From assembly GCA_043767805.1 (NCBI GenBank), contig JAYUGC010000157.1:1-53581 (forward strand): DNA of 53,581 nt. The letters are read 5' to 3'. Origin of the DNA: Pseudomonadota bacterium (GTDB lineage: Bacteria > Bdellovibrionota > FAC87 > UBA2466). Position numbers and translations under genes: made by a program. A model generated the notes under the pieces. That model was given only the letters and a program-made list of their open reading frames with translations, did not search any database and had not been told where the DNA came from. Numbering within the stretch: position 1 is the first letter of the stretch; each line of letters opens with the position of its first letter. Positions 1-53,581 of the stretch are shown here, in pieces.

Positions 1-871
1 ACAGCTCACTCCTCTTCTTGAAACTTAACTCTTTCTGATCCGTTTCCTTGGCTCCAAAGGCCTCTAGAAGTAGAGCTCTGTGGAGCTCGCGACTTCGAAT
101 TTCCTCTAAGTCAGCCTCGTTTGTCTTGGAAACGGGTGGCGCTTCGGCTCGGCTGGACCGGAACGGAGTGCCTTTATAGCGGTCAACTAACGTCCCACCA
201 CCACTGGTTAAAAGAAGGTTCTGGGTCGAGCCCTGCACCTGCGAAGCTCTCTGGAAGTTTTGGCTAGGATCGTCTACCCAGACACTCAGACTAGGATTCG
301 CGTTGCGTTGAGTTGCGAAATCTAGATTGAGCAGAACCGGTTCCCGCGTCCTTCCTTTTGGAAAAAGTAATTCTCTGACTCGGATCATATTGCTATCCAC
401 CGGGAAGGATTCGAAGTCCTCATACCGAATGGGAAACGACACTTTCCGATTTTGTAACCCGTTTTGTTTTCTTACCAAGGGGTGAGCGGGTTCGAATTTT
501 GGGGGATTTGATAAGTGCCAGAGCATCCCCTGTCCCCATGGAGTGCCCTGGAAGGAATCTGCAGTGCTTATCAGGATCTTAAATGGGCCTGGCTTGGTAA
601 AATCGGTCGTCGCGATCTCCAGGGTATCGAGTTTCGAGCTTCCGATTGGAATCCGAAAAATTCTTAATCCCAGATTATCTTGATGGGCATAACCCCCCGC
701 GAAGTTAGCGCGAAATTGCTGATAATCTTGTACCGACGATAGGCCCGCTGATTGAATAAAGGCTTTTTGGTTCCTTTCGTAGTCCGACTGATCCTCAGCG
801 CTTAGCCTGTCGGGGATCAGCATGCTCAGGCCAACCGCTAACAACCAAAAAAGGTAGAATCGGCCTTGCAT
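1..871 (-). CDS. Secreted hypothetical protein, 3'-partial (runs off the window; absent from the ORF track)
   Basis: AGGAG RBS, then ATG at 871. The frame stays open for 290 codons to base 1: MQGRFYLFWLLAVGLSMLIPDRLSAEDQSDY..., with a Sec-like signal peptide. Confidence 0.75.
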   Translation of the reverse strand, partial: MQGRFYLFWLLAVGLSMLIPDRLSAEDQSDYERNQKAFIQSAGLSSVQDYQQFRANFAGGYAHQDNLGLRIFRIPIGSSKLDTLEIATTDFTKPGPFKILISTADSFQGTPWGQGMLWHLSNPPKFEPAHPLVRKQNGLQNRKVSFPIRYEDFESFPVDSNMIRVRELLFPKGRTREPVLLNLDFATQRNANPSLSVWVDDPSQNFQRASQVQGSTQNLLLTSGGGTLVDRYKGTPFRSSRAEAPPVSKTNEADLEEIRSRELHRALLLEAFGAKETDQKELSFKKRSEL

Positions 872-1071
872 ATCGTCCGTCTCCTAAAGAAGTACCGAGC
901 TTCATGTGGTGAATCCGATGTCCACCGATCTGCCCCATTTTTTCACCAAGTACGTTCACGTTTTAAAGCAAGAACACGGCCAGTCTTCACAGCGGGGATT
1001 CGGTTTGATTCCCGAGCCTTTAGACGCTGGGTTGTGAATACGGCGTCCGAATTTCTGTAGAAGAAGGGGGA

Positions 1072-1296
1072 TTGGTTAAGGTGTGGTTGGCAGGTTTTAC
1101 TATCGTTGCGCTGTTACTTACGGCGTGCGGAAAAAACGAGCCGACTATTCCGGCTGGGTACTATCCCCCGAACTATCAGGCTCCCATGCCTGCCCAATTC
1201 TTAGTAACTGCCCCCCCGCCGTTCCGGGGTTTTGGACCCACCCTGAGAGCGACAGAAGCGGGATTCCTTCGCTTGGATCAGGACGCCTGCCATTGA
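1072..1296 (+). CDS. Small putative lipoprotein (possibly truncated)
   Basis: AAGGGG RBS and TTG start. A hydrophobic stretch with lipobox LLTA-C precedes a Pro-rich mature part. Confidence 0.5.
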   Translation: MVKVWLAGFTIVALLLTACGKNEPTIPAGYYPPNYQAPMPAQFLVTAPPPFRGFGPTLRATEAGFLRLDQDACH

Positions 1297-1355
1297 CAGC
1301 ATTGTAGTCGAAACTCGTTAAAAGACCCGGTAAAATGCTTCTTAGAGGAGAATCT

Positions 1356-2420
1356 TTGACCAAACCCAAACTTATTTCGATCTGGCTTTGGGTGCCATTT
1401 TTTTTCCTGGCAACTTCTCACCTCATCGCGGAAAAACACAACAGCGCATGGGACCAGCGGGCCTGCCTCCACCTCTTCTACTTGATCTCCAGTCGAGAAA
1501 ACCCCGCCATTTCCTACTTGGTCGAAAAAAAGATTCCAGTTGATATGCTTGCGACACTTCTTGGAAGTACTAAAAGAGGCGGCCGGCTGAAGCCGGAACT
1601 GATTCAGCGATATGCCAAGGCGTTGCAGGATAACATATCCAAATCAATTTCGGCGAGGTTCGCGGCTTTGGGCGGAGTTGGTGTTCCACAATCAGAAGAG
1701 ATAACTTTCCAAGTCAAAGATCATGGGTGGGTCTGGATAGACCTCGAGGTCGGCGGCCACCACGATGCGATCTCTCTTCCGCTCAATTCTTTTTTTCTGA
1801 ATGAAGGGCTGGCTGACATAGGTTTTTTTTCCCGTCCAATTCCCAACAATTCTCATGCCTTTCAAAAATCGGTCGCGCAGATTTTAGGAGAAACCAACTT
1901 CGACACATCCCTTCTCCCTGCCCTTCTTGCCGGTTTCGGATGGAAGGAAACCACTGAAAGCCCCACTTTTTTGAAACTCCCTGGGTTAACATTGACAGCA
2001 GCGAATCCCAAAGACACTGAGGTAATTTACCGTGGACTCCGGGTCGATCGCTCAAAGGCCGCCGAAATATTTCAACGAGGTGAGGTGAGGGCTTTGCCCA
2101 CCGATAAAGTTGAAATCGAGAGGTTCCTAAAAATGGATCTCAAGGGCCGGGAAAAATGGGTTCGTAAAGAGTTAGTGGACAGGATCGCCGGGATGTATAA
2201 CGGAGTGTCTCTCCTTATGGGGGGAACCCTCGATTCAACGGTCGCCAGAACATTTGGTAGCTATGTCTTTGAGATTCACGTTCCCAAAGAGTGTCGGATT
2301 CCCGTGAGACCAGCTGGTGACGGAGAAATGGAGGTGTTTATCCCATTCGGAATCGCCCCCGAGTGGATCAAAAAGGTCGTTGATTCGCGTACCGGCAACG
2401 TTATCTTCGAGCGTCCTTAA
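1356..2420 (+). CDS. Secreted protein with C-terminal ADP-ribosyltransferase-like (R-S-E clade) domain
   Basis: AGGAG then TTG at 1356; signal-like N-terminus. The C-terminus has VIYRG, then GGTLDSTVARTF-GSYVFEI, then EMEVFIPFGIAPEWI, matching the YRG / STS...A..F / ExEV..PGGI pattern of cholera-, pierisin- and scabin-type ARTs. Confidence 0.6.
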   Translation: MTKPKLISIWLWVPFFFLATSHLIAEKHNSAWDQRACLHLFYLISSRENPAISYLVEKKIPVDMLATLLGSTKRGGRLKPELIQRYAKALQDNISKSISARFAALGGVGVPQSEEITFQVKDHGWVWIDLEVGGHHDAISLPLNSFFLNEGLADIGFFSRPIPNNSHAFQKSVAQILGETNFDTSLLPALLAGFGWKETTESPTFLKLPGLTLTAANPKDTEVIYRGLRVDRSKAAEIFQRGEVRALPTDKVEIERFLKMDLKGREKWVRKELVDRIAGMYNGVSLLMGGTLDSTVARTFGSYVFEIHVPKECRIPVRPAGDGEMEVFIPFGIAPEWIKKVVDSRTGNVIFERP

Positions 2421-2579
2421 CCGGGGAATGGAGATTTTGTTTTACAACAGTCGCCTCTGGGATCTGCTTGGAAGCGACTTATCGACTCAACATTGGGATC
2501 CCTAGCCTAATTGAATTCGCCCTGGCGGGCCCCCATTTCCTCTCCTGCACCACGCTTGGCCCCGATCAGAATTTCATCG

Positions 2580-2693
2580 GCGGATTACACCCAAGTCGCG
2601 CAAGCGAAATGGGCCGAGCACCTTGAGACTGGTCGCAAATGGTCGCAAACCGAGAAAGAGAAGATCGATTCGAAAGTAAGTTCGGTAAGTTAA
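2580..2693 (+). pseudogene. Possible C-terminal remnant of a tyrosine integrase abutting the tRNA 3' end
   Basis: Frame reads ADYTQVAQAKWAEHLE..., like the catalytic-Tyr 'YTHV' tail, and ends 11 nt from the tRNA-Pro 3' end. No upstream integrase body is present. Confidence 0.3.
2630..2649. repeat. Tandem 10-bp direct repeat TGGTCGCAAA x2 (possible integrase arm-type site)
   Basis: Exact repeat at 2630-2639 and 2640-2649. GTAAGTT also occurs twice, at 2676-2682 and 2685-2691. Confidence 0.5.
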
Positions 2694-2703
2694 AAACAGA
2701 AAA

Positions 2704-2777
2704 TCGGGGCGGCAGGAATTGAACCTGCGACCTCTTGCACCCCAAGCAAGCGCGCTAAACCCCTGCGCTACGCCCCG
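2704..2777 (-). tRNA. tRNA-Pro (GGG), CCA not encoded
   Basis: Acceptor stem CGGGGCG/CGCCCCG+A; anticodon arm CTTGC-TTGGGGT-GCAAG; T-arm GCAGG-TTCAATT-CCTGC. It sits in the typical position after pheT-(ihfA)-merR. Confidence 0.95.
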
Positions 2778-2833
2778 ACTATAGAAGGCCCCGAGACTAC
2801 TTGATGCAGTGCTTTTAGACAACCCCTGAGGGC

Positions 2834-3394
2834 TCAATAAACGTGGGCGTTTCGAGCCATTTGGATGAGGTCTTTGAGCTCCCGGGCCACGTATTTCAGC
2901 GTTTGGGCCTGGAGGGAACTGGGAAGGGTGGGTGACTTGCCCTGCTTCTGCTCCTTCAGCTTCTTTTTCGCCCCGCCCACGCTGTACTTTTCGACGTACA
3001 AAAAGTGGCGGATGAGATGGAAAGCCTCGACGTCCTGCCGGGAATAAACCCAGTGCCCGTTGCTCGATTTCTTGGGCCGGACGGTAGAAAACTCGCTTTG
3101 CCAGTAGCGCAAAACATGGGTTTCGACCCCGATGATTTTAGCGACCTCATTTACCCGGAAATACTTCTGCGAGGCGGGCAAATCGAGCCCCAGCATTTCG
3201 GCCGGAGGAGGAGCGGTCTCCACGGGAGCCTCGGTGCCGCATTGGTCGCTCGCCAAAAGCTCGAGCTGCTCTTGAAGGGGCGGTACCTCTTTGGCGACTT
3301 CCTGGAATAACTTCTTCTTCAAGCCATCCAAGATGTACTTGTGGGAGAGCTTTTCTCGGTCGCTCGGAAGCACTACGTCTTTGGGGTCACTCAT
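2834..3394 (-). CDS. MerR-family HTH transcriptional regulator with N-terminal extension
   Basis: YFRVNEVAKIIGVETHVLRYWQSEF...YSRQDV motif; GGGAGG RBS before ATG 3394; conserved pheT-merR-tRNA-Pro context. Confidence 0.9.
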   Translation of the reverse strand: MSDPKDVVLPSDREKLSHKYILDGLKKKLFQEVAKEVPPLQEQLELLASDQCGTEAPVETAPPPAEMLGLDLPASQKYFRVNEVAKIIGVETHVLRYWQSEFSTVRPKKSSNGHWVYSRQDVEAFHLIRHFLYVEKYSVGGAKKKLKEQKQGKSPTLPSSLQAQTLKYVARELKDLIQMARNAHVY

Positions 3395-3487
3395 GGGGAA
3401 AACCTCCCGTGAAAAGAAGAGATCGGCTAAAGCCCCTAAATTATAGTGTTTTGAAAGCCAAACGCCAACCGGGTGCGTTACACGCCG

Positions 3488-3527
3488 CATTCAGTACCCA
3501 TTCAGTACCCATTCAGTACCCATTCAG
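3488..3527. repeat. 11-bp tandem repeat (CATTCAGTACC)x3.6
   Basis: Exact copies at 3488, 3499 and 3510, plus a partial copy at 3521. Confidence 0.95.
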
Positions 3528-3791
3528 ATCGCAATTCATTTCGAGACTGGCGGCGGCTCTTTTGCTCTGCTCGATGAGCTCCTGAACTTCTTTCCGGGAA
3601 ACATTCGCCAGACGGCAGCTCGGCCTCTACGGCTTCCAGAAGCTTCTTGATGCGCTTGATATCGTCGAGATTGTTTTGGGGTGAGTTCGCCGATTCCCAT
3701 AAGGACTCGCGGACCGACGAGCCCCGTCTTGCGAGACGGCAGTCGTGGAAAGAGCAAACAAACAGAATGCGGCGGTTTTCAGGTATTTCAA
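3513..3791 (-). pseudogene. Frameshifted remnant of a small secreted-protein gene in the slot usually held by ihfA
   Basis: GGGGGA RBS + TTG gives MKYLKTAAFCLFALSTTAVSQD (signal-like), stopping at 3627. Protein-like helical segments continue in other frames (NNLDDIKRIKKLLEAVEAEL; EVQELIEQSKRAAASLEM). Confidence 0.4.
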
Positions 3792-3871
3792 TCAATCCCC
3801 CAAAAATAAATAGGTTCAGAATGATTGTGCGCGAGGCTGAGCTCCGCTCGGAGTAACTTAAGTCGGGAGAT

Positions 3872-6310
3872 TCAAGTCCGGATCTGAGCGCCGTGTTTCT
3901 CGGCGACCGCGGTCAGCACTTTTTGCTTCAGCTCGATGATCTCGTCGTCTTTGAGTGTCCGCTCGTGCGACATGAAGCTCAGGTGGAACGCGAGGCTCTT
4001 TTTCCCTTCGGGAAGGTTCGCTCCCTCGTACACGTCGAAGATGGACGCGTCCGCGAGCAGCGCACCGGCGGTGTGCTTGATGGAATCGATGACCGCTCCG
4101 CCCATGACGTTCTTGTCCATGACGAGAGCGACATCGAGCTCCACGGCCGGGAACTTCGAAGGCACCTTGTAACGGATTACGCCCCGCTCGTACTTTTTCA
4201 AAGCGTCGAGGTCGAGCTCGAAAAGCACGATGGGCTCATCAGATCCTACGAGAGATTGGCGCAGAAAGGGGTGGAGCTCCCCGACCCGGCCTACTTCTTT
4301 CAATCCCAGTTTCACGATCGCTGAGCGATTGGGGTGGAACATGGGATTGTTGGTCAACGGCTCAAAGGCTAAGAAGACCGTGGTCATTTTCCTGACCAGG
4401 GTCTCGACCACGCCTTTGGCGTGATAAAAAGTGACCGGCTCGGGCTCGTTGTTCCAAGCGGGAACCGTGATGCCGGAAGCAAGGACTCCGGCGAGGTATG
4501 GAATTTCGCGCACACCCGTTTCGGACTTCTCGTCTTTGTTGTAAACGCGGGCAAGCTCGAAAATCTTCTGCGCGAGAATCTTGCGGTTCCGGTTGTAGAG
4601 ATAGGTCTCTAATAAGGAGGGTAAGAGGCTCAAGCGCATGAGCTTCATGTCTTCCGAAATCGGGTTCTTCAGCTCGATGGCGTCTTCGACCGGCAAGCCG
4701 TAGCGCTTGAAGATCTCAGCCGACGTAAAGCTGTAGTGGATGGTCTCGCGGAAGCCGAGATCCTGCATGATGTTCTTCGAGCGCAGCTCGAAGTCCAAGT
4801 AGCTTTCCGAAATCTGATCGTAGGCAGCTGGCGAAGCCGGGAACTTGAGCGGAATGGAGTCGTAGCCATTCAAGCGCGCCACTTCCTCGACGATATCGAT
4901 GCTGTCGTTCAGATCGCGCCGGTAGCCCGGGATGCGGATCTGAAGGATGTTGAGGCTGCGCTTATGAGACGCAATGCCGATGGTATCGAGCAAATCCGCC
5001 GCATGATCCAAGGACAACTCGGGCAACCCGATGACCCGGCGAATCTCGCGCATGTCGACGGCGAGCACGTTCTCTTTCGGAACTTCCGGCGCCGTATCGA
5101 TGGGCGGATGATAAACCTCGGCGTTAAAGCCGTCGCGTAGCAGCGAAGCCGCGCGCTCGCTGGCAATCATTACGGTCGCGAGATCCACGCCTTTTTCGAA
5201 ACGCTTCGACGAGTCCGTATGAAGCCCCAAGCGCTTCGCCGTCCGACGGATCTGCGCGGGGTTGAAGGTCGCCGTTTCGAGCACGATGGCCGTGGTGTCT
5301 GCCTCGATCTGGGAATTGGCGCCTCCCATGATTCCCGCAAGGGCCACGGGAGTGTCGCCGTCCATGATCAGGATGTCGCCTTCTTCCAGCCGCACCGTCG
5401 CGCCGCTGAGAAGGGTGAAATCCTGAGGCGTCTTGCACGGGCCGATGTTGAGCGTTCCCGACTTGATCCGCCGGAGATCGAACGCATGCATCGGCTGGCC
5501 GTACTCGAGCATCACGAAGTTCGTGATATCGACGATGTTATTGATAGGACGGATCCCGACCGACTGCAGTCGGGTCTGGATCCAGTCCGGGCTCTCGGCC
5601 ACTTTTAATTGGTCGAGCACGCGTGCCACGTATCTCGGGCAGGCGATCGCATCGGTCACTTCCACTTTAATGATGGAAGAGGTCCGGTGCGGCGATATAC
5701 GAAAGCGTGCCGGCTTGGGGTCGCGGATCTTCGTCTTGAGGAGCGGCGCGATTTCCCGCGCCAGCCCCATAACGCTCAAGCAGTCGCCCCGGTTAGGGGT
5801 GAGCTCGAACTCCATGACGGTGTCTTCTTGACCCGCTCCCAGAAGCCTAGCCACCAGTTCGCCAAGCTTTGCGTGCTTGGGGAGCTGGAGTATGCCTTCA
5901 CTTTCGTCCGAGACGCCGAGCTCTTTCCCCGAGCAAATCATGCCGTGGGACTCGACGCCGCGGATGGCGGAAACTTTAATGGCGAAATCGCCGGGAAGAA
6001 TCGCGCCGGGGCAAGCCACCGGTACAATATCGCCCACCGCGATGTTCTTTGCCCCGCAGACGATTTGTTTGGTCTCTGCGTCGGGCTTATCCGAAAAAAC
6101 AACTTGAGTGACCTGGAGACGATCCGCGTTGGGATGAGGATCGATCTTTACGATTTTACCGACGAGAACGTCGTTCAAACCGCCGGCGACTTTCTTGATC
6201 CCCGCCACCGCGAGACCGCGCATGGTGAGCTTATCGGCCAGCTCTTCGGGGACTATCTTTACGTCGGGCTTCTGGAGGTAATCTCTCAACCAGTTCAGTG
6301 AAAGGAACAT
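3872..6310 (-). CDS. pheT: Phenylalanine--tRNA ligase beta subunit
   Basis: HPNADRL, IVCGAKN, TPNRGDCLS, NNIVDITN, GQPMHAFD and SKRFEKG motifs, plus the C-terminal anticodon-binding domain. Confidence 0.99.
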   Translation of the reverse strand: MFLSLNWLRDYLQKPDVKIVPEELADKLTMRGLAVAGIKKVAGGLNDVLVGKIVKIDPHPNADRLQVTQVVFSDKPDAETKQIVCGAKNIAVGDIVPVACPGAILPGDFAIKVSAIRGVESHGMICSGKELGVSDESEGILQLPKHAKLGELVARLLGAGQEDTVMEFELTPNRGDCLSVMGLAREIAPLLKTKIRDPKPARFRISPHRTSSIIKVEVTDAIACPRYVARVLDQLKVAESPDWIQTRLQSVGIRPINNIVDITNFVMLEYGQPMHAFDLRRIKSGTLNIGPCKTPQDFTLLSGATVRLEEGDILIMDGDTPVALAGIMGGANSQIEADTTAIVLETATFNPAQIRRTAKRLGLHTDSSKRFEKGVDLATVMIASERAASLLRDGFNAEVYHPPIDTAPEVPKENVLAVDMREIRRVIGLPELSLDHAADLLDTIGIASHKRSLNILQIRIPGYRRDLNDSIDIVEEVARLNGYDSIPLKFPASPAAYDQISESYLDFELRSKNIMQDLGFRETIHYSFTSAEIFKRYGLPVEDAIELKNPISEDMKLMRLSLLPSLLETYLYNRNRKILAQKIFELARVYNKDEKSETGVREIPYLAGVLASGITVPAWNNEPEPVTFYHAKGVVETLVRKMTTVFLAFEPLTNNPMFHPNRSAIVKLGLKEVGRVGELHPFLRQSLVGSDEPIVLFELDLDALKKYERGVIRYKVPSKFPAVELDVALVMDKNVMGGAVIDSIKHTAGALLADASIFDVYEGANLPEGKKSLAFHLSFMSHERTLKDDEIIELKQKVLTAVAEKHGAQIRT

Positions 6311-7332
6311 TAGAACTGCTCCAGCATCCGGTGATCGTTCTCGAAGAACGACCGAAGGTCATCGATTCCGTACTTGAGCATGGCGATACGCTCGACCCCG
6401 AACCCGAAGGCGAAGCCCGAATATCTTTCCATCTCGTACCCGACCGCCTTGAAGACGTTCGGGTGGATCATCCCGCAGCCACCAATCTCGAGCCAGCCGG
6501 TCTCTTTACAGGTCCGGCAACCGCGCCCGCGGCAATGGATGCATTGCATGTCCACCTCGGCGCCCGGCTCGACGAACGGGAAAAAACTAGGACGAAAACG
6601 TAGGGGGCGGCTACCAAACAGCGACTTCACCCAATAGTGAAGGACGCCCTTCAACTCCGCCATGGTCACATGATCGTCGACCATCACGCCCTCGATTTGA
6701 TGAAACATCGGGGTGTGGGTTTGGTCGTAATCGGACCGGTACACGCGGCCGTAGCTAATAAATTGCAGCGGCGGCTTACGATTCTGCATGGTCCGGATCT
6801 GCATGGGCGACGTGTGCGACCGAAGCAGAGTGGGGACGTTACGCAGATAAAAGGTATCTTGAAGATCTCTCGCCGGATGATCGGCCGGCGTATTCAAGGC
6901 TTCGAAGTTATAAAATTCCGTTTCGATCTCAGGGCCCGAGACCACCGAGAAGCCCACGCGCTTTAAACAGAGAACGGATTCTTCGATGATCTTCGTCACC
7001 GGGTGAATCGATCCGAGGTTCAAGGCGTATTGGCCGGGAAGAGTAAGATCCAAAGGAGCGGCTGAAGTGAGCTCTTTCTCGATTCTCAAGCGGGCGAGAA
7101 TCGAGTGGCGCGATTCGAGCGCCGATTCGAACTCCACTTTGATCTTATTGAGCTCGGCGCCCATTTCCCGACGTTTTTCGGGAGCCAGCTCTTTAAGCTG
7201 ATGGAGCAGACCAGTGATGAGGCCCTTTTTCCCCAGATAGTGGACGCGCAAGCGATCCAGCTCTTGGATATCAGGGGCAGAAGAAATTTTAGTCTCCGCC
7301 TCGTCGCGGATTCGTTGAATGTGATCGATCAT
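6310..7332 (-). CDS. pheS: Phenylalanine--tRNA ligase alpha subunit
   Basis: HPARDLQDTFY, LRSHTSPMQIR, HTPMFHQIEG and FAFGFGVERIAM motifs. Confidence 0.99.
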   Translation of the reverse strand: MIDHIQRIRDEAETKISSAPDIQELDRLRVHYLGKKGLITGLLHQLKELAPEKRREMGAELNKIKVEFESALESRHSILARLRIEKELTSAAPLDLTLPGQYALNLGSIHPVTKIIEESVLCLKRVGFSVVSGPEIETEFYNFEALNTPADHPARDLQDTFYLRNVPTLLRSHTSPMQIRTMQNRKPPLQFISYGRVYRSDYDQTHTPMFHQIEGVMVDDHVTMAELKGVLHYWVKSLFGSRPLRFRPSFFPFVEPGAEVDMQCIHCRGRGCRTCKETGWLEIGGCGMIHPNVFKAVGYEMERYSGFAFGFGVERIAMLKYGIDDLRSFFENDHRMLEQF

Positions 7333-7688
7333 GCAGCTTGGGGCTGCCGAGCAAGCTCCACAAGCTGAGTGAAATGGACGGGATTAGTAACGGCGAGGTC
7401 TGCTAGGATCTTGCGATCCAGCTCCACGTTGGCGTTTTTCAATCCGGCAATAAACTTGGAATAACTCAGGTTGTTAAGTCTGCAGGCAGCGTTAATTCTC
7501 ATCTGCCAGAGTGAACGAAACTCGCGCTTACGCGCAGCCCGATCCCGGTACGCATACATCAAGCCGCGCTCGGTATAACGAGCGGCTACTTTGGCTAGCT
7601 TGCTAGCACTGCCGTAATAACCTTCGGCTCTATCAAGAATCTTTTTACGTTTGTTACGTCCCGCGGGACCGCGTTTAACTCTGGGCAT
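7329..7688 (-). CDS. rplT: 50S ribosomal protein L20
   Basis: MPRVKRG...YAYRDR...FRSLW..RINAA...LDRKILADLA. Confidence 0.99.
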   Translation of the reverse strand: MPRVKRGPAGRNKRKKILDRAEGYYGSASKLAKVAARYTERGLMYAYRDRAARKREFRSLWQMRINAACRLNNLSYSKFIAGLKNANVELDRKILADLAVTNPVHFTQLVELARQPQAA

Positions 7689-7727
7689 AGTAAATCCTAC
7701 AACTACTAAATACTAAGGAACGAAAAC

Positions 7728-7925
7728 TTACAGAACCAACATGCGACGGACATTGTCCATGTCGGCCTCGTGCACTAGCACGGCTTTCCGAAGACGAGCT
7801 CCCTGCTTAGCCGATTTATGTTCGAGGATATGGTTATGATAAGCCTTGGCCCGTTTGGCGTGACCGCTGGCGGTCATCTTAAAACGCTTTTTTGCGGCCG
7901 ACTTCGTCTTCTGCTTCAACTTCAT
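7728..7925 (-). CDS. rpmI: 50S ribosomal protein L35
   Basis: KTKSAAKKRFKMTASG...HILEHKS; lies between infC and rplT. Confidence 0.98.
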   Translation of the reverse strand: MKLKQKTKSAAKKRFKMTASGHAKRAKAYHNHILEHKSAKQGARLRKAVLVHEADMDNVRRMLVL

Positions 7926-7951
7926 GACCAACTAACCCCTAGAAATCTCGA

Positions 7952-8566
7952 CTATTTTGGAGCCGGAGCTTGCCCCGCGCCCGTAGCGGGAGCGGGAGCG
8001 GAAGCTTCGGGTGCTTTCTCGGCCTTTTTAGGCTTCGGAGCACCCTTGGCAGGAACCACGACTAACGCCATGATTTTGCCCTCCATCTTTGGAGATTGCT
8101 CTACCATACCCGAAGGTCCTACCAAGTCAATAATCTGCTTGAGCAATGCGTAACCCAGATCGGCGTGCGACGCCTCGCGTCCGCGGAAGCGAACGAAGAC
8201 CCGAACCTTGTGTCCTTCGCCCAGGAAGCGCTGGATATGCTTCACTTTAAAGTCGATGTCATGCTCGTCCGTTTGAGGCCGGAACTGCACTTCTTTCGTC
8301 AGGCTGACCACCTGATTTTTCTTGGCGTGCTGCGCCTTTTTCTTGGCTTCGTACTTAAACTTTCCGAAGTCCAGAATCTTGCAAACCGGAGGGTTTGCGG
8401 TCGGAGAGATCTCGACCAGGTCCAAACTTTCCCGGCGGGCTAATTCCAACGCCTTGGAGGTCTCGACGATGCCGAGCTGAGAGCCGTCCGACGCAATGAG
8501 TCTAACTTCTCTGACGCGAATTCGATGATTTAGCCGGGGTCCTTGATCCTTGGGTTTAATGGTCAT
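7952..8566 (-). CDS. infC: Translation initiation factor IF-3 (true start may be ATT at 8560)
   Basis: IRVREVRLI...LDLVEISP...PPVCKILDFGKFKYE...FRGRE. Confidence 0.99.
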   Translation of the reverse strand: MTIKPKDQGPRLNHRIRVREVRLIASDGSQLGIVETSKALELARRESLDLVEISPTANPPVCKILDFGKFKYEAKKKAQHAKKNQVVSLTKEVQFRPQTDEHDIDFKVKHIQRFLGEGHKVRVFVRFRGREASHADLGYALLKQIIDLVGPSGMVEQSPKMEGKIMALVVVPAKGAPKPKKAEKAPEASAPAPATGAGQAPAPK

Positions 8567-10479
8567 GTCTCCTGTTTGTTTGTTTCTGCTTCGAAGAAGC
8601 GATTGAAGGCATCGAAATCCAGGCCGTCCGTGGTCTCACCGGTGCGTTTCCGTACGGAAACCGTCTGGTTTTCCAGTTCCTTAGCCCCGATGACCAGCAT
8701 CAGGGGAACCTTCTTCATCTGAGCTTCGCGGATGCGATAGCCCAGTTTTTCGTTCCGAGCATCCAGCTCGACGCGAATTCCCTTTTCCTGCAAGCGGTTG
8801 CACCAGGACTTTGCGTAGGCTTCCTGGTCGGTCATTACATTGATGATGACGGCTTGGAGGGGAGCGAGCCAGAGCGGCAAGTGGCCCGCGCAATGCTCGA
8901 TCAAAATACCCATGAAGCGCTCGAGGCTTCCGAACTCGGCCCGGTGGAGCATGACGGGGCGGCGGGCCTGGTTGTCCTTGTCGATGTACTCGAGCTCGAA
9001 CTGAGCCGGGATGTTGGGGTCGACTTGGAGGGTGCCGCACTGCCAGAACCGGCCGATGCTGTCTTTAATGTGAAACTCGATTTTCGGGCCGTAGAAGGCG
9101 CCTTCGCCCGGAAGGTAATCGAACTTCAGGTTCAATTCGTTCAAAGCGGTGGCAAGCGCGCCTTCCGATTTGTCCCAGTCCGCGTCGGTGCCCATGCGTT
9201 TTTCGGGGCGGGTAGCGAGCTTCACGACGATCTCTTGGAAGCCGAACTTCTTATAAACGCCGAGCGTGTGCTGGATGAATTTCTTGGACTCTTCCTGGAT
9301 CTGATCTTCCGTACAGAAAATGTGAGCGTCGTCCTGCGCGAAGGTGCGCGTGCGCATGAGGCCGTGAGTCACGCCGGCGCGCTCGTTCCTATGGAGCTTC
9401 GAGAACTCGGAGTAACGGAGCGGGAGATCGCGGTAGCTGTGTTTTGTCGACGCGAAGAGGGCCGCGTGGCCGGGGCAGTTCATCGGCTTTAAGGCGGAGA
9501 CTTGGTCCCCGTCTTTGAAGAGGAACATGTTCTCGCTGTAATTCTGTAAATGGCCCGACTTTTCCCAGAGAACGCTCGTCATGAGCTGCGGGCAAATCAC
9601 TTCCTGATAGCCCTGCTTGGTGATCTCTTTGCGCATGAAATCGACGAGACCGTTGTAGAGGAGCGTGCCCTTCGGAAGGTAGAAGGGCATGGCTGGCGCG
9701 ATGTCGTTCAAGAAGGTGAAAAGACCGAGCTCCGGGCCGAGGCGGCGGTGATCGCGCTTCTTCGCTTCTTCGATGCGGAAAATGTAGGCATCGAGCTCTT
9801 TTTGAGTCGCCCAAGCGGTGCCGTAGATGCGCTGGAGCATCTTGTTGTTCTCGTCGCCGCGCCAGTAAGCGCCGGCCACCGAGAGTAACTTGAACTTACC
9901 GAGACGGGCCGTGTTCGGAACGTGCGGGCCGCGGCAGAGATCCGTGAAGCCGCCTTGTGAATAGAGGCTGACTTTCGTGTCCGGAATGCTCTCGATGATT
10001 TCCGCTTTGAAAAATTCTTTAAGGTCCTTGAAGAAGGAAACCGCTCTGGGCTTGTCCCACTCTTCGCGTTTGACGTCGAGATTTCTGGCCGCGATCTCCG
10101 TCATCTTCGCTTCGATCCGGGGCAAGTCGTCGGGGCCGAGCTTCGACGGGCAGTCGATGTCGTAAAAGAAGCCGTCCTCGATCACGGGGCCGATGGTGAT
10201 CTGAGCGTCGGGGTACAAATCCTTGATCGCTTGCGCGAGCAAATGCGCCGTCGAGTGGCGGATGACTTCGAGGCCTTCCGCAGTTGTGCGAGTGACGATG
10301 GCGAGGCCACAGTCTTTAGTGAAAACGTAAGTCAGGTCGACGACTTTGCCGTCGACCTTGGCCGCGACGGCGTCTTGCTCCAGGCGTTTGCCAATGGATT
10401 TCACCACGTCCCAAGGGGTCGAGCCCTCTTGAACGGTACGGGTAGAGCCGTCCGGTAGTGTGACGGTAAGAGACTTCAT
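8563..10479 (-). CDS. thrS: Threonine--tRNA ligase
   Basis: TGS domain, RHSTAHLLA, DLCRGPH, RDHRRLG, KPMNCPGH and GAFYGPKI motifs. Confidence 0.99.
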   Translation of the reverse strand: MKSLTVTLPDGSTRTVQEGSTPWDVVKSIGKRLEQDAVAAKVDGKVVDLTYVFTKDCGLAIVTRTTAEGLEVIRHSTAHLLAQAIKDLYPDAQITIGPVIEDGFFYDIDCPSKLGPDDLPRIEAKMTEIAARNLDVKREEWDKPRAVSFFKDLKEFFKAEIIESIPDTKVSLYSQGGFTDLCRGPHVPNTARLGKFKLLSVAGAYWRGDENNKMLQRIYGTAWATQKELDAYIFRIEEAKKRDHRRLGPELGLFTFLNDIAPAMPFYLPKGTLLYNGLVDFMRKEITKQGYQEVICPQLMTSVLWEKSGHLQNYSENMFLFKDGDQVSALKPMNCPGHAALFASTKHSYRDLPLRYSEFSKLHRNERAGVTHGLMRTRTFAQDDAHIFCTEDQIQEESKKFIQHTLGVYKKFGFQEIVVKLATRPEKRMGTDADWDKSEGALATALNELNLKFDYLPGEGAFYGPKIEFHIKDSIGRFWQCGTLQVDPNIPAQFELEYIDKDNQARRPVMLHRAEFGSLERFMGILIEHCAGHLPLWLAPLQAVIINVMTDQEAYAKSWCNRLQEKGIRVELDARNEKLGYRIREAQMKKVPLMLVIGAKELENQTVSVRKRTGETTDGLDFDAFNRFFEAETNKQET

Positions 10480-10626
10480 GAATTAGTTGGGCGCCGAACC
10501 GTCATAGTGAGGTTTGCGCGTGCGTGAAGGAGAGCGAGCAAGATGAGAATGTCTGGGACGGGAGAAGGAGCATCAAGGGGAAAAGTTATACGGTTTGGTG
10601 CGTCGAAATCAAGTAAATAAGGAGAA

Positions 10627-10685
10627 GATCCTTCGGCTACGCCTCAGGACAGTTAGCTTTCTTTGGCCTTCGGCTGAGCTAACTG
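10627..10685. repeat. Hairpin plus half-copy of a REP-like palindromic element downstream of ilvE
   Basis: Stem CAGTTAGCT (10650-10658) / AGCTAACTG (10677-10685). The adjacent GATCCTTCGGCTACGCCTCAGGAC resembles dispersed 'GATCCTTCG..CTCAGGATGAC' intergenic repeats. Confidence 0.35.
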
Positions 10686-10690
10686 ATTCA

Positions 10691-11620
10691 CTAAGAGAGG
10701 AGCGTGTTCCACGTCCGGAACTCAGGTATTTCGCCTCGGGTGCTCTTATAAAAGAGGTCGATGACTTTGCGGGTGACCGGGCCGGGGCATTGATCCCCGA
10801 TGGTACGGTGGTCGAGCTCCTTAATGGAGGCGATTTCGACCGCGGTGCCGGTGATGAAAATCTCATCCGCGAGGTAAAGTTGGTTGCGGGACATGGGGGC
10901 TTCCTTGACCGGGTAACCCAGGAAGGCGGCAATCTTCATGGCGCAGTCGCGAGTGAAGCCGGGAAGGATGTAGGTCGGGGGCGGGGTGTAGATGATCCCG
11001 TCCTTAACCATGAAAAGGTTGTCTCCGCAGCCTTCGGCCACCATGCCGTTCGGGTCAAGGAGTAAGGTTTCGGCGATTCCGTTCTTGGCCGCTTCGCGGC
11101 GCGCCAGAATGGAAGTCAGGTAACCGCCTGCGATTTTAGCCCACGGCAACGAAGTGGCGACCTCGGCTCGGCGGTAGGTCGAGACCATGGCGCGGATGCC
11201 CACGTCCCCGGCGGCGCCCATGTATTTGCCCCAGGTCCACGCGGCGATGCTTACCTTTACATCGGCCGGATCCGGCAGGCTCAAACCGCGGACTCTCTCA
11301 TCTATATAGGCGACGGGGCGGACGTAGCAGGCTTTGAACTGATTTGCTTTGAGGAGCTCAGCCGTGGCCTTCATGAAATCGTTCACGGAATACTGGCACG
11401 TGTAGCCGAGCGCCTTCATGGAATCGAGAAAGCGGCGGTAGTGATCTTCGCCGCGGAAAAGCGCGGAGCGTCCATCGGACAATTCGTAGGCGCGGATGCC
11501 TTCGAAGATGCTGCCGCCGTACTGCATGCTGTGCGACAAGATATGGATCGTCGCGTCTTTGAAAGGGACGAGCTTTCCATCTACCCAAACAAATTTTCCG
11601 TCGACGGATTCCCCTGCCAT
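10691..11620 (-). CDS. ilvE: Branched-chain amino acid aminotransferase
   Basis: HSMQYGGSIFEGIRAY, AKIAGGY (PLP Lys), EGCGDNLF, ILPGFTR and ADEIFITGTAVEI motifs. Confidence 0.97.
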   Translation of the reverse strand: MAGESVDGKFVWVDGKLVPFKDATIHILSHSMQYGGSIFEGIRAYELSDGRSALFRGEDHYRRFLDSMKALGYTCQYSVNDFMKATAELLKANQFKACYVRPVAYIDERVRGLSLPDPADVKVSIAAWTWGKYMGAAGDVGIRAMVSTYRRAEVATSLPWAKIAGGYLTSILARREAAKNGIAETLLLDPNGMVAEGCGDNLFMVKDGIIYTPPPTYILPGFTRDCAMKIAAFLGYPVKEAPMSRNQLYLADEIFITGTAVEIASIKELDHRTIGDQCPGPVTRKVIDLFYKSTRGEIPEFRTWNTLLS

Positions 11621-11763
11621 GACATGCCTTCCCGTGGATCAAAGTGGCGATTCAGCGGCAGTTACCATATAATAAATTTGAGGAATCACAACAATATTTG
11701 CCCCAGATCCTGGCCCCTCATTCTCCGCTCGAGGGGCGTTTCCTTTTTAACCCGCAGGCCCAT

Positions 11764-12480
11764 ATGAAACGTCTACTAGGAATTTACATCCTTGTGCCGC
11801 TTGCGCTTGTCTCGCTCGGTGCGTTTGCCGACGACATGTCGATGATCGAGAAGCAGCTCGCCGATATCGGTACGATCCAAAACGAAGAGATCGTCGTCGT
11901 TCAGCGCAAGTACACCAAGAAAGACTGGCGCCACGAGTTCACGCCGCTCATGTTCGGTGGCGTGCCCTTCGGTACCGTTCGCCGCACGCTCCTTGGCGGC
12001 GCGGCCTACACGCTCCACGCGAACGACAACTGGGGCTTCGAGCTTCTGAATTTTTCTTACACCAAAACTTTCTTCAGCAGTTTTACCGACGATATCAACG
12101 CGAACAAGGAAGGCGTGCAGGCAAAGATCAAGCCTGACTTCCAGAAGCTCCTCTACTTCCTGACCACGGGTATCTCCTGGACGCCCATGTACGGAAAGAT
12201 GTCGACCTTCTCGCGTTACATCGCCTACATCGAGCCGTACTTCGGCTTCGGCGTGGGTGTGGCGAAGACCGAAACCGCGAGCTATCTCACGTTTTATCCG
12301 GCCATCGGTATCCGCGCTTTCTTCCGTGAATGGTTCTCGATGAAATTCGAGTTCCGCGACTATCTGTACACAGAGAAGTTCCAGACCCGGACCAACCCGC
12401 CCGTGGCGGCCTCCGCGCTCCGGAACAACTACGCCGTGACCGTCTCGTTAAGCTTCTGGCTCCCGAAGATGCCGCTTTAA
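11764..12480 (+). CDS. Outer-membrane beta-barrel protein, GltA/GltB/GltH-like (myxobacterial OMP family)
   Basis: Signal peptide; VVVQRKYTKK..RHEF and WTPMYGKMS motifs; amphipathic beta-strands ending VSLSFWLP; first gene of the glt operon. Confidence 0.8.
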   Translation: MKRLLGIYILVPLALVSLGAFADDMSMIEKQLADIGTIQNEEIVVVQRKYTKKDWRHEFTPLMFGGVPFGTVRRTLLGGAAYTLHANDNWGFELLNFSYTKTFFSSFTDDINANKEGVQAKIKPDFQKLLYFLTTGISWTPMYGKMSTFSRYIAYIEPYFGFGVGVAKTETASYLTFYPAIGIRAFFREWFSMKFEFRDYLYTEKFQTRTNPPVAASALRNNYAVTVSLSFWLPKMPL

Positions 12481-12515
12481 GCGATTAAGTAACTGTCTAT
12501 TTAAGGTACGACTCC

Positions 12516-13967
12516 ATGAGATTACTTCTGATTGCTTTTATGGTGTGTGGGGTAACGTTTGGCGAAGCCGCCAGGCGCGGAGCCGCGTTCGAAGCCGGCC
12601 GCAGAGCTTACGAGTCCGGGAAATACGCCCGCGCCCTCGATTTATTCGCCCGCGCCATCGGAGAAGCGTCTTCCCCGAGCGAGCGCAACTCGGCGTATTA
12701 CTTTCAGGGCCTCGTCCTCTACGAACAAGGCTACCTTTACTCGAGCTACATCTCGTTCCGTAACGTGCTCTTGCAAGCCGACAACAACAACAAGCAGATC
12801 TACGAAAAGGCTATCAAGAACGCGGTCCTCATCACGGATCGGCTCGGCATCGTGGAGCGAATCGGAAGCGCGCTCGCCAATCTTCCGGCGAACTTCATTC
12901 CGAGCAGCGTCTCGGATTTGTCTCACTACGCCATCGGCGTCTATCACTTCTCGCGCAACGAGACGAGCGAAGCCTCCGTGCGCTTTAAATCCGTGCATCC
13001 CGAAAGCCAGCTTTACCTCAAAGCGCTTTTCCATCTCGGCATTCTTTCGTCGGCCAAAGGCAACTACAGCGAAGCGAGCTTCTACTTCAAAAAGATTCTC
13101 GCCGAATCCCGCGGCCGCCCGGCGCTCTTTCCGCTCGCCGAGCTCGCGCGCTTGAACCTCGCTCGCGTGACCTACGGCTCGGGCGACATCGAAGGATCCA
13201 TCGAGTACTACTCCAAGTTCCTGAGCTCTTCTCCGCATTGGCTCACGGTCCTTTTCGAAGCTAGCTGGCCTTTGATGCGGGTGAACGACACGACGGTGTC
13301 GCTCGGTAACTTGCATACCATCTTGTCTCCGTTTTACCGCGAAGACCTGGTTGGTGAAGGCTACGTGCTGCGCGCTTCCATCTTGTTCACGCTCTGTAAG
13401 TACGAAGAGATGCGCCAGACGCTCGCGCAGTTCTTCAAAATTTACGATCCGGTCATTCGCGAGATGCAGGAGACGAACCGTTCCGCTAACCCGGACTCCA
13501 TGTACTCGGCTTTCGTCGCTCAAAAGGGTTTGAGCTCCGCATTCATCAACTTTGCGAATCGCGACCAAGGCATCACCAACAAGATGAAGGTCGTGCAGAT
13601 GCTCCGGGACGAGCGGCAGAATCTCGCTCAGTTCCGCACCAACGAACAGATGCGCCGCATGTCGAAGCTCATCGAAGAGGCTGAGCAGTATTTCTCGCGC
13701 CAAATCGGCTCGACGCTCGCGAAGCTCCACGCCCGAAAGCTCCAGGATCTTCTCGAGCAGCGGGAACAGGCGAACTACCTGAAGGTAGAGATCGTTACCG
13801 GCGAAAAAGAATTGATCGAAGGCCAAAAAGGTCTGCCGCCGAAGCGTGTGGTGGACGTCGAGACGACCGTTGCCCAAGGGTATCGCTTCTGGCCTTACCA
13901 GGGTGAGTACTGGGACGACGAATCGGGAGCCTATGTTTATACGACGGAGAGTGCGTGTGTTAACTAA
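12516..13967 (+). CDS. gltC: Gliding motility TPR protein GltC-like
   Basis: Signal peptide, TPR helices, LFEASW and SLGNLHTILSPF motifs, and the diagnostic C-terminal FWPYQGEYWDDESGAYVY...C. Confidence 0.8.
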   Translation: MRLLLIAFMVCGVTFGEAARRGAAFEAGRRAYESGKYARALDLFARAIGEASSPSERNSAYYFQGLVLYEQGYLYSSYISFRNVLLQADNNNKQIYEKAIKNAVLITDRLGIVERIGSALANLPANFIPSSVSDLSHYAIGVYHFSRNETSEASVRFKSVHPESQLYLKALFHLGILSSAKGNYSEASFYFKKILAESRGRPALFPLAELARLNLARVTYGSGDIEGSIEYYSKFLSSSPHWLTVLFEASWPLMRVNDTTVSLGNLHTILSPFYREDLVGEGYVLRASILFTLCKYEEMRQTLAQFFKIYDPVIREMQETNRSANPDSMYSAFVAQKGLSSAFINFANRDQGITNKMKVVQMLRDERQNLAQFRTNEQMRRMSKLIEEAEQYFSRQIGSTLAKLHARKLQDLLEQREQANYLKVEIVTGEKELIEGQKGLPPKRVVDVETTVAQGYRFWPYQGEYWDDESGAYVYTTESACVN

Positions 13968-16900
13968 GACCACTGCCTATTCGATGGCGTTGTTACTTGG
14001 AGCGGGAACCGCGTTCGCGGCGCCTCGCCAAAGCACGTATCAAAATTTCAATTTGCCCAATACCGCGGGCCGCGCGCCATCGCCCGAAGGACGCGGCGCT
14101 TACCAGACCGACAAGTTCCAGCTGGGTAGCCGCTCGGTGAAGCTCAAAACGCCGAACGTGGATACCCAGCTCTTCTTGTTCGCGAAGGAAACGTTTCTCT
14201 CCGAGAAGCGCGACGAGGCCATTAAGCTCCTGCGCCAGCAGATCGATGCCGGCATGAAGGATAACCTCGAGAACATGCTGCTCCGGCTCGGCCAGCTCTA
14301 CGCGGAAAAGTTCATGGAGCTTTCTTATTTCGAGAACGAAGTGTTCTCGGCGAAACTCAAAGAGCAGGAAATCGCGAAAGCCACCAACCCCAAGGCGCCG
14401 GCTCCGAAACTCGAGAACGGCCGCTCGCGGGAGTACCTCGCCAAGGCACTCGAAGTTTTCTACAACCTCGAGAACAAGTATCCGCGCCACCAGAAAATCG
14501 ACGAGGTCATCTTCTTCATTGGCTTCGTGGAGATGGAAAATGGCCATTCGGAAAAGGGCGTGCGCTACCTCGAGAAGGTAGTGCGCCAATATCCGGATAG
14601 CCGCAAGTTCGACGACGCCGTCGTGTTTCTCGGCGATTACTACTTCGACAAGGCGAACTTCAAGCTCGCCTCGTCGAAATATCAGATCCTACTCAACCGC
14701 CGCCAAAGCTCCATGCACGACTACGCCGTCTATAAGATGGCCTGGTGCAAGCTCAACCTGGGTCAGGGCCGCCAAGGCTTGACCGACTTGAAGAGCCTCG
14801 TCGCCCGCTTGAAGGGCAACGAAGAGAAGGGCAAGTTCAACCTGCGCGAACAGGCCATGCGGGATCTTGTCGTGTTCTACGGCGAAGTCGGCGCCATCGC
14901 GGAAGCCAAACAGTTCTTCAAAGACAATATGAGCCACGACGTGGCCATCAAGAATCTGCGCTTGCTCGCGGACTTACTGCGCTCCAAAGCGCGCGACGCC
15001 GAAGCGGTCGCCGCCTATAACAGCCTGCTCGAAGAAGATCCGAACAACTCGGAAGCGCCGCAAATTCTTCTCGGCATCTACGAGTCTCAGACCCGGTTAG
15101 GCAAAGCGGGCCAGGCCGTCGGTTACCTCGTGCGCGCCATCGAAAACTACGGCGAGGATTCCGACTGGTACAAGTCCATGGCGAAGGACAAGCCGGGCGA
15201 AGCGAAAGAAGCTTTGGCGAGCCTTCAGGGCGACGGCTTCAAAGCGGCGACCTTCTATCACAACGCCGCTCAAAAAGGCGCGAACCCCAGCTACTACGAT
15301 TACGCCGTCCGGGTTTACACCGCGATGCTCAACCACCTTGCGAACCACCCGGAGCGGAAAAAGATCGCGTTCTACCGCGGGGAAGCGCTTTTTAAGTCGA
15401 AGAAGTGGCTATCCGCCGCCGAGTCTTACATGGCGGCGTCCAAGGTTCAGCCCAAAGACAAGATGACCGACGAATCGGTCTATAACGCGTTACTGGCTTT
15501 GGACGAGCTCACCTCGAAGAGCAACGTCATCGAGAAGTACGACACGAAAAAGATGAGCGCCGAGGAGATGGGAGCCCGGGATATTCCCGGCGGCGAAGCC
15601 AAGTTCATCGAAGTGGGCGAGCAATACTTGCGTGAGTTTCCTTCGGGCCAGCGTCTCGCCGAAGTGCACTTCCGCATGGGCGCGATCTATTACCGTTACC
15701 ACCACTTCGACAAGGCGCTCGCGTCCTTCGACAAGATTCCGACGCTGACCCCGAAGCACCCGAGCGCGACCACTGCCGCGCACATCGTGCTGGATATCCA
15801 TAATTTGAGAAAAGATTACCCGGCTCTCGATGGCGTCGCGGAACGGTACGCCGGAATTGCCGGCCTGGGCGACGCGAAGTTCAAGACCGAGATGACCGAG
15901 ATCCGCGATCAGTTGGGCTTCAAAAAGATCGAAGGCCTCGAGAAGGGCAATAAGTGGACGGAAGCGGGCGACGCTTACCTCAATGTGTATAAGGCCAACC
16001 CGGCCGGCAAGCTCGCCGAACAGTCCCTCTACAACGCGGTGGTCACGTACGAAAAGTCGGGCGACAACGCGAAGGCCACCGAAGTCACCAAGCTCTTCAT
16101 CGCGAAGTACCCGAAATCGGAGTACGCGCAAAAGCTGACGCTCCGGCTTGCCTCTCTCGCCGAGAAGCGCTACGACTTCGCCGAAGCACAGCGGCTCTAC
16201 GGCGATTATTGGAAGAAGTTCCCGAAGGACAAGGAAGCCAAAGGCGCGCTCTATAACGCGGCAGTCTTCGCAGAGCTTCTCGAGCAGCACACGGCCGCGA
16301 TCCAGCTTTACGAAACGTATGTGAAGAATCGCTTCGCCTCCAAAGACGAAGAGCTCAACATCACCCTCAGCGAAGCGAAAATGTACCGGAAGCAAAACAA
16401 CTGGGGGAAGGTCACCGAGATCTACCGCCGTTTGGCTTCCCGCGCGACCAGTGCCGCTTCTCGCATCAACTATCTGGGCGAATTGGCCCACCAGTACGAC
16501 AAAGGCGGCCGCCAAGGCGAAAAGATCGCGCTCTTGAAAGAGATGCGCTCACTCTATCTGTCGGCGAAAGGCGCAAGGCTTACGGGCCATGGCCTTCAGT
16601 ACACGGCCGAAGCGATGTTCCGCGCGACCGACAAGCACCGCGGCGAGTTCGACGCGATCAAGCTGCGTTTTCCGCCCCAGGACTTGGTTTACTCGATGCG
16701 CAAACGGCAAAATCGTTTGAAGGTGCTCGCCAAGGAATACGACGATGTCGTCTCCGTTGGTGTTCCCGATTGGGGTGTCGCCGCGCTTTACGAAAAGGGG
16801 GCGTCTTACGCCTCCTTCGCCAAAGCGATCCGCGCGGTAGATATTCCCGGCAAGTACACGCCCGAACAACGCACCGAAGCCCAAGCCGGCCTGAAAGAAA

Positions 16901-17124
16901 TCGAGACGACCGTAGTGCTTCCGCTCGAGAAGAACGGCGCTGAGATCACGAAGGCTTGCGTCGATAGAGCGGTTCAGTTCTACGTCGCCAATGACTACGC
17001 GGCGAAATGCCATGAAGGCTTGGTAGCGGATAAAGACAAACGGCCCCCGACGCCCCAAGGCGTCTTGCCCCAGCCTGCCTATTGGAGCACGCGGCCCTAC
17101 GGTGTGGAGGTGGCGTTCAAATGA
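13957..17124 (+). CDS. gltD: Large periplasmic TPR protein, GltD/AgmU-like
   Basis: GGAG + GTG at 13957 gives signal VLTKTTAYSMALLLGAGTAFA. About 1050 aa of TPR repeats (YKMAWC, ALYNAA) between gltC and gltE. Confidence 0.75.
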   Translation: MLTKTTAYSMALLLGAGTAFAAPRQSTYQNFNLPNTAGRAPSPEGRGAYQTDKFQLGSRSVKLKTPNVDTQLFLFAKETFLSEKRDEAIKLLRQQIDAGMKDNLENMLLRLGQLYAEKFMELSYFENEVFSAKLKEQEIAKATNPKAPAPKLENGRSREYLAKALEVFYNLENKYPRHQKIDEVIFFIGFVEMENGHSEKGVRYLEKVVRQYPDSRKFDDAVVFLGDYYFDKANFKLASSKYQILLNRRQSSMHDYAVYKMAWCKLNLGQGRQGLTDLKSLVARLKGNEEKGKFNLREQAMRDLVVFYGEVGAIAEAKQFFKDNMSHDVAIKNLRLLADLLRSKARDAEAVAAYNSLLEEDPNNSEAPQILLGIYESQTRLGKAGQAVGYLVRAIENYGEDSDWYKSMAKDKPGEAKEALASLQGDGFKAATFYHNAAQKGANPSYYDYAVRVYTAMLNHLANHPERKKIAFYRGEALFKSKKWLSAAESYMAASKVQPKDKMTDESVYNALLALDELTSKSNVIEKYDTKKMSAEEMGARDIPGGEAKFIEVGEQYLREFPSGQRLAEVHFRMGAIYYRYHHFDKALASFDKIPTLTPKHPSATTAAHIVLDIHNLRKDYPALDGVAERYAGIAGLGDAKFKTEMTEIRDQLGFKKIEGLEKGNKWTEAGDAYLNVYKANPAGKLAEQSLYNAVVTYEKSGDNAKATEVTKLFIAKYPKSEYAQKLTLRLASLAEKRYDFAEAQRLYGDYWKKFPKDKEAKGALYNAAVFAELLEQHTAAIQLYETYVKNRFASKDEELNITLSEAKMYRKQNNWGKVTEIYRRLASRATSAASRINYLGELAHQYDKGGRQGEKIALLKEMRSLYLSAKGARLTGHGLQYTAEAMFRATDKHRGEFDAIKLRFPPQDLVYSMRKRQNRLKVLAKEYDDVVSVGVPDWGVAALYEKGASYASFAKAIRAVDIPGKYTPEQRTEAQAGLKEIETTVVLPLEKNGAEITKACVDRAVQFYVANDYAAKCHEGLVADKDKRPPTPQGVLPQPAYWSTRPYGVEVAFK

Positions 17125-17999
17125 AGTATTTATGGCTGATTCTGCCGCTGGTTTTGTCGGCTTGTACGTCTACTCCGAGCGCGCGGGAAGCGGCTTCCGT
17201 CTCTAACGGAACGCCGGCGGCTCCCGTACATCGTTACCTCGCTTGGCTGGAAGGCGATTACCAAAACAATTACGAGCCTAGCCGCGAAGTGGCCGCTCAG
17301 CGCATGAAGCGATGGGAAGGCGAAGTCCCGGCGATGGATAATGCCGAGGAATACCTCGAGTACCTCTCGATCCTCGATGCGACCAACCCGCGCGAAGGCG
17401 AAGGCAAGATTAAGGCGTATCTCGCCAAGAACGCGGGCGAAAAGCGCGCGGTCTTTCTCCTCGGCGTGCATTACATGCGCGGGCGCATGCAAGAGATGGC
17501 GAACTACTTCTTCAATCAGCTCGAGAAGGACAACTCGTTTGCCTGGAAATCGCTCCTCTATAACAACCTCGGCATGCTGGCGCTCAAAGACGGCAACCGG
17601 GTCCAGGCCATGGACTATTTCGAAAAAGCGCTCGGCGCGGCGCCCCGTATCGCCGCTCCGTACGTGAATCTCGGTGCGATCTATCTCCAAGGCCGTAACT
17701 ACGCCGAAGCGGAAAAGACCTTCGCGACCGCGGTCCAAGTCGATGGCGATTTCGAGGACGCCGTACTGGGCTTGGGAAGCGCCTACGAAGGAATGGGCAA
17801 GTTCACGGATGCTTGGGAAACTTATAAGAGTTTCATCGACCGCAATCCGGAGGCGGTATCGACGTTATACAACGCGTCTTTGGTTCTCGGAAATCGGCTC
17901 GGCCGCACGGCGGATGCCGAGTCATTGATGCAGCGTTACATTCAGCGCGGCGGTAAAGAGACCGCTGGGGCTCAAAAAATGATCGAAATATGGCGATAA
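17121..17999 (+). CDS. gltE: TPR lipoprotein, GltE/AglT-like
   Basis: Lipobox VLSA-C; TPR motifs YNNLGM and YVNLGAI; ATGA overlap with gltD. Confidence 0.75.
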   Translation: MKYLWLILPLVLSACTSTPSAREAASVSNGTPAAPVHRYLAWLEGDYQNNYEPSREVAAQRMKRWEGEVPAMDNAEEYLEYLSILDATNPREGEGKIKAYLAKNAGEKRAVFLLGVHYMRGRMQEMANYFFNQLEKDNSFAWKSLLYNNLGMLALKDGNRVQAMDYFEKALGAAPRIAAPYVNLGAIYLQGRNYAEAEKTFATAVQVDGDFEDAVLGLGSAYEGMGKFTDAWETYKSFIDRNPEAVSTLYNASLVLGNRLGRTADAESLMQRYIQRGGKETAGAQKMIEIWR

Positions 18000-18019
18000 G
18001 AAGGAAGCGAGGAACCCCT

Positions 18020-18370
18020 ATGTTTAAAGACCTCGGAATCCTCCGAAGTTTAGTGGTGGCGTGCCTTGGGCTTGGTTTGATGGCTCCCTTATCACAGGGA
18101 GCGGACAAAAAGCCGCAGCAGCAGCTCAAAGCCGAAGTGGGCGACAACGACACGTCGGCGTTCGTGACGGAAAAGCGCAAGGACGGAACGACCATTAAAT
18201 ACAAGAAGAAGGCGACTTACGATTTCGAAGGTACGAACGTGGAAGGTCTCTACAACAAGCCCTCGGGTTCTTACATCTCGAACATCAAGGACGTTAAGGC
18301 GAAAACCATCATGCGCATCCGCAAGAATTTCGACGCCGAAGTCATCGACTCGGCACGGATGGTGAAATAG
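18020..18370 (+). CDS. gltF: Gliding motility protein GltF/CglF-like
   Basis: Signal peptide plus the signature YDFEGTNVEG...KP.G.YI...IMRIRKNF. Confidence 0.8.
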   Translation: MFKDLGILRSLVVACLGLGLMAPLSQGADKKPQQQLKAEVGDNDTSAFVTEKRKDGTTIKYKKKATYDFEGTNVEGLYNKPSGSYISNIKDVKAKTIMRIRKNFDAEVIDSARMVK

Positions 18371-18377
18371 GTAGCCT

Positions 18378-20597
18378 ATGGAAGCTCAAGAAACCAATCC
18401 AATCCCAGTCAGGCTGAGCGTACTCGGGCAAAACGGCAAAACCGTTATGACCAACGAGTTCCTCAAAGAGAAAATCGTTTTGGGCCGCATCCTTTCGGCG
18501 GACCTTCGGATCGACGATCCGCGGGTGTCGAGGATTCATGCCCTCATCGAGGTCCGGGGGGACAACCTGATTTTGACCGACCTTGCCAGCTCTCACGGCA
18601 CCTTCGTGAACGGCAAGAAAGTGGTCGAGAGTAAGCTGAAAATCGGAGACGTGATCCGGGTCGGCTTCGTAGAGATCAAGATCGAAAAAGGCACGGGACA
18701 GCCCACCGTCGCCCAAGGTAACTTCGAAGGTAAGCCCGTATTCGAAGGCGACGAGACCCTTCTCGACATCGATCGCTCCATGCTGGAAAACGCGGAACGC
18801 CGCGGCCCGGATCGCCGCAAGAAAGATGCGTTTCCCGACGAGCGACGCTTAGAGCAGCGCCGTGGCGGGGACCGCCGCGTCGAGCAGCGCCAGGAGTCCG
18901 ATCGCCGTAAGCCCGCCGAAGCGGGAGCTCCGGTTACGCTTCCTCCCGGTGTGGACGCCGATCGCCGGAAGGCCGAGCGCCGTACCAAGGAAGAGACCGA
19001 CCGCCGCATTGGCGAGCGCCGCCGTTCCGATCGCCGGGTGTTCGACATCACCAGCCTCGAGCGCCGGATCGAAGAGCGCCGCGTGCGCCGTTCCGACGAC
19101 GATTTGCTCCCCGAAGAGCTCGAGAAAGCTTTCGCCGCTCCCGATCACGCTCAGGAGCTCGAAGTCACCGTTCTCTGGGGCGATTACATCTTGGACGTGT
19201 CTAACTACGTCGATCCGGTCGTTTTGACCGTCGGCGAGGACGCGAAGAACCACTACATCATTCCCAGCGTCGGCATCCCGGAAGAGTTCCCCTTGATCTC
19301 CATCGAAGAGGACGGCACCGCCCATCTCTCTTTCACGGAAGACATGAAGGGCACCATCCGCTGCCGCGACAAGATTTACACGGCTCAGGAGCTGACGCAG
19401 GAGAAGTTCGTCCGTAAGAGCGGCAAGGCGTACGTCGTTGCGCTTCGGCGGGACGATTTCGCCAAGCTCTCCATCGGCACGATCAACTTCTTCATCTTGT
19501 ACGTGAAGCCGGCTCCGCGGATTCTGCCGTCGCCCATGTTCGATCGGGACGCGCTTTTGATGCGCACGTTCATCGGCTCCGCGCTGCTACTCGCCCTGTT
19601 TTTCATCACGGTTAGCTTCGTGCCGAAGCCGATTCCGGTGACCATCGATATGGTGCCCGAGCGGTTCGCCAAGATCGTCATCAAGAAGCGGCCCAAGCTC
19701 CCGTCGCAGGGCGCCCTGACCTCGAAAGACAAGTCCGTCGAAGGCGGCTCGGTCATGGGTGAAGGCGGCCGCGCGAAGGGCGATGAAGGCAAAGCGGGTA
19801 AGAAAGATCTTCCGCAGAATAAGCCGATGGCTCAGGTCATCAACCCGATGATCAACAAAGAAATCGTCAAGAAGCAGCCGGGCAATCCGCCGACCCAGTC
19901 GGCCAAGCCCAAGGAAGCCCCTCGCAAAGTCGTCGATGCGAATGCCGCAAAAAGCGTGGGTCTCCTCAAAGCGTTCAGCCGCAGCGGCATCAAGAGCGAT
20001 CTCAAGTCGCTTACGGATGGCGCGGGCGAAGGCGGCGGGTTCGACGAATTCGGCAAAGCGGTTGCGGGTTTGCGCGGTAAAACTCTCGAAGAGGGTGGCG
20101 GCGCGGGTGGCAAAGGCTTGAAGGGTGTCGGCGTCGGCGGTGGCGGAACCACCATCGGTATCGACGGTCCTTCGACCAAGGGCTTTGGCCGCGGCTGGAG
20201 CGGTGACGGAATCGGCGAGGGCATCTCTGGCCCGGGCCGGCTCGGCATCAAGGGCGAGCACGCCATCTCCATCGCGTCCGAGAACATCCAAGTTCTCTCG
20301 GGACTTCCCAAGGACGTGATCAACGCCGTCGTGCAGAAGCACCGCTCGGAAATCCGCGCGTGTTACGACGCGGCCTTGCGGCGTAATCCCAATCTGCGCG
20401 GCAAAGTGGTCATCGCGTTCACGATTCAGCCCAACGGCATCGTGTCGTCGGCTTCCGTCAAGGAAAGCACGCTCGGCGACCGCGGCCTCGGTGGTTGTAT
20501 TACGGACCGTGTGAAGAGCTGGAGCTTCCCGCAGCCGGAAGCGCCGGTCGTGACCGAAGTCTCCGCGTATCCGTTCTACCTCGTACCGGCGAACTAA
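18378..20597 (+). CDS. gltG: GltG-like protein: FHA domain, Arg-rich repeat insert, single TM, Gly-rich linker, TonB_C/AgmX C-terminal domain
   Basis: FHA motif LGR...VSRIHA...DLASSHGTFVNG; TM ALLLALFFITV; C-terminal IRACYDAALRRNPNLRGKV...CI...W.FP.P. Confidence 0.85.
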   Translation: MEAQETNPIPVRLSVLGQNGKTVMTNEFLKEKIVLGRILSADLRIDDPRVSRIHALIEVRGDNLILTDLASSHGTFVNGKKVVESKLKIGDVIRVGFVEIKIEKGTGQPTVAQGNFEGKPVFEGDETLLDIDRSMLENAERRGPDRRKKDAFPDERRLEQRRGGDRRVEQRQESDRRKPAEAGAPVTLPPGVDADRRKAERRTKEETDRRIGERRRSDRRVFDITSLERRIEERRVRRSDDDLLPEELEKAFAAPDHAQELEVTVLWGDYILDVSNYVDPVVLTVGEDAKNHYIIPSVGIPEEFPLISIEEDGTAHLSFTEDMKGTIRCRDKIYTAQELTQEKFVRKSGKAYVVALRRDDFAKLSIGTINFFILYVKPAPRILPSPMFDRDALLMRTFIGSALLLALFFITVSFVPKPIPVTIDMVPERFAKIVIKKRPKLPSQGALTSKDKSVEGGSVMGEGGRAKGDEGKAGKKDLPQNKPMAQVINPMINKEIVKKQPGNPPTQSAKPKEAPRKVVDANAAKSVGLLKAFSRSGIKSDLKSLTDGAGEGGGFDEFGKAVAGLRGKTLEEGGGAGGKGLKGVGVGGGGTTIGIDGPSTKGFGRGWSGDGIGEGISGPGRLGIKGEHAISIASENIQVLSGLPKDVINAVVQKHRSEIRACYDAALRRNPNLRGKVVIAFTIQPNGIVSSASVKESTLGDRGLGGCITDRVKSWSFPQPEAPVVTEVSAYPFYLVPAN

Positions 20598-20609
20598 TTA
20601 TTCAAAGTG

Positions 20610-20644
20610 AAAAGGCCCATGGCTTAAGTGCCACGGGCCTTTTT
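20610..20644 (+). terminator. Rho-independent terminator of the glt operon (probably bidirectional)
   Basis: AAAAGGCCCATGGC-ttaagt-GCCACGGGCCTTTTT between convergent genes. Confidence 0.8.
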
Positions 20645-20671
20645 ATTTTGGCGTGGGAAAGAATCGGAAAG

Positions 20672-22507
20672 TCACGGGGTTCCTTTTACCGGGACGAGCG
20701 GCAAATAGAAGCCGTCTAGTGTCATTTGCTGCCTCGTATAGCCTCCGGCGATCGGTACTGAGTTTTCCGGCGTCAGGAAGGCGGAGATGATTTTCATCTC
20801 GAAGATTTGTTCCTGAGGCAGATAGTTCAGAACGACTAGGCCCTGTGCCTTAACCGTGTAGTCCGTGCCGTCGGCGAGCGGGGTTACCAGGTCGAGCGGT
20901 CCCTCGAACCGGAAGGAGTAGGGACCGGTCTGCTTCAGGGCATCGTCAAACCCGATCTTGAACGTTCCGAAGCTCGAATCGCCTAAATCGACGAGAAAAC
21001 GGCCCTTTTCCCGGGTTACATCTACTACCGAGATGGTGGAGACGTCGTTCATTTCCGGACGGCTCACTAGCACGTCCTTGTTCCCCGCGACGGGTTGCTT
21101 GCGGCGGATTCCCGCGAAGGAATGGAGTCCGCTGGATCTCTGGGTATTGTAGGCCATCGAGTAAACTTTCGGGAGCGGGGGCGCTTTCGGCATCTTGTAG
21201 CCGAGGGGAGCCGTCGGTAGCACCGAGTAACCCACGAAAAAGTCCTGTAGCCCCCAGAGCGGTTTGTTTCCGTACAGAAACGCCGTCTCAAAATGCGGCG
21301 GTGTACCGATCTCCACGCCAGGGATGTAATCGAGGATCGAGCCCGCTCCTCGGAAGGAAGGCAGCCACGAGATCACTCGTCTAATTTTCCCTTGAGGGAG
21401 CGAAGGCCAAGGTACGGTGTTATTCAGCTCGTTCTTCAGGTCCGCAAAGTTCATCTCTAGGGTAACGCCTTCAAAGGGATGTCTGAGGAGTGTGTCGCCG
21501 CCTCCTCCGACGCCTTCTCCGGATCCTCCCCCCACGGCTTCGCCCGACTCGCCGCCTCCCACTCCTTCACCGGAGCCACCGGGAACTTTGGGAAGAGGGG
21601 TGCCGGGTCGTCGGCGTACGTGCTTACCTTTAAGTGGGCCCGTCAGAATTTCAAATTCCTGATCGGATACATACTCTAAAGAACCATAGAGATTTCCCTT
21701 CCATTCGACTCCGTTGCCAAAGACGCCGGCTTCGCGACGCAAGCGATCGGCGACTTCGATCACGAGCGGAGTGGGAATGACGTACGTCAGCTGCGAGAGC
21801 GGCTCGTAATGGGAAATGACTCCGGCAAAACGCATCTCTTCGGTAGCGTCTTGCGCGAAAACGAGAGCGCCGCCTGAATAACCCCAGCTGCGAATCGGAA
21901 CGCGGAAACAAAGCGGAACGAAGAGCATCGGACAATCACTGTCGACTTCGAGAGCCACGGCTTGCGAGAGCTCGCCGGGAGCCTTTTCGGCAAAAGGCTT
22001 GCCCAGAATCCGGTGTAACTCGCGAAGGGTCACCTCTTGCCAGGATTCTCCCTGCAGCACCGGCGTGAGATCGGATTGTGGACCGGGATACCCGAGTAAA
22101 CCAAACTGATACTTTCCTTCGGGAAGATCCGCTTCGTTGAGGGTCTGCTCAATGACAGCCTTGAGCTCGGTACTCTGCGCCTCGGTGAAAGCATGCTTGG
22201 TGGCAATGACGGCGAGGTCGTAACCCGGCGAGCGGGCGATGAGCTCGAACTCGGTTTCCGTGGATCCCAGGACTGGGGAAATTAAGCGAACGTCGGCTTG
22301 CGCCTTGGCCAGACGGGGGATGTTGTGCGAGTTGGTGACGAAATAGAGAGTATCTTTTTCGATCTTATATAGCTGAGCCGTACCGTAATAGAAGGCGTTT
22401 GTCGTCGATTGCAGCTTTGCTACCAACGCATTACTTGTATCTTGGCGGTGATCCGCCTCGGCGCGGAAGGCGATGACGAGTAAAAAGAAAATCCAGCTCA
22501 GCTTCAT
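20672..22507 (-). CDS. Secreted trypsin-like serine protease with Gly-rich repeat linker and unknown C-terminal domain
   Basis: Signal peptide; catalytic triad motifs VTNSH, YDLAV and GYSGG; repeats GGSGEGVGG x3. Confidence 0.75.
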   Translation of the reverse strand: MKLSWIFFLLVIAFRAEADHRQDTSNALVAKLQSTTNAFYYGTAQLYKIEKDTLYFVTNSHNIPRLAKAQADVRLISPVLGSTETEFELIARSPGYDLAVIATKHAFTEAQSTELKAVIEQTLNEADLPEGKYQFGLLGYPGPQSDLTPVLQGESWQEVTLRELHRILGKPFAEKAPGELSQAVALEVDSDCPMLFVPLCFRVPIRSWGYSGGALVFAQDATEEMRFAGVISHYEPLSQLTYVIPTPLVIEVADRLRREAGVFGNGVEWKGNLYGSLEYVSDQEFEILTGPLKGKHVRRRPGTPLPKVPGGSGEGVGGGESGEAVGGGSGEGVGGGGDTLLRHPFEGVTLEMNFADLKNELNNTVPWPSLPQGKIRRVISWLPSFRGAGSILDYIPGVEIGTPPHFETAFLYGNKPLWGLQDFFVGYSVLPTAPLGYKMPKAPPLPKVYSMAYNTQRSSGLHSFAGIRRKQPVAGNKDVLVSRPEMNDVSTISVVDVTREKGRFLVDLGDSSFGTFKIGFDDALKQTGPYSFRFEGPLDLVTPLADGTDYTVKAQGLVVLNYLPQEQIFEMKIISAFLTPENSVPIAGGYTRQQMTLDGFYLPLVPVKGTP

Positions 22508-24174
22508 TTTCCAGTCTCCACGAAATAGCGGCGGTTTCTCGTACTTCCCGCGCGGTGTATCACACCGGCGGCCAGGAGGTGCTTGAGATCTAGCTGAAGG
22601 CTTCTTCTGCCTTCCTCAAAGAGAGGCTCCAGATCTGAAATCGCGACGGGGTGATGGGTCTCCCGGATGAGGCGGGCGAGCCTGGCGCGGCGAACGGGAG
22701 CGGAATCGCTGCGGCCCACTTCGGTCTCGAGGGTTGCCCGGATCGTCGGAGCGAAGCCTATTTTACCGTCGCGCCGCAGGAGATTTTTGCCACCGCCCAG
22801 AAGCTTACGCGTCCGCTCCATCAAGGCATTGAAGCGGGATTGATGGCACTCAGGGTTGAAGGGGGTGTCATAGAGTTTTTCGAAAACTTCGCTGAGAGGC
22901 ATCGCTTGCGGGTTTCGAAACAGGATGAGCAGGAAGCGGTAAAGCACGGGGTGATCGACCAGATCGATCTCACGCCCATTTACGTTCAGTTTGTGGCGTT
23001 CGGCGTTCAATGTCATTTTCGTAAGCCGGGATTCCCCGTCACCTATCTGAGAGAGAAGCTGGTTGGCCACGGCGATTTTTTGCGTGGCGTTTACTTCGAT
23101 CGCGTCGTCTCGGTAGGCGTTCAGAAGACGACTCGCTTTTTCCTTTTGGCCGGTTTTGAAGAGGCCGAGAGCTTCGAGATATCTGAAATCGACGAGGGTG
23201 AGGGCTTGTTGCTTGGCTAGCGAGAAGCGGCTTCCGAAGCGAGCGAGCTTCAGCATTTGGTCATAAGCCCCGCTTCGGCGCAAAGCTTCGGTCAGGCAAT
23301 GAATCAGATAAAGATGATAGCTACTGTCTATTTCGGCTTTCTTCCAGCGCACTAAGAGTTTCTCGGCCTCGCGGGCGGAGGGTAAGCCAATCTCTCGAAA
23401 GTGCAGAAACTCAACGAGTGCCCGGCGGTGGGGCGCGGTGAAGTCGTCTTGCGGGGAATCGGACAAGAGAGCGTCGAATGCCTCTTCTTTTTCCAGGCGG
23501 AGAAGCACGTAGGCCTTGGCGCACACCAACCCGCCTATGTCCCGCCACCGATTTTCGGAACGGCAAATGGAGATGGCCTCGTCGAGCGCTGGCAAAGCGG
23601 CCTCGTAGTTCTCGTTATCGATGGCCCAATAAGCCTGTCTTCGAGAAGATAGATGGCGAATGGCCGGAATCGGTTTGTCCTTTGCGAGGCGCGCAAGCAG
23701 GCTCGAATAAGCTTCGAGGGCGTCCCGCTGATTGAGATTTTGATACCCCACGCAGAGATTAAACCAGCAGCTCGCGAGATGGGAGGGCAGGCGCGAGAGT
23801 TCGTACTGTTCCGCCGCGAGCCGATGATGCCGCAAGCTCTGGCGGTACTCGTCCACCAAAAGGTGGAAGTAGCCGAGAATGAAATGGAGCTCGCCCCGGA
23901 GAACGGAATCCGGCGGGACTTCGGCAAGGAGCGCTTGGAGATCCGAACGACTTTGCCCTAAGTCTTCGCGGCGAAAGAGGGCGAGTTGAAGGCGCAGAAA
24001 TTTCTTTTCGAAGCCTTCCGGGAGTGCCGCAAGTGCTTGATCCGCGGCCTCGTATTGACCGAGGGTCACATGCGCTCTCACCGACCAGTAAGCGGGAACG
24101 CGAGGCTCGGCCACGATGGATCGGTAGTCCATGCGCTCCAGTAGCTCGCGGAATGGCAAAGACGATGGGTTCAT
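22504..24174 (-). CDS. TPR-like protein with C-terminal winged-helix domains (putative transcriptional regulator)
   Basis: Helical-repeat N-terminus; OmpR-like segment (LNVNGREIDL...RFNALMERTRKLL); terminal HTH ISDLEPLF..GRRSLQLDLKHLLAAGVI...GSTRNRRY. Confidence 0.65.
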   Translation of the reverse strand: MNPSSLPFRELLERMDYRSIVAEPRVPAYWSVRAHVTLGQYEAADQALAALPEGFEKKFLRLQLALFRREDLGQSRSDLQALLAEVPPDSVLRGELHFILGYFHLLVDEYRQSLRHHRLAAEQYELSRLPSHLASCWFNLCVGYQNLNQRDALEAYSSLLARLAKDKPIPAIRHLSSRRQAYWAIDNENYEAALPALDEAISICRSENRWRDIGGLVCAKAYVLLRLEKEEAFDALLSDSPQDDFTAPHRRALVEFLHFREIGLPSAREAEKLLVRWKKAEIDSSYHLYLIHCLTEALRRSGAYDQMLKLARFGSRFSLAKQQALTLVDFRYLEALGLFKTGQKEKASRLLNAYRDDAIEVNATQKIAVANQLLSQIGDGESRLTKMTLNAERHKLNVNGREIDLVDHPVLYRFLLILFRNPQAMPLSEVFEKLYDTPFNPECHQSRFNALMERTRKLLGGGKNLLRRDGKIGFAPTIRATLETEVGRSDSAPVRRARLARLIRETHHPVAISDLEPLFEEGRRSLQLDLKHLLAAGVIHRAGSTRNRRYFVETGK

Positions 24175-24204
24175 GACTCAAAGTGTCTAAAGGTGAACGC
24201 ACCC

Positions 24205-24340
24205 TAGTGATTTCACTATCGGAAAGCAACTGCTCGGACCTAATTACATATAGTCACAAGATTATTTTCACAGCCCCGTGCCCTGATACCTCCCTGAAAG
24301 GTACTTAAAGGTTTTGGAGGGGGCACGGGATTTCACTATC
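24205..24340. promoter_or_regulatory. Candidate operator pair in the divergent intergenic region
   Basis: GATTTCACTATC occurs at 24209-24220 and 24329-24340. The first copy overlaps the palindrome TAGTGA-TT-TCACTA. Confidence 0.45.
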
Positions 24341-24364
24341 TTGCGCGGAGAAAGAGGTGAATGG

Positions 24365-25774
24365 ATGCGACGTTTTTGGATGGCGGTAGCGGTATGTGGT
24401 TTGGCGAACTTGGCCTTCGGCACGGAGCAGGCGTTCATCGCGCTCTGTGAAAACCCGGCGCCCGAAATGGCGGCGACTATCGGGAGTTTGAAAAAAGTGG
24501 CGGCCGGAGTCTTTACCGGCAAGGCCATCGATTGCCGAACGGCGGCCACGAAGTTGAATCAGACGAAAAGCCTCACGATGCGGGGACAGACCTACGAGTA
24601 CCTGACCGTGACGGACCTTAAGCCCTTCGCGACTTTGGACGCCTTGGAATCCTTAGACATCGATCAACAACGGGCGGCCGTGGATCTCGCCCCGCTGGCA
24701 AGCACTCGCTTGAAGCACCTCAGTATTCAGAATGCGGGCTTTAAGAACCTTGCCGGCCTCGATGGCATTCAGACTCTCGAGTCGGTGCAGATAACCGTGG
24801 ATAACTACACCGATCTGACGCCCCTCCTTCGCTTACCCGTACTAAAAAAGATTTCCCTGACAGCCGAAGAGAAAGCTCTGGAGACCACAAATCCTTATGA
24901 GCTCAATATCGGGGAATTAGGCAAAGTACCCTCGCTCAGAGAAGTCTCTTTCGGTGTGCCCAACTACGTTGGCCCTCGGTTTCGGTTCAAAGGCCTCTCT
25001 AATCTGAGTCTGGTCGAGGCGATGACTTTGGGTAGCGCCATTGTGGACGCCAACGATTTACGATTGCTGAAGCTCAAAAGTCTGACTATCTACGCCGGAA
25101 GCCTCGCGAGTCCCGAAGTCATTGGCGATATCCAAACGCTCCGTCAGCTCACTCTCTACCGCGTAGGCCTTAACAACATCGATTTCTTGTCCAACCTAGC
25201 CGAGCTGAAAGACTTGGGTCTGACGGAAAATCGGATTTCCGACATCAAGGCGCTCGCGCCTCTCAAGAAACTGGAGACGCTCAACCTTGGCCGCAACCAG
25301 ATCAGTTACGTGCGCGAACTGAACGACCTGATCGAGCTTCGCAGCCTCAACCTTTGGGATAATCGCATCCTCGATGTCGATGTCACCAATCTTACCAAGC
25401 TCGAGTCCTTGAACGTATCCAGCAACCAGCTCTATACGATTCGTTTCCATTGGCGGGCGGCGTATTCGAAGCTCACCGAAATCGACCTGAGTGGAAATCA
25501 TCTTTCCGCCGGCGGCATCGGTTTCGTGGCGGCGAATTTGCCCGGTCTGAAAACGCTGGATGTGTCCGACAATCGTCTCAGCGCGGTGGATAAATTCGCG
25601 GGAATCACGAGCCTGGCGATATTGAACCTCGACAACAATAAAATTGGAGATGTCTCGTCTCTGAGAACCCTCGTGAATCTGAAAAGCCTGAGCGCTCGCG
25701 GCAATGTTTTGCGCGACCCGCTCGTGTGTCCCGTGCAACCGCAAACGGTCTGCGATTTTCTTCACCAAGATTAA
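24365..25774 (+). CDS. Secreted internalin-like leucine-rich repeat protein
   Basis: Signal peptide MRRFWMAVAVCGLANLAFG; many LxxLxLxxNxIxD repeats; Cys-capped termini. Confidence 0.9.
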   Translation: MRRFWMAVAVCGLANLAFGTEQAFIALCENPAPEMAATIGSLKKVAAGVFTGKAIDCRTAATKLNQTKSLTMRGQTYEYLTVTDLKPFATLDALESLDIDQQRAAVDLAPLASTRLKHLSIQNAGFKNLAGLDGIQTLESVQITVDNYTDLTPLLRLPVLKKISLTAEEKALETTNPYELNIGELGKVPSLREVSFGVPNYVGPRFRFKGLSNLSLVEAMTLGSAIVDANDLRLLKLKSLTIYAGSLASPEVIGDIQTLRQLTLYRVGLNNIDFLSNLAELKDLGLTENRISDIKALAPLKKLETLNLGRNQISYVRELNDLIELRSLNLWDNRILDVDVTNLTKLESLNVSSNQLYTIRFHWRAAYSKLTEIDLSGNHLSAGGIGFVAANLPGLKTLDVSDNRLSAVDKFAGITSLAILNLDNNKIGDVSSLRTLVNLKSLSARGNVLRDPLVCPVQPQTVCDFLHQD

Positions 25775-25791
25775 TAAGAAAGGTATCACCC

Positions 25792-26301
25792 ATGAAATCT
25801 CTCCTGCTTGCCATGGTCCTCGGGCTTCTTTCGGTAAATGCGCGGGCGGTCTCGCCTCTGAACGATCTGCGGTGCTTGGATTCCTTCACGTTCGTGCCCA
25901 TGAAGTTCACCCTCAAAGATGACGGCGTGAGCGGACCTGAGGTGATCTTTGAGGGGCAAATGGTGCCTTCCATCATCCACGCTTTAGGGCTTGGCCCGGT
26001 GACGTGGCAGACGGGCAAGAAGCTTTCCCTCAAGCTTTCGGGTCAGCCGACGAAGACCGTCCATGCGACGGACTCCCTCATTCGTGAGTACCTCCCCATC
26101 GGTTTGACGACGGATAGCGAGGCGACGTACGCCGACGACAAAGGGAACAGGGTCAATAAGCCGTTCACGTCCCCGACGATCACCATTACCAAGCTGATTA
26201 GCGCGTCGAACGGAGAGAGTTACTCCATTTTCTTGAACCTGAGGCACTCGGGCAAGTCCTGGAGCTTTTCGAAACACTACGACACCCGCGCCTGCCACTA
26301 A
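25792..26301 (+). CDS. Secreted hypothetical protein
   Basis: AAAGG RBS; signal MKSLLLAMVLGLLSVNARA; beta-rich, with two Cys. Confidence 0.75.
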   Translation: MKSLLLAMVLGLLSVNARAVSPLNDLRCLDSFTFVPMKFTLKDDGVSGPEVIFEGQMVPSIIHALGLGPVTWQTGKKLSLKLSGQPTKTVHATDSLIREYLPIGLTTDSEATYADDKGNRVNKPFTSPTITITKLISASNGESYSIFLNLRHSGKSWSFSKHYDTRACH

Positions 26302-26307
26302 TTCCTT

Positions 26308-27480
26308 TTAAGAGGGGTCGGCGAGGGCGCCCAGGAAGAGTAGGGTGCCGGTGGCGGTGTCCCAGATGGCGTATAGAAAGGGGCGGTCGAAGCTCACGTC
26401 GAAATCGACTTGAGGCATTCCGGTGGCCCGCATGCCGAAGACGGTGGTGGCCGCGGCCTCGGTGCTCTTCTCGTTGACCTCGATGAAGGTTTTCTGAGAA
26501 GCGCTGTCGATGGCCAAAGGTTCCGCGCTCATCTTGCTGAAATTCGCGCTGTCGGTAAACGCCGTCTTCATGCCCATGGCGGCGAGTACTTTGTCGATTT
26601 CGACATCGCTCGCCGACTTCCACTTGGGAAAGCTTACGTTTCCGCTTTTGGCGTCAGCGCTCTTCAGGCTTTTCACGATACCTTCCAGGCCCGCAGGCGT
26701 TAGGCTCTTCTCGAAATCCCGTAGGGCTTTGCCTTTTACAGGGAGCAGGGCGAATAGACTCGCTTCGCCCTTTCCATAGGGAAGCTCGATGGCTTCATAG
26801 TCGGTTCCCTTCACGTATCGGAAAGACGCCATATTGTGCATCATGGGCACATCGGTCACTTTACCGTCGGTCTTGGTGAACTTGCCCGGCTCCGTGCGGT
26901 GCTCCGGGAACGGAGTTTCCCAGGTGCCTTTGAAATAAGTAGCGTTCATCAATAGCGCGCGCTGCTTCGGGGTCACCTTGTCCGATATCTTTTCAATTTT
27001 GCCGTGAGTCTTTTCTTTCACCCAGTTATCCAAAAACGCGGCGGTTTTGGGATCCGAAAAGTCCTTCGTCTCGATGAGGGCCTGATAGGCCTTGCGGAGG
27101 GTTTTCGAGAAAGCAGGTTTGAACGAAAAGCCCTTATTGGCGACGAGAGCGTTGGCGATGTCGAGCTCGACGCCCGATCGCTTCGAGGTAAGGGATTTCA
27201 TCAGCTTTGCGTTAGCCTTGTTCAATGCTTCCACCAAGATGCCCTTCGATCCGAGGACTCCCGCTATTTCGGCTTTGGTCGCTTTGTCGGCGCCGTTATA
27301 GACGAGAGATAACGCAAGATAGGCCGACAGGGGCGAGACCATGAGGTTCGTCTTTTCGGGGTAGGTCTCTCGGAGACGTTTGTACAATTCCAGACCGAAA
27401 TCGTTTTGCGCCACCGAACTTGCCGCGTGGGCTTGCGTGATTAGGGCACCCATCAGGAACGCTCCCGCGATTTTTTTCAT
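26308..27480 (-). CDS. Secreted serpin (serine protease inhibitor)
   Basis: NLMVSPLS, WVKEKTHGKI, LMNATYFKGTW, VPMM, hinge VNEKSTEAAA and FDRPFLYAI motifs. Confidence 0.97.
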   Translation of the reverse strand: MKKIAGAFLMGALITQAHAASSVAQNDFGLELYKRLRETYPEKTNLMVSPLSAYLALSLVYNGADKATKAEIAGVLGSKGILVEALNKANAKLMKSLTSKRSGVELDIANALVANKGFSFKPAFSKTLRKAYQALIETKDFSDPKTAAFLDNWVKEKTHGKIEKISDKVTPKQRALLMNATYFKGTWETPFPEHRTEPGKFTKTDGKVTDVPMMHNMASFRYVKGTDYEAIELPYGKGEASLFALLPVKGKALRDFEKSLTPAGLEGIVKSLKSADAKSGNVSFPKWKSASDVEIDKVLAAMGMKTAFTDSANFSKMSAEPLAIDSASQKTFIEVNEKSTEAAATTVFGMRATGMPQVDFDVSFDRPFLYAIWDTATGTLLFLGALADPS

Positions 27481-27485
27481 TTGGT

Positions 27486-29300
27486 TTAAGTCTCTTTCTT
27501 GGCCAGTATGCCGAGCGCCAAAGCCAGGAGCGACATTGCTCCTAGGCTCAGCGCCGCGGAATCAATGAGCCTTAAGGGCACCCATTGAGGATTACCAACG
27601 ATAAAAATGGCGACCAGGACGCCGACCAAGGTTTCTCCCCCGATCAGTCCGGAAGCAAAAGCCGTGGTTAATCGGCGAGTGCTGGGGACGCCGCTTAAAA
27701 GCGAAAGCCAGCCGCCCAGGCAAACGGGCAATACCAGGCTGATAGGGAGGTACATGCCGAGAGTGACGGCTAGGACAGGAAGCCGGAAACGAGACCCGCG
27801 AGCGCGCAGCGCTTCATCCAAGATCACGAAAGCGATGGCTATCTTTATGCCGAGTCCCACCCACGTCCACGGCACTTCGCCGCCGGTGACGATTCCGTGG
27901 GCCATGCCGGCAAAGAGGTTGGCTTGAGTCGGGGTGAGTGCGCCTTTGCCGCCCGTGCCGACGCCGTAAGCGAAATGAAGGTAGCGTAGCGGCAAAGCAA
28001 CGATGAGAGCGCCGGCCCCGACTCCGAGTAGCGCGCCCAGCTGCAAGCGCGCGGGCCGGACTTCGCAAATCTCTCCCACGCGAAAACTTTGGGAGAGGGC
28101 TCCCGAGACCAAGCCCGCCGCGGCTGCCGCGAAAACCACGATGAGCAGTAGCGATTCGAGCGAAGCCAAAGGTGCCATCGCTTGCATGATGGGGCCAGAA
28201 AAAAGCAAAATGCCGAGACCCAGAGCCGTGACCGGAGCCAGCGATATTCCCACCAGTCCCGCCATCGATCCGCCGACGAGAGCGGAGACCAGCGAAAAAA
28301 CCAGAGCGGTCGCGACGCCTAGCCCAGTCAATCCTATGGAATGAGTTTCGAGCCAACAAGCGATTCCCAAAAAGACGGCGGCGCTCATCATCAAGCTCAC
28401 CCGAAGGGGCGCGGGAAGATCGGGGCCCGCCGTTTCCTTCGTCTCCTGGGGAATGAGCACCCCGCGCAAGCCGGAAGCCACCAACCGGCGGCTTTGGAAT
28501 AAAGCCCAAAGAGAAGCGACCGCAAGTCCGCCCACACCCAGGTATCTGAGCCGTGTGTTCCAGGTGAGCCAGCTCCAGCCGAGCGGATCGGGATGAGTGA
28601 CGGCGTCCCATCCTAAGAAAGGAAGCGTAAGAAACCAGGAAACCGCGGAGCCGACAAAGAGCGCCGTCACGGTGCGGGCGCCCGCCAGATAGCCGATGCC
28701 GAGGAGGGCGGGAGAGGTTTCCGCCCCGATATAAAAAACGGTGCGTCCCGCGGCCCAAGCGCCTTCTACCGACGAGCGAAGGGCTCCCAGCAGAGCGGAG
28801 GCGGCTTTGAGTCCTGCGCCTAGCGCCAAGCCCAGCCCTAAGATCTTTCTCACAGCGCCGGTCTTGGTCAGGCCGACGAGGAGCTGCCCACAGGCTTCGC
28901 CTTCCGGAAAGGCGAGCGCTTCCCCCGCGCTAGCTTTTCTAAACTGTGTGGCAAAGAGAACGCCGGCGATACCTCCGCCCGCCACGAGTAGTGCCACCGT
29001 CCAGTACGGCACTTCTTTCCAGCGATCGCTAATCAAAAAGGCCGGCGCAAAGAAAACTGCGGCCGTCGCTCCCGCCACCGCGGTGGAGACGAGAGTTTGC
29101 ACCATGGCATTTTCCGCCGAACCGCCGTGCTTCAAGAGGAGACTCAAAAAAACAAAGGAGGTGAGGGCCGCGGGGAGGGCAATGGAAAGCGTCATGCCCG
29201 CTGAAGCCCCTAGGAAAACCGCGGCGACAGAGGCCAGTAGCGCCAAAAAGATTCCAAAGCCGTGAGGTAAGAGGTCGCGTTCCGAAGCTTGGGTCGACAT
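27486..29300 (-). CDS. OPT/YSL-family oligopeptide transporter
   Basis: ENAMVQT, LAFPEGEAC, SPALLGIGY, PTQANL and ASGLIGGETL motifs; many TM helices. Confidence 0.9.
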   Translation of the reverse strand: MSTQASERDLLPHGFGIFLALLASVAAVFLGASAGMTLSIALPAALTSFVFLSLLLKHGGSAENAMVQTLVSTAVAGATAAVFFAPAFLISDRWKEVPYWTVALLVAGGGIAGVLFATQFRKASAGEALAFPEGEACGQLLVGLTKTGAVRKILGLGLALGAGLKAASALLGALRSSVEGAWAAGRTVFYIGAETSPALLGIGYLAGARTVTALFVGSAVSWFLTLPFLGWDAVTHPDPLGWSWLTWNTRLRYLGVGGLAVASLWALFQSRRLVASGLRGVLIPQETKETAGPDLPAPLRVSLMMSAAVFLGIACWLETHSIGLTGLGVATALVFSLVSALVGGSMAGLVGISLAPVTALGLGILLFSGPIMQAMAPLASLESLLLIVVFAAAAAGLVSGALSQSFRVGEICEVRPARLQLGALLGVGAGALIVALPLRYLHFAYGVGTGGKGALTPTQANLFAGMAHGIVTGGEVPWTWVGLGIKIAIAFVILDEALRARGSRFRLPVLAVTLGMYLPISLVLPVCLGGWLSLLSGVPSTRRLTTAFASGLIGGETLVGVLVAIFIVGNPQWVPLRLIDSAALSLGAMSLLALALGILAKKET

Positions 29301-29321
29301 GGGGGCAATTGTACCACCGCT

Positions 29322-30602
29322 CTACCGTCGTAAGCTGGCTCTCAGAAACACGGCTAGGTCATCCTCCTTGGTGACCGTAGTAACCGGCTTTTTCTTGGCG
29401 GGTTTTTGTTTTTCTCCCGTGGGCTCGGTGGTCTCGCCGAGCTCCATGGGCGCGGTCTCGGTAGCCGCCGCAAAAACCTCGGACTTGAAGAGCGCGCGGC
29501 CTTCCGGTGAAACGTCGGGCGGGTTCCAAGCCACGGTGTTCGCCTCTTTCTGAGCCAGCCCGAACGGGTCGGCTTCTGGCTCGGCGAGAGGCCGTTCCTT
29601 CGCCGGAATGTCGAGGGTGGGAATCGTAAGAGTCGCCATTTTCTGCGCGGGTGGTGGCACGGTCTCGGAGGCCACTTCCGAACTGCTCGCGCGAATGATG
29701 GAAAGCGGCGGTGTGTTTTCAAAAGATGGGGCCGGGGGCGTGAACTCTTGCACGGGCGGCGCCGTTATCGACTGCGCAACCGGAGGCGTCGTCTTAATGG
29801 GGGCCGAAGGGCGGCTCTCATAAGTTTGACGGGGGGACGACGCCGGTAAAGCGGGAAGCTCCGGCATCGTGGGCCTTACCGGGGCGGGCGCGCTTGAGCT
29901 GACTCGAATCGGAAGCGACTCGGGCGCGGCGGCCGGGGCCGTCGGCGTCGGTGCTTGAACGGGCGCGCTCGGAGCGGCTCTTGTAATGGGCGCCAGCGAA
30001 ACTTTTTGCGGAGTGACCATCGGACTATAAGGCGTGCTCGCCAGATTGATCGGACCGATTGGGCTCTGCGCAGGAGCCGGAGCCACTGGCGCCGTCTTAA
30101 CCTTCAAAATCTGAATGGCTTGTTCCTGAATCTCGAGAGGTGGCGGCGTCGCTTCGACGACCTCGGGAAGCGTTTTCATTGCCGCGGTCTCGGCCGCGAG
30201 ATTTGAGGCGTTGGTGGATTTGATGTCCTCCATTAAGCGGTATTGCGAAAGCGTGGAGTAGAGATCGTTGATGAGCTTCGTCCGCTCCGGATCCGGATTG
30301 GCCTCAGCGTTTTGCTTGATCGAGAGCTCTTTGATCTTCTCTTCGATGGAGACCAGGTCCTTCTCGGTGGCCTTATCGCCGAGCTCCTTGAACTTATCCA
30401 CGGCGTCGGAATCCTTTTTGGCTTCTTCCTTCTTTTTATCCGCTTCGGTTTTCTCAGTGTCTTTGGCTTGGGCGCCTTCCTTGGCGGCCTCTCCCTCTTT
30501 TTCCTCGGCCGCGGCTCCCCCGTGACTCGTCTCGGCGCCTCGCCCGGCCAGCGGCCAAGCCAGAGCGGCGCACATTAGGAAGATGAAGCACTTTGTCCCC
30601 AT
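29322..30602 (-). CDS. Secreted Pro/Ala-rich low-complexity hypothetical protein
   Basis: Signal MGTKCFIFLMCAALAWPLAG; charged coiled N-terminal region followed by a long Pro-rich disordered tail. Confidence 0.7.
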   Translation of the reverse strand: MGTKCFIFLMCAALAWPLAGRGAETSHGGAAAEEKEGEAAKEGAQAKDTEKTEADKKKEEAKKDSDAVDKFKELGDKATEKDLVSIEEKIKELSIKQNAEANPDPERTKLINDLYSTLSQYRLMEDIKSTNASNLAAETAAMKTLPEVVEATPPPLEIQEQAIQILKVKTAPVAPAPAQSPIGPINLASTPYSPMVTPQKVSLAPITRAAPSAPVQAPTPTAPAAAPESLPIRVSSSAPAPVRPTMPELPALPASSPRQTYESRPSAPIKTTPPVAQSITAPPVQEFTPPAPSFENTPPLSIIRASSSEVASETVPPPAQKMATLTIPTLDIPAKERPLAEPEADPFGLAQKEANTVAWNPPDVSPEGRALFKSEVFAAATETAPMELGETTEPTGEKQKPAKKKPVTTVTKEDDLAVFLRASLRR

Positions 30603-30931
30603 TAGATCGTGATCCCCTTGCCCCCTATCACTGCAAGGGCGGGGCCCCACTTGCGCCCTCACGAAAAACCCCGAATACACGGGCCGGAAATTTCCCCAAC
30701 CCTAGTATTCACGCGACTCCATAAAGGGTTTTCGTTCCAGCTACTTTGCCGTGGGCCCGGTGGATGGAATACGGACGGTTGCCTGAAACCTCCTCAGTTT
30801 AGTGGTGCTCCGAGTCAGGCTCTAAGGCCCCGTATACAGTCAGAAAAGGGCGAAGACTGAGAGAGTATTGAGCGTTGCTTCGACGGGGCCTCACCTGCTG
30901 GGCCGGGAATACCGAAACAGTGAGTGGAGCC

Positions 30932-31927
30932 ATGAAGCCATCCAACCCCATAGTCTCGGTCATGTTCGTCGACATCGTCGGCTTTTCCATTTCGGCGGAA
31001 AAGATGCCGGCAGACGAAGTGTTTCAGAGACTTCGGTCGCTGCTCTCCGAGCTCACCGAGATCGTGAAAAAGAACGGCGGCATCCTCGACAAGACCATCG
31101 GCGACGGATTTCTCTGCTTCTTCGGTTGCGGCTACGACGGAAAGATCACCTCCGATCGCCACGCCGACCAGGCCATTCGTTGTGCTTGCGAGATGCAGCG
31201 GCTAGCGGCCACTCGCGTACTGCAGTCGAAAGATTCCCAAGATCCGGTTTATCCGCTGCGCATCGGGATTAACACTGCTCCCGTTTTCATCGGGAACATG
31301 GGAACGGCGAAAGACGCCGATTTCACTTTGATCGGCCACGGCGTGAACATCGCTCAGCGCCTCGAGTACGCGTGCGAGAGTTTCCGCGTGATGATGTCGG
31401 CGACGACCCTTGGTGCCTGGGCCCAGTTCGGCGGCGGCTCGGTACGCATCCATAAGCGGCAAGTGCAGATGAAGCACCGCGAGACCATCTTCGAGGCTTT
31501 CGAACTGGATCCTTTCGAGGCGGAGCCCGAGATTTTGAAAGAAGCCGTGGCGCTATACCGCGAGCGAGTCGGTTTTCGCCGCAAAGAAAACCGCGAAGAG
31601 CTTGGCCGGGGGATTTCCATCTCCGTGCATCCCGAGCGAGTCGAAGCGACACTCGTCAATTATTCCCGCTCGGGACTCGCTCTGAAGACTCCGACTTATT
31701 TTTCGCGGGGAACGACGCTGTCGCTCAGTCTCGATTCCACCTCGAAGCGCTTGGCGGCCATTTGCCGTAAGTACAAGGTCGCGCCCATTCTGACGGGAGA
31801 GGTGCGCTGGGGCGTTCCCGCGGGGGACGATTACCTGCATGGCATCGAGCTGTCCCGCCTTACCGACGAAGGCCGCGACGCGCTTTTCGCCGCGCTCAAA
31901 GAGTATCTCGACGTCTCTTCAAAGTAG
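30932..31927 (+). CDS. Class III adenylate cyclase fused to a C-terminal PilZ domain
   Basis: Cyclase motifs FVDIVGFS, DKTIGDG, LRIGIN and DFTLIGHGVNIAQRLE; PilZ motifs RRKENR (RxxxR) and NYSRSG, plus GEVRW...GIEL. Confidence 0.85.
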   Translation: MKPSNPIVSVMFVDIVGFSISAEKMPADEVFQRLRSLLSELTEIVKKNGGILDKTIGDGFLCFFGCGYDGKITSDRHADQAIRCACEMQRLAATRVLQSKDSQDPVYPLRIGINTAPVFIGNMGTAKDADFTLIGHGVNIAQRLEYACESFRVMMSATTLGAWAQFGGGSVRIHKRQVQMKHRETIFEAFELDPFEAEPEILKEAVALYRERVGFRRKENREELGRGISISVHPERVEATLVNYSRSGLALKTPTYFSRGTTLSLSLDSTSKRLAAICRKYKVAPILTGEVRWGVPAGDDYLHGIELSRLTDEGRDALFAALKEYLDVSSK

Positions 31928-32884
31928 GTTCAAGTAGAGCTCTTTTAGAAACCCGCTCGGATTTTTCGCGAGCCGCTTCGTAAATTCACTGCGCGTGATT
32001 TTAGGAGCGGGAAGGCCGGCCGCCCAGCGAGTGGCGACGTACGACGTGTAGATGTCCTGTAGCTGGCTTTCGAATTTCTTTTCGTCGAACGGCTTCGGAT
32101 CGAGGGGCCATCGCTCGGGCGAAATGCCGCGAAACTTGTAAGCGACCTCAATCCAAAATGGCAGAAACGCCGCGAGCTTCTGATTCGCGTTCCGCCACTT
32201 CAGCCGCAACGACAAGTAGCCCAAAGAGTAGAAGTGATAGACCGAAGGGTGGAAGCTCGCCTCTGCGCCGACGGGAACCATGGCGGGATAGAGCTTGAGC
32301 CAGCTCTTGTAATCCTCGTTGCTCAGTTGCTCCGGCTCGAGCAAGTCCATCAGGTCGCTCAACGACTGCACGGAGGAAGCAGAAACGCCCGGTGGCTTTC
32401 TGTCTCTGAGATATTCCACATGCTCCACGGCGCTCGACGTGTCTTGAGCCAGCACGCCGAGAAACCAAAGCGCTTTGCTCTTATCGTCCTTTAGAAATTT
32501 AAGGGTGTGCTTCCAAAGATCGAACGGAGCGTGGTGCTGCATCGCCTCGCCGATGGCTTCCTTCGTGGTCTCCAGATAACCCACGGTGAAGGGATCCTTC
32601 ATGAGCTTCACCAGCTCAGAAGAAAAGGCGACCGCTTGCACGCTCGCGTCGCGAGTCGTGGGGGCAAGATCGATGAGATTCGCGGCGTCGCGCGAGCCAT
32701 CGAGGCAAGTGCCGAGCGCGTGCAGCTCGGTATGGTACTGGCCGCAACGAAACGTGAGCAGTCCCGCGAGACAGGCTTTCGCAAAGCGATCGCGGTTACA
32801 GATTTCCTGTAACTTGCCTCCGTCCGGATTTTCAGCGGCTGCCGTAAGGCACCAAAGCGCCAGCAGCAGAATCCCTCGTTTCAT
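31919..32884 (-). CDS. Secreted hypothetical protein
   Basis: GGGGA RBS; signal MKRGILLLALWCLTAAA; Cys-containing N-terminus; YHFY motif. Confidence 0.7.
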   Translation of the reverse strand: MKRGILLLALWCLTAAAENPDGGKLQEICNRDRFAKACLAGLLTFRCGQYHTELHALGTCLDGSRDAANLIDLAPTTRDASVQAVAFSSELVKLMKDPFTVGYLETTKEAIGEAMQHHAPFDLWKHTLKFLKDDKSKALWFLGVLAQDTSSAVEHVEYLRDRKPPGVSASSVQSLSDLMDLLEPEQLSNEDYKSWLKLYPAMVPVGAEASFHPSVYHFYSLGYLSLRLKWRNANQKLAAFLPFWIEVAYKFRGISPERWPLDPKPFDEKKFESQLQDIYTSYVATRWAAGLPAPKITRSEFTKRLAKNPSGFLKELYLNLL

Positions 32885-33061
32885 GGTCGATTCCCCCAAG
32901 AAGGCCCGCATTATACAGAGCGTCAAGTTCCGGCGCCAGATGTCCAGGCCCTAGTCTAGGTCTTGGAGACGACCCTGCCTAGAATCCGTGGCCCCGAGCT
33001 TGCAGCGGGAAAGGTGAACAAGTTTCGGGAATTGCTGTACTCTTTGAGTGGTCGGGGGGCC

Positions 33062-34249
33062 ATGCGGGGGACGATTCACATCTTTTTAGCGGGCTGGTTT
33101 TGCCTGGTTTCCGTAACGGGAGCCTGGGCGGAAACCCCACCTACTTTTCCTCCCGGCACCACCGTGGGCGAGCCGCCGGGCTTTGATGGGCCGCCTGAAA
33201 AAGAGAAGGAATCAGACGCCTCTCAGATCGGGACCATCGCGGCGAACGTGGGGTACGGACTTTCGGGTCTGCTGACGTATTTTTCCGTGAAGCGGCTTCC
33301 CGCGGCCGTTCGCCAAACGGCTTCGGCGGCAACGAATCTTGCCCAACACTCCGCGCGCGAAACCTGGGTGGGCATTTTTACCGGGTGGGGAGATGCCTTG
33401 GAAAAAAAGAAGCCCATCGCCATGGCTCGGCTCGAGAAGGCGGTCACCGCTTATGAGAAGGCCACGGCGCCCTTGGGGGCTCATATCCTCTCGCTCGCTC
33501 CCCAAGAGACGCTCGAGCAAAAAGCGTTGGAGATAGACGTTCACTTGGATCGATTTCTCACGCTGCCGCTTCTGGCTCGCCGGACCACGCTCCGCGAGGA
33601 GCTGAAAGGGCTCGTCGCGGTTTGGAAAAAAGATCGAGACGCCGGTCCCTTGGAAAAATGGATCGTCGAGAATCGAGAGTATGACGTCATCCGCACGACG
33701 AATGGGCAAGCTTGGCTTCGGCTCTATCAGGGCCTGCGTGAAGAATTTGCCGCTCTCAGTTTCAAAGAGAAGCATTCCCCGTCGGAAATGGAAAAATGGC
33801 TCCGCTCTTCTCTGGCTTCGGGTGCCGGGGAATTTGTCCGCTGGCGCCGGAAGTACGCTAGCCTGAAGGCGAAAGAGCAAACCGCGGCGGAAAAATTCGT
33901 GAAGTCCGCGAATGCAAGCCTGCCTCATCTTCTAGAAGCCGCGCGCCAGGAAGTTTTGCTGCCGCCCGCCGTTTCGAGAGAGCCGGGCCAGTTTCTCTTC
34001 AACGGCCGGGACGGAACCGGCGTGCGAGAAGTGAATGCTTCGGGAGTGGTTCCCGCCTCTGGTGCCAGTTGCGACAGTCTTTTGGCGGCTATTGCCAAAA
34101 AGCGCGCGAAGATTGCTCTCGAAGCCGATAGGGCGCTTCAAGTGAGGAGTTTGGTTTGGCCCCTGGCGCCGGTCGCCGTGGGAACCGGAGTGGGCGGTTA
34201 CTATTCCCTCGAGGGCGTGCGGTACTGGCTCGAGCCTAAGACTCCTTAG
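33062..34249 (+). CDS. Hypothetical exported/membrane protein
   Basis: Signal-like MRGTIHIFLAGWFCLVSVTGAWA; hydrophobic Gly-rich segments near both ends; helical middle. Confidence 0.65.
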   Translation: MRGTIHIFLAGWFCLVSVTGAWAETPPTFPPGTTVGEPPGFDGPPEKEKESDASQIGTIAANVGYGLSGLLTYFSVKRLPAAVRQTASAATNLAQHSARETWVGIFTGWGDALEKKKPIAMARLEKAVTAYEKATAPLGAHILSLAPQETLEQKALEIDVHLDRFLTLPLLARRTTLREELKGLVAVWKKDRDAGPLEKWIVENREYDVIRTTNGQAWLRLYQGLREEFAALSFKEKHSPSEMEKWLRSSLASGAGEFVRWRRKYASLKAKEQTAAEKFVKSANASLPHLLEAARQEVLLPPAVSREPGQFLFNGRDGTGVREVNASGVVPASGASCDSLLAAIAKKRAKIALEADRALQVRSLVWPLAPVAVGTGVGGYYSLEGVRYWLEPKTP

Positions 34250-34742
34250 CCTTCTTACGAATGTAGATGAGCTTCTCGACTTCGGCGACGGTCTCGCCCT
34301 CCGCGCTCTTCACGTCCACTCGGTAAGTGACCTCGAACTTTTCTTTGGTCTCGAGCTCCTTCAGGACTTCGGCGATCGCCGACTCCGGCAAATGAAACTC
34401 CGCGCGCACGGTTCCTTTCCCCGGTTTCTTGAACCGGATGGACGCGGCCTTGTCCCAAACGATGTAGTCGCGGCCGAGCGCCTCGATCATCAGGATCATG
34501 AAGAAGGGATCGCACATGGCGTAGAGCGAGCCGCCGAAATGGGTTCCCACGAAGTTGCGGTTCCAGCTTCTGAGCTTCATTTCGACGGTGAACGAGCGGA
34601 TATCTTCGGAAACGTGCTTGATGCGGATGCCGGCGCCGACGAAAGGCGGATAAGCGTTAAAGGCGGTTCGGTAGAGCCAGCGCCGCTGCTTTGGGGAGAA
34701 GCGTTTTTGAAAGAGGCCGTAGATGGTGGTGGTTGGGAGCAT
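34236..34742 (-). CDS. Hotdog-fold thioesterase (DUF4442/PaaI-like)
   Basis: YPPFVGAGI, NRNFVGTHFGGSLYAMCDPF and VWDKAASIRFKKPG motifs. Confidence 0.9.
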   Translation of the reverse strand: MLPTTTIYGLFQKRFSPKQRRWLYRTAFNAYPPFVGAGIRIKHVSEDIRSFTVEMKLRSWNRNFVGTHFGGSLYAMCDPFFMILMIEALGRDYIVWDKAASIRFKKPGKGTVRAEFHLPESAIAEVLKELETKEKFEVTYRVDVKSAEGETVAEVEKLIYIRKKAKES

Positions 34743-34778
34743 GGAACCAAACTACGGCCTCTTTAAGCCTTCGGCAAA

Positions 34779-35126
34779 TTAGGGGCAGATTTTCCGTTGG
34801 GTGGTCTTGCCGCGGTAAACGGTAACGGGGCCGAAGAACTGGGAAACCGTCGTGCGCTCGATTACGAGCTCGGAGTGGCCGCAAAGGGTGTCGTTGCTAA
34901 TGTTGTGTCCCTTGAGGGTGATGGTCGCATCGCCGTTCGTTTGGTCCTTAATATCCGCCGAGGTGACTTCGGAAATCTGGTTTGCAAACGTCACCAGCTC
35001 GCTTCCGGAGCCGGTCTTCGCGAGATTCACCAAGGCGTTGGCAATCTCCGTGGCGTCGTCTTGGGCCGCGCCATGAGCGCCGGAGTAGGAAAGAGCGAAA
35101 GTCAGTAGGGCGATGATACGGTACAT
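34779..35126 (-). CDS. Small secreted hypothetical protein
   Basis: AGGAG RBS; signal MYRIIALLTFALSYSGAHG; two Cys. Confidence 0.75.
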   Translation of the reverse strand: MYRIIALLTFALSYSGAHGAAQDDATEIANALVNLAKTGSGSELVTFANQISEVTSADIKDQTNGDATITLKGHNISNDTLCGHSELVIERTTVSQFFGPVTVYRGKTTQRKICP

Positions 35127-35200
35127 GGGAAATCTCCTAGTTCAGGGAGGGAAAATCCTCCGTTTCCAAACGGGAAGCTAACCCCACGCGCCGTGCCGCG

Positions 35201-35246
35201 ATATTAATAAAATATAATTTACGGGTTAATTGTATACTATTAATAT
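35201..35246. promoter_or_regulatory. AT-rich inverted repeat (candidate operator) between divergent genes
   Basis: ATATTAATAAAATATAATT (35201-35219) versus AATTGTATACTATTAATAT (35228-35246): 16/19 complementary with an 8-nt spacer. Confidence 0.55.
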
Positions 35247-35253
35247 AGCCGTC

Positions 35254-36078
35254 ATGGTCGTCTCCCTCTTCAGCGCCTCCGATTACCGAGCCGCCGTCCA
35301 GTCCGCCATCGAGCGGGTGCGGTTTCATAAGCCTCTGAGCTACGCCCAGCTCGCCCGCCAAAGTGGAGTCCAGGCCACCTACTTTTCGAACGTGCTTAAA
35401 AACCGCGCGCATTTTAATGCCGATCAGCTTTACCGCGTCGCCCGGGCGCTGGAAGTTTCCGAGAGCGAGCTCGAGTTCATTTCGCTACTGCTCGAATGGG
35501 AGCGCTCCGCTGAGAAGGAGCGAAAGCGTGAGCTCAACCGGCGGCTCGAAACTATACGTGAGGAAAACCTCTCGACCGGCCGTCACCTTTCCGCGAAGCG
35601 TGTCGCGCCGGAAGACGTGTCGGGCGCGGAATATTATTTGGACGCTCTGGCTACAGTGGTTCACGTCTATCTGGGCATGGAACGCTACGCAAAGGATCCC
35701 AAGCTCATCGCCGAGGCTTTGAAAATTCCGGCGGAATATCTAGGACGTCTTCTCGGCACCATGGCGCGGCTCGGCTACATCGAGCCCAAAGGCACGGGTT
35801 ACGTAGTGCGCCTAAAGCATCGTCATCTTCCCGACGATTCGCCGCTTTGCCTTCCTCACCAAGCTTTGATGCGCGCGCGAAGTCTCGAGCAGTTTCAAAG
35901 ACTGCCTCGGGGGAAGCGATACGGCGTATCCGTGACTTTTTCGGCCACTCCTGACACCAAGGCGCGCATTCAAGCCGAGTTCCTGGATTTTTTGAAACGC
36001 GCCGAGTCTCTGGTCGGCGCGAGCCGCGAGACCCACGTCTTTCAGATGAACTTCGATCTCTTTCCCTGGCTCGATTGA
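35254..36078 (+). CDS. TIGR02147/DUF4423-type HTH protein
   Basis: N-terminal HTH (SYAQLARQSGVQATYFSNVLK); C-terminal ...VFQMNFDLFPW signature. Confidence 0.85.
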   Translation: MVVSLFSASDYRAAVQSAIERVRFHKPLSYAQLARQSGVQATYFSNVLKNRAHFNADQLYRVARALEVSESELEFISLLLEWERSAEKERKRELNRRLETIREENLSTGRHLSAKRVAPEDVSGAEYYLDALATVVHVYLGMERYAKDPKLIAEALKIPAEYLGRLLGTMARLGYIEPKGTGYVVRLKHRHLPDDSPLCLPHQALMRARSLEQFQRLPRGKRYGVSVTFSATPDTKARIQAEFLDFLKRAESLVGASRETHVFQMNFDLFPWLD

Positions 36079-36128
36079 TCCAACGCGTTTGCGGGCTATA
36101 ATGGAGTCGGCCTCCCCTTCCCACTACC

Positions 36129-38537
36129 ATGGCGCTGCCTTCCTTTCCATTGCGTAACTATCCGCGAGCTCTGGGCCAAGCTTTGTTCAGCGGAAATCGC
36201 GCGGCGCTATTTGCGATCGGAACGACGGTTCTGCGCATTGCCCTCGTGCCTTTGGATCGTGCTTTGGCTTTACTTGAACGCTGGTTTCCCGCCGCGGCCG
36301 GGGGCGATCCGCAGATCGTGTTCGTGGTCGGCTTGCCGCGCTCGGGCTCGACCTTCGTCGCCGAGTCGCTCGCTCAATCGCTTCCGGTGACGGCGCTGAG
36401 TAACCTGATGTCGATTTTGCCGCGCTCTCGTTACTGGATGCACCGGCTCTTCTCGCTGATTCCGTCGGGCCAGCGTCCGCTGACCAACTACTACGGCCAC
36501 GGCGCCAGCTGGCTTGCCTCGGGCGATACCTATGCGATTTGGGATCAGTGGCTCGGTCCTGACCATCATCTGCCTCCTCCGTCGCTGAGCGAAGGCGGGC
36601 GCACCGACCTCCGCCATTATTTTTGCTCGCTCCACCGAGCTTACGGAAAACCGCTTCTAGCGAAAAATAATCGCAATGCCCTTTTGGTGGATGAGCTGGC
36701 GCAACTTTTCCCACGCGCGCTCTTCGTCGTGACCGAGCGGGATCGGGAAGCGGTGGTGAAATCCGTCTGGCGCGCTACTGAGCTGGTCGGATTAAAAGAT
36801 AGGCTCTGGGGGCTCTCCGTTGCGGGCGGGGCGCTTCATTCGGAAGATAGAAGAGAAGCCTGTCGGCAACAGGTCGCCGAGTTAGAGACGGCATTCGAGG
36901 CAAAGCTTGCCAGGATTGCTCCTGAGAGAATCGTCCGAATTGCTTACGAGGATTTTCGCCGGTCTTCCGCCTCTTTTGTGGAGGCGCTAGCGGCTCGCCT
37001 ACCCGTCAGTTCGGCCCAAGAAGTCAGTAACTCGGTGCTCGTCGGCGCTTTGGCTCTATTGGGCAGTGCGCTCTTTACCTTGCGGGCGCTTTGCCTCTAC
37101 TCGGCTCAATTCGCGCGCCCCTGGTCGGGCGATCCCGCCAATCATAACTATGCCGCGCTCGTTGGGACGAATTTCACCAAACTCCTAGAGCTGGTCCGCA
37201 CGCAAATGCAACCGGTGCTCGAGTATTGGCTGCGCGCCCGGGTTTGGTTGCCGCTTCTGGGAACCAACGAGCGCGCCTTCCGGCTCCCAAGCGTGATCTA
37301 CGCCGCGAGTTTCGTGCTTCTCTCGATGGGCGTAACCTATTTCCATCTGCGGCGTCGAAAGGTAGGCGAGGCTTTCGCCTTTCTCGCGCTCCTTTGTGTC
37401 GGCGCCTGGCTTAGCGCTTCGCCCTTCGTGGCTCGCCTCGCCACCGAAAGCCGTCACTACCCCTTGGTCGCGTTCTTTTCCGTGCTTTGGTTCGCTTTGG
37501 GTTTTCTCGATCTGACCGAAAAACGCTGGCCGTTTTATCTGGCGGGCCTATGCTTTGCGAACACCCATTTTTTTGCGATCCCCTTAGTGGTTTCCGTTCT
37601 CATCTATCGCACGATTGAGAACTGGCGAGGCAAACGGACGGCTCTGGCCCTTGAGTCGCTACTCGTTGCCATCGCGGTCGTCTCAGCCACCGGTCTCGTG
37701 AATCTCCTTTCGATCGCCCAGCTCTTCTTTCGGTTTAGCCCCCGTGTGGGGATGGAAGGCGTGAGCTTCGAGCAAACCGTGGGAATGGTGTTTCAGCAAG
37801 GGCTCGCGGTGTATGCGTTGCCCGCGTTTTTTGTTTGGCTCATTTTTGCGGCGACTTCCGCGAGGCGAAACCCGCTGCGCCAGCAGTTTCTGACCGTTGC
37901 GCTTTGTCTCGTTCCCCTGGAGATTTGGGCGATTCACCACACCTCGGCTTACGCCTTTAAAGATCGGTACCACACGATCTTCGCGGGTCTCTTTCTTCTC
38001 GTTTTTCTTTATGGCTTTGAAACCGTGCGCCGCTGGACGCGCAGTAGTGTGATTCTTCCCGTGGTTTTACTTCTGCTCTTCCAAGTCCCCCGACAGATCC
38101 GCACGGCTTTCACGGACCTTCCTAACTTGAGAGTCCCCGAGGAAAGAGTGACCGACTCTTGGCTCGCGTATCAGAAAATCGCGGAGCTCGGCCCGGAACC
38201 GGTGCTCTTGCACGAGCATCCCAAAGGCGACTTCCGCCTGCCTCGTTTTTTCCTGACGGCCAACGGAGCCCGCCGCGCGAAGTTCTTCGCCATCGGCACT
38301 CAAGGGCCCTGGACCGAGGCGGAAAAAGTAAGGTTGGAGGGAGTGCTAGAGAACGGGAGCCATTCCGCGATCATTGTCGATCTCGCGAAACGAGATCGAT
38401 GCCCTACCTCTCCAACCTCGCTTTCCGGAATCCTTCGGCTAAAGCCGCTGCATCGGGGAGATCGATGCCTTCAGCTGCTCGAGGGCGCGAAATCCTACGC
38501 GGATGTCGGCGTCGCCCTCGCGAAGATACCTTTTTAA
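36129..38537 (+). CDS. Fusion of a PAPS-dependent sulfotransferase and a multi-TM GT-C-like glycosyltransferase
   Basis: N-terminal FVVGLPRSGST (PAPS 5'-phosphosulfate loop), KN...LFPRALFV..ERD and IAYEDF. C-terminal about 10 TMs with NERAFRLPS and ESRHYPL motifs typical of ArnT/PMT-like GT-C proteins. Confidence 0.7.
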   Translation: MALPSFPLRNYPRALGQALFSGNRAALFAIGTTVLRIALVPLDRALALLERWFPAAAGGDPQIVFVVGLPRSGSTFVAESLAQSLPVTALSNLMSILPRSRYWMHRLFSLIPSGQRPLTNYYGHGASWLASGDTYAIWDQWLGPDHHLPPPSLSEGGRTDLRHYFCSLHRAYGKPLLAKNNRNALLVDELAQLFPRALFVVTERDREAVVKSVWRATELVGLKDRLWGLSVAGGALHSEDRREACRQQVAELETAFEAKLARIAPERIVRIAYEDFRRSSASFVEALAARLPVSSAQEVSNSVLVGALALLGSALFTLRALCLYSAQFARPWSGDPANHNYAALVGTNFTKLLELVRTQMQPVLEYWLRARVWLPLLGTNERAFRLPSVIYAASFVLLSMGVTYFHLRRRKVGEAFAFLALLCVGAWLSASPFVARLATESRHYPLVAFFSVLWFALGFLDLTEKRWPFYLAGLCFANTHFFAIPLVVSVLIYRTIENWRGKRTALALESLLVAIAVVSATGLVNLLSIAQLFFRFSPRVGMEGVSFEQTVGMVFQQGLAVYALPAFFVWLIFAATSARRNPLRQQFLTVALCLVPLEIWAIHHTSAYAFKDRYHTIFAGLFLLVFLYGFETVRRWTRSSVILPVVLLLLFQVPRQIRTAFTDLPNLRVPEERVTDSWLAYQKIAELGPEPVLLHEHPKGDFRLPRFFLTANGARRAKFFAIGTQGPWTEAEKVRLEGVLENGSHSAIIVDLAKRDRCPTSPTSLSGILRLKPLHRGDRCLQLLEGAKSYADVGVALAKIPF

Positions 38538-38989
38538 GGAAGGTCGACGTCGGAGACCGAAGTCGATTGGTAGAGAACTCCGTCGACGTTCACTACCCAC
38601 GCCGGTTGATCCGTCTTGAGACCGCGCCGATCGGAGAGGGTGATGAGGCGGGTGCCCTGAGTCGATTTATAGAGCACTCTGTCGCCCGCTTTGCGATCGA
38701 CTTCCACGTTGTAGATTTCCAGCTGCGTGCTGAGCGTCGTCTTCGTGCAAGCGGCTCGGTAGGTCTCTTGCAAGAACAGCCGGTAGCGCTGCGCGAGGCC
38801 CGGAGACTTCACTAATTTCATTAGGAATCCCTGATCGCAGGCATCGGTTTCGAGGAAAAGCGGAAATACTTTCGCCGCCCCTTTGTAACCACCGCCGCTC
38901 GGAATGAACGTGCGATCGCCCGGGGAGCCGGGCTGGCTCGCGAAAGCCGAACCGGCGGAGACTAAGAGAATGAGGAAAGAAAGTTTCAT
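38534..38989 (-). CDS. Secreted hypothetical protein
   Basis: AGGAG RBS; signal MKLSFLILLVSAGSAFA; two Cys. Confidence 0.75.
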   Translation of the reverse strand: MKLSFLILLVSAGSAFASQPGSPGDRTFIPSGGGYKGAAKVFPLFLETDACDQGFLMKLVKSPGLAQRYRLFLQETYRAACTKTTLSTQLEIYNVEVDRKAGDRVLYKSTQGTRLITLSDRRGLKTDQPAWVVNVDGVLYQSTSVSDVDLP

Positions 38990-39155
38990 GGGTTTTACTC
39001 CTGGTAATGGATCAAACGAACGCCCGAAGGTTTAACACGGGCTGCGCCGCGGGATCAATCCCTGGGGGCTCGGGCTGGTTACAAATTAGTTACCAAATCC
39101 GGCGGGACTGGTAGCAAGCCTTGATCCGGCCCTCGCAAAAGTAATAGATCGCGCC

Positions 39156-39989
39156 ATGCTTGAGACAGTGCCACAGGCCGCGCCCGCCGAGATGTTAAGG
39201 CGTGCGCTCGTGAACCGAGTCTCCCGCAACCCCTCTTATTCGTTGAGAGCTTTCGCCCGCGACCTCGGTGTTAGCCACGCGTATCTGAGCATGGTTTTGA
39301 GCGGTAAACGGCCGGTTCCAGTCAAACGGGCCTTCCATTTCAGCCAGACGGTCGGCCTCGGCCAGGAAGAAACCTTGGCCTTTCTCGCTTCCTGCCGGAA
39401 GGCGCATTTCGACGCCAAACCGGAGTTAGCGAAGCCCGCGTCGCCCAAAGAGCCGCGAGCCGTCACCGGCGACGAGTTCTTTCGCGTTCAGCTAGATCAG
39501 TTCAAGGTGCTCTCCGAGTGGTATCACCTGGCGATTTTGGACCTCACGCTTTTGGACGGGTTTGAGCCCAGCGAGCGTTGGGTTGCTGACCGCCTTGGGC
39601 TGACTCTGGAAGAAGTGCGTGGCGCCGTCGCTCGCTTGAAACGCCTCGGCCTTCTCAGCATCACCAGGGGCCGCTGGATAAAGCGGCACAAGACAATCGC
39701 AGTGCCCACCGCTCAGTCGCATCAAGCGGTCCGCCGCTTTCATCAGCAGATGATCGAAAAAGCCCTCGAAGCCTTGAGCTCCGGGACCCAGGAAGATTTT
39801 GAGCGACGAGACATTACGGGAACGACCATGGCGATCAATCCCGCGCGCCTCGCGGAAGGGAAGAAACGCATCCAGCGCTTTCGCCGCTCTCTTTTGAAAT
39901 ATCTCACTCGAGGCGAGTGCACGGAGCTTTATCAGATGAACGTTCAGATTTTTCCGCTGACCAAGCCATCGAAACGGAGTCCTTCATGA
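39156..39989 (+). CDS. TIGR02147/DUF4423-type HTH protein
   Basis: RNPSYSLRAFARDLGVS HTH; SEWYHLAIL, RRFHQQM, RDITGTT and LYQMNVQIFPL motifs. Confidence 0.9.
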   Translation: MLETVPQAAPAEMLRRALVNRVSRNPSYSLRAFARDLGVSHAYLSMVLSGKRPVPVKRAFHFSQTVGLGQEETLAFLASCRKAHFDAKPELAKPASPKEPRAVTGDEFFRVQLDQFKVLSEWYHLAILDLTLLDGFEPSERWVADRLGLTLEEVRGAVARLKRLGLLSITRGRWIKRHKTIAVPTAQSHQAVRRFHQQMIEKALEALSSGTQEDFERRDITGTTMAINPARLAEGKKRIQRFRRSLLKYLTRGECTELYQMNVQIFPLTKPSKRSPS

Positions 39990-41254
39990 AGACGTCAGTC
40001 TTGTTCTTCCTGCTGCTCGCGGGTTGCACCCGGGCTCCCATCGTGGTCCTAAACGAAGCGCCTCGCGTTCCCGCGCCTCAGCTCATCGGCGGCGGTTCGG
40101 ACGTCGGCAGTGGCGGCGACAACCAGGCGCCCGACCATCTCGCGGCTTGGTTTATCGGCAAGGAGCGCGTGATCAAGGCGTGCGTCGAAACCTCTACGGA
40201 TTTTGGCGTCAGCTCAACGGTCGCTCACGACACGATTCTCACCGCCTTTACGCAATGGAAATATTACATCGAGGGGCACGGAGTGTGGGCCACTGAGCCG
40301 GTGGCGAAGCAACTGAGTACGTCGGTCGATCTCAAGGATGGCTGCGATGGCTCCGCTGACATTTCGTTTTTTCTTGGCGTCGAGAACGAGACCGTGAGAG
40401 CGGCTAAGGGACAGTTCAATAATCCCACGGCTTTCATTCAAAGAACTTCTTTCGATCCCGCCGTGGCTTTGGAAAAAGGTTTTGTGTGGGTGTCTCGCCA
40501 TGGGGGCGTCAAATCCGGTTTTCCCGATTGGAAGCAAGACGGAAGGCTTCTCACTATTTTAGAGCATGAACTGGGACACGTTTATGGCAACGATCACGTG
40601 CCCGGAACGGTCATGGCAGAGAACATCAGCGGACTTTTCGCTACCGAGTGGGCTGGCGAGGCCTTGGCCGAGATCGATCATTGCCGGGAGCTGGCGCCTT
40701 GTATCGACTGCGATTATGGCATCCAGCTAGATCCCAGGAGCGTCGACAACGAGAAGACGTCGTTTCTGAGAAAAATTCTGGGGGCCAAGGCCGAAGGACC
40801 TTTGACACTGAAACTAAGCCGCACGGGTATGTACGGATCGTTCTTGGGACTCGGCATGCAGGAAGAAAGCAATCTCACGACTCATAGCAATTACCTGCTG
40901 GCGAATCGCAATACGCATCCTGCTTTTTCGACCGAGTTGGCGACCTTCAAGCGGTTCATCGAGGGAAGAGTTACCAGTGGCTCGGATGTCTCGAGCATTC
41001 AGTATTCGACGGTGATACAAAACAAGAACGGTGCCTTGGATTCGGTCGGGATGATCATCATCGAGTACAACCTCGCCACTTGCGGTAGCTATTGGTCCGA
41101 GGGCAGGTATCCCGTGGAGGTTTCCTACGTCGAGGACGACGAGCAAAAGCCTCTGGGCTCCTTCGCTGATGTCTGGCGGCGGACTCCCGGTATGGTGCCA
41201 ATCTACCCGATTTTTATCGACCAGCCTTCAGAACTGAAAACCGAAGGAAAGTGA
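39986..41254 (+). CDS. Lipoprotein metzincin-type zinc metalloprotease
   Basis: Lipobox LLAG-C; HELGHVYGNDH (HExxHxxGxxH) followed by Met-turn TVM; ATGA overlap with the regulator gene. Confidence 0.8.
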   Translation: MKTSVLFFLLLAGCTRAPIVVLNEAPRVPAPQLIGGGSDVGSGGDNQAPDHLAAWFIGKERVIKACVETSTDFGVSSTVAHDTILTAFTQWKYYIEGHGVWATEPVAKQLSTSVDLKDGCDGSADISFFLGVENETVRAAKGQFNNPTAFIQRTSFDPAVALEKGFVWVSRHGGVKSGFPDWKQDGRLLTILEHELGHVYGNDHVPGTVMAENISGLFATEWAGEALAEIDHCRELAPCIDCDYGIQLDPRSVDNEKTSFLRKILGAKAEGPLTLKLSRTGMYGSFLGLGMQEESNLTTHSNYLLANRNTHPAFSTELATFKRFIEGRVTSGSDVSSIQYSTVIQNKNGALDSVGMIIIEYNLATCGSYWSEGRYPVEVSYVEDDEQKPLGSFADVWRRTPGMVPIYPIFIDQPSELKTEGK

Positions 41255-41968
41255 CAGGGAAGGGAAGATCGGAAAGCGCGACCGTAGGTCGGCGGAAGCG
41301 AGAGTTCCCTGTTGCGTAAGGTCGTTTTGAAATTGCGACAAAGCTTCCTGATTGCCGGCGGAGCCCCCGACTCCGTCGGGGATGAGAGCGTTCACCGTCA
41401 CGCTCGTCCTCAATGGCCCGATCCAGGACGCCCCCAAGCAAATGTTGGCGAAAAAGAATCGCCCCATGAAAAGGTAGCCTATGGAAACTGTGGGCACTGC
41501 TTGCTTGAAGACCACGTCAGCCGTCACCAAGGCTCCGACTAACATTTCCGACACGGCGGAGTTCTCCAGGCCAGAGGTGATGTGGGCGTTCATTTGCAGC
41601 AGCGAATAGGTGAGCTGGAAGTAGAAGTTATTTTCCGCCGGAAAGAAGCGCACGAACGCGGAGATATAGTTGGCCGTGGGGACCAGGGTGGGTGAGGTCG
41701 CGTAGTTGAGTCCATCAGCGAGCGTGATGGTGGTCGGTTCTCCCGTCATGGTCTTTCCCAGAAAACCATTAGGCGGAAGGTAGGAATAACCGACGCCGAA
41801 CTGCCAGCGCTTCATTGCCTGCACTTGCCCGTGTAAGAAGAGCAGCTCCGGCAAGCCCAAGCCGACATCGAAGGAAAGCGCTCTATCGGGGATGGCGAAG
41901 GCGGATCGGTGCATCAAGAGCATCGATAACGCAGCGAGTGAAAGCCATTTACGGAGAACCAACGCCAT
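41228..41968 (-). CDS. Outer-membrane beta-barrel protein, divergent from the motor operon
   Basis: AGGAG RBS; signal ...HRSAFA; amphipathic strands; C-terminal SLSFGFQF (BAM-type terminal Phe). Confidence 0.75.
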   Translation of the reverse strand: MALVLRKWLSLAALSMLLMHRSAFAIPDRALSFDVGLGLPELLFLHGQVQAMKRWQFGVGYSYLPPNGFLGKTMTGEPTTITLADGLNYATSPTLVPTANYISAFVRFFPAENNFYFQLTYSLLQMNAHITSGLENSAVSEMLVGALVTADVVFKQAVPTVSIGYLFMGRFFFANICLGASWIGPLRTSVTVNALIPDGVGGSAGNQEALSQFQNDLTQQGTLASADLRSRFPIFPSLSLSFGFQF

Positions 41969-42100
41969 CGTTCTCCTATCGGACATTCGGGCCATTCCCC
42001 AATTGTTAAGTCTTCTCCATTTTTGACCGATGGAATGCTGAAGGCCCCCATGGGTCCTTCTTTTGCTGACGAGGCGCATTAAGCACCTCGAGAACCACGG

Positions 42101-43072
42101 ATGGGATTTATGTCAGGCAAGCGACTTCTCATGATGGCGGTAGCCATCTTCGCGCTAGCACAAGGAGTGAGCGCCTTCGCGCGCGCGCCGGAAGAGGCGG
42201 AGTTCTCCGCGGCCGCGGGCATCGGCGAGGACATCGCTCACTGGATCAAAAAGCTCGAGACCACCGACCACAAGATCGATTCTGTCGCGCTATTTTCCGT
42301 GAACGCCAACGAGCCTTTCGACGGCACTTTCAGCACCATCATTGAGACTGAGATCATGAAGTATCTCGCCAGACAGGGCATCCATAAGGTGTCGGCCTGC
42401 GCGGAATGCAAAACGGCGCAAGTTCAGATCAAGGGAAACGAAGTCGTCGTCACCAAAGGCGCGGCCGATATCGAGGCGGTCAAGAAAGCCGGAAAGAAGC
42501 TTCCCGTCGACACCTTACTAGTCGCCGAGATTTATAGAACGAAGCTGAATCTGCTCGCGCAAGCGACCCTTTATTCGAATACGGACGGAAGCCTCGTGGG
42601 CGCCGAGCGTTTCCAGGTTCCCGCTTTGAATTTTTCCGATAGCTCGGTTCAGTTACTCATTACCTTTGGATCCGGCATTCCCATGTTCAAGGGTGGCGCG
42701 GCTTCGGGCGCGGCGACCCTCACGACTTCCGTCAACATTCAGCTCGCCGAAGAGCTGGGCTTTGCCAAAGGTGGCCTCAATCTAGGCATGGTCTCGGCCA
42801 CCGGAAACACCTTGATCCATTTAGATCCGACTCTCTCCTTTCGCGGAAGATTCGGAAACTCGTCGTTAGGCTGGTCCCTCAACGTCGGACTTGGCTATGG
42901 CATGCTCGCGAGCCTCAAGGGGCCCACGGCGAGACTCAGTTACGAGCTCTTCCTGGGATCTTGGGCCGTGGCTGGATTTGACGGAGTTTACTTCTTCTCG
43001 CCAAGTACCGCGACAGCGGGATCGCTTAGCGGTTACGGCGGGCTACACGTGGGGCTGGCACTGGGACGATGA
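42101..43072 (+). CDS. Exported protein: CsgG/FlgO/TolB-N-like alpha/beta domain plus C-terminal beta-barrel-like domain
   Basis: Signal peptide. The pattern SVALF...IETEIMKYL...AVKKAGKKLPVDTLLVAEI...LLAQATLY..TDGSLV resembles the CsgG/FlgO fold, followed by Gly/aromatic alternating strands. Confidence 0.55.
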   Translation: MGFMSGKRLLMMAVAIFALAQGVSAFARAPEEAEFSAAAGIGEDIAHWIKKLETTDHKIDSVALFSVNANEPFDGTFSTIIETEIMKYLARQGIHKVSACAECKTAQVQIKGNEVVVTKGAADIEAVKKAGKKLPVDTLLVAEIYRTKLNLLAQATLYSNTDGSLVGAERFQVPALNFSDSSVQLLITFGSGIPMFKGGAASGAATLTTSVNIQLAEELGFAKGGLNLGMVSATGNTLIHLDPTLSFRGRFGNSSLGWSLNVGLGYGMLASLKGPTARLSYELFLGSWAVAGFDGVYFFSPSTATAGSLSGYGGLHVGLALGR

Positions 43073-43716
43073 AGCACGTACTCACACATTCTCCTCTCAT
43101 CTTGATTTTACTGATGAGTTGCGTCGGCCTTTTGGCCGTGGATGTGCCACTCGTGCCTCCGCCGGACTCGGATGCCGCCCCTGGTTTTTATTCAGTGACC
43201 GAAGAGGAAAATCAGCTCGAGCTGAAAACTCCTTACGGCACGATTCACATTCCCACGGGCTTTGGGGCGAACATGCCTTATCGCCTTTCCATTCCGGTGG
43301 AGCAGCTGAAAAAAGGCGGCACCGTCGTGGAGGACGCCGCCAAGGCGCCCGAGAAAGCGGAAGAGCCTGGAAAAACGGGCCCTGGTGCTGCGCCCACGCT
43401 CTTTCCTGCTCCGAGCCCCGCTTTAGGCATGAATCCTGGCTCTCCGCCGGGCCCGACGACGGTGGTCGTGGATGATGCGGATTCTTTGGTCGTCGATGCG
43501 AACCGGCTCTTTAACCGCCGGCGTTTTTACGAAGCGCTCACGGTGGTGGATCAGTTACTGCGTAAGCGTCCCGCCTATACGAGAGGCTGGCTGATGAAGG
43601 GAAGCTTACTCCTGGTTCAAGGCCACAAGGAACTGGCGATCAAGGCCTGGTCGAAAGCCAAGGAAATCGAGCCAGAGAACCAGGAAGTTTTGAGCGTTTT
43701 AGAAAAGTATAAATGA
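43069..43716 (+). CDS. Exported (possibly lipo-) protein with Pro-rich linker and C-terminal TPR
   Basis: Hydrophobic N-terminus with LMS-C; TPR ANRLFNRRRFYEAL...GWLMKGSLL...AIKAWSKAKEIEPEN. Confidence 0.7.
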   Translation: MKHVLTHSPLILILLMSCVGLLAVDVPLVPPPDSDAAPGFYSVTEEENQLELKTPYGTIHIPTGFGANMPYRLSIPVEQLKKGGTVVEDAAKAPEKAEEPGKTGPGAAPTLFPAPSPALGMNPGSPPGPTTVVVDDADSLVVDANRLFNRRRFYEALTVVDQLLRKRPAYTRGWLMKGSLLLVQGHKELAIKAWSKAKEIEPENQEVLSVLEKYK

Positions 43717-45404
43717 AGGCGCTTCTTTTCATTTTAACGCTTGGCTCACTCGCGCTCGGGGCGGAGTCTCCTTATTTGGTGGAAGCGCGCGTACGTACCG
43801 ATCTGGAAGCGTTGCTCTCTCGCATGATCCCTGCCGAGCAGTATCTCCTACAGGTAAATGCCGAAGTGCGCGTCGATCAAGAGCGTAAGATGGTCGAAGG
43901 CGAAGAGAGCCAAGACGTCGAGGCGAAGCTTGCCGCGGCGCCCGATCCGATGCCAGGTTTCGTGCCGGAGACGCCCGAGGCACCTCCCGCGCCGGGTAAG
44001 CATCAGCGCAATGTGTACCGCTCGGTCGAAACGCCGGTGCTCGCTTCCATAAGAGTCAACGTGGGCCTCGATCAGCAGCTCGCTCCCAAAGTGGCGACGC
44101 AGGCCAAGAACCTGATCCAAACTTATCTTTTCTCGAACTATCCGAACTTGGTGCGGTTGGGCTTCATGGAAGTCGCCATGCTCAAGCCGAAAAAGGATAA
44201 GGCCATCACGCCGACCACTCCCGCGCCGCTCGAAGAGGAAGGGGAAGAAGAGTCGCTTACGGACATGGCGACGAAGTACTTCCCCTGGATTGTGCTCGCC
44301 GTCGTTGGTCTTTTCCTGCTTTTACGCCGTCGTTCGGAGCCGAAAGCCGCAAAAGCTCCCGCGCCGGCCCGGCCGCGCTGGAGTACCCAAGGCCCGCGCC
44401 CGGTTGCTCCGAATTATAGGCAGCCCGCGCCTTATCAACCGCCTCCGCAAGCGATTCCCTCTCCCGCAGCCCATTCTCCTTTCGCCTCCAGCGCTTCGGC
44501 TAGCCACTCCGCCCGCACCCGGTTTCTCGATAAAGTCATCTCTCACGGCAACGCGTTTCGCTCGTACTACGAAATGCTGACTCCCGAGCTTCGCTCCGAG
44601 ATAGAGGCAATTTTGGGCGGTCCCGCTTTTGAAAGTGTCATGGAATCGGTAAGCACCGAGCGTCCGCAGCCGGGCGGCTCAAGTGGCGACGTCGAAGAGA
44701 TGGCGCTCGCCTACGAAGCTCAGTTCAATGAGTTCGTTCAGGCGAAGCTTTCTCAAGACAAACAGTTTTTTGGTTTCTTGAATCAGCTGACCCGCGAGCA
44801 AGTGGCTTCCTTGATGACCTTCGAGAACGACATCACCGTGTGCTTGATGCTTCGGTTCATGAAGCCCGTGCAATGCGCGGCCGTGCTGGACAGCCTCACG
44901 CCCCAGCGGCGCCAAGCCATTCTGTCTCGCTTGGACGAGGCGCAGCGAATTCCGCTCTCAGAGATTTCAGCCATCGAAAAAGAAGTGCGCGAGGCCGTGC
45001 GGCGATTGCCCTCTTACGCCATCGGGCCTGGTCCCTCGCAGGTCGATTTCTGGGCCAATGTGCTCAGTGAGTCGAGCCATCAAGCAGAGATCTTGCAGGA
45101 TCTTGAGAAGACCAATCCCGGTATTTCTCCGTCGCTGCAAAAGTTCAAGTTCTCCCTCGAGGATGCGGCTACTTTGCCCGACGATTTCCTGAAGCGCGTC
45201 ACGTCTGAAATCGACAACGAAGAGCTGGCACTCGCGCTCACGACCTGCTCCAAAGACGTGGCGGAAGTGGTCTTGAGCTCTCTGCCCGATCGCCGCAGCA
45301 ATTTACTCAAGGCCCAGATGAACTCCGCTCGTTCCGCTCCGCGGGATAAAGCGTCCCGGGCGAGAAACACGTTCACGAAGAAAATTCGGGAGGCGATGGC
45401 CTAA
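43713..45404 (+). CDS. Natural FliF(RBM3/S-ring)-FliG fusion protein
   Basis: Signal peptide; FliF-C-like region (LEALLSRMI...QVNAEV...MPG...IRVNVGLD); one TM; FliG-M-like FGFLNQL..EQVASLM.FENDITVCLML; FliG-C aligns gaplessly by eye to E. coli EVDSESLLIALKG...NMSQRAADIL. Confidence 0.8.
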   Translation: MKALLFILTLGSLALGAESPYLVEARVRTDLEALLSRMIPAEQYLLQVNAEVRVDQERKMVEGEESQDVEAKLAAAPDPMPGFVPETPEAPPAPGKHQRNVYRSVETPVLASIRVNVGLDQQLAPKVATQAKNLIQTYLFSNYPNLVRLGFMEVAMLKPKKDKAITPTTPAPLEEEGEEESLTDMATKYFPWIVLAVVGLFLLLRRRSEPKAAKAPAPARPRWSTQGPRPVAPNYRQPAPYQPPPQAIPSPAAHSPFASSASASHSARTRFLDKVISHGNAFRSYYEMLTPELRSEIEAILGGPAFESVMESVSTERPQPGGSSGDVEEMALAYEAQFNEFVQAKLSQDKQFFGFLNQLTREQVASLMTFENDITVCLMLRFMKPVQCAAVLDSLTPQRRQAILSRLDEAQRIPLSEISAIEKEVREAVRRLPSYAIGPGPSQVDFWANVLSESSHQAEILQDLEKTNPGISPSLQKFKFSLEDAATLPDDFLKRVTSEIDNEELALALTTCSKDVAEVVLSSLPDRRSNLLKAQMNSARSAPRDKASRARNTFTKKIREAMA

Positions 45405-46180
45405 TGATTACGCGCATGCTCGGCTTTTGCGGGGTGGTCACTTGCCTCTGGATCGTCTTCGAGTTCGAAGGAACGTCGGACGCCGTGGGCATTCTCCGCC
45501 TGTTTCACTGGCCCGCCATGGTGCTGACTGGCCTGGGTCCCGTGGCCTTAGTATTTCTCTGCTTTGACGCTGGCGAGGTTTTTAAAGCGTTCGGCATGGC
45601 GCTCTTCAAATCGCCCGGCCGGCTCAAAAAGAAAACGCAAAAAGAAGCGCTCTTCCTCCACGAGCTGGGTAAATCGTTCTATGACGGCGGTCAGCGCGCT
45701 TTCGACTCGGCCAAAGTGAAAGGCCTCACTCCTTTCGTGGAGAGAATCGTCGAACGGCTTTCGCTACGCATGCCCACCCCGGACATCCGCGATCTATCGA
45801 TGATCGATCAGGGTCGGCGCGAGGCGGAGCTGGTGCAAGCGGTCAACGTAATCAGCTCGGCCGTTCGCTTGACGCCTTCCATCGGCATGCTCGGGACCAT
45901 CATGGGCATGGTGCGCCTGCTTTCCACCTTGGAAGATCCGTCCAAGATCGGATCCAGCATGGGTCTCGCGCTTCTCACCACGTTCTACGGCCTTTTCTTT
46001 TCACTCGCTATCTGGACCCCGGTTCAGCAAAAGATTGAGCGCCTGCTCTCCATCGAGATGCACGGCTACGATCAGTCGCTTCGTTGGCTCGAGCTTCTGG
46101 AGAAGCGCAAGCCCACGTCCTACTTCGCCGATACGGCGGAGATTACCGACGATAAACCGAAGCAGAAGCGTGCGGCTTGA
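45404..46180 (+). CDS. motA: MotA/PomA-family stator subunit A
   Basis: Four-TM layout. TPSIGMLGTIMGMVRLLSTLEDPSKIGSSMGLALLTTFYG matches PomA/MotP TM3-TM4. Confidence 0.9.
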   Translation: MITRMLGFCGVVTCLWIVFEFEGTSDAVGILRLFHWPAMVLTGLGPVALVFLCFDAGEVFKAFGMALFKSPGRLKKKTQKEALFLHELGKSFYDGGQRAFDSAKVKGLTPFVERIVERLSLRMPTPDIRDLSMIDQGRREAELVQAVNVISSAVRLTPSIGMLGTIMGMVRLLSTLEDPSKIGSSMGLALLTTFYGLFFSLAIWTPVQQKIERLLSIEMHGYDQSLRWLELLEKRKPTSYFADTAEITDDKPKQKRAA

Positions 46181-46830
46181 TGCGCAGGTACCTTCGCAGA
46201 CGCCGCAAGGAAGAAAGCGGAGAATTTCTCTGGCTCGTCTCCCTAAGCGATTTGATGATTCTCCTCTTCATCTTTTTCGTAACCCTTTACAGCTTTGCCG
46301 CGAAGAAGATGAAGCAAACGGACATCATGAACATCCTCTCCGCCTTGGGAAACCGGCAGGTGAAGGATCCGGTCGGAGACATCCAAGGTAACGTCACGCA
46401 ATGGATCAAGAAGAGCGGTCTGGAGAATCAGATCGTGGTGAAGCGCAAGGACGGCGAGCTATTCGTCGAAGTTAAGGATCAGGTCTTCTTCACCAGCGGC
46501 AGGTTTCAGCTGCACGAGCAGGGAAAGAAGATTCTCTCTTCTCTGTCAAAGGCCTTGGGTAAGGTTCCCGCTCCCTATCGCATTGGCATCGAAGGCCATA
46601 CGGACGATACGCCGATTCATACCGGCTCCGTGAATAACAACTGGGACTTGTCCGCGAAGCGCGCGCTTTCCGTACTTGGCTCGCTCGAGCTTCCCGAAGA
46701 CGTCTCGAAACGTACCGTCATTCTCGCCTATGGGTCCAATCAGCCCCTCGTCGCCAACCGCGATAAGCAAGGGCGGCCCATTCCCGAAAATCAAAGCAAG
46801 AACCGCCGGGTCACTTTTAAGTTCTTTTAG
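46180..46830 (+). CDS. motB: MotB/PomB-family stator subunit B with OmpA-like peptidoglycan-binding domain
   Basis: TM WLVSLSDLMILLFIFFV with the conserved Asp; IEGHTDD, NWDLSAKRA and NRRV motifs. Confidence 0.92.
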   Translation: MRRYLRRRRKEESGEFLWLVSLSDLMILLFIFFVTLYSFAAKKMKQTDIMNILSALGNRQVKDPVGDIQGNVTQWIKKSGLENQIVVKRKDGELFVEVKDQVFFTSGRFQLHEQGKKILSSLSKALGKVPAPYRIGIEGHTDDTPIHTGSVNNNWDLSAKRALSVLGSLELPEDVSKRTVILAYGSNQPLVANRDKQGRPIPENQSKNRRVTFKFF

Positions 46831-46832
46831 GC

Positions 46833-46871
46833 AAAAAAAGCGGGGGAAGAAGCTTTCGCCCCGTCCCCCGC
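46833..46871 (-). terminator. Rho-independent terminator
   Basis: Minus strand reads GCGGGGGACGGGGC-GAAA-GCTTCTTCCCCCGC-TTTTTTT, between convergent genes. Confidence 0.8.
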
Positions 46872-46881
46872 CTAAAGAGAA

Positions 46882-47472
46882 TTACTTCGCTTTGTTGTAC
46901 GCGATTTCCATCGACTTGAACTCTTTGCCGTCCGTGTCTTTGGTCCACATGGAGTAGTTCATGTGCGTCTTGTCGGCGAAAACCCATTCCGCGCGGTAGG
47001 TGCGGGCTTTGTCGCCCGTCATCGGGCAGCTGAACTCGCCATTTTCCTTGATCGTCTTGCTGGCCGTATCGTAGGTGCCTTGGCCCTGCACCATTCCCGT
47101 GCCCATGCTGTCCATCCAGGTCGATTGGAAGGCTTGCTTCAAGTTGTCGAAACCGATGAAGCCCATGCCTTCAAAGGGCTTGCCCATGGCTTTGCCTTTG
47201 AATTCCTGCATGAGGAAACGGCCGCCGAGCACTTTCTTCATCGTACTGGTGCCCTTGGACTCTTCCGGCTTAGCTTCGGACGTCTGCCACATCTTCGAGG
47301 TGTAGTTCCATTTGCCGGCGAGATCGCCGAGCATTTTGTGGGACTCACCCGGGGTGGAGTATTGGGTCCAAGCCTTCATGGCTTCTTGCATCTTGGTGTC
47401 GCTGGTTTGGGGGGTGTCGGCCGCGAAAGCGGGGAGCGCGAAGAGCGTGAGAGCAATGAGTAACTTCGTCAT
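46882..47472 (-). CDS. Secreted DUF1579-like protein
   Basis: Signal peptide; TPGESHKML..LAGKW, LGGRFL, PFEGMG..GFDN and WMDSMGTG motifs. Confidence 0.85.
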   Translation of the reverse strand: MTKLLIALTLFALPAFAADTPQTSDTKMQEAMKAWTQYSTPGESHKMLGDLAGKWNYTSKMWQTSEAKPEESKGTSTMKKVLGGRFLMQEFKGKAMGKPFEGMGFIGFDNLKQAFQSTWMDSMGTGMVQGQGTYDTASKTIKENGEFSCPMTGDKARTYRAEWVFADKTHMNYSMWTKDTDGKEFKSMEIAYNKAK

Positions 47473-47620
47473 GGTTGAACTCCTTCAAAGGTTTAAACAG
47501 CGGCCGGAGTGTACCAATGCTTTGCGGGAAATTGTATTCGTTTCCGCGGAGATTCATGGGTGTCAGCGTCAAGAAGCTTGAATGTCGGCGAGCGAAGAGA
47601 GAACATAACTTCACTTCCTC

Positions 47621-48739
47621 ATGACTTCTCGTCGCCTTCTTTATTTGCAATACACAAATCCAGCGGGATATCCGCCCCTCGAGCATAGCTCCCGGATCTT
47701 GTCTCAGCGGGGCTGGAAGGTTCTCTTTCTCGGCGTTCAAATCAAAGGCGTCGAGTCTCTCGCTTTTCCGGAGGGTGAGGGCGTCAAAGTTCGCCTGCTA
47801 CCCCGGGTGCCAAAGGGCTTTTGGATCAGGGTTCACTATCTGGCCTTTATGATGTGGGCGCTTCTCCGGGGATTTTGGTTCCGTCCCCTCTGGATTTACG
47901 CCTCCGATCCCTGGAGCTGTCCCGCGGCGCTTCTCTTAAAGCGCTGGCTCGGGGCGCGCTTGCTCTACCACGAGCACGACTGCCCCAACGCAAACAATGG
48001 AGTCAGCGCGGCGCGAGCGGTAGTCGCGAAGGAGGCCGATGCGATCGTTTTGCCACAGACCGAAAGAGCGGCGCTTTTCGTCAAAGCGCTCTCTCCAAAA
48101 GCAACTCCTCTCGTCGTTTATAACTGTCCCCGGCTTTCCGAGATTCCTGCGAGCGAGACCCCGCGCGAGCCCTCCCGTTTGAGGATTCTTTTTCAGGGAA
48201 GTCTCGTACCGGCCCGCTTGCCTCTGTCCTTACTGACCGCTTTGGTGGGATTGCCCGCGGAGCTCTGGCTGCTGGGGTACGCGCCGAATGGGGCGGAAGA
48301 TTTTCCGGAAAAGCTCAAAAAGGAAGCGGAGCGTTTGGGGGTCGGCGATCAAGTTCGCTTCTTGGGAGCGAAGTCGCGCCATGAAATGCTGAAGATTACG
48401 GCCACGGCCGACGTTGGATTGGCACTACTGCCACTGGAAAGCCAAGACATCAATCAAAGGCACATGGTCGGCGCTTCCAATAAGGCCTTCGACCATCTCG
48501 CTTTTGGAGCTCCGCTGCTCGTATCCGACACGGCGGATTGGCGAGAGTGGTTCGTGAAGCCTCGCTACGCGCTCGCCTGCAATCCCGAAAAACCAGAAAC
48601 CTTAGCGGCGGCCCTCCAATGGTTCACTGAAAATCCTGAGGGCCGCGCCGAAATGGGCCGGCTCGGCAAGGCGCGCTGTTTGAAGGACTGGAACTATGAG
48701 TTTCAGTTCGCTCCCGTCGTAAAGATCCTGGAAAGCTGA
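47621..48739 (+). CDS. Glycosyltransferase family 4 (GT-B)
   Basis: YHEHD, VYNCP, VRFLG, ADVGL and SNKAFDHLAFGAPLLVSD motifs. Confidence 0.9.
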   Translation: MTSRRLLYLQYTNPAGYPPLEHSSRILSQRGWKVLFLGVQIKGVESLAFPEGEGVKVRLLPRVPKGFWIRVHYLAFMMWALLRGFWFRPLWIYASDPWSCPAALLLKRWLGARLLYHEHDCPNANNGVSAARAVVAKEADAIVLPQTERAALFVKALSPKATPLVVYNCPRLSEIPASETPREPSRLRILFQGSLVPARLPLSLLTALVGLPAELWLLGYAPNGAEDFPEKLKKEAERLGVGDQVRFLGAKSRHEMLKITATADVGLALLPLESQDINQRHMVGASNKAFDHLAFGAPLLVSDTADWREWFVKPRYALACNPEKPETLAAALQWFTENPEGRAEMGRLGKARCLKDWNYEFQFAPVVKILES

Positions 48740-48804
48740 CACCGGGCCCAGCCTTGGCTCGGCGGCGATTTCCAAAGCCAACGCCGCATGTTACCTAGAG
48801 CCCC

Positions 48805-50390
48805 ATGTGGTTTGTATATGCATTCTCCGCTTTCCTCGTCGCCGTTGCCCTGCACGATCTCTTTCAGAAAAAACACGCCATTCTCCGAAACTTTCCAGTG
48901 GTGGGGCACTTTCGTTACTGGCTCGAAAACCTGGGGCCGGAGCTTCGCCAGTACATCATCGCCAATAACCGCAAGGAACGCCCTTTCGATAGGGATCAGC
49001 GAAGCTGGATCTACGCCTCCGCAAAGAAAGAGAACGACTACGTCGGTTTCGGTACCGACGAGGAGCTGGAAACCTCTCCCAACTACATCATCATCAAGCA
49101 ATCCGCTTTTCCCTTGAGTGAGGTTTTGCCCTCCGAGCCGAATTACGATCCGACCTATCAGATTCCATGCGCAAAAATACTCGGCGGGTATCGCAAACGC
49201 CGCCTCGCCTTCCGGCCGAAATCTATCATCAATATTTCCGCGATGAGCTACGGGTCTTTGAGCGATCACGCCGTGCAGGCCATCAACTTAGGCTGCAAAC
49301 AGGCAAATGCTTTGCACAACACCGGGGAAGGTGGCGTGACTCGCTTTCACGCGCTCGGCGGCGATCTCATTTGGCAAATAGGGACGGGATATTTTGGCTG
49401 CCGGGACGAGAAGGGTGGATTCGATAAGGAACGCTTCAAAGACAAGATCGCTCGCTACCCCATTAGGGCCATCGAGATTAAATTGAGCCAGGGCGCGAAG
49501 CCCGGACTGGGTGGTGTGCTGCCCGCGGCGAAAGTGACGCCGGAGATTAGCGAGATCCGCGGTGTTCCCGTCGGCAAAGACTGTATCAGTCCAGCCCATC
49601 ATTCCGCATTTAGAAATGTCGATGAGCTTCTGGATTTCGCGGAGACCTCGCTGAGATGTCTGGCTTGCCCGTTGGCATCAAGTCAGCCATCGGACATCGC
49701 GCTTTCTGGAACGAGCTCGCGGTGCGGATGAGTAAGACGGGCCGCGTGCTGGACTTCATTACGGTCGACGGCGGCGAAGGAGGCACGGGCGCGGCTCCCC
49801 TCGTGTTTACGGATCACGTCTCACTCCCCTTCAAGATGGGCATGAGCCGCGTGTACCGCGAGATGGCCGAGAACGATCTGCACCAGAAGCTCGTTTTCAT
49901 CGGGTCCGGTAAGCTTGGGTTCCCCGAAGCTTCGTTATTCGGATTCGCGCTCGGCTGCGATTTAATCAATATCGCGCGAGAGGCGATGCTTTCCATTGGC
50001 TACATCCAAGCCCAGAAGTGCCAGACGAATCGTTGTCCCACGGGAGTCGCGACCCAAGACAAGTGGCTGATGCGCGGGCTAGACCCCGAGCTGAAGTCGG
50101 CGCGGCTAGCCAACTACTTGACGGTGCTTCGCAAAGAGATCCTGCGCCTCAGCCGGGCGTGTGGCGTCTCACACCCCGCCTTGGTGACAAGCGAGTGCAT
50201 CGAGATCATCAACGAGCGCTTTCAAGGGACATCCATCGGCGATCTCTTCGGGTATCGCGATGAATGGAGCGTGCCTTCGGAGAAGGATATCGCCGGCATC
50301 ACCGCCTTGATGGAGCATCCGCACGTCATCGCCAAGCCGCGAGGAGCGCCGGCCATCGAAGATACGGCGCCCGTCCCCCACCAGGAGTAG
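48805..50390 (+). pseudogene. FMN-binding glutamate synthase family protein, frameshifted near 49646
   Basis: AMSYGSLS, NTGEGG and IKLSQGAKPG lie in one frame; PVGIK, DFITVDGGEGGTGAAP and CPTG lie in another. Adding one C (ACC CTC) restores AETLAEMSGLPVGIK. Confidence 0.85.
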
Positions 50391-50519
50391 CCCATCGGGG
50401 CGGAGCGAGCCGCCCGGCAAATCGTCGAAGCCTGAGTTGAGGGCGGACTTTCTAAAACTGGAAATCAAAGCCGCTCGGCTTTGGCCAACGCGCTAGCGGT
50501 TGATAGGGCGGAGAGCTGA

Positions 50520-51065
50520 CTAGACCGCCCAGCGACGGATGCGATCGACGGAAACGCCATAAGCCAGGTGAAGCCCCAGCATACCGAGTTGTCGTCGCAC
50601 TGGAAGCTCGGCCGGCGTCTTGGCAAGCCGCGTGACCGGCAAGACAACCTCATCCGCCGCCACCCAGACGAGTGCGCCAAAGAGAGCGCCGGAAGCATGG
50701 CTCAAAGCGGGAAACTTTCTAACCAGGGCTCCATAGAGCGCGCCCGTTCCCGCGCCAAAGGCATAGTGTACGAGCGGTCCGGCGAGTTTCTTTTCTTTCT
50801 TGGTCAGGCGGTGACCGAAAATCCCTTCTGACGCGAGCGACGCCACCGTTACGGTTGTATCGTCTCGGAGACTGAGGCGTTTAGGAAACACGCGGAAGCT
50901 CGCTTTGCCTTCTTGGGGACTCAGCGTTTCGGGTGTTTGGCGGGCTCTTTCCGCGGACGATTTCGAGCGGTTGAGCAGGGCGCACATGAGCCAGCTGCCT
51001 ACGAGCCCTCCGGCCGCACCGGCTAACAAAGAACGGGAAAGCGAAGCGTCATTTTGAGCAGGCAT
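50520..51065 (-). CDS. DUF1440-like membrane protein
   Basis: GAAGGLVGSWLM, VHYAFGAGTGALYG, WVAADEVVLP and HLAYG motifs. Confidence 0.8.
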   Translation of the reverse strand: MPAQNDASLSRSLLAGAAGGLVGSWLMCALLNRSKSSAERARQTPETLSPQEGKASFRVFPKRLSLRDDTTVTVASLASEGIFGHRLTKKEKKLAGPLVHYAFGAGTGALYGALVRKFPALSHASGALFGALVWVAADEVVLPVTRLAKTPAELPVRRQLGMLGLHLAYGVSVDRIRRWAV

Positions 51066-51105
51066 CTTGAGAGAGAAGCTCTACAAGTCTCGTGCCAGCT
51101 GCGCT

Positions 51106-51483
51106 TTACGGCTTTCGATAAGCGGCGATGACGTCCAAGATGTCCTGACGAGCCTTCGCGCGGGCGGTCGCGTCCTTTTCGATCTTGGTGAAATACGCGT
51201 CCTCTATCTCGCCCATCTTCACGAAGCGAGGGGGCGCGCCGGCTGGGACTTGCTCGATGAAATCTTTTCCGCCGTCGAGCACGTCGTCCCAAGTCTCGCG
51301 CAAAAAGTCCCAATAGGGTTTGCGAGCGTCGGCCCACTGAACCGCTTCCGCGCATTCTTTTGTCGGTAGACGGACGAACCAGTTCTTGCCGATTTCTTTA
51401 GCGAGCGGGGTTTTGACTCCGGCCGTATCGAGGGTCTTTACATTGTCCTGACGTTCGAGCCAGCTTGCGCCGCCCTCCTCGAA
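51106..51483 (-). pseudogene. 5'-truncated remnant, DUF6607-like C-terminus
   Basis: The open frame SWLERQDNVK...LAKEIGKNWFVR...C.EA..W...YWDFLRETW has no start codon upstream of 51303 and begins right after the previous gene's stop. Confidence 0.5.
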
Positions 51484-51494
51484 ATTTAGAGATC

Positions 51495-52049
51495 TTACAG
51501 TACGCCGGTCACGCCAAGCATGGCGAGCACGACCATGGAAATTTTTACGGCGCAGCCCATGCAGGCCTTTCCGCCTTCCATCGCGAAGGTGTAACGCTTC
51601 GTCTTCGTTTGAACGTCAAAGCGAGGGGCCACGAAATGGTGCCCGTCCATGGAGGTTGCGGAGACGACGACGTTGAAAGGACTCCCATTCAACGTGCCCT
51701 GAATGAGGCCTTTGGCGGGATCGACCGCCGTGATTTCGATGGCGGCGCGAACGGAGCGGGAAAGACGGTCCAAGCTTTCGACCGTGCCGCCAATGCGCTT
51801 ACCGGTTTGCTTCAGCACGGCCGAGAAATCTTTACCGTGGGCACGGTGCACGAGCTGCATGCCGAACTCTTTTTCGAGCGGCGCGGCTTTCATCGAAAGG
51901 CCACCGACTTGGCCGGTGAGAGTGTGGTTGTCCCAAACGATATCGAGTTGCTGACCTTTGAGTCGGCCCGATTCGCCAGGTTCGTCGGCAACAGAGGGTG
52001 CGGTCGCAAGCAGCGCGGTGAATAGCAAGAATCCGAGAGCGTGTTTCAT
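51495..52049 (-). CDS. Secreted hypothetical protein with C-terminal CxxC, probably Fur-regulated
   Basis: GGGGA RBS; signal MKHALGFLLFTALLATAPSVA; KACMGC followed by a hydrophobic tail. Confidence 0.75.
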   Translation of the reverse strand: MKHALGFLLFTALLATAPSVADEPGESGRLKGQQLDIVWDNHTLTGQVGGLSMKAAPLEKEFGMQLVHRAHGKDFSAVLKQTGKRIGGTVESLDRLSRSVRAAIEITAVDPAKGLIQGTLNGSPFNVVVSATSMDGHHFVAPRFDVQTKTKRYTFAMEGGKACMGCAVKISMVVLAMLGVTGVL

Positions 52050-52084
52050 GGTGTGTTCCCCAACGGCCGGAATTGGCCAACTTC

Positions 52085-52103
52085 GATAATGATTCTCATT
52101 ATT
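52085..52103. promoter_or_regulatory. Fur box
   Basis: Minus strand AATAATGAGAATCATTATC is a 17/19 match to GATAATGATAATCATTATC, inside a 15-3-15 palindrome at 52078-52110. Confidence 0.8.
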
Positions 52104-52172
52104 GAAGTTGAGGGGAGTCGTCAAGGCGTGCTTTGTAATCGAAAGCCAAGTCGCCTAATTTAGGGTCTCGCC

Positions 52173-53033
52173 GTGAACTTTTCTGATTGGCTAAATCCTT
52201 TTCTGTCGCCGCCAGATTCTCCTTCTTGGAGGCTCGCTCCCTTTCCGGGTGGCGCGGATAGTTATGGCGAAAGCTATCGTTACGACGAGGTTTGGCCCTG
52301 GCCTACGGAAGCTTTGGAAGCTCAGAGCGAGGCGGTCGGCCGCTCTGGCGGAGTGCTGCTCGATTTGGGAGGCGGAACGGGAAACGTGGCCCGGGCTATG
52401 GTGAAGCGCGGTCACCGGGTTACGCTCGTCGATCGCTCGGAGCGGATGCTCGCGAGCGCCCGGGAGAAGAAGGCGGCGCTTACGCCCGAAGAGCAGAGCC
52501 GCTTCGCCATTGAAAAAGCCGATCTCGCCACCTTGGAAAGGTCGGACACCTTTCCGTGTATATTCGCTGTGGGATGCCCGACTACTTTTCTCGAAAGCGA
52601 AGGGGAGATTTTACGTTTTCTCCGCAAGGTCCATGGCTGGCTCGAGCCCGGCGGCTATTTCTATCTGGATTTTTTCAGCCTCCGCCATTGGGAGGCGTTC
52701 CCCGGATGGAAAGCGGCGAAGTGGCAGCCTTGGTTCGAAAAACAGACCACGAAGGGCCCCGTGCGGGCGTGGGTGAAAACTTATTCCGAGGCGGAAGCGG
52801 ATAGAGTCGTCTTCGAGTACTCGATGAGCACGCGGCGTTGGCCAATTCGGTTTTTTCACGACCTAGATCGAGTTTGTTTGTTTCCCGAAGCGAAATGGCG
52901 CGAGTTTCTGTCGTCCTCCGGCTTTACGGTGCACAAACAATTCGGAATTTGGGAACACGAGAGCTACCCCGACGAACTCCCCATTGGAAATGATATCAAT
53001 CTCATCACGCTGAAGGCTCAGCGAGCCAGCTGA
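52173..53033 (+). CDS. Class I SAM-dependent methyltransferase
   Basis: LLDLGGGTG (motif I), VTLVDRSERML and WLEPGGYFYLD motifs. Confidence 0.9.
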   Translation: MNFSDWLNPFLSPPDSPSWRLAPFPGGADSYGESYRYDEVWPWPTEALEAQSEAVGRSGGVLLDLGGGTGNVARAMVKRGHRVTLVDRSERMLASAREKKAALTPEEQSRFAIEKADLATLERSDTFPCIFAVGCPTTFLESEGEILRFLRKVHGWLEPGGYFYLDFFSLRHWEAFPGWKAAKWQPWFEKQTTKGPVRAWVKTYSEAEADRVVFEYSMSTRRWPIRFFHDLDRVCLFPEAKWREFLSSSGFTVHKQFGIWEHESYPDELPIGNDINLITLKAQRAS

Positions 53034-53108
53034 AGCTCAGTACCGGCTCCGAGACGCCCGAGGAAACCGACGATCTGGACTTCTCAACCGACGCCCGGCC
53101 CGCTCGTC

Positions 53109-53438
53109 AGAGCCCCTTTCGGAAGCTGGCGCTACCACGTCACGGCCATAGTCAAAGCTCTTGGGCCCGAAGGATGGTGGGCGATCGATACGAATTATAC
53201 GGAGGCGCTTCCGTACAAAACTTGGATTCAAAACATGCAGAACGTCTACGATCCCGATGGCAATGCGCTGCTGTTTGCGACTACGCCAAAACGGATCGGG
53301 CCGGATCCGAACTCGAAGTACTCACCGGAAGCGTTCTTCCTCCCGGAGTACAACGGCTACTTTCACGACTTACTCCAGATGTATCAGGGGCGATATCCGC
53401 CTCGCGGATTCTTCGGCCCCCAGAGCAGCTCCTACTAA
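53109..53438 (+). pseudogene. 5'-truncated remnant resembling the protein-glutamine glutaminase family
   Basis: In frame upstream of the 53235 ORF: GSWRYHVTAIVKALGPEGWWAIDTNY (W.YHV...ID, the His/Asp of the triad). No start codon or catalytic-Cys segment. Confidence 0.45.
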
Positions 53439-53467
53439 CCACCAAAAGGGACCGGCGCATTGGAGGC

Positions 53468-53518
53468 CTTCAGAGAAGCCAGGGCTTTCTCCGAAGAAAA
53501 AGCCTGGCTTCTCTGAAG
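53468..53518. terminator. Long hairpin (16-bp perfect inverted repeat), possible terminator
   Basis: CTTCAGAGAAGCCAGG (53468-53483) / CCTGGCTTCTCTGAAG (53503-53518); no U-tract. Confidence 0.45.
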
Positions 53519-53581
53519 CCGTACCCCCATTAAGCTGTCGCCACTAACCCTTCTGGCAACGTGGGAAGCCACTCGTGAAAG

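What the first reader, a model, noticed from the sequence alone, without database searches (positions are those of the whole stretch)
43713..45404. Natural FliF-FliG fusion reduced to signal peptide + RBM3 + one TM + FliG
Seen: the N-terminus looks like a cleavable signal (MKALLFILTLGSLALG-AE). There is no TM1/RBM1/RBM2 region. About 150 periplasmic residues resemble FliF RBM3 with the beta-collar 'PG' insert, followed by one TM, a Pro-rich linker, a helical region and FliG-M/FliG-C. Established: RBM1/2 surround the type III export gate, and FliF-FliG fusion mutants still build working rotors in Salmonella. Inference: loss of exactly the export-gate-housing domains fits a ring that rotates with no T3SS inside it, leaving open what occupies the ring centre.
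Basis: partly seen in the sequence, partly recalled or inferred. Interest (0 to 1): 0.85.

Follow-up and report, generated by a model that had tools for sequence, protein, structure and literature searches.

The report
Minimal FliF-FliG rotor with own stator
A Bdellovibrio-like bacterium that already has a normal flagellum also encodes one membrane protein joining the outer ring-building part of the flagellar MS-ring to the torque-receiving protein FliG, in an operon with its own MotA/MotB ion motor and envelope proteins, which looks like an undescribed small motor built from flagellar parts.

Summary
ORF 43713-45404 (563 aa) has a Sec-type N-terminus and a ~145-aa periplasmic domain. The AlphaFold model of that domain is an alpha-beta-beta-alpha-beta fold with a long hairpin between beta1 and beta2. 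Its best solved matches are all FliF RBM3/collar rings (Foldseek E 5e-5 to 4e-4; VIA Z 9.5-10.2). One TM, a disordered Pro/Ala-rich linker, a helical region and FliG_M and FliG_C follow, both over Pfam cut-offs.

No RBM1/RBM2 is present. Sequence similarity of the periplasmic domain to FliF is only marginal (hhalign P 0.012-0.05).

The gene sits in a tightly overlapping operon: exported protein, TPR protein, fusion, MotA, MotB. A divergent outer-membrane-barrel gene lies upstream. Synteny is conserved in all 9 related loci fetched.

The family is small: 102 clusters among 1.84 billion representatives. It was found in 21 of 401 Bdellovibrionota genomes, mostly the window's own family.

Independence from the flagellum is therefore not shown. 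Ring formation and rotation are untested.

I found no published description. The closest natural case is the Chlamydia FliF-FliG fusion, which has the complementary domains.

This scan has noted the same module before on other DNA.

The parts
41228..41956 (-). Divergently transcribed exported protein (about 242 aa from the Met used here; the ORF is open up to 42079). The C-terminus ends ...SFGFQF, as outer-membrane beta-barrels do. No Pfam family.
   Evidence: Homologue present in the same position in 6 of the 7 related loci with enough upstream flank; L015 has none.
42101..43072 (+). First gene of the operon: exported 323-aa protein. It has an N-terminal alpha/beta domain with an invariant CxxC, and a Gly-rich C-terminal half. 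Language-model look-alike clusters carry LpoB, CsgG, TolB_N and OMP_b-brl, which is a lead only.
   Evidence: Conserved upstream of the TPR gene in 8 of 9 loci; the ninth is cut by the contig end.
43069..43716 (+). Exported 215-aa protein with a small N-terminal module, a Pro/Gly-rich linker and C-terminal TPR repeats. It overlaps both neighbours by 4 nt.
   Evidence: Conserved in 9 of 9 loci.
43713..45404 (+). The finding: 563-aa fusion protein (P0001).
43713..43763 (+). Residues 1-17: Sec-type signal peptide (inferred; not an N-terminal TM like FliF TM1).
   Evidence: Sequence. Uncharged run of 15 residues starting at residue 3.
43764..44192 (+). Residues 18-160: RBM3-like alpha-beta-beta-alpha-beta domain. 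A beta1/beta2 hairpin extension (collar-like) carries the near-invariant [LM]PGF loop motif at residues 80-83.
44265..44324 (+). Residues 185-204: the single transmembrane helix, periplasm to cytoplasm.
44331..44504 (+). Residues 207-264: disordered linker rich in Pro, Ala and Ser.
   Evidence: pLDDT below 50; poorly conserved columns.
44511..44762 (+). Residues 267-350: conserved helical region in the place of FliG_N. Homology to FliG_N or to the FliF C-terminus is not shown.
   Evidence: FliG_N hit in only 4 of 85 members.
44796..45005 (+). Residues 362-431: FliG middle domain.
   Evidence: Pfam PF14841, 26.3 bits against a cut-off of 25; hhalign to canonical FliG.
45099..45398 (+). Residues 463-562: FliG C-terminal (torque) domain with near-invariant R528.
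   Evidence: Pfam PF01706, 62.6 bits against a cut-off of 23.3. R528 in 83 of 85.
45404..46180 (+). MotA/PomA-type stator A subunit (258 aa). Its start overlaps the fusion's stop by 1 nt.
46177..46830 (+). MotB-type stator B subunit (217 aa): plug, TM with the conserved Asp (SLSDLM), and an OmpA-like peptidoglycan-binding domain. It overlaps motA by 4 nt.

Best explanation
The protein is the rotor-like subunit of a self-contained stator-rotor module derived from flagellar motor parts. The module is encoded apart from the flagellar genes.

Shown:
- The periplasmic domain has the fold of the FliF S-ring unit (RBM3 plus a collar-like hairpin).
- The protein crosses the membrane once and ends in FliG middle and C-terminal domains.
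- It is co-transcribed, with overlapping stop and start codons, with a flagellar-type MotA/MotB pair that keeps the channel Asp, the plug and the peptidoglycan anchor.
- It is also co-transcribed with two exported proteins, one of them a TPR protein.

Inferred:
- Copies assemble through the RBM3/collar domain into a ring that places a ring of FliG_C domains under the membrane.
- MotA5B2-type units fixed to peptidoglycan turn on ion flow and push on FliG_C, probably through the near-invariant R528.
- The movement passes through the single TM to the periplasmic ring. Its invariant [LM]PGF loop engages a periplasmic or outer-membrane partner, with the operon's TPR protein and the two exported barrel-like proteins as candidates.

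There is no export gate, rod, hook, FliM/FliN switch or ATPase in the module. The output would therefore be mechanical work in the envelope and not assembly of a filament. What that work is remains unknown.
For: Architecture:
- FliG_C 62.6 bits and FliG_M 26.3 bits, both over their cut-offs.
- Profile-profile match of the family's C-part to canonical Bdellovibrionota FliG: probability 98.8%, E 6.7e-17, 207 columns.
- Foldseek ranks 1-13 of the full model are FliG.

Periplasmic domain, three lines of evidence pointing the same way:
- All 18 Foldseek matches at E<=1e-3 are FliF entries: 17 MS-ring/S-ring structures and one FliF-YlxF integrative model.
- The top 3 of 48,161 chains by VIA-align are FliF MS-rings.
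- The three best named language-model clusters carry PF08345 YscJ_FliF_C, score 0.89.
- In addition, a marginal but colinear hhalign match covers FliF 242-422: P 0.012 to the RBM3 region and 0.048 to whole FliF. Controls gave P 0.10-0.51.

Operon:
- Gene overlaps of 4, 4, 1 and 4 nt.
- The gene order TPR, fusion, MotA, MotB is kept in 9 of 9 related loci, and the exported 323-aa protein in 8 of 9.

Stator type:
- NCBIfam best hits are PomA, MotP and MotA; TolQ and ExbB reach only E 0.07-0.1.
- All 9 PDB sequence hits are PomA or MotA.
- MotB has a plug (37.6 bits against a cut-off of 24) and an OmpA domain.

Pairing:
- The genome has three flagellar-type MotA genes. One is on the contig that also carries fliF and fliG; the two others each lie next to a membrane-anchored FliG-like gene.
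- No flagellar or T3SS gene family was detected among the window ORFs scanned.

Conservation of the whole architecture:
- 80 of 85 full-length family members carry FliG_C.
- The periplasmic domain is always N-terminal.
Against: - Homology of the periplasmic domain to FliF rests on a predicted fold. Pfam YscJ_FliF_C gives nothing at E<=10. The family profile finds no FliF among PDB sequences or among 1.84 billion representatives. The hhalign probability is only 1-4%.
- The fold matches have TM-scores of 0.39-0.48 and rmsd mostly above 10 A. The margin over unrelated small alpha/beta folds is about 2 Z units, with OsmC-like proteins at Z 8.0.
- Ring formation and rotation have not been observed.
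- The FliG part is atypical. It scores 61.6 bits against the 226.7-bit cut-off of the FliG equivalog. Of the EHPQ part of the EHPQR motif only the E (43/85) and P (44/85) are partly kept. The positions of the acidic pair of the torque helix are mostly S and Q.
- Every carrier genome examined also has a canonical FliF (21 of 21). None of the 8 FliF-less relatives has the module. Distribution therefore does not separate it from the flagellum.
- B. bacteriovorus is reported to use three MotAB pairs on one flagellum. I saw this only as cited in PMC11323537 and PMC13689555. Whether one of those pairs is the orthologue of this stator was not resolved.
Confidence: 0.5

Rival explanations
1. The module is a flagellar accessory. 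The fusion and its MotAB work at or around the one flagellar motor, for example as an extra stator set with its own docking protein used under particular loads or life-cycle stages. It would not be a separate machine.
For: All 21 of 21 genomes with the domain have canonical FliF, and 0 of 8 FliF-less relatives have it. B. bacteriovorus HD100 has three motAB pairs said to contribute to rotation of a single flagellum, and motAB1 and motAB2 are missing in some lineages (passages of PMC11323537, PMC11870529 and PMC13689555). This genome likewise has exactly three flagellar-type MotA genes.
Against: The operon is not in a flagellar cluster. The fusion has its own membrane anchor and periplasmic ring-type domain, which a C-ring subunit does not need. 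It lacks the EHPQ residues used to bind FliM. Its periplasmic domain has no detectable sequence similarity to the host's FliF, so co-assembly into the MS-ring is unlikely. None of the best 120 homologues of its MotA carries a B. bacteriovorus label. Most of the phylum is flagellated and the carriers are close kin, so the co-occurrence is weak evidence.
Confidence: 0.2
2. The module is a non-rotary energy transducer. The fusion does not form a closed ring. It acts as a single or few-copy adaptor, as TonB or TolA do for ExbBD/TolQR or GldM for GldL. MotAB turns against its FliG_C-like domain, and the force goes through the TM to the periplasmic domain and on to outer-membrane partners.
For: The operon includes exported, outer-membrane-type partners and a TPR protein, as trans-envelope energisers do. 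The torque-helix charge pattern differs from that of rotors. No oligomer has been shown.
Against: The best structural matches of the periplasmic domain are ring-building units, FliF RBM3 first and then PrgK and SpoIIIAG. The stator is of the flagellar type with a plug, not the Tol/Exb type. FliG_C is known only as a rotor-ring element.
Confidence: 0.2
3. The periplasmic domain is not derived from FliF. It is a convergent small alpha/beta domain, and the protein is simply a membrane-anchored FliG paralogue of unknown use.
For: No significant sequence match to FliF by HMM or Pfam. hhalign probability is 1-4%. OsmC-like and other ferredoxin-like folds score Z 7-8. The host has two further membrane-anchored FliG/MgtE_N-like proteins whose periplasmic parts are not recognisably similar.
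Against: Three different methods put FliF RBM3 first. The weak profile alignment is colinear over the whole RBM3a-collar-RBM3b unit, with the insertion at the same place between beta1 and beta2, and it beats the RBM1/2, FliG and reversed controls. A fusion to FliG, FliF's known partner, fits common descent.
Confidence: 0.2

Closest known systems
Flagellar rotor core: FliF MS-ring (S-ring = RBM3 + beta-collar) with FliG, driven by MotA5B2/PomA5B2
   Same: The same three functional pieces are present. The RBM3-type domain has a hairpin inserted between beta1 and beta2. FliG_M and FliG_C are present. The stator is of the flagellar type with plug, channel Asp and peptidoglycan-binding domain.
   Different: It is one polypeptide and not two. 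There is no TM1, RBM1 or RBM2, that is, the parts around the export gate. A signal peptide stands in place of TM1. No recognisable FliG_N or FliF C-terminal helices are present. There is no EHPQ and no acidic pair on the torque helix. No FliM/FliN, export apparatus, rod or hook genes are in the module. The partners are a TPR protein and exported barrel-like proteins.
Engineered or spontaneous FliF-FliG fusions of Salmonella and Vibrio (e.g. the S-ring structures 8z4g and 8z4d; PMC11481574, abstract and listing seen)
   Same: FliF and FliG are joined in one chain that still forms rings. These structures are among the best fold matches of the periplasmic domain.
   Different: Those are full-length FliF joined to full-length FliG in a complete flagellum. 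Here the fusion is natural, lacks two thirds of the FliF periplasmic region, and comes with its own stator.
Natural FliF-FliG fusion of Chlamydiaceae (Bergeron 2016, PMC4768692; abstract and passages read)
   Same: A natural single protein with FliF-type periplasmic RBM domain(s), a membrane anchor and a cytoplasmic FliG-like part, in a setting without a full set of flagellar genes beside it.
   Different: The domain choice is complementary. The chlamydial protein (~330 aa) keeps RBM2 plus one further RBM, has two TMs, lacks the SpoIIIAG-like RBM3, and carries only a FliG_M-like region. It is thought to work with the injectisome. The present family keeps only RBM3/collar, has FliG_M plus the torque domain FliG_C, and has a dedicated MotAB.
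SpoIIIAG (sporulation channel ring; PDB 5wc3)
   Same: An RBM fold with a beta insertion that builds a vertical barrel. It is a weaker fold match (Foldseek E 1e-2).
   Different: It has no FliG, no stator and a different insertion. It ranks clearly below FliF.

Membership tests
FliG (Pfam FliG_N/FliG_M/FliG_C; NCBIfam TIGR00207) | FliG C-terminal (torque) domain | tested here: met
   PF01706: 62.6 bits against a cut-off of 23.3, residues 463-562. Present in 80 of 85 family members.
FliG (Pfam FliG_N/FliG_M/FliG_C; NCBIfam TIGR00207) | FliG middle domain | tested here: met
   PF14841: 26.3 bits against a cut-off of 25. Present in 60 of 85 members. hhalign to canonical FliG 112-323, E 6.7e-17.
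FliG (Pfam FliG_N/FliG_M/FliG_C; NCBIfam TIGR00207) | FliG N-terminal domain that binds the FliF C-terminus | tested here: inconclusive
   No Pfam hit in P0001. FliG_N hit in 4 of 85 members. Region 258-352 has no significant or colinear hhalign match to FliG_N or to the FliF C-terminus.
FliG (Pfam FliG_N/FliG_M/FliG_C; NCBIfam TIGR00207) | Score over the equivalog cut-off (true FliG orthologue) | tested here: not met
   TIGR00207: 61.6 bits against a cut-off of 226.7.
FliG (Pfam FliG_N/FliG_M/FliG_C; NCBIfam TIGR00207) | EHPQR motif of FliG_M (FliM binding; motif name recalled, position taken from the alignment to the host's FliG) | tested here: not met
   At the EHPQ columns: E in 43 of 85 and P in 44 of 85; the H column is mostly N/S and the Q column mostly L.
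FliG (Pfam FliG_N/FliG_M/FliG_C; NCBIfam TIGR00207) | Charged residues of the torque helix (E. coli R281, D288, D289, as named in PMC12505986) | tested here: inconclusive
   R528 is present in 83 of 85 and lies at, or one residue from, the Arg position. The columns aligned to the acidic pair are mostly S (40/85) and Q (52/85). The alignment register is uncertain by one residue.
FliF (Pfam YscJ_FliF + YscJ_FliF_C) | RBM1/RBM2 (YscJ_FliF domain) | tested here: not met
   No hit. The conserved domain starts right after the signal peptide. PF01514 finds only the canonical FliF in this genome.
FliF (Pfam YscJ_FliF + YscJ_FliF_C) | Sequence match to YscJ_FliF_C (RBM3/collar) | tested here: not met
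   No Pfam hit at E<=10. PF08345 finds only the canonical FliF in G000. hhalign P 0.012-0.048 only.
FliF (Pfam YscJ_FliF + YscJ_FliF_C) | RBM3 fold: alpha-beta-beta-alpha-beta with a long beta insertion between beta1 and beta2 | tested here: met
   AF2 model elements H6-19, E27-44, E84-103, H108-125, E130-137. FliF S-ring chains are the best matches by Foldseek and by VIA-align. This rests on a predicted model and not on a solved structure.
FliF (Pfam YscJ_FliF + YscJ_FliF_C) | Two TM helices flanking the periplasmic region | tested here: not met
   One TM-strength segment, residues 185-204. The N-terminal hydrophobic stretch is 15 residues long, of signal-peptide type.
FliF (Pfam YscJ_FliF + YscJ_FliF_C) | Assembly into a ring of about 33-34 subunits | not testable with these tools
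   Needs EM of the purified protein or large-oligomer modelling.
Flagellar stator MotAB/PomAB | MotA_ExbB channel domain nearest to flagellar-type models | tested here: met
   PF01618: 65.1 bits. Best NCBIfam hits are PomA, MotP and MotA at E 3e-17 to 2e-5, against TolQ/ExbB at 0.07-0.1. All are below the equivalog cut-offs. PDB sequence hits are PomA or MotA only, 9 of 9.
Flagellar stator MotAB/PomAB | MotB plug, TM Asp, OmpA-like peptidoglycan-binding domain | tested here: met
   PF13677: 37.6 bits against 24. PF00691: 52.9 bits against 27.2. The Asp within the conserved L[SA]DLM TM motif is kept in the window and in all 9 loci (SLSDLM in 8, SLADLM in L014).
MgtE intracellular N domain | Score over the Pfam gathering cut-off | tested here: not met
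   24.9 bits against a cut-off of 25.9, on the stretch that FliG_M also covers. There is no MgtE channel part.

The most novel reading that the evidence does not exclude
A free-standing rotary engine of the cell envelope made of flagellar parts. A ring of RBM3/collar-TM-FliG subunits would be spun by its own MotAB units, with no export gate, rod or switch. Its conserved periplasmic [LM]PGF loops would drive a TPR and outer-membrane assembly. It would be the first flagellar-type rotor known to turn something other than a flagellum, and a living example of a minimal rotor-stator core of the kind invoked in models of flagellar origins.
Probability: 0.35. Interest if true: 0.9.

Novelty: new variant of a known kind. 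Interest (0 to 1): 0.78.

Why it matters
The flagellar motor is the only known machine in which MotAB-type stators turn a FliG ring, and FliF and FliG have been studied almost only inside complete flagella.

This family is a conserved natural protein that keeps just the S-ring unit and FliG. It is coupled to a private stator and to envelope proteins. That offers three things:
- a much smaller system in which to study how RBM3 rings and FliG rings assemble and take up torque;
- a test of whether the rotor-stator core can work without the export apparatus, which bears on how the flagellum evolved;
- a candidate for an unknown motility, secretion or envelope function in predatory Bdellovibrio-like bacteria.

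The same genome carries two further membrane-anchored FliG-like genes, one of them with its own stator. Such modules may therefore be a broader, overlooked class.

Tried and rejected
Oligomer prediction: four copies of residues 18-162 with the family alignment gave no verdict (score 0.27, mark 0.42). It says nothing either way.

Profile of the periplasmic domain against PDB sequences: no FliF, only three chance-level rows at E about 1.

Pfam at E<=10 on residues 1-196 and 197-346: nothing relevant.

Pfam and PDB-sequence searches of the neighbour families, the 323-aa exported protein and the divergent barrel: no family.

Apparent split of the gene in locus L015: it is a run of N in the record and not a natural split.

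Promoter and terminator scan of 41100-47600: 0 promoter-like sites, and terminator-like sites at the shuffled expectation (8 against 8.4). Uninformative.

Expression: no RNA holder is listed among the public runs. The four holders are DNA runs of one sediment study, two of them possibly the source of this DNA.

Taxon names for distant family members: two cluster look-ups of 10 proteins each returned no organism names.

Orthology to B. bacteriovorus HD100 motAB1/motAB2:
- Morehouse et al. 2011 (PMC3028683) is not held.
- A search for the neighbouring locus tags found nothing relevant.
- The supplements of PMC11323537 held as text gave only primers.
- The best 120 MotA homologues carry no B. bacteriovorus label, and 61 further hits were not listed.
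This remains unresolved.

Charge pairing between the MotA loop and the FliG_C helix: the phmmer alignment to PomA in the loop is of too low confidence to assign R90/E98 equivalents. I make no claim on it.

Link between this family and the host's two other FliG-like membrane proteins: BLAST and hhalign were not significant.

Literature: searches found no description of an RBM3-only FliF-FliG fusion with its own MotAB. The library lacks most subscription journals, so this is not proof of absence.
Full report
THE GENE AND ITS PARTS

- Pfam places FliG_C at residues 463-562 (62.6 bits, cut-off 23.3) and FliG_M at 362-431 (26.3 bits, cut-off 25). MgtE_N falls just under its cut-off on the same stretch as FliG_M (24.9 against 25.9).
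- The N-terminal 196 residues and the linker have no Pfam match even at E<=10.
- The N-terminus is MK followed by 15 uncharged residues ending ALG|AE. This is short for a membrane helix and typical of a Sec signal. In 85 family members the median length of this run is 15. Cleavage itself is inferred.
- The only TM-strength segment is 185-204. Basic residues are enriched after it, mean 2.9 K/R in the next 12 residues against 1.6 before. Residues 18 to about 180 are therefore periplasmic and the rest cytoplasmic.

THE PERIPLASMIC DOMAIN

With the 19-sequence family alignment, AlphaFold2 gives mean pLDDT 73.4. It predicts helix 23-36, strand 44-66, a low-confidence loop, strand 97-120, helix 125-142, strand 147-154, a TM helix 182-205, disorder at 207-264, and helices from 267 to the end.

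Modelled alone with 9 sequences, the domain reaches pLDDT 76.8 with the order H-E-E-H-E. This is the ring-building-motif topology with a long beta1/beta2 hairpin.

Structure comparisons:
- Foldseek against the PDB returns 18 matches at E<=1e-3 and all are FliF entries: 17 MS-ring/S-ring (RBM3/collar) structures and one FliF-YlxF integrative model. E runs from 5.1e-5 to 4.0e-4 and TM from 0.39 to 0.48. PrgK (2e-3), OsmC-like proteins (6e-3) and SpoIIIAG (1e-2) follow.
- VIA-align against 48,161 representative chains, which does not rely on Foldseek, puts three FliF MS-ring entries first. The values are Z 10.2 (rmsd 10.3, 124 aligned), Z 9.9 (10.7, 127) and Z 9.5 (3.1, 88). The next row is an OsmC-like protein at Z 8.0.
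- The language-model atlas, queried with residues 18-165, lists as its three best named clusters ones carrying PF08345 YscJ_FliF_C, at score 0.89.

Sequence evidence is weak:
- The family profile finds no FliF among PDB sequences.
- PF08345 finds only the canonical FliF in this genome.
- hhalign of the 85-sequence family profile against 23 Bdellovibrionota FliF sequences gives P 0.012 for the RBM3 region. Against whole FliF it gives P 0.048, where the alignment is colinear, family 5-140 to FliF 242-422.
- Controls gave P 0.23 (RBM1/2), 0.10 (FliG) and 0.28 and 0.51 (reversed) (similar).

The loop at the tip of the hairpin carries the best conserved motif of the whole family: P81 84/85, G82 85/85, F83 84/85. 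The weak alignment sets it against the conserved LPG of the FliF collar.

I conclude that an RBM3/collar-like domain is likely, at about 75-80%, and that common descent from FliF is plausible but not proven.

THE CYTOPLASMIC PART

- The family's C-terminal 300 residues match canonical FliG of the same phylum. With 85 sequences the probability is 98.8% and E is 6.7e-17, P0001 350-560 to FliG 112-323 of 342. With 19 sequences the probability is 97.5% and E 6e-12.
- Foldseek ranks 1-13 of the full model are FliG structures.
- 80 of 85 full-length members carry FliG_C, 60 FliG_M and 4 FliG_N.
- The conserved helical region 267-350 stands where FliG_N would be, but shows no significant match to FliG_N or to the FliF C-terminal helices.
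- It is not an orthodox FliG. It scores 61.6 bits against the 226.7-bit equivalog cut-off. Of EHPQ only E (43/85) and P (44/85) are partly kept. The columns aligned with the acidic pair of the torque helix are mostly S and Q. One Arg, R528, is almost invariant (83/85) at, or one residue from, the torque-helix Arg.

A FliM/FliN switch is therefore unlikely to bind, and the contact with the stator must differ in detail from that of flagella.

CONTEXT

The gene overlaps its neighbours by 4 nt upstream and 1 nt downstream. The upstream and downstream gene pairs also overlap by 4 nt each. Five genes therefore form one operon:
- an exported 323-aa protein with an invariant CxxC; its look-alike clusters carry LpoB, CsgG, TolB_N and OMP barrel families, which is a lead only;
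- an exported TPR protein;
- the fusion;
- MotA;
- MotB.

A divergently transcribed exported protein ending in GFQF lies upstream.

In the 9 related loci fetched from species-representative genomes, all labelled as Bdellovibrio-like or unclassified MAGs, synteny is as follows:
- TPR, fusion, MotA and MotB are syntenic in 9 of 9.
- The 323-aa gene is present in 8 of 9; the ninth locus is cut by the contig end.
- The divergent gene is present in 6 of the 7 loci with enough flank.

The stator is of the flagellar kind:
- Best NCBIfam hits are PomA, MotP and MotA, with TolQ/ExbB at E 0.07-0.1.
- All 9 PDB sequence hits are PomA or MotA.
- MotB has a plug, the channel Asp and an OmpA-like domain.

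No flagellar or T3SS gene family was detected among the other window ORFs scanned.

THE HOST GENOME

The genome has a canonical FliF and FliG on contig 38 and FlhA on contig 185.

Of its 8 MotA/ExbB-family genes, five are TolQ/ExbB-like and three are flagellar-type:
- one on contig C38, the contig that also carries fliF and fliG;
- the one in this operon;
- one on contig 50.

The contig-50 stator also follows a membrane-anchored FliG-like gene, P0023 of 752 aa. A third such gene, P0024 of 617 aa, lies on contig 91 behind a TPR gene. P0023 and P0024 are 36% identical to each other but are not detectably similar to P0001 outside the shared Pfam families.

DISTRIBUTION

- The word-based search found 19 close homologues, all 552-613 aa.
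- The exhaustive profile search with the periplasmic domain found 102 representative clusters among 1.84 billion. The domain is always at the N-terminus and most proteins are 525-640 aa. None has the layout of FliF.
- In whole genomes the domain was found in 11 of 31 relatives, all in the window's own family.
- It was found in 21 of 401 Bdellovibrionota genomes: 14 of 33 in the same family plus the window's genome, and 6 elsewhere, three of them weak.
- All 21 carriers have a canonical FliF. None of the 8 FliF-less relatives has the domain.

Because most of the sample is flagellated and the carriers are kin, this is weak evidence for a functional link. It does mean that "a rotor without a flagellum" is not shown by distribution.

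WHAT IT MOST LIKELY IS

The best reading is a self-contained rotor-stator module made of flagellar parts. An S-ring-like periplasmic ring is joined through one TM to a FliG ring, driven by its own MotA5B2-type units. It would pass force to periplasmic or outer-membrane partners through the conserved loop.

The shown steps are the domain composition, the topology, the operon and its conservation, and the stator type. Ring assembly, rotation and the output are inferred.

The rivals are:
- a flagellum-associated accessory;
- a non-rotary, TonB-like adaptor;
- a periplasmic domain that is only convergent with RBM3.

The first rival gains weight from reports that B. bacteriovorus uses three MotAB pairs on one flagellum and that two of them are missing in some lineages (passages in PMC11323537, PMC11870529 and PMC13689555). 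The primary paper was not available, and I could not establish whether those pairs correspond to this operon.

COMPARISON WITH WHAT IS KNOWN

The closest systems are the flagellar FliF/FliG/MotAB core and the engineered FliF-FliG fusions whose S-ring structures are the best fold matches.

The only natural FliF-FliG fusion I found in print is that of Chlamydiaceae (PMC4768692, passages read). It keeps RBM2 plus one RBM, has two TMs and only a FliG_M-like part, and lacks the SpoIIIAG-like RBM3. The present family is its complement and adds FliG_C and a stator.

Six literature searches gave no description of this architecture. The library lacks most subscription journals.

Earlier notes of this scan describe the same kind of module on other DNA with the same reading. 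They are not independent evidence.

VERDICT

This is a new variant of a known kind (flagellar rotor-stator parts in a new, reduced and fused arrangement), with a real chance of being a new kind of envelope motor.

Noticed in passing
L048 (G000 contig C50) 915-5553 and 6267-9998: A second module in the same genome. P0023 (752 aa, 2616-4874, minus strand) has an N-terminal hydrophobic segment, a periplasmic region, a TM and a cytoplasmic FliG_C/MgtE_N-like part. It is followed by a flagellar-type MotA (1767-2588) and a MotB with plug (915-1748). Divergently upstream lie a small TPR protein, a 211-aa ORF and a protein of more than 1244 aa with FN3 domains. Its homologue family is small: 17 hits including P0023 itself, hits of 559-752 aa.
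   Followed up: partly
L049 (G000 contig C91) 4842-7915: A third membrane-anchored FliG/MgtE_N-like protein, P0024 (617 aa), 36% identical to P0023 over its cytoplasmic part. It is preceded by a 196-aa TPR protein and followed by a 207-aa ORF without a Pfam family. No MotA/ExbB match was found on this contig. Its periplasmic part has the same predicted order of elements as P0001, but the similarity is not significant.
   Followed up: partly
window 48805-50390: The Glu_synthase domain (PF01645) is split over two overlapping ORFs. Profile positions 66-196 lie in 48805-49731 and positions 220-368 in 49656-50390. This suggests a frameshift, either a sequencing error or a pseudogene.
   Followed up: no
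window 30875-31927: A 350-aa protein that joins an adenylate/guanylate cyclase catalytic domain to a PilZ domain.
   Followed up: no
window 12516-20597: A same-strand run of five ORFs. Three are TPR-rich proteins (483, 1092 and 305 aa). A 126-aa ORF without a Pfam hit follows, and then a 739-aa protein whose N-terminus matches FHA and the cytoplasmic domain of the T3SS inner-membrane protein YscD (PF16697, E 4.4e-12).
   Followed up: no
window 26308-27480: A full-length bacterial serpin (PF00079, E 5e-104) next to an OPT oligopeptide transporter.
   Followed up: no
window 35230-36078 and 39156-39989: Two DUF4423 (HTH-containing) proteins flank an 802-aa sulfotransferase-domain protein. Only the closest relative (L008) shares the second DUF4423 gene and the 445-aa ORF upstream of the module.
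   Followed up: partly
window 42398-42409 (residues 100-103 of the 323-aa protein): An invariant CxxC pair (C100, C103) in all 9 aligned homologues of the operon's first gene. It may be a periplasmic disulfide or a metal site.
   Followed up: no
L015 about 4080-4110: The related locus L015 has a short run of N inside the fusion gene, which makes it look split into a 132-aa ORF and a 413-aa ORF. This is an artefact of the record and not a natural split.
   Followed up: yes
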